Shown here piece after piece: positions 1-64,000 of a stretch of 64,000 nucleotides of DNA. The translations under genes were made by a program, and so were the position numbers. Numbering within the stretch: the stretch's first letter is position 1; the number at the start of each line of letters is the position of its first letter. The stretch lies in assembly GCF_988242995.1 (NCBI RefSeq), contig NZ_OZ547043.1; one strand, given 5' to 3'. A model generated the notes under the pieces. That model worked only from the letters and a program-made list of their open reading frames with translations. It had not been told where the DNA came from and did not search any database.

Positions 1-452
1 CGTTTAAGGAGGTTTCAGCAGTAAGCCTGAATGGTGTTGCCGGAGGTAACGGTTTTTGTATCGACAGTTTTGATATTCAGTTCGATAACAAACTCCAGAC
101 ACAGCGTTGTATCGGGACTGGCTCGCCTTATGCAGGAGCAAATATTCCGACTACTTTTACACCGTCCGGTACGGTGACGCTTTCATGGTCTAAAGCCGCG
201 TGGGAAATCTGGAGTAAAACACTGACTGGAGAAACAGTTCCGTTCAGCTTCACGCTTTCGAATGGAGAGGGGGCATACACTTTCAGTTTCCCGAAGGTTC
301 AGGTGTCAGGTGAATGGCCTGATGGGGGTAATAGCGACATTATCCAGGTTCAATTGAGCATTACCGCAGCAGATGAAGCACCTACGATAACCAGAAAAAA
401 AAATTCCCCGGCTGCCGTGATCGCAAAAGCCAGTGCTGAGGCGATTAGTTGA
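1..452 (+). CDS. Phage major tail protein (lambda V-like), 3' fragment; the gene starts upstream of the window
   Basis: Reading frame is open from position 3 to the stop at 450-452; it sits immediately upstream of the G/GT-H-M-L-K-I-J block, as V does in lambda. Identity inferred from position only. Confidence 0.45.
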   Translation, partial: FKEVSAVSLNGVAGGNGFCIDSFDIQFDNKLQTQRCIGTGSPYAGANIPTTFTPSGTVTLSWSKAAWEIWSKTLTGETVPFSFTLSNGEGAYTFSFPKVQVSGEWPDGGNSDIIQVQLSITAADEAPTITRKKNSPAAVIAKASAEAIS

Positions 453-500
453 TTTTCCGTTATTCCTCCTGTGGTACTGCCCTACAGGGGGACGCATTGA

Positions 501-962
501 ATGAGGTTATGGATGTTTATTCTTAATCAGAAAATTATCATTGGTGGAGAACGCTGGTTTACGCCAATGAAGGACTTAAAACCTGTAGACGGGTTAAAAC
601 TGTTGGTGGTAAGCAGCGATAACGATCAGTATCGCTCCCGTAATGCATTAATCCGTCGCCACATTGAGAAAATGGATGCCAGTTTGCACGTCGGAACGAA
701 GGAGTTTGATATTTCAAAGGTTTCCGAGGTGGATTCTGTTGATGATTTACTCATTGATAATGCCGCTCGTTATCTGCTGAAAGACTGGAAAGGGGTTGGT
801 GAACTGGTTAATGGTGTTGAGGTTGCACTGGAATATACGGCAGAACGAGGGATCGCGCTGCTTAAGCAGAATCCAGAGTTGTACTGGCAGATCCTTGCAG
901 AAGCAGCCAGCATCGCCCAGGGTAAAGAGCAGCAGAAGCAGGATACGATAAAAAAGCCATAG
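501..962 (+). CDS. Tail assembly chaperone (lambda G-like)
   Basis: 153-aa ORF directly upstream of the tape measure gene; it ends just after an in-frame A_AAA_AAG slippery heptamer, and the -1 frame continues open into the next ORF (G/GT architecture). Confidence 0.6.
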   Translation: MRLWMFILNQKIIIGGERWFTPMKDLKPVDGLKLLVVSSDNDQYRSRNALIRRHIEKMDASLHVGTKEFDISKVSEVDSVDDLLIDNAARYLLKDWKGVGELVNGVEVALEYTAERGIALLKQNPELYWQILAEAASIAQGKEQQKQDTIKKP

Positions 963-1270
963 CTGCCCAGCGGTGGTTATCGGAGTTCGGGGGAGAAAGG
1001 GGGGAAAAGGCAAGATGGAAGCGAGAAAAACTCAGGTTGCCACCGATACCGGAACCAGAAATAGACCCGGTGCTTAAGGAGTTGTTGTACGCCTATTCGG
1101 TAATATCCCGTGCCCGACGTTATGCTGGAATGGCTGGGGTGCCTTTGCCTTTATCTCTGACAGAGATAAATGAATATTTAGCCACTCATCCGGTATTGAT
1201 TGAGCGCGATGAATTTGAAGCAGTGATCTTTGCACTGGATGACCAGTATTTTCAGGAGCAGTGTGTGTAG
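501..1270 (+). CDS. Tail assembly chaperone GT fusion, predicted product of a programmed -1 ribosomal frameshift
   Basis: The -1 frame is open from 956 through the 77-aa ORF 1037-1270 (which the track starts at TTG); I checked codon by codon for stops between 956 and 1037 and found none. Confidence 0.45.
950..956 (+). other. Putative -1 frameshift slippery heptamer A_AAA_AAG
   Basis: Codons ata-aaa-aag sit in the G frame at 948-956, three codons before the G stop; the heptamer is the same type as the dnaX frameshift site. Confidence 0.5.
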
Positions 1271-1390
1271 TTGTTAATTACGTACACTCTGTTACAGAGA
1301 TGTGATTGTGTCTTTAATTAAATCGATGATGCTCCTGGAGAAAAGCATTGCGTGGCCTCGTAATCGCTATATCTACTATTATGTCGCCTG

Positions 1391-1416
1391 AAACCCACTT
1401 CGCGGTGGGTTTTTTG
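1391..1416 (+). terminator. Terminator-like hairpin plus T-tract about 20 nt upstream of the tape measure start
   Basis: aacccac-ttcgcg-gtgggtt stem-loop followed by TTTTTTG; an AGGAG ribosome-binding site follows before the ATG at 1436. Confidence 0.35.
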
Positions 1417-1435
1417 TTGTCAGGAGTTTTAATAA

Positions 1436-4400
1436 ATGGCAGAGCAAACCTCGCGTCTCGCAATAATTATTGATAGCACTGGAGCGAAAAATAATGCTGA
1501 CAATCTGACCTCCTCATTAGTCAAAATGACGCAGGCTGGGGAAACTGCTGCAAATAGCGCAGGGAAAGTGACTAAGGCAACAGAAGATGAGAAGAACGCG
1601 CTCGCAAAATTAAAAGCAGCTATTGATCCAGTTGGTGCCGCAATTGATACTGTCGGTCGACGCTATTCTGAATTAAAGAAATTTTTCGATAAAGGGCTTA
1701 TTGATAAAGAAGAATATGAATTTCTTGTCCGTAAACTTAATGAAACCACAGAGGAATTGAGCGGGGTTGCGCAAGCGCAGAGAGAAGCCGAGAAGGCCGG
1801 AAAACTTGCTGCCGCCCAGCAGGAAGCGCAGGCTCAGGCCTTTCAAAGAATGCTGGACAAGATCGACCCTCTGGCTGCGGCGCTAAGAAATCTTGAACAA
1901 CAGCATGATGAACTTAATGCTGCGTTTGCATCCGGGAAAATAAATGGTTCTCAGTTTGAGAATTATAGCCGAAAAATACAGGAAACACGGCGAGAGCTTA
2001 CCGGAGAGGCTCAGGCAGAGCGAGAAGCAGCAAAAGCGCATGATGAACAGGTTGTTGCTTTGCAACGTCTGATTGCTCAACTTGATCCTGTCGGAACTGC
2101 TTTTAATCGTCTGGTAGAACAACAGAAACAGCTCAATGAAGCAAAAGCTAAGGGGATGCTTTCTCCTGAAATGTATGAGGAGCTTTCTGGAAAACTTCGT
2201 GCTATGCGGAGTGAGCTTGAGGTTACTCAATCACAATTAAGCAAAACCGGAATGTCGGCAAAACAAACGGCTTTTGCTATGCGCATGTTGCCTGCACAAA
2301 TGACGGATATTGTTGTTGGGTTGTCCACTGGTCAGTCGCCATTTATGGTGTTAATGCAGCAGGGCGGCCAGCTAAAAGATATGTTCGGTGGGATTGGCCC
2401 GGCGATCAAAGGTGTAGGTTCTTATGTGCTGGGATTAATTAATCCTTTTACCCTGGCCGCAGCAGCCGTTGGGGTCTTAGGACTGGCTTACTATAAAGGC
2501 TCTCAGGAGCAGGACGAATTTAATAAATCTCTTATTCTTACCGGAAATCAGTTGGGGACAACCAGCGGGCAATTGGGCGATATAGCTCAACGTGCCGGGA
2601 ATGCGGCTGATTCGACAACTGGTGCTGCGGCGGCAGTATTAAATCAGCTTGTGCGTTCGGGAAAGGTAGCGAGCAGTTCGCTGGAGCAAGTGACGACAGC
2701 GATAGTAAAAACGAGCGAAGTAACAGGAATATCAACCGAACAACTGGTTAATGACTTCAATGAAATTGCAAAGGATCCTGTCAGTGCCATATCAAAACTT
2801 AATGATCAGTACCATTTTCTGACACTTGCGACTTATAACCAGATTAAGGCGCTACAGGATGAAGGGAACCAGCAGGAGGCCGCCCGCATTGCGACAGAAG
2901 AATACTCATCCTCAATGATCCAGCGCACCAACCAGATTAAAGAAAATCTTGGTTATCTTGAGACTGCATGGAAAGCTGTCGCAGACTCCGCAAAATGGGC
3001 ATGGGATTCCATGCTGGATATTGGCCGTGAGGCCTCCCTTGATCAAAAAATCTCAGATGTTCTCCGTCAAATTGATGAAATAGAAAAAAATACCCGACCC
3101 GGAGTTTTCGGGTTAGGTGGCATTGGAGATGGCGGAGCTCAAAATAAAAGGCTGGCACGATTAAAGCAGCAATTGGGCGTACTTCAAGCAGAAAAAATTG
3201 CTCAGGACGTACTAAATTCATCAATAAACGATTACAACAAGCGACAACAGGAAGGAATTGAACTCAGACAGAGAGCAGATGCCTTTTCAAAACAATATCA
3301 GACCCGGGAGCAGCAGAGAGCTAGTGAACTTGCAAAACTGGAAAAGCTAAAGAATCAGTATTCAAAGGAAGAATATAATAATCTTATCGCTCAAATAAAT
3401 GAGCGTTATAAAGATCCAAAGCAACCAAAGGCGAAAGGTTATTCTGATGATGCAGCCCAACGAATGATTGATCATCTGAATCAACAGAATGCGTTACTAA
3501 GTTCACAAGCTGAGTTGACCGTTAAATTAAGTTCCTCTGAACAGGAACTGGTTAAGTGGCGTCAGCGGATTGCCGACCTAGAGTCACGACCATCATCGAA
3601 ATTAACCCAGGATCAGAAATCGCTTCTCTTACACCGGGAAGAAATAACCGCGTTGATGGAGAAAAATGTTGCGATTGAAAAGAATAACAGGCTAATCAAG
3701 GAATCCGCCGAAATAACAGCATGGCGTGATTCATTGCAGGCTTCGATTGATAATCGTCAGCAGGGGTATGATATTCAGATTGCTGGTTATGGGGTTGGCG
3801 ATAAAAATCAGCAACGCCAGCAGGAATTACTGCGGATTGAACATGGATATAACAATCAGCGTCTGCAACTTGAACGTGACTATGCAGATAAATCCCGTGG
3901 AATGTCAGATCATGTTTTTCAAGAGAAAATGCAGGCTCTGAATGATGCTCTGGAACGGGAAAAAGAAATTGTCAGACAGAAAAACGAGCAGCTCGATATT
4001 CAGGCAGGAGACTGGGTTAGTGGTGCCTCCCAGGGATTCAATAACTGGCTGGATGACACTAAGGATATCAGTGAGCAGATAAAATCAACCACGACTCAGA
4101 TGTTTGATGGGATGACCGATGCGCTGGGTGATTTTGTCACGACAGGCAAGGCAAATTTTCGTTCTTTCGCTACTTCCGTGATTTCGGATCTTAGTCGAAT
4201 AGCATTAAAGGCTTCAATTACTGGGATTTTCGACAGCATTAGTAACAGTTCTTCTGGGGGGATTTTAGGAACTATCGGGAGTGCTATTAGTAAATTTATT
4301 CCGAATGCAAAGGGCGGTGTTTATGAGTCTCCGTCATTGAGCACGTATTCGAACGGTATTTATGATTCCCCGCAATTTTTTGCTTTTGCAAAAGGGGCTG

Positions 4401-4669
4401 GTGTTTTTGGTGAGGCTGGACCGGAAGCCATTATGCCATTAACACGAACTTCCGATGGTTCTCTTGGTGTCAGAGCTATTAATAGTAAAAGTGGTAATGG
4501 AGGCGGAGATATTACCTATGCCCCTGTATACCAAATCACTATTCAAAATGACGGCCAGAATGGAGAGATTGGCCCTCAGGCAATAAAAGCACTTATGGGG
4601 ATGGTTGATCAGCGGGTGCAGGGCACTCTGTTAAATATGCGACGTGATGGGGGAATGTTAAGTGGCTAA
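1436..4669 (+). CDS. Phage tail tape measure protein (lambda H-like)
   Basis: 1077-aa ORF, coiled-coil-rich N-terminal half and Gly-rich C-terminal part; sits between G/GT and M. Confidence 0.85.
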
Positions 4670-5000
4670 TACGGAAGAATTTCACTGGTTACCAGAGGAT
4701 GGAATGAAAACAGAAAATAAACCATCGATAAAAACTGTAAGATTTGGCGATGGTTATGAGCAACGAAGTCCAAATGGACTTAATCATTCTCTGCGCGTTT
4801 TCACCTGTGATTTCAAAGTTGAGGCGAATGAACGTGATTCATTTGAAAAATTTTTAGCCCGGCATGAAGGCTATAAATCTTTTTTTTGGCGCCCGCCGGG
4901 TATTAACAGAAAAATCAGAGTGGTGTGTCGAACGTGGTCAGCGACAGAACATATCACCTATACCGATTTTTCGTGTCAGTTTGACGAAGTGGTGATCTGA
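4662..5000 (+). CDS. Minor tail protein M
   Basis: 112 aa; [10 protein letters not shown]...KSFFWRPP motifs resemble lambda gpM as I recall it; overlaps the H stop. Confidence 0.85.
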
Positions 5001-5698
5001 TGCAGGACATACAACAGGAAACACTGAATGAATGCATTCGGGCGGAGCAGTCGGCCAGCGTGGTGCTCTGGGAAATCGACCTGACAGAGGTTGGCGGGGA
5101 TCGCTACTTTTTCTGCAATGAGCAGAATGAAAAAGGTGAGTCTGTCACCTGGCAGAGTCGGCAGTATCAGGCCTATCCCATTCAGGGGAGTGGATTTGAG
5201 ATGAACGGCAAAGGTGCCAGTGCAAGGCCAACACTGAAAGTATCTAACCTGCACGGCATGGTCACCGGGATGGTGGAGGATTTACAGAGTCTGGTCGGCG
5301 GAACAGTCGTCCGGCGTAAGGTCTACGCCCGTTTTCTGGATGCGGTGAACTTCGTCAACGGAAACAGAGACGCCGATCCGGAGCAGGAGGTGATCAGCCG
5401 CTGGCGCATTGAGCAGTGCAGCGAACTGAGCGCGGTGAGTGCCTCTTTTGTACTGTCCACGCCGACGGAAACGGACGGCGCTGTTTTTCCGGGACGTATC
5501 ATGCTGGCCAACACCTGCACCTGGACCTATCGCGGCGATGAGTGCGGTTATCACGGTCCGGCGGTCGCGGATGAATATGACCAGCCAACGTCCGATATCA
5601 CGAAGGATAAATGCAGCAAATGCCTGAGCGGTTGTAAGTTCCGCAATAACGTCGGCAACTTTGGCGGCTTCCTTTCCATTAACAAACTTTCGCAGTAA
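5000..5698 (+). CDS. Minor tail protein L
   Basis: 232 aa, lambda gpL-like with a Cys-rich C-terminus (CTWTYRGDECGY...CSKCLSGCKF); start overlaps the M stop. Confidence 0.85.
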   Translation: MQDIQQETLNECIRAEQSASVVLWEIDLTEVGGDRYFFCNEQNEKGESVTWQSRQYQAYPIQGSGFEMNGKGASARPTLKVSNLHGMVTGMVEDLQSLVGGTVVRRKVYARFLDAVNFVNGNRDADPEQEVISRWRIEQCSELSAVSASFVLSTPTETDGAVFPGRIMLANTCTWTYRGDECGYHGPAVADEYDQPTSDITKDKCSKCLSGCKFRNNVGNFGGFLSINKLSQ

Positions 5699-5702
5699 TC
5701 CC

Positions 5703-6446
5703 ATGACAGAGACAGAATCAGCGATTCTGGCGCACGCCCGGCGATGTGCGCCAGCGGAGTCGTGCGGCTTCGTGGTAAGCACGCCGGAGGGGGAAAGATA
5801 TTTCCCCTGCGTGAATATCTCCGGTGAGCCGGAGGCGTATTTCCGTATGTCGCCGGAAGACTGGCTGCAGGCAGAAATGCAGGGTGAGATTGTGGCGCTG
5901 GTCCACAGCCACCCCGGTGGTCTGCCCTGGCTGAGTGAGGCCGACCGGCGGCTGCAGGTGCAGAGTGATTTGCCGTGGTGGCTGGTCTGCCGGGGGGCGA
6001 TTCATAAGTTCCGCTGTGTGCCGCATCTCACCGGGCGGCGCTTTGAGCACGGGGTGACGGACTGTTACACGCTGTTCCGGGATGCTTATCATCTGGCGGG
6101 GATTGAGATGCCGGATTTTCATCGCGAGGATGACTGGTGGCGTCACGGTCAGAATCTCTATCTGGATAATCTGGAGGCCACAGGGCTGTATCAGGTGCCG
6201 TTGTCATCAGCACAACCGGGCGATGTGCTGCTGTGCTGTTTTGGTTCATCGGTGCCGAATCATGCCGCCATTTACTGTGGTGATGGCGAGCTGCTGCACC
6301 ATATTCCTGAACAACTGAGCAAACGAGAGAGGTATACCGACAAATGGCAGCGACGCACACACTCCCTCTGGCGTCACCGGGCATGGCGCGCATCTGCCTT
6401 TACGGGGATTTACAACGATTTGGTCGCCGCATCGACCTTCGTGTGA
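5703..6446 (+). CDS. Tail assembly protein K (NlpC/P60-JAB-like)
   Basis: Start chosen at the internal ATG (MTETESAILAHARRCAPAESCGF...), in frame with the track ORF 5661-6446 (track start is TTG); contains an HSHPGG motif. Confidence 0.8.
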   Translation: MTETESAILAHARRCAPAESCGFVVSTPEGERYFPCVNISGEPEAYFRMSPEDWLQAEMQGEIVALVHSHPGGLPWLSEADRRLQVQSDLPWWLVCRGAIHKFRCVPHLTGRRFEHGVTDCYTLFRDAYHLAGIEMPDFHREDDWWRHGQNLYLDNLEATGLYQVPLSSAQPGDVLLCCFGSSVPNHAAIYCGDGELLHHIPEQLSKRERYTDKWQRRTHSLWRHRAWRASAFTGIYNDLVAASTFV

Positions 6447-6985
6447 AAACGGGGGCTGAAGCCATCCGGGCGCTGGCCACACAGCTCCCGGCGTTTCGTC
6501 AGAAACTGAGCGACGGCTGGTATCAGGTACGGATTGCCGGGCGTGATACAGGTGAAACGGAATTATCAGCCCGTCTTAATGAACCGCTGGCAAATGGTGC
6601 TGTGATCCATATCGTGCCGCGTCTGGCAGGAGCCAAAAGTGGCGGTGTGTTTCAGGCTGTGCTGGGGGCGGCTGTTATGGCGGTTGCTATATGGATGCCG
6701 GGGGTAGGAATTATGGCGAGTAATCTGCTGTTTTCTCTCGGTGCCAGTATGACGCTTGGCGGTGTTGCACAGATGCTGGCCCCTAAACCCAAAACCCCCC
6801 GCACACAGACAACGGATAACGGCAAACAGAACACCTATTTTTCTTCACTGGATAATATGGTTGCCCAGGGCAATGTTCTGCCCGTTCTGTACGGTGAAAT
6901 GCGCGTGGGATCACGTGTGGTATCTCAGGAGATCAGCACAGCAGATGAAGGTGATGGTGGTCAGGTTGTGGTGATTGGTCGCTGA
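6344..6985 (+). CDS. Tail assembly protein I
   Basis: 213 aa starting MAATHTLPLASPGMARICLYGDLQRFGRR, lambda gpI-like; overlaps the end of K as in lambda. Confidence 0.85.
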   Translation: MAATHTLPLASPGMARICLYGDLQRFGRRIDLRVKTGAEAIRALATQLPAFRQKLSDGWYQVRIAGRDTGETELSARLNEPLANGAVIHIVPRLAGAKSGGVFQAVLGAAVMAVAIWMPGVGIMASNLLFSLGASMTLGGVAQMLAPKPKTPRTQTTDNGKQNTYFSSLDNMVAQGNVLPVLYGEMRVGSRVVSQEISTADEGDGGQVVVIGR

Positions 6986-7004
6986 TGAAAAACGTTTTAT
7001 GTGA

Positions 7005-7030
7005 AACCGCCTCCGGGCGGTTTTATCGTT
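7005..7030 (+). terminator. Terminator-like hairpin between I and J
   Basis: aaccgcc-tccg-ggcggtt stem-loop followed by a T-rich run, 16-40 nt upstream of the J start. Confidence 0.3.
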
Positions 7031-7045
7031 TATGGAGCATGACGA

Positions 7046-10000
7046 ATGGGTAAAGGCAGCAGTAAGGGGCATACCCCGCGCGAAGCGAAGGACAACCTGA
7101 AGTCCACGCAGCTGCTGAGTGTGATCGATGCCATCAGCGAAGGGCCGGTTGAAGGTCCGGTGGATGGATTAAAAAGCGTGCTGCTGAACAGTACGCCGGT
7201 GCTGGACAGTGAGGGGAATACCAATATATCCGGCGTCACGGTGGTGTTCCGGGCCGGTGAGCAGGAGCAGACTCCGCCGGAGGGATTTGAATCCTCCGGT
7301 TCCGAGACGGTGCTGGGTACGGAAGTGAAATATGACACGCCGATCACCCGCACCATCACGTCGGCAAACATCGACCGTCTGCGCTTTACCTTCGGTGTGC
7401 AGGCACTGGTGGAAACCACCTCAAAGGGGGACAGGAATCCATCGGAAGTCCGCCTGCTGGTTCAGATACAACGTAACGGTGGCTGGGTGACGGAAAAAGA
7501 CATCACCATTAAGGGTAAAACCACCTCGCAGTATCTGGCCTCAGTGGTGGTGGATAACCTGCCGCCGCGCCCGTTTAATATCCGGATGCGCAGGATGACG
7601 CCGGACAGCACCACAGACCAGCTGCAGAACAAAACGCTCTGGTCGTCATACACCGAAATCATCGATGTGAAACAGTGCTACCCGAACACGGCACTGGTCG
7701 GCGTGCAGGTGGACTCGGAGCAGTTCGGCAGCCAGCAGGTGAGCCGTAATTATCATCTGCGCGGGCGTATTCTGCAGGTGCCGTCGAACTATAACCCGCA
7801 GACGCGGCAATACAGCGGTATCTGGGACGGGACGTTTAAACCGGCATACAGCAACAACATGGCCTGGTGTCTGTGGGATATGCTGACCCATCCGCGCTAC
7901 GGCATGGGGAAGCGTCTCGGTGCGGCGGATGTGGACAAATGGGCGCTGTATGTCATCGGCCAGAATTGCGACCAGTCGGTGCCGGATGGCTTTGGTGGCA
8001 CGGAGCCTCGCATCACCTGTAATGCCTGGCTGACCACGCAGCGCAAGGCGTGGGATGTGCTCAGTGATTTCTGCTCGGCGATGCGCTGTATGCCGGTATG
8101 GAACGGGCAGACGCTGACGTTCGTGCAGGACCGGCCATCGGATAAGGTGTGGACCTATAACCGCAGTAATGTGGTGATGCCGGATGATGGCGCGCCGTTC
8201 CGCTACAGCTTCAGCGCCCTGAAGGACCGTCATAATGCCGTTGAGGTGAACTGGATTGACCCGAATAACGGCTGGGAGACGGCGACAGAGCTTGTGGAGG
8301 ACACGCAGGCCATTGCCCGTTACGGTCGTAACGTCACGAAGATGGATGCCTTTGGCTGTACCAGCCGGGGGCAGGCACACCGCGCCGGGCTGTGGCTGAT
8401 TAAAACAGAACTGCTGGAAACGCAGACCGTGGATTTCAGCGTCGGCGCAGAAGGGCTTCGCCATGTACCGGGTGATGTTATTGAAATCTGCGATGATGAC
8501 TATGCGGGGATCAGCATTGGCGGGCGCGTGCTGGCGGTGAACAGCCAGACCCGGACGCTGACGCTCGACCGTGAAATCACGCTGCCATCCTCCGGTACCA
8601 CGCTGATAAGCCTGGTTGACGGGCAGGGGAGTCCGGTCAGCGTGGAGGTTCAGTCCGTCACCGACGGCGTGAAGGTGAAAGTGAGTCGGGTTCCTGACGG
8701 CGTTGCCGGATACAGCGTGTGGGGGCTGAAGCTGCCGACGCTGCGCCAGCGCCTGTTCCGCTGTGTGAGTATCCGTGAGAACGATGACGGCACGTATGCC
8801 ATCACTGCCGTGCAGCATGTACCGGAAAAAGAAGCCATCGTGGATAACGGGGCGCACTTTGACGGCGACCAGAGCGGCACGGTGAATGGTGTCACGCCGC
8901 CAGCGGTGCAGCACCTGACCGCCGAAGTCACCGCAGACAGCGGGGAATACCAGGTGCTGGCGCGCTGGGATACGCCGAAGGTGGTGAAGGGCGTGAGCTT
9001 TATGCTTCGCCTGACCGTGGCAGCGGATGACGGCAGTGAGCGGCTGGTCAGCACGGCCCGGACGACGGAAACCACATACCGCTTCAGGCAGCTGGCTCTG
9101 GGAAATTACAGTCTGACAGTCCGGGCGGTAAATGCGTGGGGGCAGCAGGGCGATCCGGCGTCGGTATCGTTCCGGATTGCCGCACCGGCAGCGCCATCGC
9201 GGATTGAGCTGACGCCGGGCTATTTTCAGATAACCGCCACGCCGCATCTTGCGGTTTATGATCCGACGGTACAGTTTGAGTTCTGGTTCTCGGAAAATCG
9301 GATTGCGGATATCAGGCAGGTTGAAACCAGCGCGCGTTATCTTGGCACGGCGCTGTACTGGATAGCCGCCAGTATCAATATCAAACCGGGCCATGATTAT
9401 TATTTTTACGTTCGCAGTGTGAACACCGTCGGCAAATCGACATTCGTGGAGGCTGTCGGTCGGGCGAGCGATGATGCGGAAGGTTACCTGGATTTTTTCA
9501 AAGGCAAGATAACCGAATCTCATCTCGGCAAGGAGTTGCTGGAAAAAGTCGACCTGACGGAGGATAACGCCAGCAGACTGGATGAGTTTTCGAAAGAGTG
9601 GAAGGATGCCAACGATAAATGGAATGCCATGTGGGCTGTCAAAATTGAGCAGACCAAAGACGGCAAACATTATGTCGCGGGTATTGGCCTCAGCATGGAG
9701 GATACAGAGGAAGGCAAACTGAGTCAGTTTCTGGTTGCCGCCAATCGTATCGCGTTTATTGACCCGGCAAACGGGAATGAAACGCCGATGTTTGTGGCGC
9801 AGGGCAATCAGATATTCATGAACGAAGTGTTCCTGAAATATCTGACGGCTCCCACCATTACCAGCGGCGGTAATCCTCCGGCATTTTCCCTGACACCGGA
9901 CGGGCGGCTGACGGCGAAAAATGCCGATATCAGCGGTAACGTGAATGCGAACTCCGGGACGCTCAACAACGTCACGATTAACGAGAACTGCCGGGTTCTG

Positions 10001-10441
10001 GGAAAACTGTCCGCGAACCAGATTGAAGGCGATCTCGTTAAAACAGTGGGCAAAGCTTTCCCCCGTGACTCCCGGGCACCGGAGCGGTGGCCATCAGGGA
10101 CCATTACCGTCAGGGTTTATGACGATCAGCCGTTTGACCGGCAAATTGTTATTCCGGCGGTGGCATTCAGTGGCGCTAAGCATGAGAGAGAGCATACTGA
10201 TATTTACTCCTCATGCCGTCTGATAGTGCGGAAAAACGGTGCTGAAATTTATAACCGTACCGCGCTGGATAATACGCTGATTTACAGTGGCGTTATTGAT
10301 ATGCCTGCCGGTCACGGTCACATGACACTGGAGTTTTCGGTGTCAGCATGGCTGGTAAATGGCTGGTATCCCACAGCAAGTATCAGCGATTTGCTGGTTG
10401 TTGTGATGAAGAAAGCCACTGCAGGCATCACGATTAGCTGA
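7046..10441 (+). CDS. Host specificity protein J (central tail fibre / tip attachment protein)
   Basis: 1131-aa ORF; N-terminus [34 protein letters not shown] and most of the length are lambda J-like from memory; the last ~150 aa diverge. Confidence 0.9.
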
Positions 10442-10460
10442 ATTTTATAACCCAGATACG

Positions 10461-10487
10461 GGCACCAGAAATGGTGCCTTTTTTATT
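10461..10487 (+). terminator. Intrinsic terminator downstream of J
   Basis: ggcacc-agaaat-ggtgcc hairpin followed by TTTTTTATT. Confidence 0.6.
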
Positions 10488-10508
10488 GCAGAAAAGCGAG
10501 AGGTAATT

Positions 10509-11108
10509 ATGCGTAAATTATGTGCTGTTATTCTGTCCGCAGTAGTCTGGCTGGTTGCCGCTGGTACGCCAGCGAGCGCAGCAGAGCATCAGTCCACACT
10601 AAGCGCCGGGTATCTTCAGACCCATACTGATATGCCAGGCAGTGATGACCTGAAGGGCATTAACGTGAAATACCGTTATGAATTTACGGACATGCTGGGG
10701 CTGGTGACGTCATTCAGTTATGCCAATGCCAAAGATGAGCAAAGAACGCATTACAGCGATACCCGCTGGCATGAAGATTCAGTGCGTAACCGCTGGTTCA
10801 GCATGATGGCGGGGCCATCTGTACGCGTGAATGAATGGTTCAGTGCTTATGCGATGGCAGGTGTGGCTTACAGCCGTGTTTCGACGTTCTCCGGGGATTA
10901 TCTCCGCGTAACTGACAACAAGGGGAAAACGCACGATGTGCTGACCGGAAGTGATGACGATCGCCACAGCAACACGTCTCTGGCGTGGGGAGCTGGCGTG
11001 CAGTTTAACCCGACCGAATCCGTGGCCATTGATATTGCTTATGAAGGCTCCGGCAGTGGCGACTGGCGCACTGACGGTTTCATCGTGGGTGTCGGTTATA
11101 AGTTCTGA
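10509..11108 (+). CDS. lom: Lom-like outer membrane beta-barrel protein (Ail/Lom/PagC family)
   Basis: 199 aa with a signal peptide and a C-terminal aromatic residue (…VGVGYKF); lambda lom position between J and stf; bracketed by terminator hairpins. Confidence 0.8.
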   Translation: MRKLCAVILSAVVWLVAAGTPASAAEHQSTLSAGYLQTHTDMPGSDDLKGINVKYRYEFTDMLGLVTSFSYANAKDEQRTHYSDTRWHEDSVRNRWFSMMAGPSVRVNEWFSAYAMAGVAYSRVSTFSGDYLRVTDNKGKTHDVLTGSDDDRHSNTSLAWGAGVQFNPTESVAIDIAYEGSGSGDWRTDGFIVGVGYKF

Positions 11109-11134
11109 TTAGCCAGGTAACACAGTGTTATGAC

Positions 11135-11162
11135 AGCCCGCCGGTTCAGGCGGGCTTTTTTG
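11135..11162 (+). terminator. Intrinsic terminator downstream of lom
   Basis: agcccgcc-ggttcag-gcgggct hairpin followed by TTTTTTG. Confidence 0.6.
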
Positions 11163-11166
11163 TGGA

Positions 11167-13530
11167 GTGGATATGGCAGCAGTAAAAATCTCAGGTGTGC
11201 TGAAAGATGGTGCGGGAAAACCAATACAGAACTGCACTATTCAACTGAAGGCAAAGCGTAACAGCACCACGGTACTGGTGAACACGGTGGCCTCTGAAAA
11301 TCCGGATGAAGCCGGGCGTTACAGCATGGATGTTGAGTATGGTCAGTACAGCGTCACCCTGCTGGTTGAAGGTTTTCCGCCTTCACATGCCGGGACCATT
11401 ACCGTCTATGAAGGTTCCAGACCAGGTACGCTGAATGATTTTCTCGGTGCCATGACGGAAGATGATGTCATGCCGGAGGCATTGCGTCGTTTTGAGGCAA
11501 TGGTGGAAGAAGCGGCACGCAACGCCGAAGCCGCCTCTCAGAGCGCAGCAGCGGCAAAGAAATCCGAAACTGCAGCGGCATCATCGAAGAACGCGGCGAA
11601 AACCTCAGAAACAAATGCAGCTAACAGCGCACAGGCGGCAGCGTCCTCGCAGACTGCATCGGCAAACTCCGCGACAGCAGCCAAAAAATCAGAAACCAAC
11701 GCGAAAAATAGCGAGACAGCCGCAAAGACGAGCGAAACCAACGCAAAGTCCAGCCAGACGGCAGCGAAAACAAGCGAAACGAATGCCAAAGCCAGTGAAA
11801 CTGCGGCAAAAAACAGCCAGGTTGCAGCAGCCCAAAGCGAGAGCGCGGCAGCCGGTTCTGCGACTTCAGCAGCTGGATCAGCAACTGCTGCGGCTAACAG
11901 CCAGAAAGCTGCGAAGACGAGTGAAACTAACGCAAAGTCCAGCCAGACGGCAGCGAAGACCAGCGAAACGAATGCCAAAGCCAGCGAAACTGCGGCGAAA
12001 AACAGTCAGGATGCAGCAGCCCAAAGCGAGAGTGCTGCAGCTGGTTCTGCCACTGCATCAGCCAACAGTCAAAAAGCAGCAAAAACCAGTGAAACCAATG
12101 CAAAGACAAGCGAGACTGCAGCGGCGAACTCGGCGAAAGCATCCGCTGCAAGCCAGACCGCTGCAAAAGCAAGTGAAGACGCAGCCAGAGAGTATGCAAG
12201 CCAGGCAGCAGATCCGTATAAATATGTCTTACAGCCGCTGCCTGATGTGTGGATACCGTTTAACGATTCACTGGATATGATTACGGGCTTTTCGCCATCA
12301 TATAAAAAGATTGTTATTGGTGACGACGAAATAACGATGCCTGGCGACAAGATTGTTAAGTTTAAACGTGCATCGAAAGCAACCTATATTAACAAATCTG
12401 GTGTGTTGACAGAGGCTGCCATTGATGAGCCACGATTTGAACGTGATGGCCTGCTTATTGAGGGGCAAAGAACTAATCTTCTGCTTAATTCAACAAATCC
12501 ATCTAAATGGAATAAGTCAGGCAATCTGGAACTCACAGAAATATCCACGGATTCTTTTAATTTTACTTATGGGAGATTTACTGTAAAAGATACTCTTATT
12601 GGTCAGACAAGTGCTATTAATATCGTAACGATTTCTGGCAGTAAAGGGTTTGATGTCACAGGTGATGAAAAATATGTGACCATTTCATGCCGTGTAAGAA
12701 GTGATGTTGAAAATATAAGGTGTCGTTTAAGATTTGAACACCATGATGGTTATACTTACACTTTTTTGGGAGATGCTTACCTCAATTTATCAACACTTGT
12801 AATTGATAAAACTGGTACTGCTGCAGACCGTATTATTGCAAAGGCTGTAAAAGATGAGGTTACTGGTTGGATTTTCTATCAGGCTACAATTAATGCACTA
12901 GATACAGAGAGCATGATTGGTGCGATGGTTCAATACGCTCCTGTAAAAGGTTCAGGTACAGCATCTGGAGACTATCTGGATATCGCAACTCCACAAGTGG
13001 AAGGTGGATCAAGTGCTTCGTCATTTATTGTAACTGATATAACTGCAAGCACTCGCGCAAGCGATATGGTGACAGTCCCAATCAAGAATAACCTTTATAA
13101 TCTTCCTTTTACGGTTCTTTGTGAGGTACATAAGAACTGGTATAAAACGCCAAATGCAGCACCGCGTGTTTTTGATACCGGCGGTCATCAAACCGGAGCG
13201 GCTATTATTCTTGGCTTCGGTCGTTCAACAGATTACGACGGATTTCCTTATTGTGATATAGGTTTGGCTAACAGACGGGTAAACGAAAACGCATCGCTTG
13301 AAAAAATGGTTATGGGGATGCGTGTAAAGTCAGATCAGTCTACGTGCTCAGTAAGTAACGGGCGTATATCCAGCGAAAAGAAAGCCACATGGTCCTATAT
13401 TCAGAACTCCGCAATTATCCGTATTGGAGGCCAGACTACAGCCGGGTTGCGTCATTTATTTGGTCATGTCAGGAATTTCAGAATATGGCACAAGGCATTG
13501 ACTGATGCTCAGATGGGGGAGTCAATCTAA
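11167..13530 (+). CDS. stf: Side tail fibre protein (Stf-like) with a replaced C-terminal receptor-binding region
   Basis: 787 aa; N-terminal region with Ala/Ser/Thr-rich KTSETNAK-type repeats typical of Stf; the C-terminal ~400 aa are markedly AT-richer by eye and end in a motif (GHVRNFRIWHKALTDAQM) reminiscent of ConA/LamG-like lectin folds. Confidence 0.8.
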   Translation: MDMAAVKISGVLKDGAGKPIQNCTIQLKAKRNSTTVLVNTVASENPDEAGRYSMDVEYGQYSVTLLVEGFPPSHAGTITVYEGSRPGTLNDFLGAMTEDDVMPEALRRFEAMVEEAARNAEAASQSAAAAKKSETAAASSKNAAKTSETNAANSAQAAASSQTASANSATAAKKSETNAKNSETAAKTSETNAKSSQTAAKTSETNAKASETAAKNSQVAAAQSESAAAGSATSAAGSATAAANSQKAAKTSETNAKSSQTAAKTSETNAKASETAAKNSQDAAAQSESAAAGSATASANSQKAAKTSETNAKTSETAAANSAKASAASQTAAKASEDAAREYASQAADPYKYVLQPLPDVWIPFNDSLDMITGFSPSYKKIVIGDDEITMPGDKIVKFKRASKATYINKSGVLTEAAIDEPRFERDGLLIEGQRTNLLLNSTNPSKWNKSGNLELTEISTDSFNFTYGRFTVKDTLIGQTSAINIVTISGSKGFDVTGDEKYVTISCRVRSDVENIRCRLRFEHHDGYTYTFLGDAYLNLSTLVIDKTGTAADRIIAKAVKDEVTGWIFYQATINALDTESMIGAMVQYAPVKGSGTASGDYLDIATPQVEGGSSASSFIVTDITASTRASDMVTVPIKNNLYNLPFTVLCEVHKNWYKTPNAAPRVFDTGGHQTGAAIILGFGRSTDYDGFPYCDIGLANRRVNENASLEKMVMGMRVKSDQSTCSVSNGRISSEKKATWSYIQNSAIIRIGGQTTAGLRHLFGHVRNFRIWHKALTDAQMGESI

Positions 13531-13811
13531 TGAAAGATTTAACACTCAAATTTGCAGACAGGGCCGACTTTTCGGCCTTTATGGATAGCATTGGCTATTA
13601 TGATGACGAGTCGATGCAGGATGATATTCTTATTGACGTGATAGGTAACGTGTACAAAGAAACCGGAGAACTGACTGAAGATGGCGAACCGGTATGTGTT
13701 AAGGAAGACGGATATTTTGTAAACGTGCGCATCATTAATGATGCAAAAAAATCGTCAATATTCGATGAATACGCGGTTGTAGTTGAACATCAACTTCGTG
13801 GCTGGATGTGA
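13530..13811 (+). CDS. Hypothetical acidic 93-aa protein; possible tail-fibre chaperone
   Basis: ATG overlaps the stf stop (TAATG), suggesting translational coupling; no family recognised. Confidence 0.4.
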   Translation: MKDLTLKFADRADFSAFMDSIGYYDDESMQDDILIDVIGNVYKETGELTEDGEPVCVKEDGYFVNVRIINDAKKSSIFDEYAVVVEHQLRGWM

Positions 13812-13820
13812 GGGAGACAA

Positions 13821-14525
13821 ATGGCTACATCGACAGTAATTCCAGGAGACATCACCACGTTAAAGGGAGATGTCAGTAAAGCCAAGGAAGATATTTCCTC
13901 AATTAACGGAAAAGTATCAACGCTTCAGGCTGATATGACCAGTGCAAAGCAGGATATCAGCACCAGATACACAAAAACTGAAGTTGATAATAAGCTGAAA
14001 AACAAACTGGAAGTGAACGCTCTGGAAAGCGGTCGTTATGGTGGAGATTTTTACCCGTTGACTGGCCGTGAAGCGTTTTATTTGTGGGGATTGGGCACGA
14101 CTACAGCGGCGGCAAACCTTTATCTTAATCCTGACCCCGCAATTTCGTCTGTGCTGCGGTCAACATCGTCTATCCGCTATAAACATTCAGTAGAGACAAT
14201 AGATTCAGAGCACGCCGAACTCATTTTCAGGATGCGCCCTGTGTGGTACAGGTCACAATGCGAAAATGACAGGCGTGACTGGGGATTCTACGGATTGATT
14301 GCCGAGGAAGTAGGAGAAATTGCCCCTCAGTTTGTACACTGGCGACCAGCTAACGAAGATGATGCACCGGAAGCTATTTCCAGCAATGGCCTTGTTGCCG
14401 AAGGTGTAATGTACGAACGTCTGGTTGTTCCACTGATTCACCATATCCAGAAGCTGACTGAAAGAGTTGATGAACTTGAGTCAGAATTAAAGTTGTTATC
14501 CGTTTCCCGAAGCGATATCGGATAA
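13821..14525 (+). CDS. Short fibre-like protein: N-terminal coiled coil plus C-terminal intramolecular-chaperone (peptidase S74-like) domain
   Basis: 234 aa; heptad-repeat N-terminus; C-terminal region (RPVWYRSQ...WGFYGLIAEEVGEIAPQFV...MYERLVVPLIHHIQKLTERVDELESEL) matches, from memory, the self-cleaving chaperone domain of endosialidase and T5 L-shaped tail fibres. Confidence 0.5.
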   Translation: MATSTVIPGDITTLKGDVSKAKEDISSINGKVSTLQADMTSAKQDISTRYTKTEVDNKLKNKLEVNALESGRYGGDFYPLTGREAFYLWGLGTTTAAANLYLNPDPAISSVLRSTSSIRYKHSVETIDSEHAELIFRMRPVWYRSQCENDRRDWGFYGLIAEEVGEIAPQFVHWRPANEDDAPEAISSNGLVAEGVMYERLVVPLIHHIQKLTERVDELESELKLLSVSRSDIG

Positions 14526-14535
14526 AGGAGGAGTA

Positions 14536-14829
14536 ATGGATATAACACCTTTCCTTCATGCGCTTTGTGCTGTGGCTGCGCAGCTACTGATTGGTCTTTT
14601 TACCGGGAACTGGGCTTACGGGGCGATAGCCGGTTGTACGTTCTTCATTGCGCGTGAACACACCCAGGCAGAATATCGCTGGATCGAAATGTTCGGGCAT
14701 GGCAAGCGAATGAATATGCCGTGGTGGGGCGGTTTTGATCCGCGCGCGTGGGATGTGGCAAGCCTGATGGATTTTGCTGTGCCGGTGGTGGCGTGTCTGC
14801 TGGTCTGGCTGTTGGTTAATCGTGGGTGA
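14536..14829 (+). CDS. Hypothetical small membrane protein
   Basis: 97 aa with two to three hydrophobic segments; GC-rich coding sequence; function unknown. Confidence 0.35.
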   Translation: MDITPFLHALCAVAAQLLIGLFTGNWAYGAIAGCTFFIAREHTQAEYRWIEMFGHGKRMNMPWWGGFDPRAWDVASLMDFAVPVVACLLVWLLVNRG

Positions 14830-14839
14830 AAAAAGGTGA

Positions 14840-14968
14840 GCTGTATATGCAACGGAGGAAGAAACCCCGTTGCTGGAAGCCTGGAAAAAGTATCGGATGC
14901 TGCTGAACCGTGTTGATACATCAACTGCACCTGATATTGAGTGGCCTACGAACCCTGTCAGGGAGTAA
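14840..14968 (+). pseudogene. tfa: 3' remnant of a tail fibre assembly gene (tfa), lacking start and N-terminal part
   Basis: Frame-2 translation gives ...[36 protein letters not shown], which matches the conserved C-terminus of lambda/P2-type Tfa proteins as I recall it; an in-frame stop lies immediately upstream (14837-14839). Confidence 0.55.
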
Positions 14969-15180
14969 TCATTGGGATTATGCCGCAGAAACGTTGTATG
15001 CAATAACGTTCTGCGGTTGGCTGATGCACTTTCGAGAGTGCATGTATTGAATTATTTCCAGCTATTATCGATTTTACGTATTTTTTGCATGAGAGAATTT
15101 GTACCTCCTCCCAACAACGACCTTCCATGACTTTCCGGACTTCTGTGGGCCAGCGGACGATGCTGCCCTCGGATGTTGTG

Positions 15181-16038
15181 CTAATTGGGTGATGACAAAT
15201 CCTGTGTATGGGTGTTTCCCTTTGTGCGTGCGTTGATGCTGGTAACGGTGAACGTCATGATGAACACAACCGCGAATAAGACGACAATCGTCGGAGCTGG
15301 TGCACTGTCGATAAAAAAGGACAACCAGACACCAGTCATTGACACTATTACCGATATGCCAATCGCCAGTAGGAGCGCAATATGAAAGCGTTGTGTCAGG
15401 AGTACCGCAATGGCGCCAGGCGCAATGAGCAGAGAAATGGAGAGAATGATACCTACCGCTTTCAGCGTCGCCACAATGGTCAGAGAGACCATGCACAGCA
15501 GCCCATAATGCAGACATCTCGTATGCAAACCGCTTACCTGCGCCTGTTGATAATCAAAGCTGAACAGCAAAAAATCCCGCCATTTTACGCTAATAACAAG
15601 TGTAACCAGCCCGGCAATAATCACCGTCTGGATTATATCGCCGATGGTTACCCCGAGCATGTCGCCGAAAAGAATATGGTCAAGATGTACGTCTGGTTTG
15701 ACTGCAATATACAAGATCAGACCTGCGGCAAACATGCCAGAAAAAACAATCCCCATCACTGTATCTTGCTTGATTCGGCTGTTGTCTTTCAGGTATCCCG
15801 TCGCCACCGCGCAGAATACTCCGGCGACGAATGCCCCTGTAGCCAGAGGTAACCCCAGAATCCAGGCAAGCACGATGCCAGGAAAAACCGCATGACTCAT
15901 CGCGTCACCCATCAGTGCCCAACCTTTCAGGACCAGAAAGACCGACAGCAGCGCACAGGGTATGGAAACTACCAGTGAAATCAGCAGTGCGTGACTCATA
16001 AAGGTGAACTGCAGTGGCTCCAGTAATAATGCCATCAT
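15181..16038 (-). CDS. sitD: Mn/Fe ABC transporter permease SitD
   Basis: 285-aa polytopic membrane protein of the ABC-3 (ZnuB/MntB) type; last gene of a four-gene operon with overlapping stop/start codons. Confidence 0.8.
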   Translation of the reverse strand: MMALLLEPLQFTFMSHALLISLVVSIPCALLSVFLVLKGWALMGDAMSHAVFPGIVLAWILGLPLATGAFVAGVFCAVATGYLKDNSRIKQDTVMGIVFSGMFAAGLILYIAVKPDVHLDHILFGDMLGVTIGDIIQTVIIAGLVTLVISVKWRDFLLFSFDYQQAQVSGLHTRCLHYGLLCMVSLTIVATLKAVGIILSISLLIAPGAIAVLLTQRFHIALLLAIGISVIVSMTGVWLSFFIDSAPAPTIVVLFAVVFIMTFTVTSINARTKGNTHTQDLSSPN

Positions 16039-16892
16039 GAGCGATCCTCCAGCGCTTTATGCGCACGCCGACGATTTGCCAAAAGCCCATGGGTGGGCGC
16101 AAATACAAATGCTAAAAGAAACAGCAGTGTCTGCGCCACCACGATGATTCCACCTGTCGCGCCGTCCAGAAAGTAACTGACCCACGCGCCGAGGAAACTG
16201 GTTACACTGCCAATAGTTACAGCAATTATGAGCAGGCGGGGAAAACGATCGGTTAACAACCATGCTGTTGCACCGGGAGTCACCACCAGACAGATCACCA
16301 GAAAGGCACCAACCGTTTGCAGCGCCGCAACGGTCGAAACCGACAGCAGGGTGAAGAAGAGGATTTTTAATCTGCCCGGATGCAATCCAATAGCACGAGC
16401 GTGATTCTCGTCGAAAAAGGTCACCATAAGATCTTTCCATTTGAAAAAAAGCACGATGATCGAGAGAATGCCAATGATAGTGAGTTGCAGGATATCCGCC
16501 GGATCGATTGCCAGAATATTGCCCAGGACGATGGTCTGAATGTTCACGGATGTCGGGTTCAATGACACCATAAACAGCCCCAGGCCAAAAAAGGAGGAGA
16601 AGATCAGGCCGATGATGGCATCTTCTTTTAAGCGAGTGCGTTGGTTAAGAAACAGCATGCTGCCCGCTGCCAGTCCGCCGGAAAAGAAGGCTCCCAGAGA
16701 AAACGGAAGCCCCAGCATATATGCCCCCGCAACACCCGGGACAATAGAGTGCGACAGCGCATCGCCAATCAGCGACCAGCCTTTTAGCATCAGATAGCAT
16801 GACAGGAAAGCGCAGAGACCGCCGACCATCGCCGAGACCCACATCGCATTGAGCATATATTCATAGCTGAAGGGTTCCAGTAGCACGTTCAT
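16035..16892 (-). CDS. sitC: Mn/Fe ABC transporter permease SitC
   Basis: 285-aa polytopic membrane protein; overlaps sitB and sitD by 4 nt each. Confidence 0.8.
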
Positions 16893-17716
16893 CTTGCTTC
16901 CCCCTGCACCGCTGACGGTCGATGTGCCACAAAAGGGTGTTCATCGTCAGTAATAATGCTTTCTTCCGAGCCGTTAAGTGTGACATGGCGCAGTACGCCG
17001 CTAAAAGCCAGCTCCAGGTTCTCGGCTGTAAAAGTGGTGTCTGTCGGCCCGCTTGCCAGGACGGTGCCTTTGACCATGACCGTATAATCGCAAAATGTCG
17101 TGACTGAGCCGAGATTGTGCGTTGAGACAAGCATCGTCTTGCCTTCCGCGCGTAACTCCCTCAACAGGCTGATGATTTTCGCTTCGGTTTTCACATCAAC
17201 GCCCGTAAAAGGTTCATCCAGCAGGATCACATCACCCTGCTGTGCAATCGCTCTCGCCAGAAAGACGCGTTTCTTTTGTCCACCGGAAAGCTCGCCGATT
17301 TGTCGATGGCGAAAATCCACCATATCGACACGTTCCAGCGCATCGGTGACAATCTGACGATCCCTCTTTTTGGCTATACGCAACATACCCATGTGCCCAT
17401 AGCGGCCCATCATCACCACATCTTCCACTAGTACAGGAAATGACCAGTCAACCTCTTCTGACTGAGGGACGTAGGCAACCAGGTTTTTCTGTAGCGCCTG
17501 TCGCGTGGGAATACCCAGAACAGATATCTTTCCGCTGGTCAGACGCACAAATCCCATAATCGCTTTAAACAACGTCGATTTTCCGGAACCGTTTACCCCA
17601 ACCAGAGCGGCAATAGATCCACTTGGTACTGTGAAGGATGCATCGCGCAGTGCTGTGTGCCCGTTACGCCAGGTGACAGTAACATCATTAACGACAATGC
17701 CCGCAGATTGCATCAT
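16889..17716 (-). CDS. sitB: Mn/Fe ABC transporter ATP-binding protein SitB
   Basis: Walker [10 protein letters not shown], signature LSGGQKKR, Walker B ILLDEP. Confidence 0.85.
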
Positions 17717-18630
17717 TATTTCTCCCTTTTCCCGGCTTTAATTCCCTGTACCAGCGTACTGGTAGTAACCTTCAGAAGGTCGATATACGTAGGTACCGGG
17801 CCGTTTTCTGTGCTCAGGGAATCGACATAGAGTACACCGCCGTAGTGCGCGCCGGTTTCACGCGCAACCTGACGCGCTGGTTTATCGGAAATCGTACTCT
17901 CGCTAAAGACTGCCGGGATATGATTTTTCTTCACCATATCAACAACCTTACGTACCTGCTGCGGCGTGCCTTGTTGATCGGCATTAATCGGCCACAGATA
18001 AAGCTCTTTTAGCCCCAAATCGCGTGCGAGATAAGAAAAAGCCCCTTCACTGGTGACCATCCATCGCTGATTCTCAGGGAGTTCAGCAATCTGCTTACGC
18101 AGGGGGGCAAGGGTTTGGGTAATCTTGGCTTTATAAGTATCGGCATTACGTTGGTAGGTTTGTGCATTTGCCGGATCGTATTTTATCAACGCATCACGAA
18201 TATTATCGACGTAAATCAGAGCATTATCTGGCGACATCCAGGCATGGGGGTTAGGTTTGCCCTCATAGGGGCCTTCAGTGATCCCTACTGGCGTCACACC
18301 CGAAGAGACAATTACTTCTGGAACCCCATTAAGATGCTGGTAAAAGCGTTGGAACCACAATTCCAGATTCATACCATTGGCGAGAATCAGTTGTGCCCCC
18401 TGCGCACGTTTAATATCGCCAGGGGTAGGCTGATACTCATGAATTTCTGCACCGGGCTTGGTTATGGATGAGACTTCTGCAGCATCTCCAGCCACGTTTT
18501 TGGCCATATCTGCGATGATGGTAAATGTTGTAATGACCTTGAATTTTTCAGTTGCACTCGCCTGAAATGCGATCGAGCAGGTGAGGGCGAGGCACCCCAA
18601 GAGCATGGTTACTTTTTTTATTGAGTACAT
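17716..18630 (-). CDS. sitA: Periplasmic metal-binding protein SitA (cluster A-I substrate-binding protein)
   Basis: 304 aa with a signal peptide; first gene of the operon; MntR and Fur boxes lie upstream. Confidence 0.85.
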
Positions 18631-18662
18631 AATTTAGTACCTATAGTGAGCAAAATTAGAAC

Positions 18663-18684
18663 AAACATAGCAACGGCTATGTTT
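18663..18684 (-). promoter_or_regulatory. MntR-box palindrome upstream of sitA
   Basis: AAACATAGCAACGGCTATGTTT, a perfect 9-bp inverted repeat matching the MntR operator type, ~33 bp upstream of the sitA start. Confidence 0.6.
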
Positions 18685-18703
18685 TATAGCACAACCTATA
18701 CAA

Positions 18704-18722
18704 AATGAAAATGATTATCATT
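18704..18722 (-). promoter_or_regulatory. Fur box upstream of sitA
   Basis: AATGAAAATGATTATCATT; about 16 of 19 positions match GATAATGATAATCATTATC. Confidence 0.55.
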
Positions 18723-18840
18723 AGCAGCTTTGGGGCCCAAAACAGGGATTAGGTTGTTTCCTGCTGGCGACGCGTTATTGAGGAAAAAAGTAAGGCAGCT
18801 AGTAGGCTTTGAAATGACTTGATGAGGAAAATTGTTGATG

Positions 18841-18892
18841 GCAAAAATGGGGCAAAGCGCTGCAAAAGGGGCAAAAAAGGGGCAAAAAAAGA
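18841..18892. repeat. Phased G-GCAAAA A-tract repeats (five copies at ~10-11 bp spacing); predicted intrinsically bent DNA
   Basis: gcaaaaatggggcaaagcgctgcaaaaggggcaaaaaaggggcaaaaaaag, with repeat starts at about 18841, 18852, 18862, 18871 and 18882. Confidence 0.5.
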
Positions 18893-19184
18893 GTGGGTTA
18901 TCGTAGCTTATTGTTGTCGCTGATGATATTTAACACATTGAAAAATAAGTAAAATACTTATGAGTCAGAGAGTTGTGATTTTTGCCCTTACTTGTTCAGG
19001 TTGTATTGTTCTTTCTTACTAAATTCTTGATTTTGCGACATTTAAAAGCGACTCAATTCGTTATATGGCATCAGAAGAGTATGCGTCATGCCGGAACGCC
19101 CAGCATAAGAAATCTGATATAAAAACTGTGGCGTGTATGGTACGGATTAGAGGGGAAAATGTCAGCACATTTGCGAAATGAATC

Positions 19185-19210
19185 AAAAAGCCCGCAGGAA
19201 TGTGCGGGCG
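19185..19210 (-). terminator. Intrinsic terminator downstream of uspF
   Basis: On the minus strand, a gcccgca-cattcc-tgcgggc hairpin followed by TTTTTG. Confidence 0.55.
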
Positions 19211-19216
19211 TTAGTG

Positions 19217-19732
<516 letters not shown>

Positions 19733-19759
19733 TTAGATCAAAGGAGGAAGAATAAGCAG

Positions 19760-19783
19760 AAAAAGCCCGCCATAACAGCGGGC
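19760..19783 (-). terminator. Intrinsic terminator downstream of ompN
   Basis: On the minus strand, a gcccgc-tgttat-ggcgggc hairpin followed by TTTTTC. Confidence 0.55.
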
Positions 19784-19791
19784 AGGAGGAT

Positions 19792-20910
19792 TTAGAACTG
19801 ATAAACCAGACCTAAAGCGACAATATCATCGGTAGAGATGCCGTTGGCAGCGTAGAAGCTGTCATCTTCATCCAACAGGTTGATTTTATAGTCAACATAA
19901 GTGGACATGTTTTTATTGAAATAGTAAGTCGCGCCAACATCGGCGTATTTAACCAGATCTTTATCACCGTCGGTACCGACCAAATCCTTGCCTTTAGACA
20001 TCAGGAAAGAGACTGCCGGACGCAGCCCAAAATCGAACTGATACTGCGCAGTAACTTCAAAGTTCTGGGTTTTGTTGGCAATCGTATTTGTTGAATCACC
20101 GTAAGGTGTCATGTTACGCGTTTCAGAATACATGGTCGCCAGGTAGATATTGTTAGCATCGTATTTTGCCCCGGCAGTCCAGGCATCTGCCTTATCGCCT
20201 TTTGCGGTAGAGAATTCAGCCTGCTGGTTAGTGCGATCGGAACTGGTATAGGCGGCACCAAAACTCATGCCCATACCTAAGTCGTAGGTAGTAGAGATGC
20301 CAAGACCGTCGCCATTGGCGTTCTTAATGTTTCGATCACCACCGTTTGCGGTACCTTCTTGCTCATGGGTGACCTGGTTTTCATTCGCACCCTGGTACTG
20401 TAACGCAAAATTCAGACCATCAACCAGACCGAAGAAATCAGTATTACGATAGGTTGCTACGCCATTGGCTCGACCGGTCATATAGTTATCGGCTTTGGTA
20501 TAAGAGTCACCACCGAATTCCGGTAGCATATCGGTCCAGCCTTCGATGTCGTACATTACGCCATAATTACGACCATAGTCGAATGAACCCAGGTCACCAA
20601 ATTTCAGACCGGCAAAAGCAAGACGAGTCCAGGAATCACCTTTATCACCTTCAGAGCCATTAGCCTGCACGTTATATTCCCACTGGCCATACCCAACCAG
20701 TTGATCCGTGATTTGCGTTTCACCCTTAAAACCAAAACGCACATAAGTTTGATCACCATCACTATTGGTATTATCAGAAAAATAATGCAGGCCATCAACT
20801 TTGCCATACAGATCTAATTTGTTGCCGTCTTTATTATAAACTTCGGCTGCATGTGCAGCACCTGCGGCGAGCAGGGCAGGAATTAAAAGTGCCAGTACTT
20901 TGCTTTTCAT
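19792..20910 (-). CDS. ompN: Outer membrane porin OmpN (OmpC/OmpF family)
   Basis: 372 aa; signal peptide [21 protein letters not shown], porin-like body, C-terminal ...GLVYQF. Confidence 0.8.
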
Positions 20911-21138
20911 TGAATAAATCCTTTAGTTATTTTATTTGCCTTTTCATCCCCATTTTGGGGAGTGAAAGCATCCTAAAGGAGAAGTTCAGTTAGCCGATAA
21001 ATATCATTTGTTACGCCTTAAGTAAAACCTTAATCAAATAATTCTTCTGAAATGATAATAAGTCTGGTGAATGTATTGAAGATAATACATACAAAATAAA
21101 AATTATACTTTTAATTTGCTATACGTTATTCTGCGCGG

Positions 21139-21248
21139 GTTATATGCCTTTATTGTCACAGATTTTATTTTCTGTTGGGCCATTGCGTTGCTACTGATTT
21201 TCCAACAAATAATGAGACAAGCCCGAACAGTCGTTCGGGCTTTTTTTT
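21139..21248 (+). ncRNA. micC: MicC small regulatory RNA
   Basis: Starts GTTATATGCCTTTATTGTCACAGATTTTATTTTCTGTTGGGCCATTGC and ends in a GCCCGAAC-AGTC-GTTCGGGC hairpin plus T8; matches the MicC sequence I recall and its known location between ompN and ydbK. Confidence 0.8.
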
Positions 21249-21276
21249 AGAATTGGATAATCCTTATCCAGTGCAT

Positions 21277-24200
21277 TTAATCGGTGTTGCTTTTTTCCGC
21301 TTTTCCGGCCATTTGTGCCAGGAAGTCATAGCGTTTTTGCAAATCAGCTGCAGCATCTTTCCATAACTGTTCTGCCACTTCTGGCTGCTGCGAATTCAGA
21401 CGACGGAAACGCTGCTCGTGAAGTAACGTTTCTTCCAGTGCTTCTGACGGCGGGCGTGAATCCAGTGCCAGCGGCAGTTTGCCTTCATCGGCTCGACGTG
21501 GATCGAAGCGATATAGCGGCCAGAAGCCGGTGGCAGTGAGTTGGCGCATCTGGTCGTGGCTGAGTGCCAGATCGTAACCATGCTCTTCACACGGGCTATA
21601 AGCAATGATCAGCGATGGCCCCGGATACGCTTCCGCTTCCTGAATCGCTTTCACCGTCTGGTTCAGCTGCGCGCCGAGAGAAATCTGCGCCACATAAACA
21701 TGACCGTACATCATCATACTGACGCCAAGATCTTTACGCGCTTTACGTTTGCCGTGCTCGCCAAACTTAGTCACCGCGCCAAGCGGCGTGGCTTTTGACG
21801 CCTGACCACCGGTATTGGAATAGCATTGCGTATCCAGCACCAGAATGTTGACGTTTTCCGTCAAACTCAATACATGATCCAGACCGCCAAAGCCGATATC
21901 GTAAGCCCAGCCGTCGCCACCAATCAGCCAGATTGATTTTTCCACCAGTGCATCTGCGTCACGTAGCAGTTCATGTGCTTCGGCAACATCGTTGAGTTGC
22001 TGGCGTAAAGCTGCGACCTGTTCTCGACGAACCTCTGGCGTGGCGTCTGATTTCAACGCAGTCAGTAATTCCGCCGGGATTTTATCGGCAAATTGATCCA
22101 GCAGACGCAGCACGCGGACACGGTGTTGATCGACCGTCAGGCGGAAACCAAGGCCAAATTCGGCATTATCTTCAAATAGAGAGTTCGCCCATGCCGGCCC
22201 GCGACCGTTGGTATCGGTGGTATACGGTGTAGAGGGCAGGTTACCGCCATAAATTGAAGAACAGCCGGTGGCGTTAGCGATCAACATCCGGTCGCCATAG
22301 AGCTGAGTCAGCAATTTAATATACGGCGTCTCGCCACAACCGGAGCAAGCACCGGAATATTCAAACAGCGGTGTAATCAGCTGCGATGTACGAATATCAA
22401 TACGCTCCAGTTTGCTACGGTCGATTTCTGGCAGGTTGAGGAAGAAATCGTAATTGATTTTCTCTTCTTCGACATGTTCCAGCCGCGACATCATATTGAT
22501 GGCTTTAATCTCTGGATTCTGACGGTCTTTCGCCGGGCAAACTTCGACGCACAGGTTACAACCGGTGCAATCTTCCGGAGCCACCTGCAAGACATATTTC
22601 TGCCCGCGCATATCACGCGATTTCACATCCAGCGAATGCAGGCTGGCAGGGGCGTTTTCCATCGCTTCAGGCGGCACCACTTTTGCGCGAATAGCTGAGT
22701 GTGGGCAAGCGGCGACGCAGTGGTTACATTGGGTACAGAGTTCCTCTTTCCAGATGGGGATCTCTTCGGCGATATTGCGTTTTTCCCAGCGCGTGGTGCC
22801 CATCGGCCAGGTGCCGTCTGGCGGCAGCGCCGAAACGGGGAGGGCATCACCAAGCCCGGCGAGCATCGCCGCGGTTACGGTTTTCACGAAATCAGGGGCG
22901 GCATCGGAAACCACTGGCGGTCGATTGGCGCTGTGCGGATTAACCGGCTGCAGCGGAACTTCTTCTACGGATTCACGTGCCAGCGCCAGAGCCTGCCAGT
23001 TGCGTTCCACCAGATCCTGACCTTTGCTACTGTAACTTTTGGCAATCGCACCCTGCAATTCTGCGAGGGCGCTATCGCCAGGCAGAATTTGCGTAAGATG
23101 GAAAAAAGCCATCTGCATGACGGTATTAATACGGGCCGCCAGGCCACATTCGCGGGCGATTTTCGCCGCGTTAATCACATAGAAGCGCGCTTTTTTCTGG
23201 TTTAACACGGCCTGAACTTCTTGCGGCAAGCGCGACCACACTTCATCTGCGCTGTACGGCGTGTTGAGCAGGAAAATGCCGCAAGGTTTTAAACGCTCAG
23301 CCATCTGATATTTATCGATAAACTGCAACTGGTGGCAGCCAACAAAATCAGCCTGGGAAATGAGATAAGCGGAACGAATCGGCTGTTCGCTCACGCGAAG
23401 GTGAGAAACCGTCAGGCCGCCCGCCTTTTTGGAGTCGTAAACAAAATAGCCCTGTGCGTACCACGGCGTGGAATTACCGATAATCTTGATATTGTTTTTG
23501 GTCGCGGAAACGCTGCCATCGCTACCAAGGCCATAAAACAAGGCTTCAAGTTTCGCCGAGTTTGGCAGGGTGTTTTCCGGCAACGGCAGTGACAGATTGG
23601 TCACATCATCGTAAATACCAACCGTAAAGCGCGCTTTCGGTTTAGCCGCGTTGAGCTCGGCAAATACCGCCAGTACACAGTCCGGGCCAAATTCTTTGGA
23701 TGAAAGACCATAGCGCCCACCAATGACACGGGGCAGGGTTTCGCGCTCGCCATTATTAAAGGCTTCTGCCAGTGCGGTCATCACATCCAGATAGAGCGGT
23801 TCAGCCTGGGCACCGGGTTCTTTGGTTCTGTCCAGTACCGCCACGCTGCGTACGGATCCCGGCAGAGCTTGTAGCAAGTGTTTGGCGGAGAAGGGACGGT
23901 ACAGGCGAACTTTCAGCACGCCGACTTTTTCGCCACGGGTTAGCAATTCATCAACCACTTCTTCACAGGTGCCAATGGCAGAGCCCATCAGGATAATCAC
24001 CCGTTCCGCTTGCGGATGCCCGTAATACTCAAACGGCTGATACTGACGACCTGTCGCGGCAGAGAAATCATTCATCGCCTGTTCAACATGGTCGTAAACT
24101 GCGTTGTACCACGGGTTGGTGGCTTCACGTGACTGGAAATAGGTGTCCGGGTTAGCCGAGGTACCACGAATCACCGGATGCTCCGGATTCAGCGCGCGGG

Positions 24201-24801
24201 CGCGGTGGGCATCAATTTCGGCCTGCGGTATCAGTTCAAGAATCGTGTCATCGGCCAGCGGGACAATTTTATTGATTTCGTGGGACGTGCGGAAACCATC
24301 AAAGAAATGAATAAATGGCACGCGACTCTTCAGCGTCGCGATGTGCGAAATAAGAGCAAAGTCTTGCGCTTCCTGGACGTTTGCCGCACACAACATCGCG
24401 CAACCCGTCTGGCGCACCGCCATAACGTCGGAATGATCGCCAAAAATAGAGAGTGCATGTGTGGCAACGGTACGTGCCGCTACATGCAGGACAAATGGCG
24501 TCAGTTCGCCTGCCAGTTTGTACAGCGTCGGGATCATCAGCAGCAAACCCTGCGATGACGTAAACGATGTTGAAAGGGCACCCGTCTGCAAAGCGCCATG
24601 CACGGTAGCGATAGCCCCCGCTTCCGACTGCATTTCAACCACGCGTGGTGTGTCTCCCCAAACGTTCTTCAAGCCGTTTCCGGCCCATGCATCAGCCTGT
24701 TCTGCCATCGTGGAACTGGGGGTAATAGGGTAGATGGCGATAACTTCACTGGTGCGAAACGCCACCGAAGCAACCGCGCCATTACCGTCAATAGTAATCA
24801 T
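21277..24801 (-). CDS. ydbK: Pyruvate:flavodoxin/ferredoxin oxidoreductase
   Basis: 1174 aa; 4Fe-4S cysteine motifs (CTQCNHCVAACP, CTGCNLCVEVCP); TPP-binding region. Confidence 0.9.
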   Translation of the reverse strand: MITIDGNGAVASVAFRTSEVIAIYPITPSSTMAEQADAWAGNGLKNVWGDTPRVVEMQSEAGAIATVHGALQTGALSTSFTSSQGLLLMIPTLYKLAGELTPFVLHVAARTVATHALSIFGDHSDVMAVRQTGCAMLCAANVQEAQDFALISHIATLKSRVPFIHFFDGFRTSHEINKIVPLADDTILELIPQAEIDAHRARALNPEHPVIRGTSANPDTYFQSREATNPWYNAVYDHVEQAMNDFSAATGRQYQPFEYYGHPQAERVIILMGSAIGTCEEVVDELLTRGEKVGVLKVRLYRPFSAKHLLQALPGSVRSVAVLDRTKEPGAQAEPLYLDVMTALAEAFNNGERETLPRVIGGRYGLSSKEFGPDCVLAVFAELNAAKPKARFTVGIYDDVTNLSLPLPENTLPNSAKLEALFYGLGSDGSVSATKNNIKIIGNSTPWYAQGYFVYDSKKAGGLTVSHLRVSEQPIRSAYLISQADFVGCHQLQFIDKYQMAERLKPCGIFLLNTPYSADEVWSRLPQEVQAVLNQKKARFYVINAAKIARECGLAARINTVMQMAFFHLTQILPGDSALAELQGAIAKSYSSKGQDLVERNWQALALARESVEEVPLQPVNPHSANRPPVVSDAAPDFVKTVTAAMLAGLGDALPVSALPPDGTWPMGTTRWEKRNIAEEIPIWKEELCTQCNHCVAACPHSAIRAKVVPPEAMENAPASLHSLDVKSRDMRGQKYVLQVAPEDCTGCNLCVEVCPAKDRQNPEIKAINMMSRLEHVEEEKINYDFFLNLPEIDRSKLERIDIRTSQLITPLFEYSGACSGCGETPYIKLLTQLYGDRMLIANATGCSSIYGGNLPSTPYTTDTNGRGPAWANSLFEDNAEFGLGFRLTVDQHRVRVLRLLDQFADKIPAELLTALKSDATPEVRREQVAALRQQLNDVAEAHELLRDADALVEKSIWLIGGDGWAYDIGFGGLDHVLSLTENVNILVLDTQCYSNTGGQASKATPLGAVTKFGEHGKRKARKDLGVSMMMYGHVYVAQISLGAQLNQTVKAIQEAEAYPGPSLIIAYSPCEEHGYDLALSHDQMRQLTATGFWPLYRFDPRRADEGKLPLALDSRPPSEALEETLLHEQRFRRLNSQQPEVAEQLWKDAAADLQKRYDFLAQMAGKAEKSNTD

Positions 24802-25074
24802 ATGACACCCTTACATTGCGCAAATGAGGGGCGCACGAAATTGCTGCGCGCCCAGTAGTAATCCTTCAATTTTAGCAAATGGCTTTCTTCTGCATTTTCG
24901 CTTTTGTGTCCCCCTCATCAGCGTAATGAATGTTTTGATCAAACAGAGGGCAAAAAAATAGCCATAAAAAAGTAAAAATGCGGGGCAACGCGCAGGACAG
25001 CTCTCGACGCCGCCCTCTGTGCTGCCTATTATTTATGGCGGTGTCGTTTGGCTTGAAGATCAGAGGAAGAAAAG

Positions 25075-25341
25075 ATGCGAGCAGCGTTTTGGGTAGGGTG
25101 TGCCGCTTTATTGTTGTCGGCGTGTAGTAGTGAACCTGTTCAGCAGGCGACTGCGGCGCACGTAGCGCCAGGTTTAAAAGCGTCGATGTCCAGTAGTGGA
25201 GAAGCAAATTGTGCAATGATCGGCGGTTCGCTTTCTGTTGCCCGTCAACTGGATGGTACGGCGATTGGGATGTGTGCATTACCCAACGGCAAACGCTGTA
25301 GCGAACAGTCACTTGCCGCCGGGAGCTGTGGCAGCTATTAA
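25075..25341 (+). CDS. ydbJ: Small lipoprotein YdbJ
   Basis: 88 aa with signal peptide and lipobox (LLLSACSS). Confidence 0.7.
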   Translation: MRAAFWVGCAALLLSACSSEPVQQATAAHVAPGLKASMSSSGEANCAMIGGSLSVARQLDGTAIGMCALPNGKRCSEQSLAAGSCGSY

Positions 25342-25760
25342 TTCATTAAATCCGCTAGCTTATAAGTTAATGTCTGTTTCGCGGTCGCCAGCGTTAACTG
25401 GTTCGCGGTCAGATCCACTTGTGCACCTTCTTTCAGCATTTCGCTAATGGTGTTATCGAGTTCATTAAGCTGCGGGTTAGCGCACATCATACGGGTCATT
25501 GCCAGCCCTTTGGCTGTCAGTTTACCATTAGACAGTTTGCCATCACCGCTAAAGCGGTTACACATGCTGCCGGAAATCATCATTTTTTCACCAAAGCTGA
25601 TTTCTGGCGGATTTTTATCGCTGGTCACGGGCTTACCGTTTACGCTTTCCAGCACAAAGCGATGATGCTGTAGCTGTTCTGGGGTTACAGCAATTTTGTC
25701 ATTACTTACACATCCCGCCATCAGCAGGCTTAGCGCAACAAACGCGGCTACTTTCTTCAT
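25338..25760 (-). CDS. hslJ: Heat-inducible lipoprotein HslJ
   Basis: 140 aa from MKKVAAFVALSLLMAGC, in frame with the track ORF 25338-25772. Confidence 0.8.
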   Translation of the reverse strand: MKKVAAFVALSLLMAGCVSNDKIAVTPEQLQHHRFVLESVNGKPVTSDKNPPEISFGEKMMISGSMCNRFSGDGKLSNGKLTAKGLAMTRMMCANPQLNELDNTISEMLKEGAQVDLTANQLTLATAKQTLTYKLADLMN

Positions 25761-25870
25761 TGTGGTTCTCAATTACAGTTTCTGACTCAGGACTATTTTA
25801 AGAATAGAGGATGAAAGGTCATTGGGGATTATCTGAATCAGCTCCCCTGGAATGCAGGGGAGCGGCAAGA

Positions 25871-26860
25871 TTAAACCAGTTCGTTCGGGCAGGTTTCGCC
25901 TTTTTCCAGATTGCTTAAGTTTTGCAGCGTAGTCTGAGAAATACTGGTCAGTGCTTCTGCTGTCAGGAATGCCTGGTGCCCGGTAAACAGCACGTTGTGG
26001 CAGGCAGACAGACGACGGAACACGTCATCCTGGATCACGTCGTTGGATTTGTCTTCAAAGAACAGATCGCGTTCGTTCTCATACACGTCCATACCCAACG
26101 AACCAATTTTCTGATTTTTCAGCGCTTCAATTGCCGCCTGAGAATCAATCAATGCACCGCGACTGGTATTGACGATCATCACGCCATTTTTCATCTGATC
26201 GAAGGCGGCTTCGTTCAACAGATGGTAGTTTTCCGGTGTCAGCGGGCAGTGCAGAGAGATAACGTCTGATTCAGAGAACAGGGTTGGCAGATCGACATAC
26301 TCCACACCGAGTTCCAGTGCCGCCGCACTTGGATACGGATCGAACGCCAGCAGACGCATACCAAAACCTTTCAGAATGCGCAGCATCGCCACACCGATTT
26401 TACCGGTACCGATAACGCCTGCCGTTTTGCCATACATAGTAAAGCCGGTCAGACCTTCCAGAGAGAAGTTGGCGTCACGAGTACGCTGATACGCTCGATG
26501 AATACGGCGGTTCAGCGTCATCATCATACCGATGGCGTGTTCAGCAACGGCTTCTGGATCATAGGCTGGAACACGGACTACTTTCAGCCCCAGTTCTTTT
26601 GCCGCGTCAAGGTCGACGTTATTGAAACCGGCACAGCGCAGGGCGATATATTTAACGCCGTGCTTTTTCAGCTCTTCCAGCACCGGGCGGCTGCCGTCAT
26701 CGTTTACGAAAATACATACCGCTTCGCAGCCATTGGCGGTTTTAGCGGTTTTTTCCGTCAGCAGAAAGTCAAAAAATTCCAGCTCAAAGCCAAAGGACTC
26801 GTTCACCTGTTGCAGGTACTTCTTGTCGTACTGTTTTGTGCTATAAACGGCGAGTTTCAT
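25871..26860 (-). CDS. ldhA: Fermentative D-lactate dehydrogenase (NAD-dependent 2-hydroxyacid dehydrogenase)
   Basis: 329 aa, MKLAVYSTKQYDKKYLQQVNESFGFELEFFDF..., GxGxxG fold motif. Confidence 0.95.
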   Translation of the reverse strand: MKLAVYSTKQYDKKYLQQVNESFGFELEFFDFLLTEKTAKTANGCEAVCIFVNDDGSRPVLEELKKHGVKYIALRCAGFNNVDLDAAKELGLKVVRVPAYDPEAVAEHAIGMMMTLNRRIHRAYQRTRDANFSLEGLTGFTMYGKTAGVIGTGKIGVAMLRILKGFGMRLLAFDPYPSAAALELGVEYVDLPTLFSESDVISLHCPLTPENYHLLNEAAFDQMKNGVMIVNTSRGALIDSQAAIEALKNQKIGSLGMDVYENERDLFFEDKSNDVIQDDVFRRLSACHNVLFTGHQAFLTAEALTSISQTTLQNLSNLEKGETCPNELV

Positions 26861-27067
26861 AAGACTTTCTCCAGTGATGTTGAATCACATTTAAGCTACT
26901 AAAAATATTTTACAAAATTTCAAATATAATTGAAAGCTATGGCGATATTGAAAAATTCATCAACAACTATGCTTAGTGTAGGCGCAACCTTCAACTGAAC
27001 GGTTAAACATGCCACAATACCCGTATTGAATGCTTAATTTTTCGCTAAATCAGGATATTAACTACCC

Positions 27068-29707
27068 ATGCTGGGTAAATATAAAGCCGTTCTCGCGCTG
27101 TTATTACTGATTATTCTTGTGCCGTTGACGCTGCTGATGACGCTCGGCTTGTGGGTTCCCACACTGGCGGGCATCTGGCTACCGCTCGGGACACGTATTG
27201 CATTAGATGAAAGCCCACGCATTACGCGTAAAGGTTTAATCATTCCCGATCTCCGTTATCTGGTGGGAGATTGTCAGCTTGCGCATATCACCAACGCCAG
27301 CCTTTCACATCCGAGCCGCTGGTTATTGAACGTCGGCACGGTAGAACTTGATTCTGCTTGTCTGGCGAAATTGCCGCAGACGGAGCAATCGCCTGCCGCT
27401 CCAAAAACCCTCGCGCAGTGGCAGGCCATGTTGCCTAACACCTGGATCAATATCGATAAACTAATTTTTTCTCCCTGGCAGGAATGGCAGGGAAAACTCT
27501 CTCTCGCATTAAACTCCGATATCCAGCAACTGCGTTATCAGGGCGAAAAAGTTAAATTTCAAGGCCAGCTGAAAGGGCAACAACTTACAGTCAGCGAACT
27601 GGATGTCGTCGCGTTTGAAAATCAGCCGCCGGTAAAACTGGTGGGGGAATTTACTATGCCGCTAGTGCCGGATGGACTTCCTGTAAGTGGTCATGCTACT
27701 GCGACGTTAAACTTGCCGCAGGAACCGTCACTGGTGGATGCCGAGCTGGACTGGTTGGAAAATAGCGGGCAATTGATTGTGCTGGCACGGGATAACGGCG
27801 ATCCGTTGCTCGATTTGCCGTGGCAAATTACTCGTCAACAATTGACCGTAAGCGATGGTCGCTGGAGTTGGCCGTATGCAGGTTTTCCTTTGAGTGGCCG
27901 ACTGGGTGTCAAAGTCGACAACTGGCAGGCAGGGCTCGAGAACGCTCTGGTCAGCGGACGACTGAGTGTGCTGACCCAGGGGCAAGCGGGTAAAGGCAAC
28001 GCGGTGCTTAATTTTGGCCCAGGAAAATTAAGCATGGATAACAACCAGCTGCCTATGCAACTGACCGGTGAAGCGAAACAGGCGGACCTCATTTTATATG
28101 CCCGTTTACCTGCGCAGCTAAGCGGAAGTCTGACTGACCCAACGCTGGCCTTTGAGCCTGGCGCGTTACTTCGTTCAAAGGGAAGAGTCATTGATTCGCT
28201 GGACATCGATGAAATCCGCTGGCCTTTAGCGGGTGTAAAAGTCACCCAACGTGGTATTGACGGACGTTTGCAGGCCATTTTGCAGGCGCATGAAAATGAA
28301 CTGGGCGATTTCGTGCTGCATATGGATGGACTGGCGAATGATTTTCTCCCTGACGCTGGCCGCTGGCAGTGGCGCTACTGGGGAAAAGGCAGTTTTACAC
28401 CGATGAATGCCACCTGGGATGTCGCAGGAAAGGGTGAGTGGCATGACAGCACGATTACGCTGACCGATCTCTCCACCGGTTTCGACCAGTTACAATACGG
28501 TACGATGACGGTAGAAAAGCCGCGATTAATTCTCGACAAGCCCGTCGTCTGGGTACGTGACGCACAGCATCCCTCCTTCAGTGGCGCGCTGTCACTGGAC
28601 GCCGGGCAAACGCTGTTCACTGGCGGCAGTGTGTTACCGCCATCAACCTTAAAATTTAGCGTCGATGGGCGCGATCCGACGTATTTCCTCTTTAAAGGCG
28701 ATTTACATGCTGGTGAGATTGGCCCGGTTCGGGTAAATGGTCGCTGGGACGGTATTCGTCTGCGCGGTAACGCCTGGTGGCCTAAACAATCACTGACTGT
28801 ATTCCAGCCGCTGGTGCCACCCGACTGGAAGATGAACTTACGCGATGGTGAACTGTATGCTCAGGTTGCATTTTCTGCTGCGCCTGAACAAGGATTCCGC
28901 GCGGGAGGGCACGGCGTGTTGAAAGGCGGTAGTGCCTGGATGCCAGATAATCAGGTTAACGGTGTCGATTTTGTCCTGCCTTTCCGTTTTGCCGATGGAG
29001 CCTGGCATCTGGGGACTCGCGGCCCCGTTACGTTGCGAATTGCCGAAGTGATTAATCTGGTGACAGCGAAAAATATTACGGCTGATTTGCAAGGGCGCTA
29101 TCCGTGGACTGAAGAAGAACCATTGCTGTTGACTGATGTTAGCGTCGATGTGTTAGGCGGTAACGTGCTGATGAAACAATTACGTATGCCGCAACATGAC
29201 CCGGCGCTGTTGCGGCTGAATAATCTCTCATCCAGCGAACTGGTTAGCGCCGTCAATCCGAAACAATTCGCCATGTCCGGGGCATTTAGTGGTGCATTGC
29301 CGTTATGGCTAAACAACGAAAAATGGATAGTGAAAGATGGTTGGCTGGCAAATAGCGGGCCAATGACCTTGCGGCTGGATAAAGACACCGCAGATGCGGT
29401 GGTGAAAGACAATATGACTGCGGGTTCAGCAATTAACTGGTTGCGCTATATGGAAATTAGCCGTTCATCGACAAATATTAATTTAGATAATCTCGGTTTA
29501 TTAACCATGCAGGCCAACATTACAGGTACCAGTCGCGTTGATGGTAAAAGCGGTACGGTAAACCTTAATTACCATCATGAAGAGAATATTTTTACGCTGT
29601 GGCGCAGTTTACGCTTTGGCGATAATCTCCAGGCATGGTTGGAGCAGAACGCACGTCTGCCGGGAAATGACTGTCCGCAAGGAAAAGAGTGTGAGGAAAA
29701 ACAATGA
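27068..29707 (+). CDS. ydbH: AsmA/TamB-like envelope protein YdbH
   Basis: 879 aa with an N-terminal membrane anchor; forms an operon with ynbE-ydbL as recalled for K-12. Confidence 0.85.
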   Translation: MLGKYKAVLALLLLIILVPLTLLMTLGLWVPTLAGIWLPLGTRIALDESPRITRKGLIIPDLRYLVGDCQLAHITNASLSHPSRWLLNVGTVELDSACLAKLPQTEQSPAAPKTLAQWQAMLPNTWINIDKLIFSPWQEWQGKLSLALNSDIQQLRYQGEKVKFQGQLKGQQLTVSELDVVAFENQPPVKLVGEFTMPLVPDGLPVSGHATATLNLPQEPSLVDAELDWLENSGQLIVLARDNGDPLLDLPWQITRQQLTVSDGRWSWPYAGFPLSGRLGVKVDNWQAGLENALVSGRLSVLTQGQAGKGNAVLNFGPGKLSMDNNQLPMQLTGEAKQADLILYARLPAQLSGSLTDPTLAFEPGALLRSKGRVIDSLDIDEIRWPLAGVKVTQRGIDGRLQAILQAHENELGDFVLHMDGLANDFLPDAGRWQWRYWGKGSFTPMNATWDVAGKGEWHDSTITLTDLSTGFDQLQYGTMTVEKPRLILDKPVVWVRDAQHPSFSGALSLDAGQTLFTGGSVLPPSTLKFSVDGRDPTYFLFKGDLHAGEIGPVRVNGRWDGIRLRGNAWWPKQSLTVFQPLVPPDWKMNLRDGELYAQVAFSAAPEQGFRAGGHGVLKGGSAWMPDNQVNGVDFVLPFRFADGAWHLGTRGPVTLRIAEVINLVTAKNITADLQGRYPWTEEEPLLLTDVSVDVLGGNVLMKQLRMPQHDPALLRLNNLSSSELVSAVNPKQFAMSGAFSGALPLWLNNEKWIVKDGWLANSGPMTLRLDKDTADAVVKDNMTAGSAINWLRYMEISRSSTNINLDNLGLLTMQANITGTSRVDGKSGTVNLNYHHEENIFTLWRSLRFGDNLQAWLEQNARLPGNDCPQGKECEEKQ

Positions 29708-29889
29708 AAATTTTACTGGCTGCGTTGACGTCATCTTTTATGCTGGTTGGCTGTACGCCTCGCATTGAAGTCGCTGCGCCTAAGGAACCGATCACTATCA
29801 ATATGAACGTTAAAATTGAGCATGAGATCATCATCAAGGCAGACAAAGATGTCGAAGAGCTGCTTGAGACTCGTAGCGATCTTTTCTGA
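29704..29889 (+). CDS. ynbE: Small lipoprotein YnbE
   Basis: 61 aa, MKILLAALTSSFMLVGC; start overlaps the ydbH stop. Confidence 0.8.
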   Translation: MKILLAALTSSFMLVGCTPRIEVAAPKEPITINMNVKIEHEIIIKADKDVEELLETRSDLF

Positions 29890-29896
29890 GGCGATG

Positions 29897-30223
29897 ATGA
29901 AGAAAACATTACTTCTTTGTGCGTTTCTTGTTGGGCTGGTAAGCAGCAATGTAATGGCATTGACTCTGGATGAAGCCAGAACTCAGGGGCGGGTAGGGGA
30001 AACATTTTATGGTTATCTGGTTGCGCTGAAAACAGATGCTGAAACAGAGAAATTAGTAAACGACATTAATGCCGAACGTAAAGCGAGTTACCAACAACTG
30101 GCAAAGCAGAATAATGTCTCGGTAGATGATATCGCGAAACTCGCCGGGCAAAAGCTCGTAGCTCGGGCTAAACCGGGGGAATATGTACAAGGGATAAACG
30201 GTAAATGGGTGCGAAAATTTTAA
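29897..30223 (+). CDS. ydbL: Periplasmic protein YdbL
   Basis: 108 aa from MKKTLLLCAFLVGLVSSNVMA, in frame with the track ORF 29816-30223. Confidence 0.75.
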   Translation: MKKTLLLCAFLVGLVSSNVMALTLDEARTQGRVGETFYGYLVALKTDAETEKLVNDINAERKASYQQLAKQNNVSVDDIAKLAGQKLVARAKPGEYVQGINGKWVRKF

Positions 30224-30357
30224 TAGCAAAACCGCAATATCGGGATAACGCTACAGGAGAAGGCGATTATTCTATTTTCCGGAAACAAGGTGAATATTCA
30301 AAAATTCCTGTCAAATTGCCTTTCGCCCTGAAAAATGCATAGTCAAATATCTGTTTT

Positions 30358-30396
30358 AACTAATTCGCGTTGCTGTACATGCAACGCGAATTAGTT
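30358..30396. terminator. Perfect 16-bp inverted repeat between convergent ydbL and feaR (candidate bidirectional terminator or protein-binding site)
   Basis: aactaattcgcgttgc-TGTACA-gcaacgcgaattagtt; there is no clear T-tract on either side. Confidence 0.4.
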
Positions 30397-31300
30397 AGCG
30401 GAATTTACGTCGATACTCGCCTGGCGTCATCCCAAAGCGTTGCTTAAATACCGTTGAAAAATGACTCTGGTCGGAAAATCCCCAATGAAAGCCAATGCCT
30501 GCCAGTTTTTCATCATCTGCGGCATGGCGAATCGCATCTGCACAAAAATCGAGACGACGGTTACGGATATATTGCGCGACTACCAAACCTTTATCGGCAA
30601 ACATTCGGTACAAACTACGTACTGACATACCTGTCTCTCCGGCTATCCACTCCGGGCGTAATATCTCTTCGCGAATATTATCGTCTATCAACGTAACCAC
30701 TTTTTGAAACTGACGTTCACGGCGAGGTTGGACAGATTCCCGCTGATGAAGTACTGGGCGAAGCAGACACACCATCGCCTGTAGCGCAGCTTCACTTTCT
30801 GTTTCAGAAAGTGCCGGATTATTCATGCTCTCCTGTAACAGGCGATGACTGAGTTGCACCATGGGTAAGTCAGCGTCCAGTCTTTCTGCGCAGACAGGTT
30901 TTTGATGGGGAAAATATTGTTCCAGCAGAGTGCGTGGCAAAAGTAATGAAATCTGTTTAGAAGACTCCTGCCAGTAAAGCGAACAGGGGCGTGAGGCATC
31001 GAGTAACGTAATATCGCCAGCGCCAATCTGCACCTGACGCTCATCCTGCTCCATTATTGCCTGACCACTAAGCTGAAAAACGGTGTAAAACCAGGCATCG
31101 TCGCTGCCTTTTATTTCCTGCCAGGTGCGGGATAAATTCACCCCGTTGGTTGTCACGGTACTCAGCTTTAGTCCTTTGGCAAAATGCGTATCCAGTACAC
31201 CCGTGTAACGCTCAGTCAGCAGGCGTCCGGTAAAATTTCCGCATACCTGATTGATTTGGGAAAGCCATTGCTGAAACTCATTATCCACTGCGGGGTTCAT
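30395..31300 (-). CDS. feaR: AraC-family transcriptional activator FeaR
   Basis: 301 aa with a C-terminal AraC helix-turn-helix; divergent from feaB. Confidence 0.9.
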   Translation of the reverse strand: MNPAVDNEFQQWLSQINQVCGNFTGRLLTERYTGVLDTHFAKGLKLSTVTTNGVNLSRTWQEIKGSDDAWFYTVFQLSGQAIMEQDERQVQIGAGDITLLDASRPCSLYWQESSKQISLLLPRTLLEQYFPHQKPVCAERLDADLPMVQLSHRLLQESMNNPALSETESEAALQAMVCLLRPVLHQRESVQPRRERQFQKVVTLIDDNIREEILRPEWIAGETGMSVRSLYRMFADKGLVVAQYIRNRRLDFCADAIRHAADDEKLAGIGFHWGFSDQSHFSTVFKQRFGMTPGEYRRKFR

Positions 31301-31418
31301 GGCACGTTTTCGCTCTGTGAAATGTATTTTTATTGTTGCATTTGTGTTGCAATAAACGAAGCTAATGAGCCTGACTATAGGAAATAAGTCTTGTCAGGCA
31401 TAGAGACATAAGCGGTTA

Positions 31419-31480
31419 TTGTCACGATTTGCGGAGCTTGTCACAGCTGACAAAGCGAATGTCACAGCGAAAAAAGTGAC
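31419..31480. promoter_or_regulatory. TGTCAC(A)-repeat cluster in the feaR-feaB intergenic region (candidate FeaR operator)
   Basis: Four TGTCAC/GTGACA motifs, including the palindrome TGTCACAGCTGACA; a related palindrome lies upstream of tynA. Confidence 0.4.
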
Positions 31481-31535
31481 TTTTCTTGTCGCTGCGTACA
31501 CTGAAATCACACTGGGTAAATGATAAGGAAAAGTG

Positions 31536-33035
31536 ATGACAGAGCCGCATGTAGCAGTATTAAGCCAGGTCCAACAGTTTCTCGATCGTCAACACGGTCT
31601 TTATATTGATGGTCGTCCTGGCCCCGCACAAAGTGAAAAACGGTTGGCGATCTTTGATCCGGCCACCGGGCAAGAAATTGCGTCAACTGTTGATGCCAAC
31701 GAAGCGGATGTAGATAACGCGGTCATGTCTGCCTGGCGGGCCTTTGTCTCGCGTCGCTGGGCCGGGCGATTACCCGCAGAGCGTGAACGTATCCTGCTAC
31801 GTTTTGCCGATCTGGTGGAACAGCACGGTGAGGAGCTGGCACAGCTGGAAACCCTGGAGCAAGGCAAGTCAATTGCTATTTCCCGTGCTTTTGAAGTGGG
31901 CTGTACGCTGAACTGGATGCGTTATACCGCTGGGTTAACGACCAAAATCGCGGGTAAAACGCTGGACTTGTCGATTCCCTTACCCCAGGGGGCGCGCTAT
32001 CAGGCCTGGACGCGTAAAGAGCCGGTTGGCGTAGTGGCGGGAATTGTGCCATGGAACTTCCCGTTGATGATTGGCATGTGGAAGGTGATGCCAGCACTGG
32101 CAGCAGGCTGTTCAATCGTGATTAAGCCTTCGGAAACCACGCCACTGACGATGTTGCGCGTGGCGGAACTGGCCAGCGAGGCTGGTATCCCTGATGGCGT
32201 TTTTAATGTCGTCACCGGGGCCGGTGCTGTATGCGGCGCGGCCCTGACGTCACATCCTCATGTTGCGAAAATCAGTTTTACCGGTTCAACCGCGACGGGC
32301 AGAGGTATTGCCAGAACTGCTGCTGATCGCTTAACGCGTGTAACGCTGGAACTGGGCGGTAAAAACCCGGCAATTGTATTAAAAGATGCTGATCCGCAAT
32401 GGGTTATTGAAGGCTTGATGACCGGAAGCTTCCTGAATCAGGGGCAAGTATGCGCCGCCAGTTCGCGAATTTATATTGAAGCGCCGTTGTTTGACACGAT
32501 GGTTAGTGGATTTGAGCAGGCGGTAAAATCGTTGCAAGTGGGACCGGGGATGTCACCTGTTGCACAGATTAACCCTTTGGTTTCTCGTGCGCACTGCGAC
32601 AAAGTGTGTTCATTCCTCGACGATGCGCAGGCACAGCAAGCAGAGCTGATTCGCGGGTCGAATGGACCAGCCGGAGAGGGGTATTATGTTGCGCCAACGC
32701 TGGTGGTAAATCCCGATGCTAAATTGCGCTTAACTCGTGAAGAGGTGTTTGGTCCGGTGGTTAACCTGGTGCGAGTAGCAGACGGAGAAGAGGCGTTACA
32801 ACTGGCAAACGACACGGAATATGGCTTAACTGCCAGCGTCTGGACGCAAAATCTCTCCCAGGCTCTGGAATATAGCGATCGCTTACAGGCAGGGACGGTG
32901 TGGGTAAACAGTCATACCTTAATTGACGCTAACTTACCGTTTGGTGGGATGAAGCAGTCAGGAACAGGCCGTGATTTTGGCCCGGACTGGCTGGACGGTT
33001 GGTGTGAAACTAAGTCGGTGTGTGTACGGTATTAA
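31536..33035 (+). CDS. feaB: Phenylacetaldehyde dehydrogenase
   Basis: 499 aa from [26 protein letters not shown]; aldehyde dehydrogenase family. Confidence 0.9.
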
Positions 33036-33049
33036 TCTGGTTCGCTCAT

Positions 33050-33762
33050 AATAAATATCCTCCGGCATAGCCGGAGGTTTTTCAAATGCGCCTATAAGGC
33101 TCTCTTACCAGCCGCGCCCTAACAGGCGCACACGATCTGACATTTGCATCCAACTTCGTTACTTACGGCCCGTAAACGGGCTGCCCGGATAGGGAATCGA
33201 TAACTGCTCTCCCATTTTATCCTCTTCAAGCTGGTGCTTTATGTAATCCTGTATCTTCGCCGTGTTCTTACCCACTGTATCGACGTAGTACCCTCTGCAC
33301 CAGAACTCCCTGTTCCTGTATTTGAATTTCAAATCACCAAACTGCTCGTAAAGCATCAGACTGCTTTTCCCTTTCAGATATCCCATAAACCCGGATACGC
33401 TCATTTTGGGCGGGATCTCCACAAGCATATGGATATGATCTGCACAGCATTCAGCTTCCAGAATCCGTACGCTTTTCCACTCACACAGCTTTCTCAAAAT
33501 ACTGCCTATTGCTCTACGCTTCTCTCTGTAGAACACCTGTCTTCGGTATTTTGGCGCAAAAACTATGTGATATTTACAGTTCCATCGGGTGTGCGCTAAG
33601 CTCTTTTCGTTCCCCATTGGGACCCCCTTTTGATTTCTTGTTTGACACTTGCAGTTGCCAGACCGCAAAGTGTTTTAACAAATCAAAAGGGGTTTTAATA
33701 ACTGGCTCAAAGCTGAAAGCTTTCCGGAACCCCCAGCCTAGCTGGGGGTTTTCTGTGCACAA
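33050..33762 (-). mobile_element. IS200-type insertion sequence (IS200/IS605 family), copy A
   Basis: ~713-bp unit whose reverse complement matches 62558-63270 along its whole length by eye; encodes a 152-aa HuH Y1 transposase; sits between convergent feaB and tynA. Confidence 0.8.
33159..33617 (-). CDS. tnpA: IS200/IS605-family transposase TnpA (Y1 HuH)
   Basis: 152 aa from MGNEKSLAHTRWNCKYHIVFAPKYRRQVFY; the track ORF has an upstream extension. Confidence 0.85.
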   Translation of the reverse strand: MGNEKSLAHTRWNCKYHIVFAPKYRRQVFYREKRRAIGSILRKLCEWKSVRILEAECCADHIHMLVEIPPKMSVSGFMGYLKGKSSLMLYEQFGDLKFKYRNREFWCRGYYVDTVGKNTAKIQDYIKHQLEEDKMGEQLSIPYPGSPFTGRK

Positions 33763-33763
33763 G

Positions 33764-33792
33764 TAAAAAACGGCACCTGGTGCCGTTTTTTT
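33764..33792 (-). terminator. Bidirectional terminator hairpin downstream of tynA
   Basis: A7-cggcacc-ggtgccg-T7. Confidence 0.55.
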
Positions 33793-33804
33793 AGTCTGAA
33801 ACAA

Positions 33805-36078
33805 TCACTTATCTTTCTTTAGCGCCCCTAGCGTTGGCGTTTCGTCAAAGAAGTTCCATGGTTTCAGCAGGGTATGTACCCATTCGGTCGGCATAATCGG
33901 CCACTCTTCGGCGCGGGCCACATGTGTGGTGCCGGTGGTCATCCAGACAACGGCGTCGGTGTTGTCCAGCGACTCGTTATCTTTACTGTATTGTCCAAGA
34001 CCGGTGTCATGAGTAGAACGGTTCGGATATTTGCCTTCCGGGAAACGCTCGCCAGGATGATAACGCGTTACCCAGAGCTGCTTGTCCATAAAGCTTAAAC
34101 GATGATAGATCCACTCGTCCGGCGCGAACTGGGCACCTTTTGCTACCGGGTGAGTACCACCTGCATAAGGAATAATTTGATAGGAAACCGGATTGCCCAT
34201 GCGGTTCTCTTTGTTCAGGTTACTCAACAGACGAATCGTGCCCGGATCAAACTTCTGCGCGGCATCCTGTTCATTGCCGATGTTGTACTGATTAACTTGC
34301 ATGGTACTGGTGCGTGGGCCACCGGCAGTATTCGGTTTTACCACCGGGTCCATCGCCACCAGGCTGTTATTCTCGCCATCTACATCCAGATCGAGGCGGA
34401 AATTATAAATATGTTGGTGTGTAGTACCCACTATATTGTGATCGATAAGCGTGCCGTAGCGCGTGTCATCTTTCGCCGTCTCATCGTGCATGGTTTTCGC
34501 TTTAACACCTTTCACCGCTTCGATGCCCGTAGCACCGGCATCAATGCCAATAGTGCCGTTTTCATGGAAGATCCAGTCAAAAATGTAGTCATAGTTACCC
34601 ACTGTACTGATCCAGCGCACCACCAACTCCCGGCGTTCGGTACTGACGTTGGGCTGGCCCATTTCCTGATGCTTATACTCAGGCCCGGCATAACGTTCAA
34701 ATACCGCGATAGCGCGAGGGATCTCCATCGGCACGCCAGTGTAGTCGGCGATGGTTTCATTAAGGAGCACTGCGTTAGACGGTGCATCTTTACCACGAGC
34801 AATTGGTGAGGTTAGCGTGCCCATACCGTAGTCACCAGAGTCCAGATACGCTTTAAAGTACCAGCCAATATCAGGATCACCGTAAGGCACAATCATGCCG
34901 CCGAGAGAACCTTCGTACATGACTTTGCGTTTGGTGCCATTGTCGTTATAAGTCACGGTGGAGATCATCGGCCCGACGCGAGAGTTCATGCTGAGGTGAA
35001 AATCCCAGTTACGCCAGTGAATCATATCGCCAGTAATGGTGTAATTTTTACCTTCAGGCTCGATGATTTGCATAGGTTTAACTGCCGGAGCAATGCGGTC
35101 ACGGCCATCAAATGGGCGTGCGGTCATTGGCACCGGAACTACCGGACCTTCTTCAATCTTAACGATTTTTTTCTGTTCTAAGTCAACGACCGCCACCAGG
35201 TTTTCGATGGGATGTGCCCAGTAGTTGCCATCACCAACATCAAGATAGCTGATGACTTTGAGCAACCGGGCATCTTGTTTCAGGCCATCTTTACCATCGA
35301 AATAACCTACGGTCAGCGGCGTGGTAATCACTTTCTTCGCATCAGTAATACCGCGCTTCTTCACGGCAGCGGCAAATTCTTCACTGTTGTTAATAATGTT
35401 CTGCACACTGGCGAAATCATCCAGCAACACCATACCGTGGGCGTCTTTAATGGGTTGCCAGGAGAGCAGTTTGTTGTTTTGCAGATCCACCACCGCTTCG
35501 ATGATATGTTTGCCGTCGAGCATAATGACGTCGGCTTTGCGCGGCTGGTCAACTGGTTTGTTTTCGAGCGCAAACGCCCAGACAGCTTCTTTATCTGGCG
35601 GTAGCAGGGAGATCTCAGTAAAACGGGTATTGGGTTTGAAGTCCGCGGAAGCTTTAACAATTTCAACGGCCTGTTTAATTTCGTCCGCAGTTAGCGCATT
35701 AAGTGGGTGAGGGCGCTTTTCTACCTGAAAGGTTTGATCCAGCCCGGACTGGAAAACATCGTTAATAAAGGTGTCAGAAACCCAGGCTTTATTGTCTTTC
35801 ATCACTACCGGGACTTGCAGTGCCAGAGGCTGACCATTAACAATTGCTGTTTGCGCACCAGGCTTCACTTTCACGTACGCGCCATCTTTAATCAGGGTAA
35901 AGATCTGGGCGTAGTCGTCCCACTGCACATCGGCACCAAATTCTTTAAGCGTTTTATCCATTGGCACCATATGCGCTTCACCACCGTGGGCAAATACCGG
36001 CGCTTGCCAGGCGAAACTTAAGGCGACTGCCAACGCCAGGGCTGTTTTACGGGCAGAATACAGAGAGGGGCTTCCCAT
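33805..36078 (-). CDS. tynA: Periplasmic copper/topaquinone amine oxidase (tyramine oxidase)
   Basis: 757 aa from MGSPSLYSARKTALALAVALSFAWQAPVFA, in frame with the track ORF. Confidence 0.9.
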   Translation of the reverse strand: MGSPSLYSARKTALALAVALSFAWQAPVFAHGGEAHMVPMDKTLKEFGADVQWDDYAQIFTLIKDGAYVKVKPGAQTAIVNGQPLALQVPVVMKDNKAWVSDTFINDVFQSGLDQTFQVEKRPHPLNALTADEIKQAVEIVKASADFKPNTRFTEISLLPPDKEAVWAFALENKPVDQPRKADVIMLDGKHIIEAVVDLQNNKLLSWQPIKDAHGMVLLDDFASVQNIINNSEEFAAAVKKRGITDAKKVITTPLTVGYFDGKDGLKQDARLLKVISYLDVGDGNYWAHPIENLVAVVDLEQKKIVKIEEGPVVPVPMTARPFDGRDRIAPAVKPMQIIEPEGKNYTITGDMIHWRNWDFHLSMNSRVGPMISTVTYNDNGTKRKVMYEGSLGGMIVPYGDPDIGWYFKAYLDSGDYGMGTLTSPIARGKDAPSNAVLLNETIADYTGVPMEIPRAIAVFERYAGPEYKHQEMGQPNVSTERRELVVRWISTVGNYDYIFDWIFHENGTIGIDAGATGIEAVKGVKAKTMHDETAKDDTRYGTLIDHNIVGTTHQHIYNFRLDLDVDGENNSLVAMDPVVKPNTAGGPRTSTMQVNQYNIGNEQDAAQKFDPGTIRLLSNLNKENRMGNPVSYQIIPYAGGTHPVAKGAQFAPDEWIYHRLSFMDKQLWVTRYHPGERFPEGKYPNRSTHDTGLGQYSKDNESLDNTDAVVWMTTGTTHVARAEEWPIMPTEWVHTLLKPWNFFDETPTLGALKKDK

Positions 36079-36248
36079 TATTAACCTCGTCAGATGTTGT
36101 GTTCTTGTTAGCAACCGCGCTCTGTGGGCGGTTTAGTCAGGTTCACATTATCAGTACTGATGTAAAGGGGATTGCCTGCACCTGCCAGGTTGTTTGGCAG
36201 GTGTGCCAGCTTTTCATACAGTGAGTGCCCTGAAAATACAGATACACA

Positions 36249-36263
36249 TCATGCATAATGTGA
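36249..36263. promoter_or_regulatory. TGTGACA-ACG-TCACA palindrome upstream of tynA (candidate FeaR site)
   Basis: Same TGTCAC motif family as in the feaB promoter region. Confidence 0.35.
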
Positions 36264-36276
36264 CAACGTCACAAAA

Positions 36277-36306
36277 TTTGGTGAAATAAAAGGGCAACTA
36301 TTCGCC
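36277..36306 (-). terminator. Intrinsic terminator downstream of paaZ
   Basis: Minus strand: aagggcaac-ggcgaata-gttgccctt followed by TTTATTT. Confidence 0.5.
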
Positions 36307-36325
36307 GTTGCCCTTCATTGACCGA

Positions 36326-38371
36326 TTAATCGACAAAATCACCGTGCTGCCTGGCCACCAGCGTCAGAATTGAATACAGCGCCACCGGGGTTTGATGCTG
36401 ATTGAATACCTCTACCGACCATTCCACTACACCTGTTGGTTTTTCTTCTGCGCTACGCTGTTTTTTCAGCGTCTTGCGCTTACAGGTGAGACGCACCTGG
36501 ATGGTATCGCCTGGTTTTACGGGTTCGATAAAACGCAAGTTTTCCAGCCCGTAGTTAGCAATGACCGGACCAACTCCGGCATCGACAAACAGACCCGCAG
36601 CCGCAGAAAGCACAAAATACCCATGCACCACCCGCTCACCGAAAATAGATTCGGCAGCGGCAATTTTATCCATATGTGCATAGAAATGATCGCCGCTGAG
36701 GCAAGCAAAGTTAACAATATCGGCCTCTGTCATTGTGCGGCGGGGGGTCAGCAGGCTGTCGCCTGGTTGCAACTCCTCAAAATATTTGCGGAACGGATGA
36801 ATACGATCTTCTTCGACTTTCGCACCGCGCACCCACTGTTTACTGATAGCGGCAAGCATCGTCGGACTACCCTGAACAGCGGTTCGCTGCATGTAATGTT
36901 TCACCGCTCGTAAACCACCTAATTCTTCACCGCCTCCTGCGCGACCAGGCCCACCATGTAACAGTTGTGGCAGTGGGGAGCCATGCCCGGTGGATTCTTT
37001 TGCCGATTCTTCATTGAGGATCTGAATTCGCCCATGCGTACGCGCCGCGTCGGCAATAAACTGACGCGCAATTTGCGGATCAGCCGTCACCAGCGTTCCC
37101 GCAAGGCTACCACCGCCTGCACAAGCCAGTTGCAGAGCATGTTGCTGGTTTTGTGCTGGCATCAGCGTTGCGACAGGGCCAAAGGCTTCTGTTGCATGTA
37201 CCGCCGGTGTTTCATCCGGCTGCGGACAGTACAATAAGGTTGGCGGGAAGAATGCACCCGCAGCAGATAAATCCGCCTGACCACCGAGGCGAATCTCGCA
37301 TCCTGCAGCCAGCAATGTGTTCACTTTTTCCTGCACATCGGCACGCTGTTCAGCATTTACCAGTGCGCCCATTTTCACGCCTTCCTGCCCAGGATCACCG
37401 ACCACGACTTTCTGTAATCGCGCAACCAGAGCATCACTGACAGCATTAACCAATGCCTGCGGCACAATAATCCGCCGGATTGCCGTACATTTTTGCCCGG
37501 CTTTTGTGGTCATCTCACGCACAACTTCACGAATAAACAGTGCAAACTCCGGTTGATCCGGGGTGACATCTTCGCCCAGTACGCAGCAGTTCAGGGAATC
37601 AGCTTCCATGGTGAAGGGGATAGATTTGGCGACGATATTTGGCTGAACACGTAGCATCTGTCCGGTCGTCGCAGAGCCCGTGAAAGTCACCACATCCTGG
37701 CTGTCCAGATGATCCAACAAGTCGCCCGCACTACCGCAGATCAGACTAATTGCGCCTTCGGGAACAAGACCACTATCGACAATTGATTTTACCATCGCCT
37801 GAGTCAGTTGGGCAGTCGCGGTGGCAGGTTTGATGATGGCTGGCATTCCGCCCAGCCACGTTGGTGCCAGCTTTTCCAGCATTCCCCAGCAGGGGAAGTT
37901 AAAGGCGTTAATATGCACTGCCACGCCTGACTTTGAGGTCAGTACATGGCGCGCGGCAAATCCACCTTCTTTCGATAAGGGGATCAATTCATCTTCCGGC
38001 CACAGCGTATCGTCAGGCAGCTCCCGGCTACCGAGGCTGGCGTATGTAAATAACGTCCCAATGCCACCTTCAATATCAACCCAACTGTCTGCCCGCGTTG
38101 CGCCTGTTTGTGCAGAAAGAGCATAGAAACGCTCTTTTTCACTCAGCAGATGTTTAGCGACCGCTTTAAGCATCGCCGCACGTTCGATAAAGGTCATAGC
38201 GCGGAGGGCGGGGGCACCTTTTTCAATGGCAAACTGGCGGGCAGCCGCCATATCAAGACCTTCACTGGTCACTTCCCATAACGCCTCGCCGCTAATGGCG
38301 TGGTGAATCAAACGGCTACGGCCCCGGCCAGACTGCCAGGTACCGGATAAGAAACTGGCTAACTGCTGCAT
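36326..38371 (-). CDS. paaZ: Bifunctional oxepin-CoA hydrolase / aldehyde dehydrogenase PaaZ
   Basis: 681 aa; aldehyde dehydrogenase domain plus C-terminal MaoC-like hotdog domain. Confidence 0.9.
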
Positions 38372-38603
38372 CGCTACTCTCCAGATGTTTCACATTTCTG
38401 TTGCTAATAGTTAAATCGCGAATCATAAAAAGCAAGTGGTCTTTTAACGAAATGTTAACTATGCGATCTGTATAGCAACTGCGAAAAACATTAATGCACT
38501 GATAAATAATGATTTATAAAAATAGGGTGCGAAATTCGTCACAGTTCAAACATACAAAATTTGTGATTTTAGTTAACCATTGTGTAACTTTCATAAAACA
38601 ACG

Positions 38604-38642
38604 TGATTCGTGTTTTTAATTAAATCACGAAATCTGGAATCG
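38604..38642. promoter_or_regulatory. Candidate PaaX operator in the paaA promoter
   Basis: TGATTC-N27-GAATCG, one mismatch to the TGATTC-N27-GAATCA consensus as I recall it, just upstream of paaA. Confidence 0.45.
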
Positions 38643-38655
38643 TAAAGGTGATGAC

Positions 38656-39585
38656 GTGACCCAAGAAGAACGCTTTGAGCAACGGATAGCCCAGGAAACG
38701 GCTATCGAGCCGCAGGACTGGATGCCCGATGCTTACCGAAAGACATTGATCCGCCAGATTGGGCAGCATGCGCACTCCGAGATTGTGGGTATGTTGCCTG
38801 AAGGTAACTGGATCACTCGCGCACCAACCTTGCGGCGTAAAGCCATTCTGTTAGCCAAAGTGCAGGATGAAGCCGGTCATGGTCTGTATCTCTATAGCGC
38901 CGCCGAAACACTGGGCTGCGCCAGAGAAGACATCTACCAAAAAATGCTCGACGGACGGATGAAATATTCCTCCATCTTTAATTATCCGACATTGAGTTGG
39001 GCTGATATCGGTGTTATCGGCTGGCTGGTGGATGGCGCAGCGATCGTCAATCAGGTGGCGTTATGCCGCACTTCTTATGGCCCGTATGCCAGAGCAATGG
39101 TGAAAATCTGCAAAGAAGAGAGTTTTCACCAGCGTCAGGGGTTTGAAGCCTGCATGGCACTGGCGCAGGGCAGCGAAGCTCAAAAGCAGATGTTGCAAGA
39201 CGCCATTAACCGTTTCTGGTGGCCAGCCTTAATGATGTTCGGGCCAAACGATGATAACTCGCCAAACAGCGCCAGAAGTCTCGCCTGGAAAATCAAACGT
39301 TTCACCAACGACGAACTCCGCCAGCGTTTCGTGGATAACACCGTTCCACAGGTTGAAATGCTCGGTATGACCGTTCCTGACCCGGATCTGCATTTTGATA
39401 CTGAAAGCGGTCACTACCGCTTTGGTGAGATCGACTGGCAGGAGTTTAACGAAGTGATAAACGGTCGCGGAATTTGTAATCAGGAGCGGCTCGACGCCAA
39501 ACGTAAAGCCTGGGAAGAAGGTACCTGGGTACGGGAAGCTGCGCTGGCCCATGCACAAAAACAACATGCCTGTAAGGTCGCATAA
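38656..39585 (+). CDS. paaA: Phenylacetyl-CoA 1,2-epoxidase subunit A
   Basis: 309 aa, [14 protein letters not shown] (GTG start). Confidence 0.9.
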
Positions 39586-39596
39586 GGAGTTTCAAA

Positions 39597-39884
39597 ATGA
39601 GTAATGTTTACTGGCCGTTATACGAAGTTTTCGTGCGTGGCAAACAGGGCTTATCACACCGCCATGTTGGCAGTTTACATGCTGCCGATGAGCGGATGGC
39701 ACTGGAAAATGCCCGTGATGCTTATACCCGTCGTAGCGAAGGATGTTCAATTTGGGTGGTGAAGGCGAGTGAAATTGTTGCCTCGCAACCGGAAGAACGC
39801 GGTGAATTTTTTGATCCGGCTGAAAGCAAGGTCTATCGCCATCCAACGTTTTACACCATCCCTGATGGCATTGAGCACATGTGA
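39597..39884 (+). CDS. paaB: Phenylacetyl-CoA epoxidase subunit B
   Basis: 95 aa. Confidence 0.9.
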   Translation: MSNVYWPLYEVFVRGKQGLSHRHVGSLHAADERMALENARDAYTRRSEGCSIWVVKASEIVASQPEERGEFFDPAESKVYRHPTFYTIPDGIEHM

Positions 39885-39892
39885 GGTCGGAA

Positions 39893-40639
39893 ATGAATCA
39901 GTTAACGGCTTACACCTTGCGCCTGGGCGATAACTGCCTGGTGCTCTCCCAGCGGTTGGGTGAATGGTGCGGTCACGCACCGGAACTGGAAATCGATCTC
40001 GCACTGGCAAACATTGGCCTCGATTTATTAGGTCAGGCACGCAACTTCTTATCGTATGCCGCTGAATTAGCGGGAGAAGGCGATGAAGATACCCTGGCCT
40101 TCACCCGAGACGAGCGCCAGTTCAGCAACTTATTGTTGGTTGAACAACCAAACGGCAATTTTGCCGACACCATTGCACGCCAGTATTTCATCGATGCATG
40201 GCATGTGGCGCTCTTTACCCGTCTGATGGAAAGCCGCGAGCCGCAACTGGCGGCGATTTCTGCCAAAGCAATTAAAGAAGCTCGCTATCACCTGCGTTTT
40301 AGTCGTGGCTGGCTGGAGCGACTGGGCAATGGTACTGACGTATCAGGGCAAAAGATGCAGCAGGCCATCAACAAGTTGTGGCGTTTTACCGCCGAACTGT
40401 TCGATGCCGACGAGATTGATATTGCACTGAGTGAAGAGGGTATTGCGGTTGACCCACGCACTTTACGCGCAGCGTGGGAAGCCGAAGTTTTTGCCGGGAT
40501 CAACGAAGCCACATTGAACGTACCGCAAGAGCAGGCGTATCGCACTGGCGGTAAAAAAGGACTGCATACCGAACACCTTGGACCCATGCTGACAGAAATG
40601 CAGTATCTCCAGCGTGTCTTGCCCGGTCAGCAATGGTAA
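39893..40639 (+). CDS. paaC: Phenylacetyl-CoA epoxidase subunit C
   Basis: 248 aa from MNQLTAYTLRLGDN. Confidence 0.85.
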   Translation: MNQLTAYTLRLGDNCLVLSQRLGEWCGHAPELEIDLALANIGLDLLGQARNFLSYAAELAGEGDEDTLAFTRDERQFSNLLLVEQPNGNFADTIARQYFIDAWHVALFTRLMESREPQLAAISAKAIKEARYHLRFSRGWLERLGNGTDVSGQKMQQAINKLWRFTAELFDADEIDIALSEEGIAVDPRTLRAAWEAEVFAGINEATLNVPQEQAYRTGGKKGLHTEHLGPMLTEMQYLQRVLPGQQW

Positions 40640-40653
40640 CAGAGGAGATGGGT

Positions 40654-41151
40654 ATGCAACGTCTGGCCACCATTGCACCGCCACAGGTTCATGAAATATG
40701 GGCGCTACTCAGCCAGATCCCGGACCCGGAGATTCCGGTGCTGACCATTACCGATTTAGGCATGGTGCGTAATGTGACACAGATGGGAGAAGGATGGGTG
40801 ATCGGCTTTACGCCAACATATTCCGGTTGTCCGGCAACGGAACATTTGATTGGCGCGATACGTGAGGCAATGACAACCCACGGGTTTACTCCCGTTCAGG
40901 TTGTGCTTCAACTCGACCCGGCATGGACCACCGACTGGATGACCCCCGATGCCCGTGAGCGTCTGCGACTGTATGGCATTAGCCCGCCCGCCGGACACAG
41001 TTGCCATGCCCATTTGCCGCCAGAAGTACGTTGCCCGCGCTGCGCCAGCGTCCATACCACACTTATCAGTGAATTTGGTTCCACGGCCTGCAAAGCATTG
41101 TATCGCTGCGATAGTTGCCGCGAACCTTTCGATTATTTCAAATGTATTTGA
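40654..41151 (+). CDS. paaD: Phenylacetate degradation protein PaaD
   Basis: 165 aa from MQRLATIAPPQVHEIW. Confidence 0.85.
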   Translation: MQRLATIAPPQVHEIWALLSQIPDPEIPVLTITDLGMVRNVTQMGEGWVIGFTPTYSGCPATEHLIGAIREAMTTHGFTPVQVVLQLDPAWTTDWMTPDARERLRLYGISPPAGHSCHAHLPPEVRCPRCASVHTTLISEFGSTACKALYRCDSCREPFDYFKCI

Positions 41152-41158
41152 GGATGCC

Positions 41159-42229
41159 ATGACAACGTTTCATTCCTTAACGGTGGCAAAAGTGGAGCCG
41201 GAAACCCGTGATGCGGTGACCATTACCTTTGCGGTGCCCCAGCCTTTGCAGGAGGCGTATCGCTTTCGCCCCGGTCAACATTTGACCTTAAAAGCCAGCT
41301 TTGATGGTGAAGAATTACGCCGTTGTTACTCCATTTGCCGCAGCTACCTGCCTGGCGAAATTAGTGTGGCGGTGAAAGCCATTGAAGGCGGACGTTTCTC
41401 CCGCTATGCCCGCGAACACATACGCCAGGGTATGACGCTGGAGGTCATGGTGCCGCAGGGGCATTTCGGCTATCAGCCGCAGGCCGAACGCCAGGGGCGC
41501 TATCTGGCTATTGCAGCAGGATCAGGTATTACGCCAATGCTGGCGATTATCGCTACCACTTTACAAACCGAGCCTGAAAGTCAGTTCACCCTGATCTACG
41601 GTAACCGTACCAGCCAGAGCATGATGTTTCGCCAGGCACTGGCAGACCTGAAAGACAAATATCCTCAGCGTTTACAGTTGTTGTGCATTTTCAGTCAGGA
41701 AACCCTCGACAGCGATCTGCTTCACGGGCGTATTGACGGTGAAAAATTACAGTCACTTGGGGCCTCGCTCATTAATTTTCGTCTTTATGATGAGGCGTTT
41801 ATTTGTGGTCCGGCGGCGATGATGGATGACGCGGAAGCCGCCTTAAAAGCACTGGGAATGCCAGAAAAAGCTATTCATCTGGAGCGGTTTAATACGCCTG
41901 GCACGCGCGTCAAACGTAGCGTTAACGTGCAAAGTGACGGACAAAAAGTGACTGTACGTCAGGATGGGCGGGATCGGGAAATCGTGCTTAATGCCGACGA
42001 TGAAAGCATTCTCGATGCGGCATTGCGCCAGGGGGCGGATCTGCCCTATGCCTGCAAAGGCGGCGTCTGTGCGACCTGCAAATGCAAAGTGCTGCGTGGC
42101 AAAGTGGCGATGGAAACCAATTACAGTCTGGAACCGGATGAACTGGCCGCAGGCTATGTGTTGAGTTGCCAGGCACTGCCGCTGACCAGCGATGTGGTGG
42201 TTGACTTTGACGCGAAGGGGATGGCATGA
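41159..42229 (+). CDS. paaE: Phenylacetyl-CoA epoxidase reductase subunit (ferredoxin-NADPH reductase)
   Basis: 356 aa from MTTFHSLTVAKVEPETRD; C-terminal 2Fe-2S motif CKGGVCATCKC. Confidence 0.9.
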   Translation: MTTFHSLTVAKVEPETRDAVTITFAVPQPLQEAYRFRPGQHLTLKASFDGEELRRCYSICRSYLPGEISVAVKAIEGGRFSRYAREHIRQGMTLEVMVPQGHFGYQPQAERQGRYLAIAAGSGITPMLAIIATTLQTEPESQFTLIYGNRTSQSMMFRQALADLKDKYPQRLQLLCIFSQETLDSDLLHGRIDGEKLQSLGASLINFRLYDEAFICGPAAMMDDAEAALKALGMPEKAIHLERFNTPGTRVKRSVNVQSDGQKVTVRQDGRDREIVLNADDESILDAALRQGADLPYACKGGVCATCKCKVLRGKVAMETNYSLEPDELAAGYVLSCQALPLTSDVVVDFDAKGMA

Positions 42230-42993
42230 GCGAACTGATCGTCAGCCGTCAGCAACGAGTATTGTTGCTGACCCTTAACCGTCCCGCCGCACGTAATGCG
42301 CTAAATAATGCCCTTCTGACGCAACTGGTAAATGAACTGGAAGCTGCGGCTACCGATAGCAGCATTTCGGTCTGTGTGATTACCGGTAATGCACGCTTTT
42401 TTGCCGCCGGGGCCGATCTCAACGAAATGGCAGAAAAAGATCTCGCGGCCACCTTAAACGATACACGTCCCCAGCTATGGGCGCGATTGCAGGCCTTTAA
42501 CAAACCACTCATCGCAGCCGTCAATGGTTACGCGCTTGGTGCGGGTTGCGAACTGGCATTGTTGTGCGATGTGGTGGTTGCCGGAGAGAACGCGCGTTTT
42601 GGGTTGCCGGAAATCACTCTCGGCATCATGCCTGGCGCAGGCGGAACGCAACGTTTAATCCGTAGTGTCGGTAAATCGTTAGCCAGCAAAATGGTGCTGA
42701 GCGGAGAAAGTATCACCGCCCAGCAAGCACAGCAGGCCGGGCTGGTTAGCGACGTATTCCCCAGAGATTTAACCCTCGAATACGCCTTACAGTTGGCATC
42801 GAAAATGGCACGTCACTCGCCGCTGGCCTTACAAGCGGCAAAGCAAGCGCTGCGCCAGTCGCAGGAAGTGGCTTTGCAAGCCGGACTTGCCCAGGAGCGA
42901 CAGTTATTCACCTTGCTGGCGGCAACAGAAGATCGTCATGAAGGCATCTCCGCTTTCTTACAAAAACGCACGCCCGACTTTAAAGGACGCTAA
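42226..42993 (+). CDS. paaF: 2,3-dehydroadipyl-CoA hydratase (enoyl-CoA hydratase)
   Basis: 255 aa, crotonase fold. Confidence 0.9.
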   Translation: MSELIVSRQQRVLLLTLNRPAARNALNNALLTQLVNELEAAATDSSISVCVITGNARFFAAGADLNEMAEKDLAATLNDTRPQLWARLQAFNKPLIAAVNGYALGAGCELALLCDVVVAGENARFGLPEITLGIMPGAGGTQRLIRSVGKSLASKMVLSGESITAQQAQQAGLVSDVFPRDLTLEYALQLASKMARHSPLALQAAKQALRQSQEVALQAGLAQERQLFTLLAATEDRHEGISAFLQKRTPDFKGR

Positions 42994-43781
42994 TGATGGA
43001 ATTCATCCTCAGTCATGTAGAAAAGGGCGTGATGACACTAACGCTCAACCGCCCGGAACGCCTGAACAGTTTTAATGATGAGATGCACGCACAACTGGCA
43101 GAGTGCCTGAAACAGGTCGAGCGCGACGACACTATCCGTTGCTTGTTAATTACAGGTGCCGGACGTGGATTTTGTGCTGGTCAGGATCTTAACGATCGTA
43201 ACGTTGATCCCACAGGCCCCGCACCGGATTTAGGTATGTCAGTGGAGCGTTTCTATAACCCACTGGTACGTCGCCTGGCAAAACTGCCAAAACCGGTGAT
43301 CTGTGCAGTTAATGGCGTGGCTGCAGGGGCAGGCGCAACACTGGCACTGGGGTGCGATATCGTTATTGCTGCCCGTTCAGCAAAATTCGTCATGGCGTTT
43401 AGTAAGTTAGGTTTGGTACCCGATTGCGGTGGTACCTGGTTACTGCCACGCGTTGCCGGACGAGCGCGCGCCATGGGGCTGGCACTGCTGGGGAATCAAC
43501 TGAGTGCTGAACAGGCGCACGAATGGGGGATGATCTGGCAGGTTGTTGATGATGAAACGCTGGCAGATACCGCGCAACAGCTGGCACGGCATCTGGCGAC
43601 ACAACCGACATTTGGTCTTGGACTTATCAAGCAAGCGATAAATAGCGCTGAAACCAATACGCTTGATACGCAACTGGATCTGGAACGTGACTATCAGCGA
43701 CTTGCCGGACGGAGCGCAGATTATCGTGAAGGTGTCAGTGCGTTCCTGGCTAAACGCTCACCGCAGTTCACGGGGAAATAG
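42993..43781 (+). CDS. paaG: 1,2-epoxyphenylacetyl-CoA isomerase
   Basis: 262 aa, crotonase fold. Confidence 0.9.
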   Translation: MMEFILSHVEKGVMTLTLNRPERLNSFNDEMHAQLAECLKQVERDDTIRCLLITGAGRGFCAGQDLNDRNVDPTGPAPDLGMSVERFYNPLVRRLAKLPKPVICAVNGVAAGAGATLALGCDIVIAARSAKFVMAFSKLGLVPDCGGTWLLPRVAGRARAMGLALLGNQLSAEQAHEWGMIWQVVDDETLADTAQQLARHLATQPTFGLGLIKQAINSAETNTLDTQLDLERDYQRLAGRSADYREGVSAFLAKRSPQFTGK

Positions 43782-43782
43782 C

Positions 43783-45207
43783 ATGATGATAAATGTGCAA
43801 ACTGTGGCAGTGATTGGGAGCGGCACCATGGGGGCTGGCATTGCTGAAGTTGCCGCCAGTCATGGACATCAGGTTTTACTGTATGACATTTCTGCTGAAG
43901 CGCTGACCCGCGCAATCGACGGGATACACGCGCGGCTAAATTCACGAGTGACGCGGGGAAAACTGACTGCTGAAACCTGTGAACGCACATTGAAACGCCT
44001 GATCCCGGTGACCGATATTCACGCGCTGGCAGCTGCGGACCTGGTCATTGAAGCGGCGTCTGAACGTCTGGAAGTCAAAAAAGCGCTCTTTGCACAGCTG
44101 GCGGAAGTTTGCCCGCCACAAACGCTATTGACCACTAACACTTCGTCAATCTCTATAACCGCGATTGCTGCGGAGGTAAAAAATCCTGAACGTGTTGCGG
44201 GGCTGCATTTTTTTAACCCGGCACCGGTGATGAAGTTGGTGGAGGTGGTCAGTGGGCTGGCAACGGCAGCGGAAGTTGTTGAGCAGTTGTGTGAACTAAC
44301 GTTGAGTTGGGGTAAGCAGCCTGTGCGCTGTCATTCGACTCCTGGATTTATCGTTAACCGTGTTGCGCGTCCTTATTATTCCGAGGCCTGGCGGGCACTG
44401 GAAGAGCAGGTTGCTGCACCAGAAGTGATTGACGCTGCACTTCGCGATGGCGCTGGTTTCCCGATGGGGCCGCTGGAATTAACCGATCTGATTGGTCAGG
44501 ACGTCAATTTTGCTGTCACCTGTTCGGTGTTTAACGCTTTCTGGCAGGAGCGTCGTTTTTTACCTTCGCTGGTGCAACAGGAACTGGTGATTGGTGGACG
44601 GTTGGGCAAGAAAAGTGGGCTGGGCGTGTACGACTGGCGCGCGGAACGTGAGGCAGTTGTTGGCCTGGAAGCGGTAAGCGACAGTTTTAGCCCCATGAAA
44701 GTAGAAAAGAAAAGTGACGGTGTCACGGAAATTGACGATGTTTTATTGATTGAGACACAAGGCGAGACGGCACAGGCGCTGGCAATACGACTGGCACGCC
44801 CGGTGGTAGTGGTCGACAAAATGGCGGGCAAGGTGGTGACCATTGCTGCGGCAGCGGTGAACCCGGACTCAGCGACCCGCAAGGCCATTTATTACCTGCA
44901 ACAGCAGGGCAAAACAGTGCTGCAAATTGCAGATTACCCAGGAATGCTGATTTGGCGAACGGTAGCAATGATCATCAATGAAGCCCTTGATGCGCTTCAA
45001 AAAGGCGTGGCCTCTGAACAGGATATCGATACCGCCATGCGTCTTGGGGTGAATTATCCATATGGCCCGCTTGCCTGGGGAGCGCAACTTGGCTGGCAGC
45101 GAATATTAAGGCTCCTGGAAAATCTACAACATCACTATGGCGAAGAACGCTATCGCCCATGTTCATTGCTGCGCCAACGAGCGCTTCTGGAGAGCGGTTA
45201 TGAGTAA
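43783..45207 (+). CDS. paaH: 3-hydroxyadipyl-CoA dehydrogenase
   Basis: 474 aa from MMINVQTVAVIGSGTMGAGIA (Rossmann GxGxxG). Confidence 0.9.
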   Translation: MMINVQTVAVIGSGTMGAGIAEVAASHGHQVLLYDISAEALTRAIDGIHARLNSRVTRGKLTAETCERTLKRLIPVTDIHALAAADLVIEAASERLEVKKALFAQLAEVCPPQTLLTTNTSSISITAIAAEVKNPERVAGLHFFNPAPVMKLVEVVSGLATAAEVVEQLCELTLSWGKQPVRCHSTPGFIVNRVARPYYSEAWRALEEQVAAPEVIDAALRDGAGFPMGPLELTDLIGQDVNFAVTCSVFNAFWQERRFLPSLVQQELVIGGRLGKKSGLGVYDWRAEREAVVGLEAVSDSFSPMKVEKKSDGVTEIDDVLLIETQGETAQALAIRLARPVVVVDKMAGKVVTIAAAAVNPDSATRKAIYYLQQQGKTVLQIADYPGMLIWRTVAMIINEALDALQKGVASEQDIDTAMRLGVNYPYGPLAWGAQLGWQRILRLLENLQHHYGEERYRPCSLLRQRALLESGYE

Positions 45208-45622
45208 TAAGGCCTGGCAAAATGCCCATGCAATGTATGAGAACGATGCCTGCGCCAAAGCGCTTGGCATCGACATTATCTCAATGGATGAAGGCTTTGC
45301 TGTAGTGACCATGACCGTCACTGCACAAATGCTTAATGGTCATCAAAGTTGCCACGGCGGGCAGCTATTTTCACTGGCTGATACTGCCTTTGCCTACGCC
45401 TGCAATAGCCAGGGGCTGGCAGCCGTCGCTTCTGCCTGCACGATTGATTTTTTGCGTCCAGGCTTTGCCGGAGACACCTTAACTGCTACTGCGCAGGTAC
45501 GTCATCAGGGCAAGCAAACCGGTGTTTACGACATCGAAATTGTTAACCAACAACAAAAAACGGTTGCGCTGTTTCGCGGTAAATCTCACCGCATCGGCGG
45601 CACCATTACAGGAGAAGCCTGA
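45200..45622 (+). CDS. paaI: Hydroxyphenylacetyl-CoA thioesterase (hotdog fold)
   Basis: 140 aa from MSNKAWQNAHAMYEND. Confidence 0.9.
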   Translation: MSNKAWQNAHAMYENDACAKALGIDIISMDEGFAVVTMTVTAQMLNGHQSCHGGQLFSLADTAFAYACNSQGLAAVASACTIDFLRPGFAGDTLTATAQVRHQGKQTGVYDIEIVNQQQKTVALFRGKSHRIGGTITGEA

Positions 45623-46827
45623 TGCGTGAAGCCTTTATCTGTGACGGAATTCGTACGCCAATTGGTCGCTACGGCGGGGCATTATCAGGTGTTCGGGCTG
45701 ATGATCTGGCTGCTATCCCTTTGCGGGAACTGCTGGTGCGAAACCCGCGTCTCGATGCGGAATGTATCGATGATGTGATCCTCGGCTGTGCTAATCAGGC
45801 GGGAGAAGATAACCGTAACGTAGCCCGGATGGCGACTTTACTGGCGGGGCTGCCGCAGAGTGTTTCCGGCACAACCATTAACCGCTTGTGTGGTTCCGGA
45901 CTGGACGCACTGGGGTTCGCCGCACGGGCGATTAAAGCGGGCGATGGCGATTTGCTGATCGCTGGTGGCGTGGAGTCAATGTCTCGGGCACCGTTTGTTA
46001 TGGGCAAGGCAACCAGTGCATTTTCTCGTCAGGCTGAGATGTTTGATACCACTATTGGCTGGCGATTTGTGAACCCGCTCATGGCTCAACAATTTGGAAC
46101 TGACAGCATGCCGGAAACGGCAGAGAATGTAGCTGAACTGTTAAAAATCTCGCGAGAAGATCAAGATAGTTTTGCGCTACGCAGTCAGCAACGTACAGCA
46201 AAAGCGCAATCTTCAGGCATTTTAGCTGAAGAGATTGTTCCGGTTGTGTTGAAAAACAAAAAAGGTGTTGTAACAGAAATACAACATGACGAGCATCTGC
46301 GCCCGGAAACGACGCTGGAACAGTTACGTGGACTAAAAGCACCATTTCGTGCCAATGGAGTGATCACCGCAGGCAATGCCTCCGGGGTGAATGATGGAGC
46401 CGCTGCGTTGATTATTGCCAGTGAACAGATGGCAGCAGCGCAAGGACTGACACCGCGAGCGCGTATCGTAGCCATGGCAACCGCCGGGGTGGAACCGCGC
46501 CTGATGGGGCTTGGTCCGGTGCCTGCAACTCGTCGGGTGCTGGAACGCGCGGGGTTGAGTATTCACGATATGGACGTGATTGAACTGAACGAAGCGTTCG
46601 CGGCCCAGGCGTTGGGTGTACTACGCGAATTGGGGCTGCCTGATGATGCCCCACATGTTAACCCCAACGGAGGCGCTATCGCCTTAGGCCATCCATTGGG
46701 AATGAGTGGTGCCCGCCTGGCACTGGCTGCCAGCCATGAGCTGCATCGGCGTAACGGTCGTTATGCATTATGCACCATGTGCATCGGTGTCGGTCAGGGC
46801 ATCGCCATGATTCTGGAGCGTGTTTGA
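45622..46827 (+). CDS. paaJ: 3-oxoadipyl-CoA / 3-oxo-5,6-dehydrosuberyl-CoA thiolase
   Basis: 401 aa, thiolase motifs. Confidence 0.9.
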
Positions 46828-46853
46828 GCATATCAACCTGCGAGTAACCTACA

Positions 46854-48167
46854 ATGATAACCAATACAAAGCTTGACCCGATTGAAACCGCGTCTGTTGA
46901 TGAGTTACAGGCGTTGCAAACACAGCGTCTGAAATGGACGCTCAAACACGCGTATGAAAATGTGCCGATGTATCGGCGCAAATTCGACGCAGCAGGCGTA
47001 CATCCTGATGATTTCAGGGAACTTTCAGACCTGCGTAAATTTCCCTGTACCACCAAACAGGATCTGCGCGACAACTATCCCTTTGACACCTTTGCCGTGC
47101 CAATGGAACAAGTGGTGCGCATTCATGCTTCTTCGGGAACCACAGGTAAACCGACAGTTGTCGGCTATACGCAAAACGATATTGATAACTGGGCCAATAT
47201 TGTAGCGCGTTCTTTGCGTGCGGCAGGGGGCTCGCCCAAAGACAAAATTCATGTCGCCTATGGTTACGGCCTGTTTACTGGCGGGCTGGGTGCGCACTAT
47301 GGTGCCGAACGTCTGGGCGCTACGGTGATCCCGATGTCTGGCGGGCAGACGGAAAAACAAGCGCAACTGATCCGTGATTTTCAACCAGATATGATCATGG
47401 TTACGCCATCTTATTGCCTTAACCTGATTGAAGAGCTGGAGCGGCAGTTGGGCGGTGATGCCAGCGGTTGCTCGCTGCGGGTTGGAGTATTTGGTGCTGA
47501 GCCGTGGACACAGGCCATGCGTAAAGAAATTGAGCGTCGCCTGGGGATCACCGCACTGGATATTTATGGCCTGTCAGAAGTGATGGGGCCGGGGGTGGCG
47601 ATGGAGTGTCTGGAAACTACCGACGGCCCAACCATTTGGGAAGATCATTTCTATCCTGAAATTGTTAATCCTCAGGACGGCACACCGCTTGCCGATGGTG
47701 AACATGGCGAACTGTTATTCACCACGCTGACCAAAGAAGCATTGCCGGTCATTCGTTACCGCACGCGTGATTTAACCCGACTGTTACCAGGAACGGCGCG
47801 GACTATGCGCCGCATGGATCGCATCAGCGGACGCAGCGATGACATGTTGATTATTCGCGGTGTAAATGTCTTTCCGTCACAACTGGAAGAAGAGATTGTC
47901 AAATTCGAACATTTATCGCCGCATTACCAACTGGAGGTGAACCGCCGGGGGCATCTTGATTCACTTTCTGTGAAAGTGGAGTTGAAAGAAAGCAGCCTGA
48001 CATTGACGCATGAGCAGCGTTGCCAGGTGTGCCACCAGCTACGCCATCGGATTAAGTCGATGGTGGGGATCTCTACTGATGTAATGATCGTGAACTGTGG
48101 CAGTATCCCGCGTTCAGAAGGCAAGGCGTGTCGGGTGTTTGATCTGCGCAATATTGTTGGTGCCTGA
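46854..48167 (+). CDS. paaK: Phenylacetate-CoA ligase
   Basis: 437 aa, adenylate-forming enzyme. Confidence 0.9.
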   Translation: MITNTKLDPIETASVDELQALQTQRLKWTLKHAYENVPMYRRKFDAAGVHPDDFRELSDLRKFPCTTKQDLRDNYPFDTFAVPMEQVVRIHASSGTTGKPTVVGYTQNDIDNWANIVARSLRAAGGSPKDKIHVAYGYGLFTGGLGAHYGAERLGATVIPMSGGQTEKQAQLIRDFQPDMIMVTPSYCLNLIEELERQLGGDASGCSLRVGVFGAEPWTQAMRKEIERRLGITALDIYGLSEVMGPGVAMECLETTDGPTIWEDHFYPEIVNPQDGTPLADGEHGELLFTTLTKEALPVIRYRTRDLTRLLPGTARTMRRMDRISGRSDDMLIIRGVNVFPSQLEEEIVKFEHLSPHYQLEVNRRGHLDSLSVKVELKESSLTLTHEQRCQVCHQLRHRIKSMVGISTDVMIVNCGSIPRSEGKACRVFDLRNIVGA

Positions 48168-48267
48168 TGTGTCGTCTGGCCCTGGTGAGGTAAAGCGCCA
48201 GGGCCAGAAGTCGATACGACCTGTGCTATGATTCATAAATCACAACAATAACAACAGACTGAATCGA

Positions 48268-49218
48268 ATGAGTAAACTTGATACTTTTATCCAACATGCT
48301 GTAAACGCTGTTCCGGTCAGTGGCACATCTTTGATCTCCTCTCTGTATGGTGATTCACTTTCCCATCGTGGTGGTGAAATCTGGCTGGGTAGTCTGGCTG
48401 CTTTGCTGGAAGGGCTGGGATTTGGTGAGCGTTTCGTGCGCACCGCTTTGTTTCGTCTTAATAAAGAAGGCTGGCTGGATGTTTCCCGCATCGGGCGACG
48501 CAGTTTCTATAGCCTCAGTGATAAAGGCTTGCGCCTGACGCGACGGGCAGAAAGTAAAATTTATCGCGCTGAGCAACCTGCATGGGATGGTAAATGGCTC
48601 CTGTTGCTCTCGGAAGGTTTAGATAAAACGACGCTGGCTGATGTCAAAAAGCAGTTGATCTGGCAAGGTTTTGGCGCACTGGCACCCAGCCTGATGGCAT
48701 CGCCGTCGCAAAAACTGGCCGATGTACAGACACTTTTGCATGAAGCGGGTGTGGCGGATAACGTGATTTGTTTTGAAGCGCAAATACCACTGGCGCTTTC
48801 TCGCGCAGCACTGCGTGCCAGAGTAGAAGAGTGCTGGCATTTAACTGAACAAAATGCCATGTACGAAACCTTTATTCAGTCATTCCGCCCGCTGGTGCCG
48901 CTGTTAAAAGAGGCGGCAGACGAATTAACCCCGGAGCGTGCATTTCATATTCAGCTTTTACTGATCCATTTTTATCGCCGTGTCGTCCTTAAAGACCCAT
49001 TGTTGCCGGAGGAGTTGCTTCCGGCTCACTGGGCAGGGCATACGGCGCGTCAGCTGTGTATCAACATTTATCAGCGCGTAGCGCCTGCTGCTTTAGCGTT
49101 CGTTAGTGAAAAAGGTGAAACCTCGGTCGGTGAACTGCCTGCGCCGGGAAGCCTGTATTTTCAACGTTTTGGCGGTTTGAACATTGAACAGGAGGCGTTA
49201 TGCCAATTTACCAGATAG
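48268..49218 (+). CDS. paaX: Transcriptional repressor PaaX
   Basis: 316 aa. Confidence 0.9.
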
Positions 49219-49790
49219 ACGGTCTGACTCCGGTTGTACCAGAAGAGAGTTTTGTTCATCCGACAGCGGTATTGATCGGCGATGTTATTCTCGGCAAGGG
49301 CGTGTACGTTGGGCCAAATGCCAGCCTGCGTGGCGATTTCGGTCGTATCGTGGTGAAAGATGGCGCGAACATTCAGGATAATTGCGTTATGCACGGTTTT
49401 CCCGATCAGGATACTGTCGTGGAAGAAGATGGGCATATTGGTCATAGCGCTATCCTTCACGGCTGCATTATCCGCCGCAATGCATTAGTGGGTATGAACG
49501 CGGTAGTGATGGACGGTGCGGTGATTGGCGAGAACAGCATTGTTGGCGCTTCCGCATTTGTGAAAGCCAAAGCAGAAATGCCTGCTAATTACCTGATTGT
49601 CGGCAGCCCGGCAAAAGCGATTCGTGAACTTAGTGAGCAGGAACTGGCATGGAAAAAGCAGGGCACGCATGAGTATCAGGTGCTGGTGACACGCTGTAAG
49701 CAGACGTTACATCAAGTCGAGCCATTGCGGGAAGTTGAACCTGGCAGGAAACGCCTGGTATTTGATGAGAATCTGCGACCGAAACAGTAA
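49200..49790 (+). CDS. paaY: Hexapeptide-repeat thioesterase PaaY
   Basis: 196 aa, left-handed beta-helix repeats. Confidence 0.9.
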
Positions 49791-49822
49791 CAGATGTAAA
49801 ATTATTTTGTCCTTTTAATTAT

Positions 49823-49860
49823 AAAGCAGAGTTATGTTTCAGCTCTGCTTTATTTATTTT
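49823..49860 (+). terminator. Intrinsic terminator downstream of paaY
   Basis: aaagcagag-loop-ctctgcttt hairpin followed by ATTTATTTT. Confidence 0.55.
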
Positions 49861-50120
49861 AGTATTAAATCATACCGTTTTTTTCATTATATGATTATTT
49901 ATAATGGTAATTTGGTTTAATTTATAATATGTATAATATACACAATTCATATATTTCATGGTCTTTTTTTATTCATCTGAATTATAACTGTGAATTATCG
50001 TAAAGTATATTTGATTAGATAATAATCCACTGGCAATATAGGATGTCTTCAATGTTTTAAATAACTAATTGGTCGGGTTAGTGCATCCGGCTTTCTTTAT
50101 ATTCGCCAGAAGGATTTATT

Positions 50121-53100
50121 ATGCAAAGGAAAACTTTATTGTCGGCCTGTATTGCATTAGCTCTGAGTGGTCAGGGTTGGGCGGCAGATATCACAGAGGT
50201 AGAAACCACCACAGGTGAAAAGAAAAATACTAATGTGACTTGTCCGGCAGATCCAGGAAAACTCAGTCCGGAAGAGCTTAAACGCTTACCCTCTGAATGC
50301 ACCCCTTTAGTCGAACAAAACCTGATGCCATGGCTTGCCACAGGCGCTGCTGCGTTAATCACGACCTTAGCCGTAGTGGAACTAAACGACGATGATGATC
50401 ATCATCATCGCAACAATTCTCCACTCCCACCGACGCCCCCTGATGATGATTCAGACGACACTCCAGTGCCCCCAACTCCTGGCGGAGATGAGATAATACC
50501 GGACGTTCCGGATGATACGCCTACACCTCCCAAACCGATTTCGTTTAATAATGACGTTATTCTCGATAAAACAGAAAAAACGTTAACTATTCGCGATTCA
50601 GTTTTTACTTATACCGAGAATGCTGACGGGACTATTTCTCTGCAAGATAACAGTGGTCGTAAGGCAACGATTAATCTTTGGCAGATTGATGAAGCGAATA
50701 ATACTGTTGCCCTTGAAGGTGTGAGCGCAGATGGCACAACAAAGTGGCGATATAATCACAACGGTGAGCTTGTTATAACGGGTGATAATGCCACAGTAAA
50801 CAACAATGGCAAAACCACCGTTGACGGTAAAGACTCCACCGGCACGGAAATCAACGGTAATAACGGAAAAGTTATCCAGGACGGCGATCTGGATGTCAGC
50901 GGCGGCGGTCACGGCATTGATATCACCGGCGACAGCGCGACGGTGGATAACAAGGGCACCATGACCGTCACCGATCCGGAGTCCATCGGTATTCAGATCG
51001 ACGGCGACAAGGCGGTTGTTAACAACGAAGGCGACAGCACCATCAGCAATGGTGGCACCGGCACACAGATTAACGATGATGATGCCACGGCGAATAACAA
51101 CGGCAAAACCACCGTTGACGGCAAGGATTCCACCGGTACAGAAATCAACGGTAATAACGGGAAGGTTATCCAGGATGGCGATCTGGATGTCAGCGGTGGC
51201 GGTCACGGGATTGATATTACCGGCGACAGCGCAACGGTGGACAACAAGGGCACCATGACCGTCACCGATCCGGAGTCCATGGGGATCCAGATCGACGGCG
51301 ACAAGGCCATCGTCAATAACGAAGGCGAGAGCACCATCACCAACGGCGGCACCGGTACGCAGATTAACGGTGATGACGCCACGGCGAACAACAACGGCAA
51401 AACTACCGTTGACGGTAAAGATTCCACCGGTACAGAAATCAACGGTAATAACGGAAAAGTGATTCAGGGCGGCGATCTGGATGTCAGCGGCGGGGGCCAC
51501 GGCATTGATATCACCGGTGACAGCGCGACGGTGGATAACAAGGGCACCATGACCGTTACCGATCCGGAGTCCATCGGTATCCAGATCGACGGCGACAAGG
51601 CGGTTGTCAATAACGAAGGCGACAGTTCCATCAGCAACGGCGGCACCGGTACGCAGATTAACGGAGATGACGCCACGGCGAACAACAGCGGCAAAACCAC
51701 CGTTGACGGTAAAGACTCCACCGGCACGGAAATCAACGGTAATAACGGAAAAGTTATCCAGGACGGCGATCTGGATGTCAGCGGCGGCGGTCACGGCATT
51801 GATATCACCGGTGACAGCGCAACGGTGGACAACAAGGGTACCATGACTGTCACCGATCCGGAGTCCATCGGTATTCAGATCGACGGCGACAAGGCCATCG
51901 TCAATAACGAAGGCGACAGCACCATCAGCAACGGCGGCACCGGCACACAGATTAACGGTGATGACGCCACGGCAAACAACAACGGCAAAACCACCGTTGA
52001 CGGTAAAGATTCCACCGGTACGGAAATCAACGGTAATAACGGAAAAGTGATTCAGGACGGCGATCTGGATGTCAGCGGTGGCGGTCACGGGATTGATATT
52101 ACCGGTGACAGCGCGACGGTGGATAACAAGGGCACCATGACCGTCACCGATCCGGAGTCCATGGGGATCCAGATCGACGGCGACAAGGCCATCGTCAATA
52201 ACGAAGGCGAGAGCACCATCACCAACGGCGGCACCGGCACGCAGATTAACGGTGATGACGCCACGGCGAACAACAACGGCAAAACTACCGTTGACGGCAA
52301 GGATTCCACCGGCACGGAAATCAACGGCAATAACGGAAAAGTTATCCAGGACGGTGATCTGGATGTCAGCGGCGGCGGTCACGGCATTGATATTTCTGGC
52401 GATAATGCCGCCGTCGATAACAAAGGCAATATGACCGTCACGGACGCAGACTCGATCGGTGTACTGATCAATGGCGACAACGCGACACTTGCCAATACTG
52501 GTGATGTGGATGTCAGTAATTCAGCGACGGGATTTGCTATTACCAGCGACGAGGGGAAAATCTCCCTCGCGGGAAGTATGCAGGTCGGTGATTTTTCAAC
52601 AGGGCTGACATTAACTGGCGATAATAATAGCCTGACAATGGCAATGCAGGATCTTAATGTCGTTGGTCAGAAAGCTACAGGTATTAACGTCTCCGGTGAT
52701 GCCAACACAATTGATATAACTGGTAATATTCTGGTTGATAAAGATCAGAGCGCAGACAATGCGGCAGAGTATTTTTATGACGCTTCCGTGGGCGTAAATG
52801 TCAGTGGTCATAATAACAATGTGACACTGGATGGTAAATTAACGCTTGTTGCGGATGGTGAAACTACCACACGTGATGTCTCGAATTTTGATGGTAGCCA
52901 GGAAAATATTTCTGGTCTTATTGTTTCCGGTGATGGTAACAACATCAATCTGAATGGCGGGATTGCATTTGTTGGTGAAATAAATGCGCTGACCGATGGT
53001 TCAGCCATTGCTAACAAACGGACTTTCTTCGGTAATACGCCACTTATTGGTATTGATGGTGAATCGAAGGTATATCTGAATGGTGACTCAACGATCAGTG

Positions 53101-56100
53101 GTGATCTGCAACTAGGATATGCAAGCCTTATCCAGTTAAAAAATAAAGCAGCTATTGAGATTGGCAGTGAAGCTACTTTCAATATGCGGGATATTGAAAA
53201 TTATGATCATTACTATGCACAAACACCACAGATTATAAAGGCAGAAAGTAGCTCTGAGGTCATAAATAACGGTAATGTTGATATCTGGAATATCAGTTTT
53301 GCTGGTATCTTTGGCGAAAATACCACAGGTATCAATAACGGGAATATCACACTTTCTCTGTATGATTATGCCTCAACTAATACGCCAGCACCGGAACCAG
53401 ATAACACGGCCTTCTTGACCTCTAACGGCGGCAGCGCAGTAAACAAAGGGGTAATTACCTCAAAAGTAATGGAGCAACATAGCGTTGTTAATATGGCTGC
53501 ACTCACGGGGTCAACGGATCAGCGCGTGTTTAATAACAGCGTAGCAAGCATGATGGGGATGGAGGCGTATAATAAAGGCTCTGTTCTCAATGCCGAAGAT
53601 GCTGTCATTGATATGTATGGACGCGGTAGCATTGGCATGTTAGCCATCGATAACTCAACGGCGGATAATGCAGGCAATATTACGGTGGATACGTTATGGA
53701 TTGATGACAATGACACCACCAGTTTGCATACCGATCTTCCGGGGGCAACGGCAAAAGATTATGGCGTTGGTATGGCAACCGGGACAGACACCGGGGGTGG
53801 CGCTCGTAACAACGCTATTGCGACCAACCTGGAAGGTGGTGTAATTACTGTATATAACGCAGGTGCCGGTATGGCCGCCTACGGTAACAGTAATATGGTT
53901 ATTAACCAGGGAATCATTAACCTCGAGAAAAATGCAGATTACGATGCAAACCTGGGTAGTAATACGCTGGTAGGGATGGCAGTGTATAAAGGTGCTACGG
54001 CAATAAACGACCAAACTGGTGTAATCAATATTAATGTTGATACGGGCCAGGCGTTTTATAATGATGGTACAGGCATTATCCTCAACTATGGTGAGATTAA
54101 TCTCAACGGAGCGGAAATTGATAGCACCGACTCTCATTATGGTGCTCCTGCAGAGAATCTGGAACTGTTATCTGAATTGAGTGCCAGTGGAGAGAACATT
54201 ACAAAAACAGTTATCCGAGATGGCTTTGTTACCATTAAACCGCTGGCTAATTATGGTACAGAAATACTGAACGGCGATGTCGATGCCAACCTATGGTTAT
54301 ATAACGAGGATAAGGCCAGCCTGACAGTTAATGGTGATTTGAATATTGTCCAGGGGCTGGAAAACAGCGGGAGCATGGATGCCGACAAGCTTACTGCCAA
54401 TGCCAGTGTTTACAATCGCGCCTCGGGCAGTATGACAACCGAACTGTTAATGTTAAAAGGCGGGTCTGCCTTCTTCAATGAGGGAAGCTTTAGCGGAGTA
54501 ATTAGCGGTGATAGTTATAAACAAAACGTTGTAAATACGGGGGAGATGACAACTGTCACAGATGGTAGTGCCTTAATTAACGGCAGTTTCGTACTTTATA
54601 ATGAAGCCGGTTCAACGCTTACAAATAGCGGCAATGCTATTGCGGGAGGGGAAAATGCCATCGTTAATATCACACGCACCAGTGATTCTCTTTCACAGGT
54701 TAACCGCGGAAAAATTACCGCCACAAACGGTTACAGTGCGATTAAAACTGCCAGCACAGCCTCTAACAGCAACGGCAAATGGATTTGGAATACAGAAACC
54801 GGTGTAATTAATGGTATCAATCCAGATGCTCCACTGATTGATTTAGGTCGCGGGTATAATTTTGCTAACGCCGGAACAATTAATGTTCAGGGTGATGGTT
54901 CAGTTGCTATTAGCGGAGGCACCACCAGCTATACTGTTCAGTTAGTGAACAGCGGCACAATTAACGTGGGTACTGAACAGGGCAAAGCAGATGGAAGCAA
55001 CGGTGAAGGTCTGATTGGCATCAAAGGAAATGGTTCTGCAACAACGATTAATAATACTAAAGACGGTGTCATTAACGTTTATGCAGATAATTCATGGGCG
55101 TTTGGTGGTTCCACTAAAGCGATTGTGAATAATGGGATAATCAACCTGTTGTGTAATATTGGTTGCGAGATTTATGCGCCAAATACCACAGGGACGAGAA
55201 ACAGTCAGGATGGAACTGCGGATATAATCGTACCGGTCGCTTCTGCGACGCCTGGGCAAGGTAATGTTCCTGCGGCACCAGTCAATGCTGTAAGTCAGCA
55301 AAAACTTACCAATTACACTATTGGTACTAATAGCGACGGAAGTTCCGGCACCTTGAAAGCCAATAACCTTGTTATCAGTGACAACGTCAAGGTAAATACT
55401 GGCTTTAGTGCAGGAACTGCTGATACTACCGTGGTGATTGATGATGTTTTCAAAGGTGAAAATATCAGCGGCGCGGAGAATATCACTTCCTCTTCAGTTG
55501 TCTGGAACGCTAAAGGCAGTACCGATGCCAGCGGCAACGTTGACGTCACTATGAGCAAAAACGCTTATACCGATGTGGCGACCGATGCTTCGGTGAATGA
55601 CGTCGCGAAAGCACTGGATGCGGGTTACACCAACAACGAGCTGTATACCAGCCTGAACGTCGGCACGACTGCCGAACTGAACAGCGCCCTGAAACAGGTC
55701 AGCGGTAGCCAGGCGACCACGGTATTCCGCGAAGCGCGTGTGCTCAGCAACCGCTTTAGCATGCTGGCAGATGCCGCACCGAAAGTGGGTAACGGTCTGG
55801 CGTTCAACGTGGTGGCGAAAGGCGATCCGCGCGCGGAGCTGGGGAACAATACCGAGTACGACATGCTGGCACTGCGTAAAACCATTGACCTGAGTGAAAG
55901 TCAGACCATGAGTCTGGAGTACGGTATCGCTCGTCTCGATGGCGACGGTGCGCAGAAAGCTGGCGATAATGGTGTTACAGGCGGTTACAGCCAGTTCTTT
56001 GGCCTGAAACATCAGATGTCCTTCGACAATGGCATGAACTGGAACAACGCATTGCGTTATGACGTTCACAACCTTGACAGCAGCCGTTCGATTGCATTTA

Positions 56101-56612
56101 GCAACACGAACAAAACTGCTGATACCGACGTGAAACAGCAGTACCTGGAGTTCCGCAGCGAAGGAGCGAAGACTTTCGAACCGAGCGAAGGGCTGAAGGT
56201 CACACCATATGCGGGTGTGAAACTGCGTCACACACTGGAAGGTGGCTATCAGGAGCGCAATGCCGGAGACTTTAACCTGAATATGAACAGTGGTAGCGAA
56301 ACGGCGGTGGACAGCATCGTCGGGCTGAAACTGGACTATGCAGGTAAAGACGGCTGGAGCGCTAGCGCTACGCTGGAAGGCGGGCCGAACTTGAGCTACG
56401 CGAAGAGCCAGCGCACAGCAAGCCTGGCAGGTGCAGGCAGTCAGCACTTTAACATCGATGACGGTCAGAAGGGCGGCGGCATCAACAGCCTGGCAAGTGT
56501 CGGCGTGAAGTACAGCAGCAAAGAAAGTTCGCTGAATCTGGATGCGTACAACTGGAAAGAGGAAGGCATCAGCGACAAAGGCGTGATGCTGAACTTCAAG
56601 AAAACGTTCTAA
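50121..56612 (+). CDS. ydbA: Large autotransporter adhesin-like protein, uninterrupted
   Basis: 2163 aa: signal peptide, Pro/Asp/His-rich linker, about six and a half tandem 98-aa repeats, long beta-helix-like passenger, and a C-terminal beta-barrel translocator ending in F. Confidence 0.85.
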   Translation: MQRKTLLSACIALALSGQGWAADITEVETTTGEKKNTNVTCPADPGKLSPEELKRLPSECTPLVEQNLMPWLATGAAALITTLAVVELNDDDDHHHRNNSPLPPTPPDDDSDDTPVPPTPGGDEIIPDVPDDTPTPPKPISFNNDVILDKTEKTLTIRDSVFTYTENADGTISLQDNSGRKATINLWQIDEANNTVALEGVSADGTTKWRYNHNGELVITGDNATVNNNGKTTVDGKDSTGTEINGNNGKVIQDGDLDVSGGGHGIDITGDSATVDNKGTMTVTDPESIGIQIDGDKAVVNNEGDSTISNGGTGTQINDDDATANNNGKTTVDGKDSTGTEINGNNGKVIQDGDLDVSGGGHGIDITGDSATVDNKGTMTVTDPESMGIQIDGDKAIVNNEGESTITNGGTGTQINGDDATANNNGKTTVDGKDSTGTEINGNNGKVIQGGDLDVSGGGHGIDITGDSATVDNKGTMTVTDPESIGIQIDGDKAVVNNEGDSSISNGGTGTQINGDDATANNSGKTTVDGKDSTGTEINGNNGKVIQDGDLDVSGGGHGIDITGDSATVDNKGTMTVTDPESIGIQIDGDKAIVNNEGDSTISNGGTGTQINGDDATANNNGKTTVDGKDSTGTEINGNNGKVIQDGDLDVSGGGHGIDITGDSATVDNKGTMTVTDPESMGIQIDGDKAIVNNEGESTITNGGTGTQINGDDATANNNGKTTVDGKDSTGTEINGNNGKVIQDGDLDVSGGGHGIDISGDNAAVDNKGNMTVTDADSIGVLINGDNATLANTGDVDVSNSATGFAITSDEGKISLAGSMQVGDFSTGLTLTGDNNSLTMAMQDLNVVGQKATGINVSGDANTIDITGNILVDKDQSADNAAEYFYDASVGVNVSGHNNNVTLDGKLTLVADGETTTRDVSNFDGSQENISGLIVSGDGNNINLNGGIAFVGEINALTDGSAIANKRTFFGNTPLIGIDGESKVYLNGDSTISGDLQLGYASLIQLKNKAAIEIGSEATFNMRDIENYDHYYAQTPQIIKAESSSEVINNGNVDIWNISFAGIFGENTTGINNGNITLSLYDYASTNTPAPEPDNTAFLTSNGGSAVNKGVITSKVMEQHSVVNMAALTGSTDQRVFNNSVASMMGMEAYNKGSVLNAEDAVIDMYGRGSIGMLAIDNSTADNAGNITVDTLWIDDNDTTSLHTDLPGATAKDYGVGMATGTDTGGGARNNAIATNLEGGVITVYNAGAGMAAYGNSNMVINQGIINLEKNADYDANLGSNTLVGMAVYKGATAINDQTGVININVDTGQAFYNDGTGIILNYGEINLNGAEIDSTDSHYGAPAENLELLSELSASGENITKTVIRDGFVTIKPLANYGTEILNGDVDANLWLYNEDKASLTVNGDLNIVQGLENSGSMDADKLTANASVYNRASGSMTTELLMLKGGSAFFNEGSFSGVISGDSYKQNVVNTGEMTTVTDGSALINGSFVLYNEAGSTLTNSGNAIAGGENAIVNITRTSDSLSQVNRGKITATNGYSAIKTASTASNSNGKWIWNTETGVINGINPDAPLIDLGRGYNFANAGTINVQGDGSVAISGGTTSYTVQLVNSGTINVGTEQGKADGSNGEGLIGIKGNGSATTINNTKDGVINVYADNSWAFGGSTKAIVNNGIINLLCNIGCEIYAPNTTGTRNSQDGTADIIVPVASATPGQGNVPAAPVNAVSQQKLTNYTIGTNSDGSSGTLKANNLVISDNVKVNTGFSAGTADTTVVIDDVFKGENISGAENITSSSVVWNAKGSTDASGNVDVTMSKNAYTDVATDASVNDVAKALDAGYTNNELYTSLNVGTTAELNSALKQVSGSQATTVFREARVLSNRFSMLADAAPKVGNGLAFNVVAKGDPRAELGNNTEYDMLALRKTIDLSESQTMSLEYGIARLDGDGAQKAGDNGVTGGYSQFFGLKHQMSFDNGMNWNNALRYDVHNLDSSRSIAFSNTNKTADTDVKQQYLEFRSEGAKTFEPSEGLKVTPYAGVKLRHTLEGGYQERNAGDFNLNMNSGSETAVDSIVGLKLDYAGKDGWSASATLEGGPNLSYAKSQRTASLAGAGSQHFNIDDGQKGGGINSLASVGVKYSSKESSLNLDAYNWKEEGISDKGVMLNFKKTF
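50798..52560 (+). repeat. In-frame tandem repeats inside ydbA: 294-bp unit (98 aa), ~6.5 copies
   Basis: Recurring unit NNNGKTTVDGKDSTGTEINGNNGKVIQDGDLDVSGGGHGIDITGDSATVDNKGTMTVTDPESIGIQIDGDKAVVNNEGDSTISNGGTGTQINDDDATA with a few substitutions per copy. Confidence 0.85.
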
Positions 56613-56630
56613 TTTTTAGCACGTGATACA

Positions 56631-56666
56631 CAAACCGCAATGCTGATACAGGTTGCGGTTTTTTAT
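56631..56666 (+). terminator. Intrinsic terminator downstream of ydbA
   Basis: aaccgcaa-tgctgatacaggt-tgcggtt hairpin followed by TTTTTATT. Confidence 0.55.
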
Positions 56667-56819
56667 TGCCGGATGCGATGCTTTAGGCGTTTTGTTTTGG
56701 TGTCTTCAAGGACAATAGAGCAACTCATCCAGTAATCTTGTTTACGCCTTCGCATTATTTATCTCTTTTCGTTTCTATACTGATTTTTCTTAATCCGTTT
56801 TATTACAGGGCAGGGTGCG

Positions 56820-57680
56820 ATGAGCAGCAACACATTTACTCTCGGTACAAAATCCGTTAACCGTCTTGGTTATGGCGCGATGCAACTGGCAGGCCCTGGG
56901 GTTTTTGGCCCCCCAAGAGATCGCCACGTTGCTATAACCGTGCTGCGCGAGGCGCTGGCATTGGGCGTCAATCATATTGATACCAGCGACTTTTATGGTC
57001 CGCACGTCACCAATCAGATTATCCGCGAAGCGCTACATCCTTACTCTGACGACCTGACAATTGTCACTAAAATTGGTGCACGACGTGGTGAGGATGCTTC
57101 CTGGTTGCCCGCATTTTCTCCGGCAGAGCTGCAAAAAGCGGTACACGATAATCTACGTAATCTCGGCCTGGACGTACTGGATGTGGTTAACCTGCGCGTC
57201 ATGATGGGGGATGGTCATGGCCCGGCGGAAGGATCGATTGAAGCCAGCCTGACCGTGCTGGCAGAGATGCAACAACAAGGCCTGGTAAAACATATTGGCC
57301 TGAGCAACGTCACACCGACGCAGGTCGCAGAGGCGCGTAAGATTACCGAAATCGTCTGTGTGCAGAACGAATACAACATTGCTCATCGTGCTGATGACGC
57401 AATGATTGATGATTTGGCCCGCGTTGGCATTGCTTACGTGCCGTTCTTCCCGCTTGGGGGCTTTACGCCGCTGCAATCCTCCACACTTTCGGATGTAGCA
57501 GCGAGCCTGGGCGCAACACCAATGCAGGTGGCGCTGGCGTGGCTGTTACAACGTTCACCGAATATTTTGCTGATCCCAGGGACATCTTCTGTTGCGCATT
57601 TACGGGAGAATATGGCTGCTGAAAAATTGCATCTTTCTGAGGAAGTGTTGTCTACGTTGGATGGTATTTCGCGAGAATAA
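56820..57680 (+). CDS. ydbC: Aldo-keto reductase
   Basis: 286 aa; family motifs (GYGAMQLAG, IDTSDFYG). Confidence 0.85.
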   Translation: MSSNTFTLGTKSVNRLGYGAMQLAGPGVFGPPRDRHVAITVLREALALGVNHIDTSDFYGPHVTNQIIREALHPYSDDLTIVTKIGARRGEDASWLPAFSPAELQKAVHDNLRNLGLDVLDVVNLRVMMGDGHGPAEGSIEASLTVLAEMQQQGLVKHIGLSNVTPTQVAEARKITEIVCVQNEYNIAHRADDAMIDDLARVGIAYVPFFPLGGFTPLQSSTLSDVAASLGATPMQVALAWLLQRSPNILLIPGTSSVAHLRENMAAEKLHLSEEVLSTLDGISRE

Positions 57681-57749
57681 CGAGTCAGGCGCTCGCAGAT
57701 TGTGCTTAAGGAAGAGCACAAAGCGATAGAAAACAGGTAAGCGGATTGA

Positions 57750-57779
57750 GATGTGGACTGAATATCTACAGTCCACATC
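57750..57779. terminator. Strong hairpin between convergent ydbC and azoR (candidate bidirectional terminator)
   Basis: gatgtggact-(10 nt)-agtccacatc, a perfect 10-bp stem. Confidence 0.45.
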
Positions 57780-57793
57780 AAGATCGTGTCCGG

Positions 57794-58408
<615 letters not shown>

Positions 58409-58599
58409 TTATGGATGTTTGAATGGGCGATGCCCTGTTGCTTGTTGACACTTTATTCACAATCCTGCCACAGAGATAGCGCAATAAATCGAAGCCTATG
58501 TTCGAATTTATTGAACAACGCATAGAAAGCCGCGATGTGGTACTCTATATCTATCATTTAAAAGAAAATTAATCAGGCAGCCTACTGCCCACTAACGTT

Positions 58600-61500
58600 A
58601 TGACAGAACAACAAAAATTGACCTTTACGGCCTTGCAGCAGCGGCTGGATTCGCTGATGCTGCGCGACAGACAGCGTTTTTTACGCCGTCTTCACGGTGT
58701 GAAGAAGGTTAAAAATCCTGATGCACAACAGGCCATTTTCCAGGAGATGGCGAAAGAGATTGACCAGGCGGCAGGGAAAGTCCTGCTGCGTGAAGCGGCA
58801 CGTCCGGAAATTACTTATCCGGACAATTTGCCGGTTAGTCAGAAAAAGCAGGACATTCTCGAAGCAATTCGTGATCACCAGGTAGTGATCGTCGCCGGGG
58901 AAACGGGTTCCGGTAAAACGACTCAGCTACCGAAAATCTGTATGGAGCTGGGCCGCGGGATTAAAGGGCTGATCGGCCATACCCAGCCGCGTCGTCTGGC
59001 GGCACGAACGGTGGCCAACCGTATTGCGGAAGAGCTGAAAACGGAGCCGGGCGGTTGCATCGGTTACAAAGTGCGTTTCAGCGATCACGTAAGTGATAAC
59101 ACGATGGTCAAGCTGATGACCGACGGTATCCTGCTGGCGGAGATCCAGCAAGACCGCCTGCTGATGCAGTACGACACTATCATTATTGACGAAGCGCACG
59201 AACGCAGCCTGAATATCGATTTTCTGCTCGGCTATTTGAAAGAGTTGCTGCCGCGGCGTCCTGACCTAAAAATCATTATCACTTCCGCGACTATCGACCC
59301 GGAACGCTTTTCGCGCCACTTTAATAATGCGCCGATTATCGAAGTCTCCGGCCGGACCTATCCGGTGGAAGTGCGCTATCGCCCGATTGTTGAAGAAGCC
59401 GATGATACCGAGCGCGATCAGTTGCAGGCGATTTTTGACGCCGTAGACGAACTGAGCCAGGAAAGTCCCGGCGACATTCTGATCTTTATGAGCGGTGAGC
59501 GGGAAATTCGCGATACCGCCGATGCGCTGAACAAGCTGAACTTACGCCATACCGAAATCTTGCCGCTTTATGCGCGGCTTTCGAACAGCGAACAGAACCG
59601 CGTGTTCCAGTCGCACAGCGGACGGCGTATTGTGCTGGCGACCAACGTCGCGGAAACCTCGCTGACCGTACCGGGGATTAAATACGTTATCGACCCCGGT
59701 ACAGCACGTATCAGCCGCTACAGCTATCGCACCAAAGTGCAGCGTTTGCCGATTGAGCCGATTTCGCAGGCGTCTGCCAATCAGCGTAAAGGCCGCTGTG
59801 GTCGTGTGTCTGAAGGGATCTGTATTCGTCTCTATTCCGAAGACGATTTCCTCTCGCGCCCGGAGTTTACCGATCCGGAGATTCTGCGTACCAACCTGGC
59901 CTCGGTTATTTTGCAGATGACCGCGCTGGGGCTGGGTGATATCGCGGCGTTCCCGTTTGTCGAAGCACCGGATAAACGCAATATCCAGGATGGCGTGCGT
60001 CTGCTCGAAGAACTGGGCGCGATCACCACTGATGAACAGGCCAGCGCTTATAAACTGACGCCGCTCGGTCGCCAGCTCTCGCAGTTGCCTGTCGACCCAC
60101 GTCTGGCGCGTATGGTGCTGGAAGCGCAAAAACATGGCTGCGTGCGTGAGGCGATGATTATCACGTCCGCGCTCTCCATTCAGGATCCGCGCGAGCGTCC
60201 GATGGATAAACAGCAGGCATCGGACGAAAAACATCGCCGCTTCCACGACAAAGAATCCGACTTCCTCGCGTTTGTAAATCTGTGGAATTATCTCGGCGAG
60301 CAGCAAAAGGCGCTTTCTTCTAACGCCTTCCGTCGCCTGTGTCGTACCGATTATCTCAACTATCTGCGCGTGCGCGAATGGCAGGATATCTACACCCAGT
60401 TGCGTCAGGTAGTGAAAGAACTTGGCATTCCGGTTAACAGCGAACCGGCGGAGTATCGCGAAATTCACATCGCCTTACTGACCGGTTTGCTTTCCCATAT
60501 CGGCATGAAAGATGCCGATAAACAAGAATATACCGGCGCACGTAACGCGCGTTTCTCCATTTTCCCCGGTTCCGGCTTATTTAAAAAGCCGCCGAAATGG
60601 GTAATGGTGGCGGAACTGGTAGAAACCAGCCGCCTGTGGGGGCGCATTGCGGCACGCATCGACCCTGAATGGGTAGAACCCGTTGCTCAGCATTTGATTA
60701 AACGCACCTACAGCGAACCGCACTGGGAACGGGCGCAGGGCGCGGTGATGGCAACGGAAAAAGTCACTGTTTATGGTTTGCCGATTGTTGCTGCGCGTAA
60801 GGTCAACTACAGCCAGATCGATCCGACGTTATGTCGTGAACTCTTTATTCGCCACGCTCTGGTGGAAGGTGACTGGCAGACACGTCACGCATTCTTCCGT
60901 GAAAACCTGAAACTGCGGGCCGAAGTGGAAGAGCTGGAACACAAATCACGTCGCCGCGATATTCTGGTTGATGACGAAACGCTGTTTGAGTTCTACGACC
61001 AGCGCATCAGCCACGATGTAATCTCCGCTCGTCACTTCGATAGCTGGTGGAAAAAAGTCAGCCGCGAAACGCCTGATTTGCTCAACTTTGAAAAGAGCAT
61101 GTTGATCAAAGAAGGGGCGGAAAAAATCAGCAAGCTGGATTACCCGAACTTCTGGCATCAGGGCAATCTCAAGCTGCGTTTGAGCTATCAGTTTGAGCCC
61201 GGCGCGGACGCGGACGGTGTGACCGTGCATATTCCGCTGCCGCTGCTTAATCAGGTAGAAGATAGCGGGTTTGAATGGCAAATCCCCGGCCTGCGTCGTG
61301 AACTGATCATCGCACTGATTAAATCGTTGCCGAAACCGGTACGCCGTAATTTTGTGCCTGCACCAAACTACGCCGAAGCGTTTTTAGGCCGCGTCACACC
61401 GCTGGAGTTACCGTTGCTCGACAGCCTTGAGCGCGAGTTACGGCGGATGACCGGCGTTACCGTTGACCGCGAAGACTGGCACTGGGATCAGGTGCCTGAT

Positions 61501-62502
61501 CACCTGAAAATCACCTTCCGCGTGGTGGATGACAAAAACAAGAAGCTAAAAGAAGGGCGCTCTCTACAAGGTCTGAAAGATGCGCTGAAAGACAAAGTGC
61601 AGGAAACGCTGTCTGCGGTGGCGGATGACGGTATCGAGCAGAGCGGCTTACATATCTGGAGTTTTGGTCAGCTGCCGGAAAGCTACGAACAGAAGCGTGG
61701 CAACTATAAAGTGAAGGCGTGGCCAGCGCTAGTGGATGAACGCGACAGCGTGGCGATCAAACTGTTTGATAATCCGCTGGAACAAAAGCAGGCAATGTGG
61801 AACGGTCTTCGCCGTCTACTGCTGCTGAATATTCCCTCGCCAATCAAATATTTGCATGAGAAGTTGCCAAACAAAGCCAAGCTGGGGCTGTACTTTAACC
61901 CGTATGGCAAAGTGCTGGAGCTGATCGACGACTGTATCTCCTGCGGTGTGGATCAACTGATCGACGCCAATGGTGGCCCGGTCTGGACGGAAGAAGGCTT
62001 TGCTGCGCTGCATGAAAAAGTCCGCGCTGAACTGAACGACACGGTGGTGGATATTGCGAAGCAGGTCGAGCAAATCCTTACTGCAGTCTTCAATATCAAC
62101 AAACGCCTGAAAGGGCGGGTGGATATGACTATGGCGCTGGGGCTTTCTGACATCAAAGCGCAGATGGGCGGGTTGGTGTATCGCGGTTTTGTCACTGGCA
62201 ACGGTTTTAAACGGCTGGGCGACACGCTGCGTTATTTGCAGGCGATTGAAAAACGACTGGAAAAACTGGCGGTTGATCCGCATCGTGACCGTGCTCAGAT
62301 GCTGAAAGTCGAAAACGTCCAGCAGGCGTGGCAGCAATGGATCAACAAACTGCCGCCCGCACGTCGTGAGGATGAAGACGTGAAAGAGATCCGTTGGATG
62401 ATAGAAGAGTTGCGCGTTAGTTACTTCGCTCAACAACTTGGTACGCCTTATCCGATTTCAGATAAGCGTATTTTGCAGGCGATGGAGCAGATTAGCGGTT
62501 AA
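58600..62502 (+). CDS. hrpA: ATP-dependent RNA helicase HrpA (DEAH-box)
   Basis: 1300 aa; Walker A GETGSGKTTQ, DEAH motif (IIIDEAHERS). Confidence 0.95.
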   Translation: MTEQQKLTFTALQQRLDSLMLRDRQRFLRRLHGVKKVKNPDAQQAIFQEMAKEIDQAAGKVLLREAARPEITYPDNLPVSQKKQDILEAIRDHQVVIVAGETGSGKTTQLPKICMELGRGIKGLIGHTQPRRLAARTVANRIAEELKTEPGGCIGYKVRFSDHVSDNTMVKLMTDGILLAEIQQDRLLMQYDTIIIDEAHERSLNIDFLLGYLKELLPRRPDLKIIITSATIDPERFSRHFNNAPIIEVSGRTYPVEVRYRPIVEEADDTERDQLQAIFDAVDELSQESPGDILIFMSGEREIRDTADALNKLNLRHTEILPLYARLSNSEQNRVFQSHSGRRIVLATNVAETSLTVPGIKYVIDPGTARISRYSYRTKVQRLPIEPISQASANQRKGRCGRVSEGICIRLYSEDDFLSRPEFTDPEILRTNLASVILQMTALGLGDIAAFPFVEAPDKRNIQDGVRLLEELGAITTDEQASAYKLTPLGRQLSQLPVDPRLARMVLEAQKHGCVREAMIITSALSIQDPRERPMDKQQASDEKHRRFHDKESDFLAFVNLWNYLGEQQKALSSNAFRRLCRTDYLNYLRVREWQDIYTQLRQVVKELGIPVNSEPAEYREIHIALLTGLLSHIGMKDADKQEYTGARNARFSIFPGSGLFKKPPKWVMVAELVETSRLWGRIAARIDPEWVEPVAQHLIKRTYSEPHWERAQGAVMATEKVTVYGLPIVAARKVNYSQIDPTLCRELFIRHALVEGDWQTRHAFFRENLKLRAEVEELEHKSRRRDILVDDETLFEFYDQRISHDVISARHFDSWWKKVSRETPDLLNFEKSMLIKEGAEKISKLDYPNFWHQGNLKLRLSYQFEPGADADGVTVHIPLPLLNQVEDSGFEWQIPGLRRELIIALIKSLPKPVRRNFVPAPNYAEAFLGRVTPLELPLLDSLERELRRMTGVTVDREDWHWDQVPDHLKITFRVVDDKNKKLKEGRSLQGLKDALKDKVQETLSAVADDGIEQSGLHIWSFGQLPESYEQKRGNYKVKAWPALVDERDSVAIKLFDNPLEQKQAMWNGLRRLLLLNIPSPIKYLHEKLPNKAKLGLYFNPYGKVLELIDDCISCGVDQLIDANGGPVWTEEGFAALHEKVRAELNDTVVDIAKQVEQILTAVFNINKRLKGRVDMTMALGLSDIKAQMGGLVYRGFVTGNGFKRLGDTLRYLQAIEKRLEKLAVDPHRDRAQMLKVENVQQAWQQWINKLPPARREDEDVKEIRWMIEELRVSYFAQQLGTPYPISDKRILQAMEQISG

Positions 62503-62528
62503 CACTGCTATTTGCCTGATAAATCTAA

Positions 62529-62559
62529 AACCCGGTAAGCATTTAGCGCCGGGTTTTTT
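62529..62559 (+). terminator. Intrinsic terminator downstream of hrpA
   Basis: aacccgg-loop-ccgggtt hairpin followed by T6; IS200 copy B begins in or directly after the T-tract. Confidence 0.5.
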
Positions 62560-63270
62560 GTGCACAGAAAACCCCCAGCTAGGCTGGGGGTTCCGGAAAG
62601 CTTTCAGCTTTGAGCCAGTTATTAAAACCCCTTTTGATTTGTTAAAACACTTTGCGGTCTGGCAACTGCAAGTGTCAAACAAGAAATCAAAAGGGGGTCC
62701 CAATGGGGAACGAAAAGAGCTTAGCGCACACCCGATGGAACTGTAAATATCACATAGTTTTTGCGCCAAAATACCGAAGACAGGTGTTCTACAGAGAGAA
62801 GCGTAGAGCAATAGGCAGTATTTTGAGAAAGCTGTGTGAGTGGAAAAGCGTACGGATTCTGGAAGCTGAATGCTGTGCAGATTATATCCATATGCTTGTG
62901 GAGATCCCGCCCAAAATGAGCGTATCCGGCTTTATGGGATATCTGAAAGGGAAAAGCAGTCTGATGCTTTACGAGCAGTTTGGTGATTTGAAATTCAAAT
63001 ACAGGAACAGGGAGTTCTGGTGCAGAGGGTACTACGTCGATACAGTGGGTAAGAACACGGCGAAGATACAGGATTACATAAAGCACCAGCTTGAAGAGGA
63101 TAAAATGGGAGAGCAGTTATCGATTCCCTATCCGGGCAGCCCGTTTACGGGCCGTAAGTAACGAAGTTGGATGCAAATGTCAGATCGTGTGCGCCTGTTA
63201 GGGCGCGGCTGGTAAGAGAGCCTTATAGGCGCATTTGAAAAACCTCCGGCTATGCCGGAGGATATTTATT
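62558..63270 (+). mobile_element. IS200-type insertion sequence (IS200/IS605 family), copy B
   Basis: ~713 bp, reverse complement of copy A (33050-33762); the transposases differ at one residue (Tyr vs His in CCAD[Y/H]IHML). Confidence 0.8.
62703..63161 (+). CDS. tnpA: IS200/IS605-family transposase TnpA (Y1 HuH)
   Basis: 152 aa from MGNEKSLAHTRWNCKYHIVFAPKYRRQVFY. Confidence 0.85.
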   Translation: MGNEKSLAHTRWNCKYHIVFAPKYRRQVFYREKRRAIGSILRKLCEWKSVRILEAECCADYIHMLVEIPPKMSVSGFMGYLKGKSSLMLYEQFGDLKFKYRNREFWCRGYYVDTVGKNTAKIQDYIKHQLEEDKMGEQLSIPYPGSPFTGRK

Positions 63271-63443
63271 CTTTATGAATTCTGAAAAATAGCAAGGGCG
63301 GTACTATTTTACATAAGTTACATTCATACTCTGCCCATGGTAAACAGGACGTATTGCAATGAGTAAGCATGATATTTTAATGAGATCGTATTATGAGCGA
63401 ATAATAGAGCTTGATTGCGTCGGTCAGGCTTTAATCTCTTTCT

Positions 63444-63836
63444 ATGAAAAACTTCCAGAGGAAATTTTATCAGAAAGTAATGGATTGGATTAATAGTATG
63501 AAAAATTTAGACAATATTATCTGGCATGATGGTGTTTTAGTAGAAACCAGAATGGAATGTCACCACACCGAGTATAATTTTATATTGACGGCAGAACTTT
63601 ATGTTGATGAATTTACAGCCGGAAGGGAACGAAAAAGGTTCGAGTTTACGGGAGTGGAACATTTATCGCAGGTTATGGATATTGCTGAACTTATAGATAA
63701 CCAAAATGCAGGTAATATTAAAGATGCGGTAATTGTTTATAAGGCAAAGAAGTATGAAATTTCACTTCATTTGTTTGGCGGTTTTTTAAATTTTATATTT
63801 AAAACCATGCGAGTTGTTGACAATGAATTTGAGTAA
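63444..63836 (+). CDS. Hypothetical protein in an AT-rich accessory segment; start uncertain (candidate ATG at 63498 gives 112 aa)
   Basis: Track ORF of 130 aa; an overlapping 44-aa ORF (63359-63493) in another frame suggests a possible frameshifted or degenerate gene; no family recognised. Confidence 0.35.
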   Translation: MKNFQRKFYQKVMDWINSMKNLDNIIWHDGVLVETRMECHHTEYNFILTAELYVDEFTAGRERKRFEFTGVEHLSQVMDIAELIDNQNAGNIKDAVIVYKAKKYEISLHLFGGFLNFIFKTMRVVDNEFE

Positions 63837-64000
63837 TACCAAATGCGACAAATTGTCTTTTTATGAAGAAAAAATCCGCTGGCGAATGCGTCGGCAAATC
63901 TCGAATGCAGAGGCAATATTTTACGAGAATCAGGAAGAACACATTCAGCGCTTTTTAGGCAGATATACCTGCCGCAAACCGGTTCTTGTTTATTGGGAAA
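63826..64000 (+). CDS. Hypothetical protein, 5' fragment running off the window end
   Basis: ATG at 63826 overlaps the stop of the previous ORF by 11 nt; open to the window end (MNLSNTKCDKLSFYEEKIRWRMRRQISNAEAIFYENQEEH...). Confidence 0.3.

Follow-up and report, generated by a model that had tools for sequence, protein, structure and literature searches.

A phage's side and lateral tail fibres determine the O-antigen or capsule types through which it can pass, and several described systems lie close to the side tail fibre considered here. The RcGTA head-spike fibre Rcc01080 of Rhodobacter is a binder of capsular polysaccharide (PMC7296036, PMC10218006); PDB entry 6TB9 resolves only its residues 2–10 (PMC7296036), so there is no experimental structure of the domain that concerns us. 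Among T5-like phages, the two-gene lateral fibres LtfA/LtfB of DT57C can branch and bind O-antigens, and swaps of the divergent C-terminal regions of such fibres have switched the host (PMC4728585). Lectin-like beta-sandwich heads are known on fibres of BASEL phages (PMC12143355), and the BASEL papers give no ligand for the KurtStettler or VogelGryff fibres. In phage 37, which we set beside the present case by description only, Ltf mutations at residues 468–556 broaden the O-antigen range (PMC12541327). A literature search on the tail fiber gp17 of PDB 9OCC yielded nothing useful.

The stretch of DNA analysed (the window, 64 kb) contains the tail end alone of a lambda-like prophage of Escherichia coli, in which J (7046–10441) and lom (10509–11108) are followed directly by stf, as in lambdoid tail clusters, a gene order with which the annotations at homologous loci agree. 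The stf reading frame is intact on the plus strand, running from a GTG at 11167 to 13530 (787 aa), and the side tail fibre gene is placed at 11173–13530, since its ATG is the RefSeq start on a 97.9% identical locus (L001). We put at roughly three in four the probability that the product of this gene is a side tail fibre of lambda type in which a horizontally mobile receptor-binding module has taken the place of the classical distal tip.

The protein keeps a lambdoid proximal part. Residues 5–134 (11179–11568, plus strand) form the N-terminal virion-attachment domain phage_tail_N (PF08400, E = 1e-66), which is 99–100% identical to the anchors of the lambdoid phages 2G7b and PhiR47_1 and to which, by segment identity comparison, the T5-like LtfA has no homology. 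A repetitive shaft rich in Ala, Ser, Thr and Lys follows (aa 135–348; 11569–12210, plus strand; GC ~0.55); the Ala/Ser/Thr repeats that the initial annotation had proposed are real, with tandem repeats of periods 42 and 189 at 11673–12062, and 52% of the shaft is A, S or T. Open reading frames that overlap it (e.g., 11462–12280 on the plus strand and 11538–11978 on the minus strand) were treated as by-products of the repetitive sequence.

Base composition changes where the shaft ends. In 300-bp windows GC is 0.54–0.57 at 11300–12200 and 0.35–0.44 at 12200–14000; by segment it is 0.569 in J, 0.539 in the N-part of stf (11167–12231) and 0.411 in the module (12232–13530), which places the module among the lowest 1% of 1.3-kb windows in the whole 64 kb, and the 1.3-kb minimum of the prophage part lies at 12251. 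A sliding-window check of this kind had been suggested at the outset, together with the expectation of a GC-rich first two-thirds of the gene and an AT-rich last ~1.3 kb. The drop from ~0.54 to 0.41 near 12200 stands, but the GC-rich part occupies ~45% of the gene rather than two-thirds, and the AT-rich tract extends past 13530 to ~14000, through the gene at 13530–13811 (GC 0.408) and into the 5′ part of a second fibre gene.

A contrast of this sort could in principle arise with no horizontal exchange at all, in one co-evolving gene that sets an Ala-rich shaft beside an Asn/Lys/Ile-rich beta domain, and the two do contribute to it, the shaft through its Ala, Ser and Thr and the module through a higher content of N, K, I, Y and F. 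However, third-position GC falls as well, from 0.485 in the N-part to 0.326 in the module (0.68 in J), so amino-acid usage is not the full explanation. Nucleotide identity to 2G7b also argues against a single co-evolving gene, in that it falls from 95–100% to 57–65% and then recovers within stf, as do a core that is 94% identical to that of a T5-like phage without the lambdoid anchor and the unrelated N-termini that carry the module elsewhere. Continuous descent is already contradicted by these observations, and we give it almost no credence.

Replacement of the tip by exchange is what the comparison of segments points to. When the halves of the protein were searched separately, the N half had its best matches in lambdoid phages and the C half in the virulent T5-like Salmonella phage vB_Si_CECAV_FGS017 (hereafter FGS017), whose nucleotide homology to the prophage (91%) is confined to 12232–13553 and begins at 12232. 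Within the module, a hypervariable 600-bp core is bracketed by a conserved junction (12211–12450) and a conserved LamG end (13050–13530): at the amino acid level the core is 94% identical to FGS017 and 54% to 2G7b, the nearest lambdoid relative of the prophage, and the 57–65% nucleotide identity to 2G7b in the core gives way to 94–100% on the flanks. Many E. coli genomes match the two flanks only, in two pieces with ~57% coverage. Across its family the module stands at the C-terminus in every case, on proteins 438–1481 aa long with unrelated N-termini of lambda, T5, T1, P2 and T7 type; the N-terminal Pfam families of the homologues include phage_tail_N, Phage_tail_fib, Phage_T7_tail and CarboxypepD_reg. 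With at least four Pfam-distinct anchors, the module is not bound to one Stf N-terminus, and the horizontally exchanged cassette first suspected from composition is borne out. One swap sits within another: a 600-bp sub-domain has been exchanged inside a multi-gene cassette of ~2.6 kb that extends over ~12116–14535, or up to 14847 relative to lambda. Chi sites were considered as recombination hotspots near the junctions and rejected: none lies in the prophage part, and all seven in the 64-kb window are at or beyond 32699.

The AT-rich part of stf encodes a 439-aa module (aa 349–787) of three pieces: a conserved junction, a jelly-roll of the GTA head-spike-fibre type and a LamG/ConA-like jelly-roll. 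A Pfam scan of whole Stf returned N-terminal domains only, with no C-terminal match, and the assignment of the C-terminal part was built on scans of homologues, a profile search and a structure model. The model, an AlphaFold2 (AF2) monomer prediction, is all-beta with high confidence (pLDDT 93.6, pTM 0.90), which answers the earlier suggestion that the C-terminal part be modelled. No solved structure close to the module was found, the best Foldseek TM-score being 0.38. That there are two jelly-rolls, the first of them related to RcGTA, had gone unmentioned in the initial annotation.

The junction (aa 349–428, ...PLPDVWIPFNDSL...EPRFE...; 12211–12450, plus strand) borders the variable core on its left. 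It is 98.6% identical to FGS017 and 98.8% to 2G7b at the amino acid level, it holds most of the nearly invariant residues of the family alignment, and it is likely a recombination linker. Next comes the variable core of jelly-roll domain 1 (12451–13050, plus strand), a swapped sub-domain of GTA head-spike-fibre or CBM4_9-like type that was delimited by HMM matches and identities; it is the lowest-GC stretch and the entropy maximum of the family alignment. NCBIfam NF048003 matches at 12454–13059 with 60.4 bits against a curated cutoff of 36 (E = 3.2e-16, profile positions 1–181 of 182), and Rcc01080 (6tb9_F3) is matched with E = 2.4e-4 from the single sequence and 3e-40 from a profile. Domain 1 is homologous to the RcGTA head-spike fibre and is CBM4_9/CenC-like.

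Jelly-roll domain 2 (aa 633–787; 13063–13527, plus strand) is LamG/ConA-like and ends in GHVRNFRIWHKALTDAQM; the C-terminal ending originally reported for Stf is correct, the translation finishing in ...GHVRNFRIWHKALTDAQMGESI. Laminin_G_3 (PF13385) matches the isolated module weakly and non-significantly (E = 0.27; module aa 387–434, model positions 102–149 of 151), and the match falls on exactly the strands that had first been read as lectin-like. Among 96 homologues, 39 match Laminin_G_3 at E ≤ 0.001 (best 1.9e-11), and in one of them (P0041) the match covers the last 140 residues and model positions 12–151. The family profile finds ConA-like proteins in the same region, namely botulinum toxin Hc, pentraxins and CBM40. 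Domain 2 has the beta-sandwich jelly-roll fold of the ConA-like type, and the proposal of a lectin-like ConA/LamG tip is upheld by the homologues and the profile alike.

What such a tip binds is a separate matter. ConA-like and LamG folds are found in protein binders too, and some of their members are enzymes. Glycan binding by the module is suggested by its fold and by distant relatives, and we infer that the module heads would attach reversibly to a polysaccharide of the cell surface, be it O-antigen, LPS core or capsule. The module might instead recognise an outer-membrane protein, as a protein-specific adhesin comparable to the OmpC-directed gp37 of T4 or to the protein-binding LamG domains of neurexins: among its structural neighbours are protein-binding domains of LamG/LNS type, from neurexin and laminin, as well as botulinum toxin Hc, which binds protein and ganglioside alike, and the literature searched gave no ligand for any member of the exact module family. 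Yet the top-scoring neighbours (AbnA domain 4, CBM40 and CBM-CenC) are carbohydrate binders, the sole studied sequence homologue, Rcc01080, binds capsule (PMC10218006), and in the phage groups that carry the module lateral fibres are associated with O-antigen recognition (PMC8594841, PMC4728585), so a protein receptor seems unlikely to us. Less likely still, in our estimation, is that the module is an active enzyme of the ConA-like glucanase/lyase superfamily, acting as an O-antigen or capsule depolymerase rather than as a passive lectin.

Downstream of stf the cassette also contains the genes of a small acidic protein and of a second fibre. The start of a gene for a 93-aa acidic protein (13530–13811, plus strand; pI 4.2; phrog_1361, PHROG E = 8e-47) overlaps the stf stop; tblastn finds it in 181 phage records against 220 for the module, and the two are spread over the same taxa and occur together in siphoviruses and myoviruses alike; in nearly all of the listed matches that carry annotation, a fibre gene adjoins it. 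Its product is a candidate assembly factor or adaptor. The next gene (13821–14525, plus strand) encodes, by Pfam and PHROG, a short second fibre of 234 aa with a conserved N-terminal peptide, a coiled coil and a C-terminal Peptidase_S74 chaperone; the S74 domain (PF13884, an intramolecular chaperone) spans aa 116–172 (14166–14336, E = 2.7e-5), and the PHROG matches are to C-termini of tail fibres. The first 27–32 aa are 66–67% identical to those of the second fibres of 2G7b and PhiR47_1, and the same N-terminal motif is visible by eye in the second fibre of FGS017; this conservation hints at a putative docking site, judged from sequence, through which the second fibre may attach to give a branched fibre.

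In lambdoids the variable cassette is bounded on the right by a conserved gene for a 97-aa membrane protein with hydrophobic segments (14536–14829, plus strand; phrog_1443), which is 100% identical in 2G7b and 95.7% identical in PhiR47_1, though the cassettes differ, and is absent from lambda and from the T5-like phage. Beyond it, at 14848–14968 on the plus strand, lies a 3′ remnant of tfa: its nucleotides are 90% identical to those at the 3′ end of lambda orf-194 (tfa), and its translation has 84.6% amino acid identity to orf-194 over 39 residues; RefSeq labels its equivalent an incomplete tail fiber assembly protein. No intact cognate tfa was found immediately downstream of stf, and the remnant is the scar of tip replacement. 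PADLOC defence-system models matched neither Stf nor the three ORFs downstream of it.

Taken as a working mechanism, glycan binding by the module would enrich virions at the cell surface and bring the outer-membrane receptor of J within reach of the J tip, much as the head-spike fibre of RcGTA and the lateral fibres of T5 type do. The variable core (12451–13050) would set glycan specificity, the swap may change receptor specificity as the initial annotation expected, and exchange would proceed by homologous recombination in the conserved flanks. With a GC of 0.41, the module is nearer to T5-like genomes (0.39) than to the prophage (0.51), which points to import from AT-rich virulent phages, composition being the sole guide to the direction of transfer. 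A broader scheme, which we offer tentatively and regard as doubtful when taken as a whole, is that the module is a chaperone-light, plug-and-play adhesin scaffold that temperate and virulent phages have in common. A trimeric stalk would carry three tandem-jelly-roll heads, each folding independently; assembly or docking would rely, in place of Tfa, on the 93-aa acidic protein that travels with the module; and the invariant junction (PLPDVWxPxxDSL...EPRFE...TNLL), together with the end strands of LamG, would serve as universal recombination linkers by which T5-like lytic phages and resident lambdoid prophages could trade specificity in 600-bp units. The parts of this scheme that are observed are the self-contained monomer model, the flanks conserved at 94–99% around a 54% core, and the co-occurrence of the 93-aa gene.

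The module family comprises 2072 representative clusters at 50% identity and, by tblastn, 220 cultured phage records, and parts of the module are present in 1732 of 5426 complete E. coli genomes. Module shuffling for host attachment is a textbook phenomenon, and the present locus is a real but ordinary case of it rather than new biology. Its value lies in the precise mapping of the exchangeable unit to 600 bp of core with a near-invariant flank on each side, a map of potential use in engineering host range, and in the record it gives of gene flow between an E. coli prophage and a lineage of virulent T5-like Salmonella phages.

Set against known systems, the locus shares with lambda Stf (orf-401/orf-314) and Tfa the site after J and lom, the PF08400 anchor and a homologous N-part, with 60.7% identity between lambda orf-401 and Stf aa 3–273 (anchor and part of the shaft). 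It departs from lambda at the tip, which, in agreement with the initial annotation, is not a classical Stf tip: the module has no tblastn match (E ≤ 1e-3) in the lambda stf-tfa region, the orf-314 tip included, nor does it resemble an intact tfa, and here a tandem jelly-roll tip is followed by three genes that lambda lacks, with tfa reduced to its 3′ end. In E217 gp45 (Pseudomonas phage, PDB 8ENV) and Pa193 gp46 (PDB 9B45), the similarity to the whole module reaches TM-scores of only 0.35–0.38, and these proteins are myovirus baseplate wedge components rather than fibre tips. With the Laminin_G_3/ConA-like lectin-glucanase superfamily (PF13385; botulinum toxin Hcn, pentraxins, CBM40) domain 2 shares its fold and terminal strands, but the Stf sequence by itself is sub-threshold, and ligand-binding residues are not transferable. 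The RcGTA head-spike fibre Rcc01080 (GhsB; PDB 6TB9 chain F3; NF048003) has a homologous jelly-roll domain 1, but it is a single subunit of 325 aa, anchored to the capsid penton by an N-terminal Ile/Leu-Gly repeat (PMC7296036). In Stf the N-terminus is a PF08400 tail-fibre anchor with a shaft, and the domain stands at the end of that shaft with an extra LamG domain behind it; the two proteins have the domain in common, not the head-spike role.

The locus resembles the branched LtfA/LtfB fibres of DT57C and DT571/2 in that one fibre gene follows another and the product of the second ends in a Peptidase_S74 chaperone, a layout that FGS017 has too; DT57C LtfA ends in such a chaperone as well, whereas Stf has no S74 domain by Pfam and ends in its LamG domain. 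SPC35, a two-fibre T5-like Salmonella phage, was considered as an experimental link and set aside, its fibre locus being without the module (no tblastn match). FGS017, with a lateral fibre of the LtfA type (phrog_1419), shares the junction, core and LamG end at 89–99% amino acid identity as well as the order of fibre, small ORF and second fibre, and differs in its N-terminal anchor, which is of the T5 pb1 type where the prophage has PF08400.

The side tail fibre gene stf is intact: its reading frame runs on the plus strand from a GTG at 11167 to 13530 and encodes 787 aa. In an E. coli locus with 97.9% identity, RefSeq starts the corresponding gene at an ATG equivalent to position 11173. It lies downstream of the tail-tip gene J (7046-10441) and of lom (10509-11108), the same position that stf occupies in lambda. 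The initial annotation had described a GC-rich 5′ two-thirds followed by an AT-rich end, and the drop within the gene is real: GC is 0.54-0.57 at 11300-12200 and 0.35-0.44 at 12200-14000 (300-bp windows); by segment it is 0.539 in the N-part, 0.411 in the AT-rich C-terminal part (hereafter the module; 12232-13530) and 0.569 in J; and third-position GC falls from 0.485 in the N-part to 0.326 in the module. For GC the module ranks within the bottom 1% of 1.3-kb windows across the 64 kb, and the minimum of the prophage part in windows of this size lies at 12251. The GC-rich share is closer to 45% of the gene, and the AT-rich tract extends beyond 13530 to ~14000. One could ascribe the contrast to protein composition without any exchange, the shaft (tandem repeats at 11673-12062) being 52% Ala, Ser and Thr. 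Third-position GC also falls, however, so the shaft accounts for the contrast only partly; this fall and the switches in identity within the gene contradict such an explanation, which we regard as highly improbable.

The two halves of Stf have their best matches in different phages. The N half (aa 1-348) is closest to lambdoid temperate phages at 97-99% (PhiR47_1, 2G7b, ev207, Tritos), and the C half to the virulent T5-like Salmonella phage vB_Si_CECAV_FGS017 (FGS017) at 92.8%, with 2G7b reaching only 76%. Amino acid identity to 2G7b, PhiR47_1 and FGS017, respectively, is 99%, 100% and none in the anchor; 98.8%, 59.7% and 98.6% in the junction (aa 349-428); 54.0%, 47.8% and 94.0% in the core of domain 1 (aa 429-628); and 94.3%, 55.9% and 88.7% in the LamG-like domain (aa 629-787). 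Nucleotide comparisons map the boundaries of the mosaic. Against 2G7b, identity stays at 95-100% as far as 12450, drops to 57-65% at 12450-13050 and recovers to 94-97% at 13050-13800; the second-fibre region is unalignable, and 99% identity resumes from 14550. Identity to PhiR47_1 is about 98% to ~12116, 50-60% to 14535 and 99% afterwards; and homology to FGS017 is limited to 12232-13553 (91%). These switches therefore delimit nested exchange units, a ~2.4-kb multi-gene cassette enclosing a 600-bp core between two conserved flanks. Across the family the same two flanks and the domain boundary are conserved and both jelly-roll cores are hypervariable, and many E. coli loci match the module in its two flanks only, as two separate pieces that together cover about 57% of it at 95%. 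The module is fused to at least four Pfam-distinct N-termini (phage_tail_N, P2-type Phage_tail_fib, Phage_T7_tail and CarboxypepD_reg); since the N-termini vary and GC is not uniform, the proposal of a horizontally swapped C-terminal cassette stands.

Relative to lambda, the original tip has been replaced. Lambda is matched only by the N-part of Stf (aa 3-273, 60.7%) and by a 3′ remnant of tfa (14848-15018, 90% nucleotide identity), whose equivalent is labelled in RefSeq as an incomplete tail fiber assembly protein; in this comparison the module and the three ORFs that follow it (93 aa, a second fibre and 97 aa) have no lambda counterpart. The remnant is the scar of the replacement, in which the classical tip was lost together with most of tfa.

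The window comes from an E. coli chromosome and carries, past the prophage, a Sit-type Mn/Fe ABC transporter, ydbK, ydbH, tynA, paaZ, a BigA-like autotransporter and hrpA. The four transporter genes (15181-18630, minus strand; two permeases, an ATPase matching PRK15056 and a substrate-binding protein) begin ~200 bp past the tfa remnant, at the prophage end. The BigA-related adhesin is an uninterrupted 2163 aa (50121-56612), scores 1864 bits against NF033178, below the curated cutoff of 3400, and is directly preceded by an AT-rich stretch (about 49350-49800, GC about 0.42). The window holds seven Chi sites (GCTGGTGG), where shuffling predicts 2.3; all of them are chromosomal, at 32699-61050, and the prophage part (1-15000) has none.

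The module comprises the junction, a first jelly-roll homologous to Rcc01080, the head-spike fibre of RcGTA, and a LamG/ConA-like second domain. A Pfam scan of the whole Stf protein gave no match outside the N-terminal anchor (PF08400, aa 5-134, E = 1e-66). The C-terminal part scores 60.4 bits against NCBIfam NF048003 (phage head spike fiber domain; cutoff 36), aligns end to end with phrog_1419 and matches Rcc01080 in the PDB sequence set at E = 2.4e-4. A search of 1.84 billion representatives found 2072 relatives at E <= 0.001, and in all 115 full-length ones examined (343-1247 aa) the module ends at most about ten residues from the C-terminus. An alignment of 96 of these was the input for an AlphaFold model of aa 349-787, which is all-beta (pLDDT 93.6, pTM 0.90) and for which Foldseek found no close solved structure (TM-score <= 0.38). 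Compared with PDB sequences, the profile of this alignment falls into two parts: the first jelly-roll matches Rcc01080 (3e-40), E217 gp45 and Pa193 gp46 (about 1e-19), tail fiber gp17 (9occ, 3e-15) and CBM-CenC, and the last 140-160 positions match the S-layer-domain protein 4qvs (6e-9), botulinum toxin D Hc (1e-4), pentraxins and CBM40. The Pfam results point to the same division: Laminin_G_3 matches the Stf module alone only weakly (E = 0.27; residues 387-434 of the module on positions 102-149 of the 151-position model), but 39 of the 96 homologues at E <= 0.001, and in homologue P0041 the match extends over the last 140 residues. The weak match coincides with the strands from which a LamG-like tip had been proposed; that reading holds for the last ~155 aa, by profile and homologues, and had overlooked the GTA-type jelly-roll that comes first.

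Known ligands of relatives are the Rhodobacter capsule for Rcc01080 (PMC7296036, PMC10218006) and O-antigens for T5-type lateral fibres (PMC4728585), and lectin-like beta-sandwich heads have been described in fibres of BASEL phages (PMC12143355). The searchable and reachable literature names no ligand for the module family and holds no experimental structure of it. We propose that the heads would bind surface polysaccharide reversibly, helping the virion through the O-antigen or capsule layer towards the J receptor, with specificity set by the variable core; that the receptor of the module is instead a protein seems unlikely. The conserved flanks would be the sites of exchange by homologous recombination; in T5-type lateral fibres, recombination in divergent C-terminal parts has switched hosts (PMC4728585). 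AT-rich virulent phages may have been the source of the module: GC is 0.39 in the FGS017 locus and 0.41 in its module copy, so the module looks native there and foreign here.

Other E. coli genomes carry the module of the present allele at 99.9% identity, and of 5426 complete genomes 215 contain the whole locus (10500-15000), S88 and APEC O1 among them. Tail-fibre mosaicism is a textbook phenomenon and the family is already catalogued as phrog_1419 and NF048003; what is new relative to the reachable literature is the explicit two-jelly-roll description and the mapped exchange boundaries.

Overlapping the stf stop is a 93-aa acidic protein (13530-13811; phrog_1361, pI 4.2). It turns up in 181 phage records whose taxon range matches that of the module, and in nearly all of the listed records that are annotated its neighbour is a fibre gene. 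The phages concerned, in which it comes directly after fibre genes with a LamG tip, include lambdoid, T1-like, T5-like, Queuovirinae, Dhillonvirus and rV5-like ones. The protein shares 91% identity with its 2G7b homologue and only 40% with the FGS017 one, a pattern that does not follow the variable core; a role as assembly factor or docking adaptor is possible. The second fibre (13821-14525, 234 aa) carries a Peptidase_S74 chaperone at aa 116-172 and, over the first 27-32 residues, shares 66-67% identity with the corresponding fibres of 2G7b and PhiR47_1; this N-terminal motif is recognisable by eye in the second fibre of FGS017. It is unusually short (counterparts have 345 aa in 2G7b, 294 in PhiR47_1 and 581 in the T5-like phage); with S74 starting at aa 116, the mature protein would be only ~115 residues, predicted as the conserved N-terminal peptide, a coiled coil and a tiny tip. 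It could be a minimal fibre that still works, or a truncated one. The 97-aa protein (14536-14829; phrog_1443), hydrophobic at both ends, is 96-100% conserved in lambdoids with differing fibre cassettes and has no copy in lambda or in the T5-like phage; a moron or an exclusion-type membrane protein would be candidate identities.

The LtfA-type protein of FGS017 (locus L002, 3948-6290) has an Ala/Ser/Thr/Lys 'SETNAK'-type repeat shaft resembling that of lambdoid Stf, at 45% identity over 253 columns whose low complexity makes homology uncertain; from this likeness, the two fibres may be alike in everything but the ~80-130-aa virion anchor. FGS017 also has the gene arrangement seen here, with a small ORF between the fibre gene and that of the second fibre, an order that recalls the branched LtfA/LtfB fibres of DT57C (PMC4728585).

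What the first reader, a model, noticed from the sequence alone, without database searches (positions are those of the whole stretch)
13530..13811. Translationally coupled acidic 93-aa ORF directly after stf: candidate novel fibre chaperone
The ATG overlaps the stf stop codon (TAATG), the usual arrangement for a fibre and its dedicated chaperone, yet the protein shows no resemblance to Tfa. Since the original tfa has been lost, this small acidic protein is the obvious replacement-chaperone candidate.
Basis: inference. Interest (0 to 1): 0.45.

Follow-up and report, generated by a model that had tools for sequence, protein, structure and literature searches.

The report
Conserved small partner of lectin-tipped fibres
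The 93-residue gene is real and belongs to a widespread, uncharacterised phage family that always sits directly after tail fibres ending in a lectin-like domain, so it is almost certainly a fibre accessory protein, but whether it is a folding chaperone or a structural connector is unresolved.

Summary
ORF 13530-13811 encodes an acidic 93-aa protein (pI 4.2). Its ATG overlaps the stf stop codon (TAATG), and it is under purifying selection (dN/dS about 0.24).

It is not an orphan. It matches PHROG family phrog_1361 (function unknown) over its full length and has no Pfam, NCBIfam or PDB relative. It folds confidently (pLDDT 90) into a small alpha/beta sandwich unlike any known fibre chaperone.

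The family occurs in lambdoid, T1-like, T5-like, Dhillonvirus, Nonagvirus and rV5-like phages, and in distant metagenomic phages. Wherever upstream sequence was available, it follows a fibre whose C-terminus is a GTA-spike-fibre domain plus a LamG/pentraxin-like jelly roll. Its start almost always overlaps the fibre's stop codon.

This cassette replaced the stf 3' end and tfa, leaving a tfa remnant.

The small protein stays constant while the lectin core and the distal fibre vary. It also persists where no distal fibre exists, so its partner is Stf.

A chaperone role is plausible but unproven. A fused AlphaFold2 test gave no confident docking. This is a candidate new type of fibre accessory protein, of moderate interest.

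The parts
11167..13530 (+). stf, side tail fibre (787 aa from the GTG at 11167; the likely true start is the ATG at 11173). N-terminal PF08400 domain, Ala-rich repeats, then the conserved C-terminal module.
   Evidence: PF08400 E = 1e-66; phrog_1419 full length.
12454..13059 (+). GTA head-spike-fibre-like domain of Stf (aa 430-631).
   Evidence: NCBIfam NF048003 scores 60.4 bits against a cut-off of 36. PDB 6tb9 Rcc01080 matches at E = 2.4e-4.
13066..13527 (+). C-terminal LamG/pentraxin/CBM40-like jelly-roll domain of Stf (about aa 634-787). The core is hypervariable; the last 20-40 residues (…HLFGHVRNFRIWHKALTDAQMGESI) are conserved.
13530..13811 (+). The finding: an acidic 93-aa protein of family phrog_1361, whose start overlaps the stf stop codon (TAATG).
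13821..14525 (+). Short distal fibre (234 aa). It has a conserved N-terminal anchor (MATSTVIPGDITTLK…), a coiled coil, and a Peptidase_S74 intramolecular chaperone domain (aa 116-172, nt 14166-14336).
   Evidence: PF13884 E = 5e-6, above its cut-off. It matches the C-terminus of phrog_3299 and T5 pb1 (8hqz). Anchor conservation.
14536..14829 (+). 97-aa predicted membrane protein (phrog_1443), the last gene of the lambdoid version of the cassette.
   Evidence: It is 89% identical to the gene that follows the small ORF in phage PhiR40_1.
14849..14968 (+). 3' remnant of tfa (…[32 protein letters not shown]), a scar of the replaced stf-tfa end.
   Evidence: RefSeq annotates the same stretch in strain S88 as 'tail fiber assembly protein, incomplete'.

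Best explanation
The ORF encodes a dedicated accessory protein of tail fibres that end in a GTA-spike-fibre domain plus a LamG-like lectin domain.

Proposed mechanism:
1. It is made by translational coupling with Stf, in roughly equal amounts (shown: overlapping stop and start codons, and a Shine-Dalgarno-like run).
2. It acts on the conserved framework at the very C-terminus of the fibre, not on the variable receptor-binding core (inferred from conservation patterns).
3. The most likely activity is to help the three Stf chains assemble or mature at their C-terminal end, that is, a new kind of fibre assembly factor. It may stay bound afterwards (inferred, not shown).
4. The downstream short fibre is an optional add-on that docks on the Stf/small-protein unit. 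It matures through its own S74 intramolecular chaperone and so does not need this protein for folding.
For: Coupling to the fibre:
- Of 178 fetched loci with upstream sequence, 177 have the start overlapping the fibre stop codon (127 of the TAATG type, 50 of the ATGA type).
- This holds for all 19 distinct clusters that have upstream sequence, and for further divergent loci. The one variant seen is SP15, with a 1-nt gap.

Same fibre ending everywhere:
- The upstream protein always ends with the same LamG-type ending.
- The Stf C-terminal module occurs in 218 phage records and the small protein in 186. Apparent exceptions that I checked do carry a homologue: SP15 (hhalign probability 99.2%), PhiR40_1 and PhiR11_1_star.

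Independence from the distal fibre:
- The small protein persists where no distal fibre follows: PhiR40_1, the LL12-type Vequintaviruses (36 records with a full-length match of at least 51%), L094, L090 and L093.
- The converse does not hold. The distal-fibre anchor is found only in phages that also have the small ORF.

Other properties:
- All homologues are acidic, pI 4.05-4.36, and the conserved fibre tail is rich in R, H and K.
- The protein is a compact, confidently folded domain whose conserved C-terminal tail has low confidence when modelled alone, as expected for a partner-binding element.
- The distal fibre carries its own chaperone domain.
Against: There is no direct evidence of binding or chaperone activity.
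- The fused LamG + small protein + distal-N-terminus AlphaFold2 model gave pTM 0.48. The small protein's pLDDT fell from 90 to about 70-90, and its tail stayed disordered. This test has limits: it was monomeric, the alignment had only 30 rows, artificial linkers were used, and neither PAE nor coordinates were available.
- The protein does not co-vary with the hypervariable LamG core, unlike Tfa-type chaperones, whose C-terminal half tracks the fibre tip.
- LamG/pentraxin folds normally need no chaperone (established knowledge).
Confidence: 0.5

Rival explanations
1. It is a structural connector rather than a chaperone. The small protein stays in the virion at the distal end of Stf. Together with the conserved last ~25 residues of Stf, it forms the socket for the N-terminal anchor of the second fibre, giving a branched fibre with two receptor-binding modules.
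For: In five E. coli phage lineages the order fibre, small ORF, S74 fibre is fixed, with only 2-12 nt between the last two genes. The conserved block is exactly the last 20-40 aa of the fibre, the whole small protein and the first ~20 aa of the distal fibre, while both flanks vary. The anchor occurs only where the small ORF occurs. The BASEL paper models IrisVonRoten gp24 attached to the proximal fibre gp22 and leaves the intervening gp23, a homologue, unexplained.
Against: The gene is kept in many loci with no adjacent distal fibre. The distal N-terminus stayed at pLDDT below 50 in the fused model. Gordonclarkvirinae join a T-shaped fibre to a proximal fibre encoded by the adjacent gene (Gp9-Gp10; PMC11990801); I did not check whether a small gene lies between them.
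Confidence: 0.27
2. It has a function unrelated to fibre structure, for example a regulator, an anti-defence or exclusion factor, or a transient cap that blocks the lectin domain. On this view it sits there only because the conserved junction is a hotspot for module exchange.
For: No known function or fold relative exists. The junction region is a clear mosaic boundary. 'Chaperone caps' are discussed in PMC11990801.
Against: Strict stop/start overlap with the fibre gene is kept down to about 25% identity and across six or more phage lineages, which is hard to explain without a shared function. The protein has no signal peptide or membrane segment (read directly from the sequence). A cap over the binding surface should co-vary with that surface, and it does not.
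Confidence: 0.12
3. It is a chance ORF or an annotation artefact.
For: None beyond its small size.
Against: Full-length PHROG match, hundreds of homologues, dN/dS 0.24, and a confident fold.
Confidence: 0.01

Closest known systems
Tfa / gpU-type tail fibre assembly proteins of lambda, Mu and P2 (Pfam Caudo_TAP)
   Same: A small gene immediately downstream of the fibre gene and dedicated to one fibre type. In this prophage it occupies the position where tfa used to be.
   Different: No sequence similarity and a different predicted fold. It does not co-vary with the fibre tip. Its partner domain is a monomeric-type lectin jelly roll, not a trimeric beta-helical tip.
Peptidase_S74 intramolecular chaperone (T5 pb1, K1F endosialidase)
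   Same: A conserved folding module combined with highly variable receptor-binding parts. It is present in the same cassette.
   Different: S74 is a C-terminal, self-cleaving domain of the fibre itself. Here it belongs to the downstream 234-aa fibre, not to the 93-aa protein.
Two-part or branched lateral fibres of T5-like phages (DT57C LtfA/LtfB; IrisVonRoten gp22/gp24)
   Same: A proximal fibre carrying a second, distal fibre with its own receptor-binding domain. IrisVonRoten gp22-gp23-gp24 is the direct homologue of window Stf, small ORF and distal fibre.
   Different: In the two papers read here, DT57C is described with only LtfA and LtfB (PMC10713586). The role of gp23 is not addressed in PMC11990801.
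T4 gp35 / gp36 hinge proteins and T4 gp38 / gp57A chaperones
   Same: Small accessory proteins that join or fold the halves of a composite fibre (from my knowledge of T4; not tested here).
   Different: No family hit of any kind and a much smaller protein. The comparison is one of function only.

Membership tests
phrog_1361 (PHROG family, unknown function) | Full-length profile match | tested here: met
   E = 8.3e-47, residues 1-93 against profile positions 1-92 of 92.
Tfa-type tail fibre assembly protein (Pfam Caudo_TAP and relatives) | Sequence match to the family profile | tested here: not met
   No Pfam family at E up to 1 and no NCBIfam family at E up to 0.1. No PDB chain at E below 0.1.
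Tfa-type tail fibre assembly protein | Fold similar to solved Tfa or gpU structures | tested here: not met
Fibre chaperone in the functional sense | Required for folding or trimerisation of the cognate fibre and binds it | not testable with these tools
   Only indirect data exist: obligate synteny against no confident docking in a fused 1:1:1 AlphaFold2 model.
Peptidase_S74 intramolecular chaperone | PF13884 domain | tested here: not met
   Absent from the 93-aa protein. Present in the next gene (27 bits against a cut-off of 22).
LamG / concanavalin-like lectin fold (for the Stf C-terminus, the presumed partner) | Jelly-roll fold matching LamG, pentraxin or CBM40 domains | tested here: met
GTA head spike fibre domain (NCBIfam NF048003, for Stf aa 430-631) | Score above the curated cut-off | tested here: met
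   60.4 bits against a cut-off of 36. PDB 6tb9 Rcc01080 matches at E = 2.4e-4.

The most novel reading that the evidence does not exclude
The protein founds a new class of fibre accessory protein. It would be a constant 'hub' that binds the conserved C-terminal framework of lectin-tipped fibres. Together with the last ~25 residues of the fibre and the first ~20 residues of a distal fibre, it would form a universal junction. That junction would let very different phages (lambda-, T1-, T5-, Dhillonvirus-, Nonagvirus- and rV5-like) swap two receptor-binding modules independently.
Probability: 0.3. Interest if true: 0.6.

Novelty: new variant of a known kind. Interest (0 to 1): 0.45.

Why it matters
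Lectin-tipped side fibres with this cassette occur in many E. coli prophages: 182 of 5,426 complete genomes carry nearly this exact region, and many more carry variants. They also occur in phages used as models or for therapy, including BASEL phages and T1- and T5-like phages.

Anyone who transplants such receptor-binding modules onto lambda or other chassis needs to know which neighbouring genes must travel with them. The data here say that the 93-aa gene is an inseparable partner of this fibre type, yet no database or paper searched here assigns it a role.

Showing whether it is an assembly factor or a virion connector would fill a gap in the published models of two-part lateral fibres. It would also define a fibre accessory family unrelated to Tfa, gp38, gp57A or S74.

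Tried and rejected
- Pfam, NCBIfam and PDB sequence searches of the 93-aa protein found nothing.
- Two long proteins in the representative search, a C-type lectin repeat protein and a TPR protein, matched in several stretches but are spurious.
- The fused LamG + small protein + distal-anchor AlphaFold2 model gave no confident packing.
- Literature searches found no statement on this protein: BASEL 2021 and 2025, the DT57C structure, Hf4s, Gifsy-1 and Eligo lambda engineering. I did not find virion proteomics for a phage carrying the gene. rV5 itself was not among the rows shown when I searched with the LL12 homologue.
- The first scan of viral contigs returned only near-identical E. coli prophages. 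Diversity came from the representative search and from the phage GenBank collection.

Full report
**The observation.** The window carries the tail end of an E. coli lambdoid prophage: J (7046-10441), lom (10509-11108) and stf (11167-13530). An ORF then starts at 13530 with an ATG that shares a base with the stf stop codon (TAATG), preceded by a GGGGGAG run. The 93-aa product is acidic (pI 4.17). It has no Pfam, NCBIfam or PDB sequence relative.

**It is a real gene.** The ORF matches PHROG family phrog_1361 (unknown function) from end to end at E = 8e-47. It has 228 clusters of close relatives, mostly E. coli 'hypothetical proteins' seen on hundreds of contigs. Median dN/dS is 0.24 across 43 alleles. 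A profile search of 1.84 billion representative proteins found only 64 hits. Many are fragments, but about 30 are full-length relatives down to roughly 25% identity. These share M-x-D-L-x-L-K-F at the N-terminus, D-x-I-G, G-Y-x-V-N-x-R and a C-terminal P-x-R-V-W-A.

The ORF is the second gene of a cassette:
- Nine bases after the ORF starts a 234-aa protein (13821-14525). It has a conserved N-terminal anchor, a coiled coil and a Peptidase_S74 intramolecular chaperone domain. This is a short second fibre that carries its own folding device.
- Next comes a 97-aa membrane protein (14536-14829, phrog_1443).
- Then comes a 39-codon 3' remnant of tfa (14849-14968).

No promoter- or terminator-like site interrupts the run. 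The whole cassette, not the small ORF alone, replaced the stf 3' end and tfa.

**What Stf ends in.**
- Stf aa 430-631 match the NCBIfam 'GTA head spike fibre' domain above its cut-off, and the RcGTA head spike fibre in PDB 6tb9.
- Homologues carry weak Pfam Laminin_G_3 hits.
- The BASEL authors describe the equivalent part of IrisVonRoten gp22 as a protruding 'galectin-like' domain and a possible extra receptor-binding domain (PMC11990801).

The same arrangement occurs in:
- lambdoid phages (Tritos, HannyBb, 2G7b, PhiR phages);
- Drexlerviridae (KarlJaspers, SLUR29 and many others);
- Dhillonvirus (KarlBarth);
- Nonagvirus (JenP2);
- T5-like phages (IrisVonRoten gp22-23-24, SP15);
- a subset of Vequintavirus (LL12, FFH2 and others);
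- several metagenomic lineages.

Among the 178 fetched loci with upstream sequence, the small gene's start overlaps the stop codon of a large upstream gene in 177. Of these, 127 are the TAATG type and 50 the ATGA type. These loci are redundant, but the rule holds in all 19 distinct clusters that have upstream sequence and in the extra divergent loci. SP15 is the only variant, with a 1-nt gap.

The upstream protein always ends in the same LamG-type ending. By tblastn, the Stf C-terminal module is in 218 phage records and the small protein in 186. Three apparent exceptions that I checked (SP15, PhiR40_1, PhiR11_1_star) all carry a homologue. The gene is therefore an obligate neighbour of this fibre type.

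**Which partner?** The downstream S74 fibre follows 2-12 nt later in the E. coli siphophage lineages. Its N-terminal anchor (M-[AV]-T-x-T-x-I-P-x-D-I-x-x-L-K) is found only in phages that also have the small ORF.

The reverse is not true. The small ORF is kept without any adjacent distal fibre in:
- the lambdoid phage PhiR40_1, where Stf, small ORF and membrane protein are followed by the integrase;
- the LL12-type Vequintaviruses;
- the metagenomic loci L094, L090 and L093.

The basic unit is therefore lectin-tipped fibre plus small protein, and the distal fibre is an optional addition.

**Conservation pattern.** I compared identity to the reference residue within two large clusters:

| Segment | Lambdoid (55 unique loci) | P0179-type (65 unique loci) |
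|---|---|---|
| Small protein | 88-99% | 82-94% |
| Fibre receptor-binding region | 47-75% | 16-57% |
| Last 20-40 fibre residues | 85-94% | 60-90% |
| First 20 residues of the distal fibre | 91% | 62% |
| Rest of the distal fibre | about 60% | about 35% |

The small protein is thus a constant element between two variable receptor-binding modules. It cannot be contacting the variable lectin surface. If it binds Stf, it binds the conserved framework. All homologues are acidic (pI 4.05-4.36), whereas the conserved fibre tail is rich in R, H and K.

**Interaction test.** With the last structure job I folded a fusion with a 30-row paired alignment. The fusion was Stf(613-787), a 25-residue linker, the small protein, a second 25-residue linker, and the distal fibre residues 1-45. 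The results were as follows:
- The LamG domain folded well.
- pTM was only 0.48.
- The small protein's pLDDT dropped to about 70-90.
- Its C-terminal tail and the distal anchor stayed below 50.

This gives no support for a stable 1:1:1 complex. The test is weak, however. It had no trimer, it omitted the GTA-spike-fibre domain, it used artificial linkers, and neither PAE nor coordinates were returned.

**Interpretation.** The evidence strongly supports 'fibre accessory protein tied to the lectin-tipped C-terminal module of Stf'.
- I favour an assembly or maturation factor that works on the conserved C-terminal framework and may stay bound (about 0.5). The reasons are that it is retained without a distal fibre and that the distal fibre has its own chaperone.
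- The main rival is a virion connector that forms the socket for the distal fibre (about 0.27). The conserved junction block and the anchor's dependence on the small ORF favour it. The loci without distal fibres count against it.
- An unrelated function is unlikely (about 0.12), given stop/start coupling kept across six or more lineages and down to 25% identity.

**Literature.** None of the papers read assigns a role to this protein:
- The BASEL papers annotate the third gene as 'putative lateral tail fiber chaperone' and the IrisVonRoten homologue simply as 'tail fiber protein'. They model gp22 and gp24 without discussing gp23.
- DT57C branched fibres are described with LtfA and LtfB only.

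**Verdict.**
- The link to Stf is confirmed and generalised.
- The 'replacement chaperone' reading is plausible but unproven, and incomplete.
- The protein is a catalogued but uncharacterised family that is probably a new type of fibre accessory protein.
- Interest is moderate, at 0.45.

Noticed in passing
window 15181-18630 (minus strand); locus L181 (phage 4A7, NC_049946): The sitDCBA iron/manganese transporter operon abuts the fibre cassette. The lambdoid phage 4A7 (a GenBank phage record) carries sitD and sitC directly after the same small ORF and 97-aa gene, so the sit operon appears to travel as phage cargo. In 4A7 three transposase ORFs (an insertion element) also sit between stf and the small ORF.
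   Followed up: partly
window 14849-14968: A 39-codon 3' remnant of tfa (…[32 protein letters not shown]). It is a scar showing that the lectin-fibre cassette replaced the original stf 3' end and tfa.
   Followed up: yes
window 14536-14829: A 97-aa predicted membrane protein (phrog_1443, unknown function) closes the lambdoid version of the cassette. It is 89% identical in PhiR40_1, where it directly follows the small ORF. Its role is unknown.
   Followed up: partly
window 12454-13059: The middle of the Stf C-terminal module is homologous to the head spike fibre of the Rhodobacter gene transfer agent (NCBIfam NF048003; PDB 6tb9 Rcc01080). This is an unexpected link between a GTA head decoration and coliphage side fibres.
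   Followed up: partly
window 13821-14525: The 234-aa gene is a very short fibre consisting of little more than an anchor, a coiled coil and an S74 chaperone domain. Relatives in other phages range from 98 to 719 aa with different receptor-binding parts behind the same ~20-residue anchor.
   Followed up: partly
window about 11540-12200: Stf contains long Ala-rich tandem repeats (…AAKTSETNAKSSQTAAKTSETNAKASETAAKNSQ…). These generate many spurious overlapping ORFs on both strands.
   Followed up: no
locus L095 (phage LL12) 6001-6333: The Vequintavirus version of the small protein is longer (110 aa). It has lost the conserved C-terminal P-x-R-V-W-A tail, and these phages also lack the adjacent distal fibre. 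This may be a hint about what the tail binds.
   Followed up: no

Follow-up and report, generated by a model that had tools for sequence, protein, structure and literature searches.

The first, reversible step in recognising a host is governed by the side (lateral) tail fibres of a phage, the parts that are exchanged most often in the re-targeting of phages or phage-derived particles. The 64,000-nucleotide stretch analysed here (the window; contig NZ_OZ547043.1 of RefSeq assembly GCF_988242995.1) carries, downstream of a gene for such a fibre, an open reading frame of 234 amino acids (aa) with an ATG start (13821..14525; this and all other features given below lie on the + strand), and this reading frame raises a simple question: what is a self-removing folding domain for in a protein that seems to offer it so little to fold? 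A preliminary description of the sequence had left two answers standing, a short accessory fibre or a remnant of a larger fibre gene. By comparing its domains, its conservation and its gene neighbourhood among phages and Escherichia coli genomes, we find that the target is most likely an ordinary part of a known modular kind of fibre and not a broken gene; we think it probable that it serves a lambdoid prophage as an optional distal subunit of its multi-part side tail fibre.

The C-terminal chaperone domain

The C-terminus had been described as a peptidase S74 intramolecular chaperone (IMC), and several comparisons bear this out. The Pfam family Peptidase_S74 (PF13884) matches residues 116-172 over model positions 1-57 of 58 (i-E 2.7e-5), with a modest score of 24.8 bits, and a PF13884 match is also precomputed for P0001, the 95%-identical cluster representative. 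A phmmer search of PDB sequences aligned the protein with the C-terminal end of 8hqz_d, an L-shaped tail fibre of 1076 aa (E 1.3e-6), and with the MyRF ICA domain 7dc3 (E 0.013); in the whole protein library 3575 cluster representatives were matched at E<=1e-3, and in the best 150 of them, proteins of fibre size, the match falls at the C-terminal end or close to it. The top structural matches of the target are all solved IMC domains, and the target has the IMC fold (mixed alpha/beta with a long terminal coiled-coil helix), modelled by AlphaFold2 (AF2) as a monomer with block-mean pLDDT of 94-98 over residues ~121 to ~230. The domain extends over 14166..14522 (aa 116-234), that is, over 119 aa and not the ~130 aa first estimated. 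No other part of the 234-aa protein is as large or is modelled with as much confidence.

The residues needed for self-cleavage, which had also been anticipated, could be located by alignment: S114, T115, S116 and K121 are invariant among 112 homologous sequences, and in the local sequence T115-S116-S-I-R-Y-K121 the arrangement Thr115-Ser116/Lys121 matches, in spacing and in residues, Thr1263-Ser1264/Lys1269 of T5 pb1, where cleavage between Thr1263 and Ser1264, with Lys1269, provides the reference mechanism of autoproteolysis (PMC4690869). The predicted autoproteolytic site thus spans 14163..14183, with the scissile bond between Thr115 and Ser116, the Ser116 codon at 14166-14168 and the codon of the general base, Lys121, at 14181-14183. 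The C-terminus of the target is an S74 intramolecular-chaperone domain with a Ser/Lys dyad, and its release after folding of a trimer is predicted. A model of the trimer (three copies of residues 36-234 joined by GGGGSx10 linkers, with a 12-row concatenated alignment) reached a mean pLDDT of 39.8 and a pTM of 0.36, values too low for it to be used.

The rod and the tip

Three further parts precede the chaperone. The first is an N-terminal motif, MATSTVIPGDITTLK (13821..13865, aa 1-15), a putative docking peptide to which we return below. The second is a coiled-coil rod (13851..14006, aa ~11-62), which had been described as a heptad segment of ~100 aa and proves to be about half as long: the heptads cover only ~40-50 aa, the a/d positions between I11 and I46 are hydrophobic 11 times in a row (I L V A I I V L M A I), and AF2 places helices at residues 11-49 and 52-62. 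Among homologues the rod measures 30, 37, 44 or 65 aa, all of which are 2 mod 7, so that its length changes by whole heptads only. The third is a conserved, non-helical segment of ~50 aa immediately before the chaperone (residues ~66-115; 14016..14165), the distal tip and predicted C-terminal end of the mature protein. Residues T93, T94, A98, N99 and R113 of this tip are nearly invariant in the 112-sequence alignment, and its residues 71-100 are modelled with low confidence (pLDDT 43-51).

The statement that the chaperone is fused to heptads only, with no enzymatic or receptor-binding domain in between, is half right. No recognisable receptor-binding or enzymatic domain was found in the target by the Pfam search or in the AF2 model, and no NCBIfam or PADLOC entry matches the protein, so that an enzymatic or a large receptor-binding domain is indeed missing, but the conserved ~50-aa tip is present. 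Homology to this tip is seen in the long side tail fibres P0065, P0067, P0071 and P0072, in the ~65 residues that end at the cleavage site, and tip and IMC together share 49-59% identity with the far C-terminal end of long Stf proteins in which a copy is carried in cis, for example P0065 (735 aa) and P0067 (958 aa), both of which begin with the same lambda-type Stf N-terminus.

Conservation and selection

In favour of a decaying, functionless remnant of a longer fibre gene is the alignment of the target: in fibres of 539-1243 aa it is confined to the C-terminal ~200 residues, and in phrog_3299, a profile of 1385 positions, it covers 1147-1384. Its own N-terminus, on the other hand, is conserved and is not present in the long fibres, and the reading frame has a strong Shine-Dalgarno sequence (GAGGGAG, 13810..13816, read from the sequence), which shares bases with the stop codon of the preceding gene and ends 4 bases 5' of the ATG. 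The target occurs at 926 places in 745 of the 5426 complete E. coli genomes and is full length in 739 of these genomes. Its dN/dS is 0.16-0.23 overall and below 0.4 in every part (rod 0.16-0.38, tip 0.05-0.17, IMC 0.15-0.23) and is low even against PeterMerian, where dS is ~2.3; of the four informative comparisons, three give the tip the lowest value. Elsewhere the protein has stand-alone homologues of 221-268 aa; those of many lytic Drexlerviridae, with 231 aa, are 55-60% identical to it, and lytic phages rarely keep dead genes. The target gene is intact, widely conserved in E. coli, functional and under purifying selection in all three parts. Given its full length in so many genomes, its low dN/dS and its stand-alone homologues elsewhere, it is not a remnant; a pseudogene or remnant reading is scarcely credible, being effectively refuted by conservation and dN/dS.

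The architecture, which had been called unusual, has in fact been met before: RefSeq names the target a 'tail fiber domain-containing protein', homologues in GenBank bear the names 'chaperone of endosialidase' or 'putative lateral tail fiber chaperone', and an N-terminal coiled coil with a C-terminal S74 domain constitutes class TC7 of a structure atlas of tail fibres (10.1101/2024.10.28.620165). The 234-aa protein is the shortest chaperone-bearing version among the loci examined. In the literature searched, the stand-alone homologues figure only in mentions at the level of annotation, in the structure atlas and in the BASEL papers, and nothing specific on virion proteomics or function came up.

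The fibre cassette and the N-terminal motif

The proximal side tail fibre of the locus is a Stf-like protein of 787 aa (11167..13530), which consists of a lambda-type N-terminal tail-attachment domain (Pfam phage_tail_N at aa 5-134, E 1e-66), an Ala/Ser/Thr-rich repeat shaft and a C-terminal head of ~438 aa (aa 350-787, nt 12214-13527), with the NCBIfam GTA_spike_fiber domain at aa 430-631 (E 1.1e-15); the conserved RIWHKxLTDxQ end of its C-terminus we take to be LamG/lectin-like. A 93-aa protein follows (13530..13811; phrog_1361, E 8e-47), whose start overlaps the stf stop (TAATGA) and for which Pfam, NCBIfam and PADLOC hold no match. Its homologues are found in 183 phage records, 989 E. coli genomes contain them at a total of 1527 places, and it is the constant partner of the Stf head: the head is 41-72% identical to the fibre gene product preceding every 93-aa homologue examined, a comparison that covered lambdoid, Drexlerviridae, T5-like, Dhillonvirus, Seuratvirus and Nonagvirus phages.

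On the other side of the target, the presumed fibre operon is closed by the gene for a hydrophobic, probably membrane protein of 97 aa (14536..14829; phrog_1443, E 6e-59), for which Pfam gave nothing significant and NCBIfam and PADLOC gave no match; this gene occurs at 3923 places in 1905 E. coli genomes, and lies directly 3' of the 92-aa gene in phages that do not carry the target gene. Translation of the stretch behind it (14849..14968) shows what is left, at the 3' end, of tfa, a tail fibre assembly gene of the lambda type, and the RefSeq annotation of strain 3059 gives the equivalent stretch as a tfa pseudogene without its N-terminus. The genes stf, 93-aa and target are joined by an overlapping and a 9-nt junction, and their order is repeated in eight other phage or prophage loci. 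In a scan of the + strand, the stretch from stf to the 97-aa gene showed nothing resembling a promoter or a terminator, which speaks weakly for a single operon.

What the third genes of such loci have in common is their beginning. The motif M-[AV]-T-x-T-[VIN]-I-P-x-D-I-T-x-L-K opens the gene after the 93-aa homologue in several phages, namely in PeterMerian (231 aa), IrisVonRoten (Gp24, 574 aa), L6jm (576 aa), KarlBarth (gp30, 98 aa), VogelGryff (gp24, 384 aa) and JenP1 (351 aa), so that it heads non-homologous bodies of 98-576 aa, always directly 3' of the pair of fibre head and 93-aa gene, in at least five phage lineages. Residues 1-32/33 of the target likewise match the starts of phrog_4563 (346 positions) and phrog_19752 (207 positions), whose bodies are different. 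Bearers of the motif with other bodies were found by reading the genes downstream of 93-aa homologues; a word-indexed search of proteins for the N-terminal 65 aa brought up nothing but pieces of the same gene. In all seven phages common to both search tables the motif-bearing gene lies ~16 nt downstream of the 93-aa gene. By these comparisons the target is the third gene of a mobile cassette of proximal fibre, 93-aa protein and motif-bearing protein. The third gene is moreover optional, since some lambdoid phages (mEp460_4F5, Lambda_2E9 and PhiR40_1) do without it, although a fibre head 46-68% identical and the 92-aa gene are both present in them; the 93-aa gene is kept even at loci without a third gene.

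The motif suggests a conserved attachment function without indicating the partner, and many phages carry several fibre sets, so that the target might form an independent short fibre or whisker fixed elsewhere on the tail, at the tip complex or baseplate, and not to Stf. The motif gene is found only behind the pair of head and 93-aa gene, however, in phages whose tail tips differ widely (lambdoid, T1-like, T5-like, Dhillonvirus and Queuovirinae), which indicates that the common partner is the cassette and not the tail; we consider attachment elsewhere quite improbable. For IrisVonRoten, attachment of Gp24 to the proximal fibre Gp22 was predicted with AlphaFold-Multimer by Humolli et al. (10.1101/2024.09.12.612763).

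A chaperone in cis or in trans

The target occupies the position of tfa, beside what is left of a decayed tfa, its homologues PeterMerian bas05_0029 and Jahat_MG145 have been named 'putative lateral tail fiber chaperone' (by the BASEL authors) and 'chaperone of endosialidase', and the chaperone domain makes up half of the protein, the remainder being without a recognisable receptor-binding domain. It could accordingly be an intermolecular assembly factor that acts in trans on the upstream Stf, replaces the lost Tfa and stays outside the virion. Several observations weigh against this. Homologous Stf heads with the 92-aa gene exist without the target gene: the head of PhiR40_1, which has no third gene, is 68% identical to that of the window and thereby closer to it than the head of PhiR49_1, which has the gene (57%). 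The chaperone of T5 pb1 folds the segment fused to its own N-terminal side, and its cleavage depends on that fold (PMC4690869). The Stf C-terminus, with its match to the GTA head-spike-fibre model, bears no resemblance to the tip sequence of the target. The heptad phase is kept in the rod and dN/dS is lowest in the tip, neither of which would be expected if the IMC alone mattered. The motif, finally, is common to large fibre proteins, among them IrisVonRoten Gp24, which is called 'T-shaped' and is predicted to have two receptor-binding domains, and its L6jm counterpart. No Tfa was found among the Pfam, NCBIfam and PHROG hits of the target. On balance, an assembly factor acting in trans, the strongest of the alternatives, appears unlikely.

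Proposed function

We infer a protein that trimerises, cleaves itself, docks on a fibre partner, is incorporated into the virion and may bind a receptor with its tip. Three copies would be set in register by the C-terminal S74 chaperone, which would template the folding of the ~50-aa tip and zip up the heptad coiled coil; once the trimer has folded correctly, Ser116, activated by Lys121, would cut the Thr115-Ser116 bond and the 119-aa chaperone would depart. The mature product would be a trimer of 115-aa chains, each made up of the docking peptide, about six heptads of rod and a small tip at the distal end. The docking peptide may join this stub to the C-terminal head of the 787-aa Stf, to the 93-aa partner, or to both, and the docked stub would then provide a second, short point of contact with the cell surface. 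The suggestion of a short accessory fibre, made in the preliminary description, fits this gene context. The points against the distal-subunit reading are the tiny mature part with its poorly modelled tip, the dominance of the chaperone within the protein, the modest Pfam score, the name 'chaperone' chosen by the BASEL authors and the tfa position.

An alternative that we regard as unlikely is a self-removing cap or assembly factor, docked by its N-terminal peptide on the Stf head, in which the chaperone serves in trans or as a timing device and leaves behind a coiled-coil stub of 115 aa. The tip of that stub, with ~50 aa per chain, would be among the smallest receptor-binding modules of phage fibres known to us, or else a regulator that masks and unmasks a binding site of the Stf head, and the 93-aa protein would act as an adaptor, of a new type, at the fibre junction.

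If the target is a distal subunit, as we favour, the locus exemplifies a portable cassette of fibre head, 93-aa partner and exchangeable distal protein, the last equipped with a 15-aa N-terminal handle and a self-removing folding domain, that lambdoid prophages share with T1-like, T5-like, Dhillonvirus and Queuovirinae phages. The 234-aa protein would be a convenient minimal scaffold for studying how the handle docks and how the smallest chaperone-dependent tip folds, and for grafting new receptor-binding domains. In genome annotation the gene should be called neither a pseudogene nor purely a 'chaperone'.

Comparison with known systems

The assembly proteins of the lambda Tfa and Mu type share with the target their position downstream of stf, and have no sequence similarity to it. 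The chaperone domains of K1F endoNF and of the GA-1 neck appendage (CIMCD; PDB 3gw6 and 3gud) and the ICA domain of MyRF (7dc3) have the same fold and the same Ser/Lys dyad logic, at 10-26% identity, but each of them comes after a triple beta-helix stalk, which belongs to an enzyme, to an appendage or to a transcription factor. The L-shaped tail fibre pb1 of T5 (PDB 4uw8; PMC4690869) is a protein of 1396 aa in which a bullet-shaped receptor-binding domain of ~290 aa precedes the chaperone; compared with pb1 and with the 1076-aa 8hqz fibre, the target has ~50 aa between coiled coil and cleavage site and is a separate gene product.

The same three-gene cassette is found in the Tequintavirus IrisVonRoten, whose Gp22, Gp23 and Gp24 make up a lateral fibre with a 'T-shaped' distal fibre (10.1101/2024.09.12.612763). 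Gp22 is 53% identical to the window's Stf overall and 65% in the head, and Gp23 is 38% identical to the 93-aa protein. Gp24 has, like the target, an N-terminal MxTKTVIPxDITKLK and a C-terminal IMC with an SDSRLK dyad; unlike the target, with its heptad rod and ~50-aa tip, it carries two predicted receptor-binding domains, one Gp12-like and one T5-like, in its 574 aa. A further comparison is with the 231-aa proteins of the Drexlerviridae, such as those of PeterMerian and Jahat, which belong to lytic T1-like phages rather than lambdoid prophages and differ by a rod two heptads shorter and a 4-aa insertion in the tip, but which, with 55-60% identity over their full length, the same architecture and the same cassette (fibre 58%, small protein 48% identical), are true orthologues of the target.

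A chaperone domain behind a short rod and a conserved tip

The 234-aa protein encoded at 13821-14525 (+ strand) carries an S74 chaperone domain at its C-terminus, as the preliminary description had proposed. Pfam Peptidase_S74 matches residues 116-172 (i-E 2.7e-5, 24.8 bits), tail-fibre PHROG families match the C-terminal half, and the best PHROG, phrog_3299 (E 1e-139), aligns the whole protein with positions 1147-1384 of its 1385-position profile. Sequences of solved structures gave matches to the C-terminus of the 1076-aa L-shaped tail fibre protein 8hqz (E 1.3e-6) and to the MyRF ICA domain (E 0.013). An AlphaFold2 monomer model, with 112 homologues as input, places a helix at residues 11-62, leaves 66-100 poorly defined, and reaches block-mean pLDDT values of 94-98 between about residue 121 and about 230; a linker-joined trimer model reached a pLDDT of 39.8, too low for use. 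In T5 pb1, Ser1264, activated by Lys1269, cuts the Thr1263-Ser1264 bond, and does so only once the trimer has folded (PMC4690869). The counterpart of this site is T115-S116-S-I-R-Y-K121: none of the 112 aligned sequences departs from S114, T115 or the dyad residues S116 and K121, and R113, S117 and Y120 are nearly invariant. With profile match, dyad and fold all present, the domain is a member of the S74/IMC (intramolecular chaperone) family.

The N-terminal half had been described as a heptad segment of about 100 aa with no enzymatic or receptor-binding domain between it and the chaperone; the heptad region in fact spans only about 40-50 residues (a/d positions I11 to I46: I L V A I I V L M A I), and between it and the chaperone lies a conserved non-helical tip, at residues ~66-115. 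Its counterpart in long fibres, by homology, is the final ~65 residues ahead of the cleavage site, and the dN/dS of the tip (0.05-0.17) is the lowest of the three parts of the protein in three of four informative comparisons. Across homologues, the spacing from IPxDI near the N-terminus to EVDxKLK at the rod end is 30, 37, 44 or 65 residues; all of these are 2 mod 7, and therefore the rod changes length by whole heptads only, the signature of a structural coiled coil with both ends kept in register.

A functional gene rather than a remnant

The protein corresponds to the C-terminal ~200 residues of long side tail fibres such as P0065 (735 aa) and P0067 (958 aa), which share the lambda-type N-terminus of the 787-aa proximal fibre Stf and whose tip and chaperone end is 57-59% identical to it. 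The tip and chaperone module exists in two forms, fused in cis or as a separate gene. The suggestion that the separate gene is a remnant of a larger fibre gene did not survive comparison. A search of 5426 complete E. coli genomes at megablast sensitivity places the gene at 926 sites in 745 of them, full length in 739, and the records listed annotate it as an intact CDS. Four diverged copies (the lambdoid PhiR49_1, BL21, strain 8178 and the lytic phage PeterMerian) were informative and gave dN/dS of 0.16-0.23 overall and below 0.4 in each part, even at dS ~2.3; a fifth, from strain 3059, is near-identical and uninformative. Stand-alone homologues of 221-268 aa exist, and dozens of lytic Drexlerviridae phages carry 231-aa homologues with 55-60% identity. 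Because of the intact copies, the dN/dS values, the stand-alone homologues in lytic phages and the whole-heptad changes of the rod, a decaying remnant is excluded for practical purposes.

The fibre operon and its surroundings

The gene lies at the end of a lambdoid prophage tail operon, in E. coli DNA 99% identical over the stretch to ExPEC strains such as 3059, S88 and APEC O1. It follows the genes for Stf (11167-13530, +) and a 93-aa protein (13530-13811, +), and precedes that for a 97-aa protein (14536-14829, +). At the near-identical locus of strain 3059, the RefSeq order is J, Lom, 'prophage tail fiber N-terminal domain-containing protein', hypothetical protein, 'tail fiber domain-containing protein' (WP_000235978.1), hypothetical protein and a tfa pseudogene. 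Packing is tight: the stf stop codon overlaps the start codon that follows it (TAATGA), GAGGGAG stands as a Shine-Dalgarno sequence 4 bases 5' of the ATG of the 234-aa gene, AAGGAGG lies 5' of the 97-aa gene, and no promoter-like or terminator-like sites were found between these genes on the + strand. In BL21 (NZ_CP060121.1; locus L009, 586-5009), an IS3-family element truncates stf, which is annotated as a pseudogene, but the 93-, 234- and 97-aa genes 3' of it are intact. A 272-aa ORF (11462-12280, +) and several shorter ones on both strands lie in alternative frames within the Ala/Ser/Thr-rich repeats of stf, most likely as artefacts of repetitive, compositionally biased sequence.

The 97-aa protein, which closes the operon, is hydrophobic with apparently membrane-spanning segments (phrog_1443; no significant Pfam match), and might be a superinfection-exclusion or receptor-masking protein; its gene has a far wider spread than the 234-aa gene, occurring at 3923 places in 1905 of the 5426 E. 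coli genomes. Directly adjoining the fibre module, four ORFs (285, 285, 275 and 304 aa; 15181-18630, -) appear to be the sitDCBA manganese/iron ABC transporter operon. Since named sit genes in the sequenced phage Lambda_2E9 (LR595860), cdtABC in strain 8178 and dinI in strain 3059 share this position, the site 3' of the 97-aa gene is a cargo (moron) hot spot. Farther along the window is a very large ORF of 2163 aa (50121-56612, +).

A cassette with an optional third gene

The 93-aa protein (phrog_1361) has no match in Pfam, NCBIfam or PADLOC. Its homologues are spread over 183 phage records from lambdoid, Drexlerviridae, Dhillonvirus, Nonagvirus/Seuratvirus, T5-like Markadamsvirinae and rV5-like phages; at megablast sensitivity its gene is found at 1527 places in 989 E. 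coli genomes, against 926 places for the 234-aa gene. At all ten further loci compared, the fibre gene before it ends in a ~438-aa head homologous to Stf 350-787 (41-72% identity, spanning 'PLPDVWIPFNDSLD' to '...RIWHKxLTDxQ'), and the homologue lies directly 3' of the fibre gene even at loci without a third gene. The 93-aa protein may serve as a fibre-junction adaptor or as a chaperone specific to the head. The head itself (12214-13527, +) has an NCBIfam 'GTA_spike_fiber' match at aa 430-631 (E 1e-15), and its conserved end is presumably LamG/lectin-like. A galectin-like domain has been described at the C-terminus of the IrisVonRoten fibre homologue (Humolli et al., 10.1101/2024.09.12.612763), and the Stf head, rather than the 234-aa protein, may be the main receptor-binding part.

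Where present, the third gene opens with a shared handle, M-[AV]-T-x-T-[VIN]-I-P-x-D-I-T-x-L-K, beyond which the bodies differ widely: 234 aa in the window and PhiR49_1 (lambdoid), 231 aa in PeterMerian (Drexlerviridae), 574 aa in IrisVonRoten (Gp24) and 576 aa in L6jm (both T5-like), 384 aa in VogelGryff (Seuratvirus), 351 aa in JenP1 (Nonagvirus), and 98 aa, then a 196-aa gene, in KarlBarth (Dhillonvirus). It lies ~16 nt 3' of the 93-aa gene in all seven phages present in both search tables. In KarlBarth (locus L007, 4770-5649) the 98-aa gene overlaps the next, a 196-aa 'putative tail fiber protein' without IMC; the pair may represent one distal fibre that has been split or frameshifted, or else a distal unit made of two proteins. 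The lambdoid mEp460_4F5, Lambda_2E9 and PhiR40_1 have the fibre head and a 92-aa gene without a third gene, a 95-97-aa hydrophobic protein coming directly next. Because the PhiR40_1 head is closer to that of the window (68%) than the PhiR49_1 head (57%), yet only the latter is accompanied by a third gene, the third gene is an optional add-on that does not track head subtype. A 3' remnant of tfa, the lambda-type tail fibre assembly gene, at 14849-14968 (+) suggests that recombination put the present fibre-head cassette in the place of an older stf-3'/tfa module. The cassette of fibre head, 93-aa protein and handle-bearing protein is a modest novelty and not a new kind of system; we found no paper on it as such or on the function of the 93-aa protein.

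Proposed role

In the reading that we favour, a side tail fibre built of two or three parts has the 234-aa protein as its minimal distal subunit, which cleaves itself and docks by its N-terminal peptide. The chaperone would register three chains and template the small tip and coiled coil, Ser116/Lys121 would cut the Thr115-Ser116 bond and release the 119-aa chaperone, and the mature 115-aa trimer would become part of the virion, docking through its N-terminal peptide on the Stf head, on the 93-aa protein or on the two together. It would give the fibre a second, short element for contact, whose tip may bind a receptor. The short accessory fibre of the preliminary description is plausible; its suggestions of an unusual architecture and of a remnant are not upheld. 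Our literature search found no virion proteomics for any homologue.

That the protein instead acts in trans as a chaperone for Stf is unlikely, although the tfa-like gene position, the decayed tfa end just downstream and the GenBank names of homologues point that way: homologous Stf heads occur without it, the T5 pb1 chaperone folds its own N-terminally fused segment and cleavage depends on that fold (PMC4690869), the handle is common to large fibre proteins such as Gp24, and outside the chaperone both the selection pattern and the heptad phase favour a structural role. An independent whisker attached elsewhere on the tail is still less probable, because the cassette itself is the only constant neighbour across very different tails.

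Comparison with known fibres

In IrisVonRoten, Gp24 is a 'T-shaped' fibre that combines two predicted receptor-binding domains with a C-terminal IMC, and it is predicted by AlphaFold-Multimer to attach to the proximal fibre Gp22 (Humolli et al., 10.1101/2024.09.12.612763), and Gp22 is a homologue of the window Stf. Lateral fibres of these phages may consist of one polypeptide or several (Maffei et al., 10.1101/2021.03.08.434280). The 234-aa protein would work like the distal lateral-fibre proteins of T5-like phages and small siphoviruses, and like the fibres of JakobBernoulli and RuthEpting, for which a 'coiled coil, T5-like tip, IMC' make-up has been described; it also resembles tail-fibre atlas class TC7. 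What sets it apart is its size: no other chaperone-bearing form at the loci examined is as short, and its cleavage site lies only ~50 residues beyond the rod.

What the first reader, a model, noticed from the sequence alone, without database searches (positions are those of the whole stretch)
14536..14829. Small membrane protein wedged between the fibre module and the tfa remnant
A 97-aa protein with two or three hydrophobic helices sits where lambda-like phages often carry host-interaction cargo (superinfection exclusion, receptor masking). Its GC content is unlike the adjacent AT-rich fibre module, suggesting an independent acquisition. No family recognised.
Basis: inference. Interest (0 to 1): 0.4.

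Follow-up and report, generated by a model that had tools for sequence, protein, structure and literature searches.

The report
Conserved phage membrane protein, function unknown
The 97-residue open reading frame is a real gene under purifying selection for a three-helix membrane protein that sits just after the receptor-binding genes of many phages of Proteobacteria and is present in about a third of E. coli genomes, but nobody has shown what it does.

Summary
The ORF at 14536-14829 (+) is real: ATG start, AAGGAGG ribosome-binding site 4 nt upstream, 97 aa, three predicted helices (AlphaFold pLDDT 93.8), GC 54.8% against 41-46% in its neighbours. It is not family-less. It matches PHROG 1443 (unknown function, E 6e-59), is 96-100% identical to genes of phage 21 and of the LF82 prophages Tritos and Perceval, and occurs in 1905 of 5426 complete E. 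coli genomes. Relatives form 435 clusters, and the loci whose organism was identified are mostly alpha-, beta- and gammaproteobacteria and Desulfovibrio. dN/dS is about 0.04-0.3.

It lies directly after tail-fibre, tailspike or fibre-chaperone genes in sipho-, myo- and podoviruses, including a lytic jumbo phage. It stays 93-100% identical while the fibre cassettes upstream are swapped, so the AT-rich fibre DNA looks like the mobile part, not this gene.

There is no Pfam, NCBIfam, PADLOC or structural match. Published LF82 RNA-seq shows no autonomous expression in lysogens. However, stand-alone chromosomal copies in Aeromonas and Leclercia are under purifying selection.

My best guess (about 0.35) is an inner-membrane protein that blocks phage entry or alters the envelope through a conserved host target, independent of receptor type. 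Rivals are a lysis accessory, a fibre-module factor, or a membrane mini-enzyme or channel.

The parts
14536..14829 (+). The 97-aa three-helix membrane protein gene (PHROG 1443). The core motif is A-R-E-H-T-Q-A-E-Y-R-W-I ... G-K-R-x-N-M-P-W-W-G-G-F-D-P-R-x-W ... S-L-x-D-x-x-x-P.
   Evidence: ORF. PHROG 1443 E 5.8e-59. 575 homologues. Invariant columns. AF2 pLDDT 93.8 with helices 4-23, 26-53 and 74-96. dN/dS 0.04-0.3.
14525..14531 (+). Shine-Dalgarno sequence AAGGAGG, 4 nt before the ATG, starting at the last base of the upstream gene's stop codon.
   Evidence: Read directly from the sequence. A similar AAAGGAG(G) element lies upstream of the homologues in Gally and phage 21.
13821..14525 (+). 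A 234-aa free-standing tail-fibre-domain protein with a C-terminal intramolecular chaperone (Peptidase_S74). It is equivalent to the last ~240 residues of 1385-aa fibres.
   Evidence: Pfam PF13884 E 5.4e-6. phrog_3299 E 1e-139, profile positions 1147-1384 of 1385.
13530..13811 (+). A 93-aa acidic soluble protein (phrog_1361/18574). It is the usual upstream partner of the 97-aa gene in phage 21-type loci and is probably specific to the Stf receptor-binding domain.
   Evidence: phrog_1361 E 8e-47. Directly adjacent to the 97-aa gene in phage 21. Distant relatives sit directly upstream of the homologue in Comamonas and Pantoea.
11167..13530 (+). Side tail fibre Stf (787 aa): conserved N-terminal domain, Ala/Ser/Thr-rich repeats, and a hypervariable AT-rich C-terminal receptor-binding half.
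   Evidence: PF08400 E 1e-66. phrog_1419. C-terminal half 39-100% identical among loci. GC 40.7%.
14870..14968 (+). Remnant of a tail fibre assembly gene (tfa), last ~28-32 codons only. It is found 44 nt downstream of the 97-aa gene in many E. coli loci.
   Evidence: Caudo_TAP E 1.5e-13, profile positions 103-130 of 131. RefSeq 'incomplete, missing N-terminus'. Recurrence across loci.
14982..15043 (.). Two stable hairpins (14982-15017 and 15024-15043) between the late/tail operon and the convergent sitDCBA operon. They are candidate bidirectional terminators.
   Evidence: RNA fold -32.8 kcal/mol, z -4.26 against shuffles. The simple terminator scan did not call them because there is no T-run.

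Best explanation
The gene encodes a small inner-membrane protein of a widespread, uncharacterised phage family (PHROG 1443).

**Shown.**
- It is a real gene under purifying selection.
- Its model has three helices.
- Its best-conserved part is the stretch from the end of helix 2 to the start of helix 3 (R40, E41, Q44, E46, Y47, R48, W49, R58, M61, P62, W64, G65, G66, F67, D68, W72), plus H8 in helix 1 and D79 and P83 in helix 3.
- It sits at the 3' edge of receptor-binding-protein modules in phages of all three tail types.
- It stays constant while those modules are exchanged.
- Stand-alone chromosomal copies are retained under purifying selection.

**Inferred.**
- By helix register, H8, R40/E41 and D79 lie at the same depth and, with the Trp/Arg-rich loop, form one polar and aromatic site at one membrane face.
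- That site binds or acts on a host envelope or inner-membrane component that is conserved across Proteobacteria.
- The result is protection of the cell that makes the protein against phage entry (superinfection exclusion at or after adsorption) or another envelope change, independent of which receptor the adjacent fibre uses.
- In this window it is most likely transcribed with the late tail genes, with at most low expression in the lysogen.
For: - **Real gene.** SD plus ATG. dN/dS 0.04-0.3 against 45 E. coli alleles and 0.13-0.35 within Aeromonas, Leclercia, Silvania and Comamonas.
- **Breadth.** 575 homologues. 435 clusters at 50% identity, all listed members 58-146 aa. 1905 of 5426 E. coli genomes, median 2 copies.
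- **Membrane protein with a conserved site.**
- **Position next to receptor-binding genes.** Phage 21, phiHAP-1, Gally, 611R6 and ACP1, HC6. Among the two nearest upstream ORFs of 37 bacterial loci, the commonest PHROG families are tail and tail-fibre families, though each covers only a few loci and many neighbours have no match.
- **Independence from fibre type.** 93-100% identity against 39-100% for the Stf C-terminal domain, with several different middle genes.
- **Host-side retention.** In Aeromonas media, rivipollensis and taiwanensis, copies lie next to a conserved 286-aa gene (three RIO1-domain hits among downstream neighbours). Together with the A. aquatica copy, omega is about 0.14-0.18 with dS up to 0.68. 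Leclercia copies are flanked by LysR or GNAT genes, and the A. aquatica copy by a pirin gene. Some copies are followed by their own hairpin or terminator.
Against: - No experiment exists on any member.
- There is no sequence or fold similarity to any known exclusion protein.
- In this window there is no promoter-like site on the + strand and only a 10-nt gap to the upstream late gene.
- In LF82 lysogens the identical Tritos copy is at background in LB, DMEM and macrophages. The Perceval and Gally copies are not listed as morons (PMC9928086). The caveat is that Perceval's Lom gene is not listed as a moron there either, so the threshold may be coarse.
- The family also occurs in a strictly lytic jumbo phage, between fibre genes, and next to holin and endolysin genes in some phages. 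Both fit a lytic-cycle role.
- Membrane topology is unresolved.
Confidence: 0.35

Rival explanations
1. Late-cycle lysis or egress accessory. The protein is made with the late genes and modulates holin triggering, membrane energisation or envelope breakdown, for example as an antiholin- or holin-partner-like factor.
For: - It is small with three helices, is oriented and packed with late genes, and is silent in LF82 lysogens.
- In Comamonas and Pantoea prophages it lies immediately upstream of, and sometimes overlapping, one or two multi-TM holin-like genes, an endolysin and an Rz-like spanin.
- In Aeromonas phage 62AhydR11PP it overlaps by 4 nt a 173-aa two-TM protein that follows a lysozyme-like gene. 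Reading these two genes as a holin and an endolysin is my own interpretation of the sequences, without a family hit.
- At least three of 37 bacterial loci have endolysin-family genes among the two nearest downstream ORFs.
Against: - In E. coli lambdoid phages such as phage 21 it lies at the far end of the tail genes, next to the sit operon, with no lysis gene in the 12-kb stretch examined.
- There is no charged C-terminal tail and no dual start, and Pfam gave no significant match to any family, holin families included.
- A strongly conserved 35-residue loop is atypical of holins.
- Stand-alone chromosomal copies under purifying selection are hard to explain for a lysis factor.
- In phages where the lysis cassette simply follows the tail genes, adjacency may be incidental.
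Confidence: 0.2
2. Membrane-embedded mini-enzyme or ion/lipid-binding protein. The buried His/Arg-Glu/Asp cluster plus the Trp-rich interfacial loop would catalyse or bind a reaction on a lipid-linked envelope precursor, or conduct ions when oligomerised. The phage would use this to remodel the envelope.
For: - Invariant or near-invariant polar residues lie inside or at the ends of the helices (H8, R40, E41, D79, S76), and the loop is almost immutable across 435 clusters.
- The fold is confident with no structural relative.
- Weak context hints: a KpsF/KdsD-like SIS+CBS gene directly upstream on one metagenomic contig, with an unannotated ORF of the same size and spacing on a second, and lipid A acyltransferase hits among downstream neighbours.
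Against: - Conserved buried charges may simply hold the three-helix bundle together.
- 97 aa is very small for an enzyme.
- There are no domain fusions or conserved enzymatic partners.
- The context hints come from one or two lineages only.
Confidence: 0.15
3. Factor belonging to the fibre module itself, for example a membrane-sited helper for assembly, processing or attachment of fibres.
For: - It sits directly after fibre, tailspike or fibre-chaperone genes, or between fibre genes, in very different phages.
- It moves together with the 3' ends of S74-chaperone fibre genes: remnants lie just upstream in Gally and 611R6, and a decayed fragment lies after the S74 fibre of the T1-like phage HC6.
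Against: - To my knowledge no membrane protein has been shown to take part in fibre assembly (background knowledge, not tested here).
- The protein is constant while fibre types differ.
- It has decayed in T1-like phages that keep the fibre.
- Chromosomal orphans are retained without fibres.
- AlphaFold2 of a 93-aa-linker-97-aa fusion gave pTM 0.44, so there is no support for a complex with the neighbouring small protein.
Confidence: 0.1
4. No function of its own: a conserved hitch-hiking sequence kept only as a homology anchor for recombination that swaps fibre cassettes.
For: It forms the constant 3' flank of a hypervariable cassette, often together with a tfa remnant.
Against: - A DNA anchor would not show dN/dS of 0.04-0.3.
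- It would not show protein-level conservation at 40-60% identity across proteobacterial classes.
- It would not keep a conserved start with a strong ribosome-binding site.
Confidence: 0.05

Closest known systems
PHROG 1443 / RefSeq 'hypothetical protein' WP_000355601-type, including phage 21 CPT_21_24 'putative membrane protein', Perceval PERCE_24 and Tritos TRITO_22
   Same: Same family: full-length profile match (E 5.8e-59) and 96-100% identity, in the same position after the side tail fibre genes.
   Different: Nothing differs; this is the family. It has no assigned function and no Pfam or NCBIfam model.
Cor (phi80, N15, T1, HK022) and Llp (T5): exclusion proteins encoded next to tail or receptor-binding genes. 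The comparison rests on my own knowledge of these proteins, not on a test here.
   Same: A small envelope protein encoded immediately beside the receptor-binding genes. A decayed copy of the present family sits just downstream of the tail fibre gene in the T1-like phage HC6.
   Different: - Cor and Llp act on one outer-membrane receptor (FhuA), and Llp is a lipoprotein.
- This protein has no lipobox or signal-peptide n-region, has three hydrophobic helices, and shows no sequence match to them.
- It does not co-vary with fibre type and is not visibly expressed in lysogens.
Inner-membrane superinfection-exclusion proteins: T4 Imm, P22 SieA, HK97 gp15
   Same: A small phage-encoded inner-membrane protein. 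A receptor-independent block of genome entry is the kind of mechanism that would fit the constant sequence.
   Different: - There is no detectable sequence or fold relationship.
- Those proteins are, as far as I know, restricted to narrow phage groups, whereas this family spans several proteobacterial classes with a near-invariant motif.
- The function has not been tested.
Class I holins such as lambda S105 (three TMDs)
   Same: About 100 aa, three helices, a late gene, and sometimes adjacent to endolysin and spanin genes.
   Different: - No charged C-terminal domain and no dual-start motif.
- A long conserved loop, which holins lack.
- Pfam gave no significant match to any family, holin families included.
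- Phage 21, which carries the gene, is the textbook pinholin/SAR-endolysin phage and so already has a lysis system (background knowledge). In it this gene lies at the far end of the tail genes.

Membership tests
PHROG 1443 (phage protein family of unknown function) | Full-length match to the family profile | tested here: met
   E 5.8e-59, residues 1-96 against profile positions 1-96 of 97. Near-identical genes occur in phages 21, Tritos, Perceval, HannyBb and 2G7b.
Moron / lysogenic-conversion cargo | Own promoter and terminator flanking the gene | tested here: not met
   No promoter-like site on the + strand in 13400-15300. There is a 10-nt gap to the upstream late gene and no terminator directly after the gene; hairpins come only after the tfa remnant. 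The scan is consensus-based, so weak promoters could be missed.
Moron / lysogenic-conversion cargo | Transcribed in the lysogen independently of the lytic genes | tested here: not met
   From published LF82 RNA-seq read here. TRITO_22 (100% identical) has 1-17 reads in all conditions. PERCE_24 (96% identical) is about 1.7x the prophage background in LB. The paper reports no moron in Gally, which carries the third copy (PMC9928086). Caveats: Perceval's Lom gene is also below that threshold, and PERCE_22-24 rise in macrophages.
Moron / lysogenic-conversion cargo | Base composition unlike its neighbours | tested here: met
   54.8% GC against 40.7-45.8%. However, comparison of loci indicates that the neighbours are the exchanged part.
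Cor / Llp-type lipoprotein exclusion factors | Signal peptide with lipobox, or sequence match to the family | tested here: not met
   The N-terminus MDITPFLHALC has no positively charged n-region and the residues before C11 (H-A-L) do not fit a lipobox. There is no Pfam, PHROG or PADLOC match to such families.
Cor / Llp-type lipoprotein exclusion factors | Blocks infection through a specific outer-membrane receptor | not testable with these tools
   Needs infection assays.
Class I holin | Three TMDs with N-out/C-in topology and a charged cytoplasmic C-terminal tail | tested here: inconclusive
   Three helices are predicted. The C-terminal tail is only N-R-G here (median 4 residues in the family). 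Topology is ambiguous: the loop carries 5.7 K/R on average, and the longer tails at both ends are also K/R-rich.
Class I holin | Encoded in a lysis cassette with an endolysin; match to a holin family | tested here: not met
   No lysis genes are near it in this window or in the 12-kb stretch of phage 21 examined. Pfam gave no significant match. Adjacency to lysis genes is seen only in some lineages.
Known inner-membrane Sie proteins (T4 Imm, P22 SieA, HK97 gp15) and catalogued defence systems | Sequence or structural homology | tested here: not met
GtrA-like O-antigen conversion flippase subunit | About 120 aa, four TMDs, match to the GtrA family, and gtrB/gtrC partners (features recalled from my own knowledge of Gtr systems) | tested here: not met
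   Three helices, no Pfam match, and no ORF resembling gtrB or gtrC nearby.

The most novel reading that the evidence does not exclude
The family is a previously unrecognised, near-universal accessory of receptor-binding modules in phages of Proteobacteria. It would be a 3-helix inner-membrane protein whose buried His/Arg-Glu/Asp cluster and invariant Trp/Arg-rich interfacial loop form an active or ligand-binding site for a conserved lipid-linked or inner-membrane host component. It would thereby give receptor-independent control over phage entry or envelope state. That would explain two things at once: why it stays constant while fibres are swapped, and why bacteria keep orphan copies.
Probability: 0.2. 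Interest if true: 0.65.

Novelty: new variant of a known kind. Interest (0 to 1): 0.4.

Why it matters
- **Prevalence.** The gene is in about 35% of complete E. coli genomes, often in several copies, and in classic phages such as phage 21. Yet it is annotated only as 'hypothetical protein' and has no Pfam model.
- **Possible new type of protection.** If it blocks phage entry or alters the envelope independently of the receptor, it would be a very common, unrecognised factor shaping phage host range and phage-therapy outcomes in Enterobacteriaceae and beyond.
- **Use for annotation.** Because it marks the constant 3' boundary of exchangeable receptor-binding cassettes, it is a practical landmark for annotating and engineering fibre modules.
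- **If it is a lysis or assembly accessory instead,** it is still a conserved late gene missing from current models of lambdoid phage biology.

Tried and rejected
**Searches that found nothing**
- Pfam, NCBIfam and PADLOC scans gave no significant hit. The best was PhoR, E 0.059, below its cut-off.
- A profile search of PDB sequences found nothing.
- An exhaustive profile search found only stand-alone proteins of similar size, so there are no domain-fusion clues.
- Literature searches by accession, PHROG id and topic found no study of the family. The phage 21 genome announcement does not discuss it.

**Tests that were negative or inconclusive**
- AlphaFold2 of a 93-aa-(G4S)6-97-aa fusion with a partly paired alignment gave pTM 0.44. 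Each half folded but there was no confident packing, so a complex with the neighbouring 93-aa protein is not supported. This is a weak negative.
- Topology from the positive-inside rule is contradictory. The loop has about 5.7 K/R, which favours the cytoplasm, but longer N- and C-tails are also K/R-rich, and the phage 21 record cites TMHMM as giving 2 TMDs, N-in/C-in.
- Promoter scans upstream of the Gally, Aeromonas and Leclercia copies gave nothing beyond chance.

**Readings considered and rejected**
- Coding on the opposite strand. ORFs of 139 and 104 aa overlap the gene, but conservation and dN/dS follow the + frame.
- Lipoprotein: there is no lipobox.
- GtrA-like protein: no Pfam match, and three helices rather than the four I expect of GtrA.
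- Recombination anchor without function: rejected by the selection analysis.

Full report

Yes. The ORF 14536-14829 (+) starts with ATG, encodes 97 aa and ends in TGA. AAGGAGG lies at 14525-14531, 4 nt before the start and overlapping the stop codon of the preceding gene.

Hydropathy shows two strongly hydrophobic segments (residues 9-23 and 80-94) and a weaker one (25-39). An AlphaFold2 model built on a 27-sequence alignment is very confident (mean pLDDT 93.8, pTM 0.77), with helices 4-23, 26-53 and 74-96.

GC content is 54.8%. The 93-aa gene is 40.8%, the 234-aa gene 45.8% and the Stf C-terminal half 40.7%.

Upstream is a fibre module: Stf at 11167-13530, a 93-aa gene, and a 234-aa fibre-domain protein with a Peptidase_S74 chaperone. 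Downstream is a remnant encoding only the last ~28 residues of a Tfa/Caudo_TAP protein.

**2. Where are we?**

The window carries a lambda-like prophage related to phage 21 and to the LF82 prophages Perceval and Tritos. Its tail genes (H to J), lom, stf and the convergent sitABCD operon are followed by uspF, ompN and nifJ.

**3. It belongs to a large family.**

- The protein matches PHROG 1443 (unknown function) over its whole length, E 5.8e-59.
- It is 100% identical to genes of phages HannyBb, Tritos and 2G7b, and 96% identical to phage 21 CPT_21_24, annotated 'putative membrane protein'.
- A 5.8-billion-protein search gave 575 homologues, all named 'hypothetical' and none with a Pfam domain.
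- An exhaustive profile search found 435 clusters at 50% identity; the 150 listed are 58-146 aa.
- A species-level genome scan found the gene in Escherichia, Aeromonas, Leclercia, Silvania, Pantoea, Halomonas, Comamonas, Acidovorax, Pigmentiphaga, Chelativorans, Devosia, Novosphingobium, Sphingomonas/Sphingobium and Desulfovibrio.
- The 294-bp gene occurs in 1905 of 5426 complete E. coli genomes, with a median of 2 and up to 7 copies, always annotated as hypothetical.

**4. It is under selection as a protein.**

Against 45 distinct E. coli alleles, dN/dS is 0.04-0.3. Within Aeromonas, Leclercia, Silvania and Comamonas it is 0.11-0.35, with dS up to saturation. The overlapping antisense ORFs are therefore not the coding frame.

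**5. What is conserved.**

Among 27 diverse members the invariant residues are D2, H8, Q16, G29, C34, R40, E41, T43, Q44, A45, E46, Y47, R48, W49, I50, G56, R58, M61, P62, W64, G65, G66, F67, D68, W72, D79, P83 and C87.

In the most distant members the signature G-R-E-x-[AT]-Q-A-E-Y-R-W-I ... R-x-N-M-P-W-W-G-G-[FL]-D-x-R-x-W ... S-x-x-D-x-x-x-P persists.

By simple helix register (my inference), H8 in helix 1, R40/E41 in helix 2 and D79 in helix 3 lie at the same depth, next to the loop. One polar and aromatic site at one membrane face is therefore likely. I had no access to model coordinates to verify this.

Which face it is remains open. The loop carries about 5.7 K/R on average, which favours the cytoplasm. 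Long N- and C-terminal tails are also K/R-rich, and the phage 21 record quotes TMHMM as giving 2 TMDs, N-in/C-in.

**6. No known relative.**

- Pfam, NCBIfam and PADLOC gave no significant hit.
- PDB sequences gave nothing.
- Foldseek against PDB and viral models found nothing with E < 0.001.
- Literature searches found no study of the family.

**7. Genomic context.**

*Next to receptor-binding genes*

| Phage or locus | Arrangement |
|---|---|
| Phage 21 | stf - 93 aa - 97 aa - (sitD convergent) |
| phiHAP-1 (P2-like myovirus) | tfa - homologue - sheath |
| Gally (P22-like) | tailspike - terminator - decayed 3' end of an S74 fibre gene - homologue - int |
| 611R6 (P22-like) | tailspike - O-acetylase - fibre fragment - homologue - int |
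| ACP1 (lytic jumbo Aeromonas phage) | between a 1125-aa protein and a putative tail fibre |
| HC6 (T1-like) | a decayed 51-codon fragment right after an S74-type fibre |

In 37 bacterial loci, the PHROG families most often matched by the two nearest upstream ORFs are tail or tail-fibre families and relatives of the 93-aa protein. Each covers only a few loci (at most 6 of 72 ORFs), and many neighbours match nothing. The gap to the upstream same-strand gene is usually under 45 nt, or the genes overlap.

*Next to lysis genes in some lineages*

In Comamonas and Pantoea prophages the gene lies between the fibre genes and a lysis cassette of holin-like TM proteins, an endolysin and an Rz-like spanin. 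In Aeromonas phage 62AhydR11PP it overlaps a two-TM holin-like gene that follows a lysozyme-like gene; reading those two as holin and endolysin is my own interpretation.

*Constant flank of a swapped cassette*

Across 80 E. coli prophage loci the gene stays 93-100% identical while the Stf C-terminal domain ranges from 39 to 100% identity. The intervening genes also differ:
- stf-93-97
- stf-93-234-97
- stf-93-(about 1.1 kb holding an unmatched gene)-97
- stf-234-97

The tfa remnant often follows 44 nt downstream. The gene is thus the constant 3' flank of an exchangeable receptor-binding cassette.

**8. Expression.**

In the window there is no promoter-like site on the + strand and no terminator between the fibre genes and this gene. 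Stable hairpins come only after the tfa remnant, facing the sit operon.

Published RNA-seq of E. coli LF82, which carries three copies, was read here (PMC9928086):
- TRITO_22 (100% identical) has 1-17 reads in LB, DMEM and macrophages.
- PERCE_24 (96% identical) is about 1.7-fold above the prophage background in LB and is not classed as a moron.
- The paper reports that Gally, which carries the third copy, has no moron at all.

There are two caveats:
- Perceval's Lom gene is also below the moron threshold, so the threshold may be coarse.
- Perceval's stf, 93-aa and 97-aa genes rise by log2 fold-changes of 4.85, 3.73 and 3.0 in macrophages, while J rises less and lom does not.

**9. Orphan copies.**

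In Aeromonas media, rivipollensis and taiwanensis the gene lies next to the same 286-aa gene, with different genes upstream. The RIO1-domain hits among downstream neighbours probably belong to that gene.

In Leclercia the gene is flanked by LysR or GNAT genes upstream and methionine-synthase-like genes downstream. In A. aquatica a pirin gene lies upstream.

These copies are intact and under purifying selection. Omega is about 0.14-0.18 in the four Aeromonas copies with dS up to 0.68, and 0.13-0.29 in Leclercia. Some are followed by their own hairpin or terminator.

This is the strongest hint that the protein benefits the cell that carries it.

**10. Mechanism.**

Putting this together, I favour a receptor-independent envelope or entry-blocking role through a conserved host component, at about 0.35. 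This fits:
- the position beside receptor-binding genes,
- the constancy across fibre types,
- the breadth of the family,
- the retained orphan copies.

It conflicts with the lack of visible lysogenic expression and with the gene's presence in a lytic jumbo phage.

The rivals are:
- a lysis or egress accessory, about 0.2, supported by the late-gene packing and the lysis-cassette adjacency in some lineages;
- a membrane mini-enzyme or channel, about 0.15, supported by the buried polar cluster and the immutable loop;
- a fibre-module helper, about 0.1;
- a function-less recombination anchor, about 0.05, which the selection data contradict.

A test for a complex with the neighbouring 93-aa protein, using an AlphaFold2 linker fusion, was negative with pTM 0.44.

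**11. Verdict.**

The gene is a member of a catalogued but uncharacterised family, not an orphan. It is ordinary in the sense that it is very common, and interesting in that such a common, sharply conserved phage membrane protein has no known function or structural relative. I rate interest as moderate, at 0.4.

Noticed in passing
window 13821-14525: A free-standing 234-aa 'mini-fibre'. It has its own start, an N-terminus like that of other fibre proteins (phrog_4563, residues 1-32), and a Peptidase_S74 intramolecular chaperone. It matches only the last ~240 residues of 1385-aa fibres (phrog_3299). In other E. coli loci this slot is empty or holds a different gene; in Tritos the gene directly upstream of the homologue is a 1041-bp 'tail fiber protein'.
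   Followed up: partly
window 11167-14968, and loci L052-L131: The side-fibre region is a mosaic. The Stf N-terminus and the 97-aa gene (often with a tfa remnant 44 nt downstream) are constant. The Stf C-terminal domain (39-100% identity), the 93-aa gene (41-100%) and the middle gene are exchanged. It looks like a cassette system for host-range switching with conserved recombination flanks.
   Followed up: partly
window 11500-12250: The Stf gene contains long Ala/Ser/Thr/Lys-rich near-repeats (…KTSETNAKSSQTAAKTSETNAKASETAAKNSQ…). AT skew there is extreme, up to 0.68. The repeats also produce long spurious ORFs in other frames and on the other strand (272, 146, 93 and 90 aa).
   Followed up: no
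window 14965-15045: Two stable hairpins (14982-15017 and 15024-15043; -32.8 kcal/mol, z -4.26) lie between the convergent late/tail operon and sitD. They are probably a bidirectional terminator, missed by the simple terminator scan because there is no T-run.
   Followed up: partly
window 15181-18630 (- strand), then about 19200-24800: A sitDCBA iron/manganese transporter operon is carried as cargo at the prophage end, as in phage 21 and LF82 Perceval. Beyond it lie uspF, ompN and nifJ.
   Followed up: partly
LF82 Perceval genes LF82_181-183 (homologues of window 11167-13811 and 14536-14829): In published RNA-seq, the stf, 93-aa and 97-aa genes rise in macrophages (log2 fold-change 4.85, 3.73 and 3.0), while J rises less and lom falls. 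The 93-aa gene is the highest, which suggests an internal start of transcription in or near the AT-rich stf 3' half. In Tritos the adjacent fibre gene rises too, but the 97-aa copy does not.
   Followed up: no
L016, L018, L022 (Aeromonas); L020, L025, L028 (Leclercia): Stand-alone copies of the family sit at conserved chromosomal positions. In Aeromonas they lie next to a conserved 286-aa gene, probably the source of the RIO1-domain hits. In Leclercia they lie next to LysR or GNAT genes. The upstream genes vary. All copies are intact and under purifying selection.
   Followed up: partly
L007 2965-3120 (phage HC6; the same hit occurs in other ~48-kb E. coli and Salmonella phages): T1-like lytic phages carry an unannotated, decayed 51-codon fragment of the family (…RRRANIPWWGGFDWRAWDLPSLLD) right after an S74-chaperone tail fibre gene. 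This is evidence that the gene travels with fibre 3' ends and can be lost.
   Followed up: partly
L010-L012 (metagenome contigs): A distant member (P0126) directly follows a KpsF/KdsD-like sugar-phosphate isomerase (SIS+CBS) on one short contig. An unannotated ORF of the same size and spacing precedes it on a second contig, and the third contig holds no upstream gene. This is a weak hint of a link to Kdo, LPS or capsule metabolism.
   Followed up: no
window 13530-13811: The 93-aa protein folds in AlphaFold2 (as part of the fusion test) into an alpha/beta domain with long beta-hairpins (block pLDDT 77-91). It shares a G-[YW]-[FH]-[VI]-N motif with the proteins directly upstream of the homologue in Comamonas and Pantoea. 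It has no Pfam match.
   Followed up: partly

Follow-up and report, generated by a model that had tools for sequence, protein, structure and literature searches.

The question raised by the short reading frame at positions 14840-14968 is how the C-terminal sequence of a tail fibre assembly (Tfa) protein came to stand alone downstream of a side-tail-fibre gene, and whether it still has a function. The stretch of DNA analysed here (64,000 nucleotides, hereafter the window) contains the right end of a lambdoid prophage at the Rac/ttcA-uspF site, and K-12-colinear chromosome follows from position 18839 (uspF, ompN). As described in PMC9608196, which summarises North et al. (2019), the N-terminal domain of TFAs binds the fibre and is variable, whereas the helical domain at the C-terminus is conserved and mediates trimerization. 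In lambda, PhiR26_1 and K-12 Rac, the start of tfa abuts the stop of stf. A preliminary description of the window, made from the letters alone, proposed that the frame is an orphan C-terminus of Tfa with no start codon and with a stop directly upstream, that the ancestral stf-tfa junction was overwritten by ~2.6 kb of foreign sequence (12.24-14.83 kb), and that the fragment marks the right-hand edge of the replaced module.

In the present analysis, the fragment and its surroundings were compared with phage records, protein and RNA family profiles and complete Escherichia coli genomes. The stretch is interpreted as a non-functional 3' remnant of a lambda-type tfa gene and as a marker of the recombination boundary at the right-hand end of a tail-fibre cassette, a reading to which a probability of roughly 0.88 is assigned. 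The remnant itself is already known, being an annotated and very common pseudogene present in about one third of complete E. coli genomes, and nothing specific to this particular junction was found in the literature searched.

Identity and extent of the tfa remnant

A tblastn search of all six frames of the 64 kb window with lambda Tfa gave a single significant match, on the same strand as stf, in which residues 156-195 of lambda Tfa align with 14849-14968 at 87.5% identity (E 2.4e-17); the next best match had an E value of 0.1. The Pfam profile Caudo_TAP (PF02413) matches over model positions 95-130 of 131 (E 2.2e-16), and the tail-fibre-assembly families of PHROG match with E values of 1e-11 to 1e-15. 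Furthermore, when 50,697 phage records were searched by tblastn, the fragment peptide aligned with the C-terminus of the annotated Tfa of lambda, HK629, HK630 and others. Chance similarity is ruled out by E values of 1e-16 to 1e-17. The proposed identity is borne out by these searches, including the comparison with lambda Tfa by which it was to be checked.

Translation of 14831-14971 yields a 45-residue peptide, of which the sequence quoted in the preliminary description is a substring beginning at 14858. The frame is open from 14840 to 14965, ends with TAA at 14966-14968 and is closed upstream by an in-frame TGA at 14837-14839, next to which lies an unrelated intact gene. Whereas a full two-domain Tfa (~175-195 aa) comprises the variable fibre-binding N-domain and a complete C-domain, only the last ~39-43 codons survive here, spanning the distal part (~60%) of the conserved helical domain and none of the N-domain. 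No N-terminal Tfa sequence was detected anywhere in the 64 kb window by tblastn with lambda Tfa. The 39 codons of the stump share 87-95% identity with the C-termini of lambda Tfa, K-12 TfaR and PhiR26_1 Tfa, and the hairpin flank downstream of the lambda gene is the same as that behind the stump; in contrast to lambda Tfa and TfaR, however, the stump lacks ~150 N-terminal codons (the fibre-binding N-domain in its entirety and the first half of the C-domain), has no start codon context and has no Tfa-dependent fibre tip of the lambda Stf C-terminal type upstream. The resemblance of lambda Tfa to Mu gpU (PDB 5YVQ) is confined to residues 126-191, and this alignment, together with PMC9608196, places the conserved C-domain of lambda Tfa at residues ~126-191.

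In an intact gene the tfa start typically overlaps the stop of the upstream stf, whereas here the frame is preceded by the TGA at 14837-14839 and, before that, by the stop of an unrelated ORF. An in-frame TTG (14870) and ATG (14897, a private GTG>ATG change) sit within conserved coding sequence, and no plausible 5' initiation site is present, so that the description of a frame with a stop immediately upstream and no start codon holds. The features of the region are collected in Table 1.

Table 1. Features at the right end of the prophage, in window coordinates.
Feature	Position	Strand	Evidence or remark
gpJ	7046-10441		
lom	10509-11108		
787-aa side-tail-fibre gene	11167-13530	+	Pfam PF08400 E 1e-66; NF048003 E 1e-15
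93-aa ORF	13530-13811	+	start overlaps fibre gene stop, the position of tfa in lambda
234-aa short fibre protein with Peptidase_S74 intramolecular-chaperone domain (optional sub-module)	13821-14525	+	PF13884 E 2.7e-5, residues 116-172; phrog_3299
Intact 97-aa predicted membrane protein, last gene of incoming cassette	14536-14829	+	phrog_1443 E 6e-59
Junction spacer AAAAAGG, between 97-aa ORF stop and stump	14830-14836	+	alignment of carriers
Degenerate 5' extension of stump, TGAGCTGTATAT	14837-14848	+	alignment with type-B stump of strain 361 and intact tfa
tfa pseudogene stump (lambda Tfa codons 156-194 plus TAA)	14849-14968	+	tblastn, Pfam; coordinates match RefSeq EC042_RS27755 (E. coli 042)
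Conserved stem-loop directly 3' of tfa stop, part of lambda-homologous flank	14982-15017	+	RNA fold -23.7 kcal/mol, z -3.5
lambda b-region homologue (between ea47 and ea31)	14982-15132	+	82.8% identity to lambda
sitDCBA iron/manganese transporter moron, downstream neighbour of stump	15181-18630	-	ORFs; RefSeq annotation of 042 locus

The junction and the replaced segment

On the right-hand side, DNA homology to lambda, PhiR26_1 and K-12 tfaR begins at 14848/14849, at GCAACGGAGGAAGAAACC. The twelve bases immediately before it, TGAGCTGTATAT, look like a damaged extension of the gene: they can be matched to GAGCTGGAAATC (E-L-E-I) of a tfa allele if two substitutions and the loss of 1 nt are allowed for, and they contain the frame-closing TGA. 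The stump of strain 361, which belongs to a second, longer class, reads GAGCTGGAAATC GCAACGG in frame, and the homology of the window to that locus begins at 14837. Tfa homology beginning at 14837-14849 agrees with the placement of the right-hand edge of the replaced module at this point. On the left-hand side, phages in which the stf-tfa pair is intact cease to be homologous at the DNA level at 11525-11564, coinciding with the end of the phage_tail_N domain (aa 134); the alignment to such phages, which had been suggested as a check, is lost there, and homology to intact tfa begins again at 14848/14849. At the protein level, resemblance to lambda Stf extends across the repeat shaft as far as ~12006, homology of the fibre C-terminus starts at 12234 for the phage-21/AR_0104 type and at 12079 for ev243, and the GC content falls from ~0.53 to 0.35-0.44 from ~12.3 kb. 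The interval 12.24-14.83 kb is a fair description of the foreign part, and the proposed edges of the ~2.6 kb overwrite are reasonable; however, it is not a single piece but consists of three sub-modules, namely the fibre C-terminus with the 93-aa ORF, an optional S74-type fibre ORF, and the 97-aa ORF.

The 787-aa fibre combines a phage_tail_N anchor (aa 5-134) and an Ala/Ser/Thr-rich repeat shaft with a foreign C-terminal receptor-binding region. Similarity to lambda Stf is limited to residues 2-305, and the C-terminal half of lambda Stf found nothing better than E 0.3 in the window. The C-terminal region is related to the RcGTA head-spike fibre, with matches to NF048003 at aa 430-631 and to PDB entry 6tb9, chain F3 (E 2.9e-4). 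The shaft (11500-12200) is a long Ala/Ser/Thr-rich repeat (…KTSETNAKSSQTAAK…) with AT skew of up to 0.6; internal near-repeats of ~250 bp occur within it (~11707-11955 versus 11896-12123) and likely drive variation in fibre length.

The 93-aa ORF, which is acidic and always accompanies this fibre family, has no detectable relation to Tfa. Homologue searches with it returned only near-identical unnamed Escherichia proteins, and its AF2 model is confident (pLDDT 83) yet gave no informative structural or sequence match. The 234-aa ORF consists of a coiled-coil-like N-terminus and the Peptidase_S74 domain, and self-cleavage would leave little beyond a ~115-aa stub; this S74 fibre ORF is absent from ev243, phage 21, BL21 and AR_0104, and a 346-aa allele is found in 042 and 2G7b. 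The 97-aa ORF, for which there was no Pfam match, is present in 73 phage records including phage 21. It stands alone behind tailspike genes in the P22-like Gally and EC.W1-9, and a homologue follows tfa in the P2-like Halomonas phage phiHAP-1. Its homologues lie directly downstream of the receptor-binding genes of three tail types that are unrelated to one another (side fibres of lambdoid phages, tailspikes of P22-like phages and the tail of the P2-like Halomonas phage), and this moron-like position suggests a role tied to the receptor-binding protein or to superinfection exclusion.

The junction TGAAAAAAGG-TGAGCTGTATAT-GCAACGG was found in 1738 of 5426 complete E. coli genomes with a 121-nt probe spanning the joint (coverage of at least 80%). 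Two lambdoid phage isolates described in PMC6969025, 2G7b and ev243, share the joint, as do PhiR49_1, classical phage 21, E. coli 042, BL21 Rac, AR_0104 and prophages at other sites (prfC). An assembly artefact is ruled out by its presence in these complete genomes and independently sequenced phages. Wherever the stump trails the 97-aa ORF, the joint follows the consensus ...GGGTGA-AAAA(A)GG-TG(A/G)GC(T/A)GTATAT-GCAACG..., and all copies examined have the same junction sequence apart from point changes, indicating that it arose once. From these comparisons the junction is judged to be old and inherited, the stump not having been created in this genome. The proposal that the stf-tfa junction had been overwritten is accordingly sound in that only the tail of tfa is left, but the overwriting is not an event of this genome.

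In 042, as in each further RefSeq genome locus inspected that has an untruncated stump, the equivalent of 14849-14968 is labelled 'tail fiber assembly protein; incomplete; missing N-terminus' by RefSeq, and the strain 361-type stump is annotated likewise. The closest complete genome for the fragment region is that of E. coli 042 (99.5% identity). The annotated tfa pseudogenes (EC042_RS27755 in 042, BL21(DE3) Rac and many others) share the sequence, the junction and the PGAP annotation, and nothing essential distinguishes the window from them; it pairs the stump with a 234-aa S74 allele (PhiR49_1-like), a lambda-type flank and sitDCBA. In the phage isolates 2G7b, ev243 and PhiR49_1 and in phage 21, the stump is present and no intact tfa lies beside this fibre.

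Probable erosion of the stump and alternative readings

The stump shows signs of decay. Phage 21 and AR_0104 have kept only 57 nt of it, the remainder being lost in a deletion that corresponds to 14906-15160 of the window, and a probe across the deletion joint found this truncated form in 1053 genomes, that is, in most junction carriers. The window copy carries private Ser>Pro (in the helix) and Val>Met changes, and in ev243-type copies the conserved helix is altered by E>K, E>A, K>A and Y>C. Scored with the phrog_188 and phrog_105 profiles, the remnant peptides fall 3-7 bits short of intact C-termini of the same length. A breakpoint at 14837-14849, the 57-nt form and the lowered profile scores are what characterizes a gene remnant at a mosaic boundary. 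The window stump differs from the closest intact allele by only two non-synonymous and two synonymous changes, 39 codons being too few to give dN/dS power. No internal stop or frameshift was found in 14849-14968 in any full-length copy examined; homogenization by recombination with intact tfa explains this open frame equally as well as purifying selection does.

The flank behind the stump is also variable. The stem-loop of Table 1, which is conserved between lambda and these prophages, has a variant in PhiR49_1, 2G7b and PhiR26_1 in which both arms are changed and the pairing is kept (z -4.6). It has no U-run and does not fit the intrinsic-terminator consensus; situated between convergent genes, it may mark the 3' end of a transcript or contribute to transcript stability. 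Consensus scans of 14400-15300 found no promoter-like or intrinsic-terminator sites. Phage 21 (OL657228) shares with the window the fibre family, the 92/93-aa ORF, the 97-aa membrane ORF, the junction and the downstream sitDCBA, and differs in lacking the S74 fibre ORF and in its shortened stump. The b-region segment of ~150 bp lies between the stump and sitD in the window and beyond sitA in phage 21 (8515-8646 of its locus, L017) and AR_0104, so that the position of the sit cassette relative to this segment differs among lineages. A search for direct repeats on either side of sitABCD, as a possible source of the phage-21-type deletion, found none. The sitABCD genes have been reported on 70% of infant-gut lambda-like phages (PMC6969025).

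Among the other explanations, the one that survives best, although it is given very little credence, is that the stump is expressed by itself, either as a peptide of ~32 aa from TTG 14870 mimicking the Tfa trimerization helix or as part of an IS009-like small RNA. The TTG is preceded by a Shine-Dalgarno-like GGAGG (14854-14858) 11 nt upstream, and the ORF is open in every full-length copy; however, the GGAGG and the TTG are ancestral codons (T-E-E ... L) of every intact tfa, no promoter-like site was found in 14400-15300, the commonest variant of the stump is the truncated one, and the window copy has a proline in the helix and reduced family scores. The Rfam search returned only IS009 (RF02111), at 14827-14925 with E 1e-13, and this sub-threshold match restates the tfa homology: at 62.8 bits it stays well short of the gathering score of 117, whereas intact PhiR26_1 tfa and K-12 tfaR score 221-228 bits. 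The model covers the last ~200 nt of intact tfa, where its full hits lie, and is unstructured over the aligned part. Only its 3' ~70 positions align with the stump, and the other two thirds have no counterpart there. In related loci, IS009 hits (L008, 5879-6077; L013, 6755-6953) coincide with the conserved 3' ~200 nt of an intact tfa CDS, and IS009, which is listed as an RNA gene, may in prophages simply report tfa genes. That a peptide from TTG 14870 interferes with or assists the fibre assembly of co-resident or superinfecting Tfa-dependent phages is regarded as slightly less probable again.

A reading in which the fragment is the true C-terminus of a gene, reached from the 97-aa ORF by a frameshift, stop readthrough or programmed recoding, is considered close to negligible. 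The A-rich run TGAAAAAAGG (14827-14836) between the ORFs superficially resembles a slippery sequence; however, two stops in two frames would have to be bypassed (TGA 14827-14829 and TGA 14837-14839), and the A-run is located after the first of these. Its length is polymorphic, ev243-type copies being one A shorter, which changes the frame relation between carriers and implies that no reading-frame link is conserved between the 97-aa ORF and the stump. The 97-aa ORF is found without any tfa stump in Gally and EC.W1-9, and the distal half of the stump is lost in phage 21 and the 1053 genomes with the deletion. Upstream, tblastn with lambda and PhiR26_1 Tfa found no hidden N-terminal Tfa that could be reached by a frameshift. 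The case that was named in advance as contradicting the remnant, an intact gene continued through an upstream frameshift, fails in that the 97-aa ORF is intact, of an unrelated family and in a different frame, its stop lying seven bases upstream of TGA 14837-14839.

Invertible fibre segments carry partial stf/tfa copies (Mu G, P1 C, e14 P), and the same stump adjoins the pinR invertase gene in BL21. That the stump is a silent alternative segment of a Pin/Gin-type invertible region is nevertheless dismissed almost entirely, as none of the hallmarks of a Pin/Gin/Cin-type segment (a serine invertase gene next to the segment, crossover sites in inverted orientation and an alternative fibre/tfa segment facing the other way) was found: no invertase lies nearby in the window, the next gene being sitD, no inverted repeats occur in 14700-19400, the only Tfa-like sequence in the window is on the same strand as stf, and the BL21 arrangement is accounted for by recombination with the resident tfaR-pinR.

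The remnant as a probable recombination boundary

The reading as a non-functional remnant at a recombination boundary rests further on the mosaic structure to its right, where the left junction stays constant while the 3' ends and downstream contexts joined to it are of at least four kinds. The window, 042 and strain 361 have a stump that ends in ...PTNPVRE and a stop codon, followed by the lambda-type hairpin, the lambda b-region segment and sitDCBA. The stumps of PhiR49_1, 2G7b and ev243 have the same ending, but it is followed by the variant hairpin and a ybcY-like methyltransferase gene. The stump of BL21 Rac matches the 3' end of K-12 tfaR (...AQDIEWPALP and stop) from early on, with one difference in the first 18 nt, and leads into pinR, and that of the prfC prophage ends in ...PEEPDTM and a stop. 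The 3' half of the stump and the downstream DNA thus vary by carrier, each matching whichever tfa allele or flank is resident in that prophage. The comparison of the window with strain 361 has the same character: identity is 88.9% to the left of 11564, the cassettes in between are unrelated, and the stretch that begins exactly at 14837 and runs across sit into chromosomal DNA, up to 19500, is 99.2% identical. Sites with Tfa-3'-like DNA number 2 per E. coli genome in the median and reach 10, so that homologous partners are abundant. In related phages (loci L002, L003, L008, L009, L011 and L012, at ~5100-5300 or 7000-7200 of the respective locus, outside the window), a second, different tfa fragment lies downstream of the ybcY-like methyltransferase gene and resembles the DLP12 tfaX arrangement; partial tfa copies are therefore recurrent in this region of the genome.

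From these mosaic patterns, seen at about 15 loci, the stump appears to have served as the right-hand homology arm for cassette exchange. In the mechanism proposed, an ancestral event would have fused a cassette, comprising a new fibre C-terminus, the 93-aa ORF and the 97-aa ORF, into tfa at about codon 152, and later versions of the cassette would have the S74 fibre present or absent. The new receptor-binding domain would need no Tfa-type chaperone, and there would be no selection for repair of tfa. The cassette would then have spread among lambdoid prophages through homologous recombination, the conserved phage_tail_N-coding 5' end of stf acting as the left arm and the highly conserved 3' end of tfa, coding for the C-domain, acting together with the downstream hairpin as the right arm. 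Meanwhile, the stump would decay, as in the private helix-unfriendly substitutions of the window copy and the deletion to 57 nt in the phage 21 lineage.

The second stump class bears on the loss of tfa. It is found directly after fibres of 975-1252 aa in 792 genomes, and a Peptidase_S74 intramolecular chaperone (E 3.8e-12) forms the end of the one fibre of this class that was tested, that of strain 361. The position of such a stump behind a self-chaperoning S74 fibre fits the loss of tfa once the fibre tip no longer needs Tfa. On the basis of domain content and of plaque-forming carriers, it is plausible that neither kind of tip, head-spike-fibre-like or S74, depends on a Tfa-type chaperone for folding.

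Modular exchange of tail-fibre genes at conserved boundary sequences was reportedly described by Haggard-Ljungquist in 1992 and by Sandmeier in 1994. The present locus resembles such exchange in that a variable receptor-binding cassette lies between conserved segments, the stf 5' anchor domain and the tfa 3' end, which are common to otherwise different phages. It differs in that the conserved segment on the right is a non-coding relic and not part of a working tfa.

The finding carries little weight for annotation, and it fits long-standing ideas of modular phage evolution without changing them. Its value is modest and is that of a marker: the stump shows where, on the right, an exchangeable receptor-binding cassette of lambdoid prophages ends, which helps in interpreting host-range mosaicism and in selecting splice points when lambda-type fibres are engineered. 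Apparently, putatively Tfa-independent fibre cassettes can be moved between prophages at different chromosomal sites with no more than a relic of ~60-130 bp and the conserved 5' anchor domain of stf.
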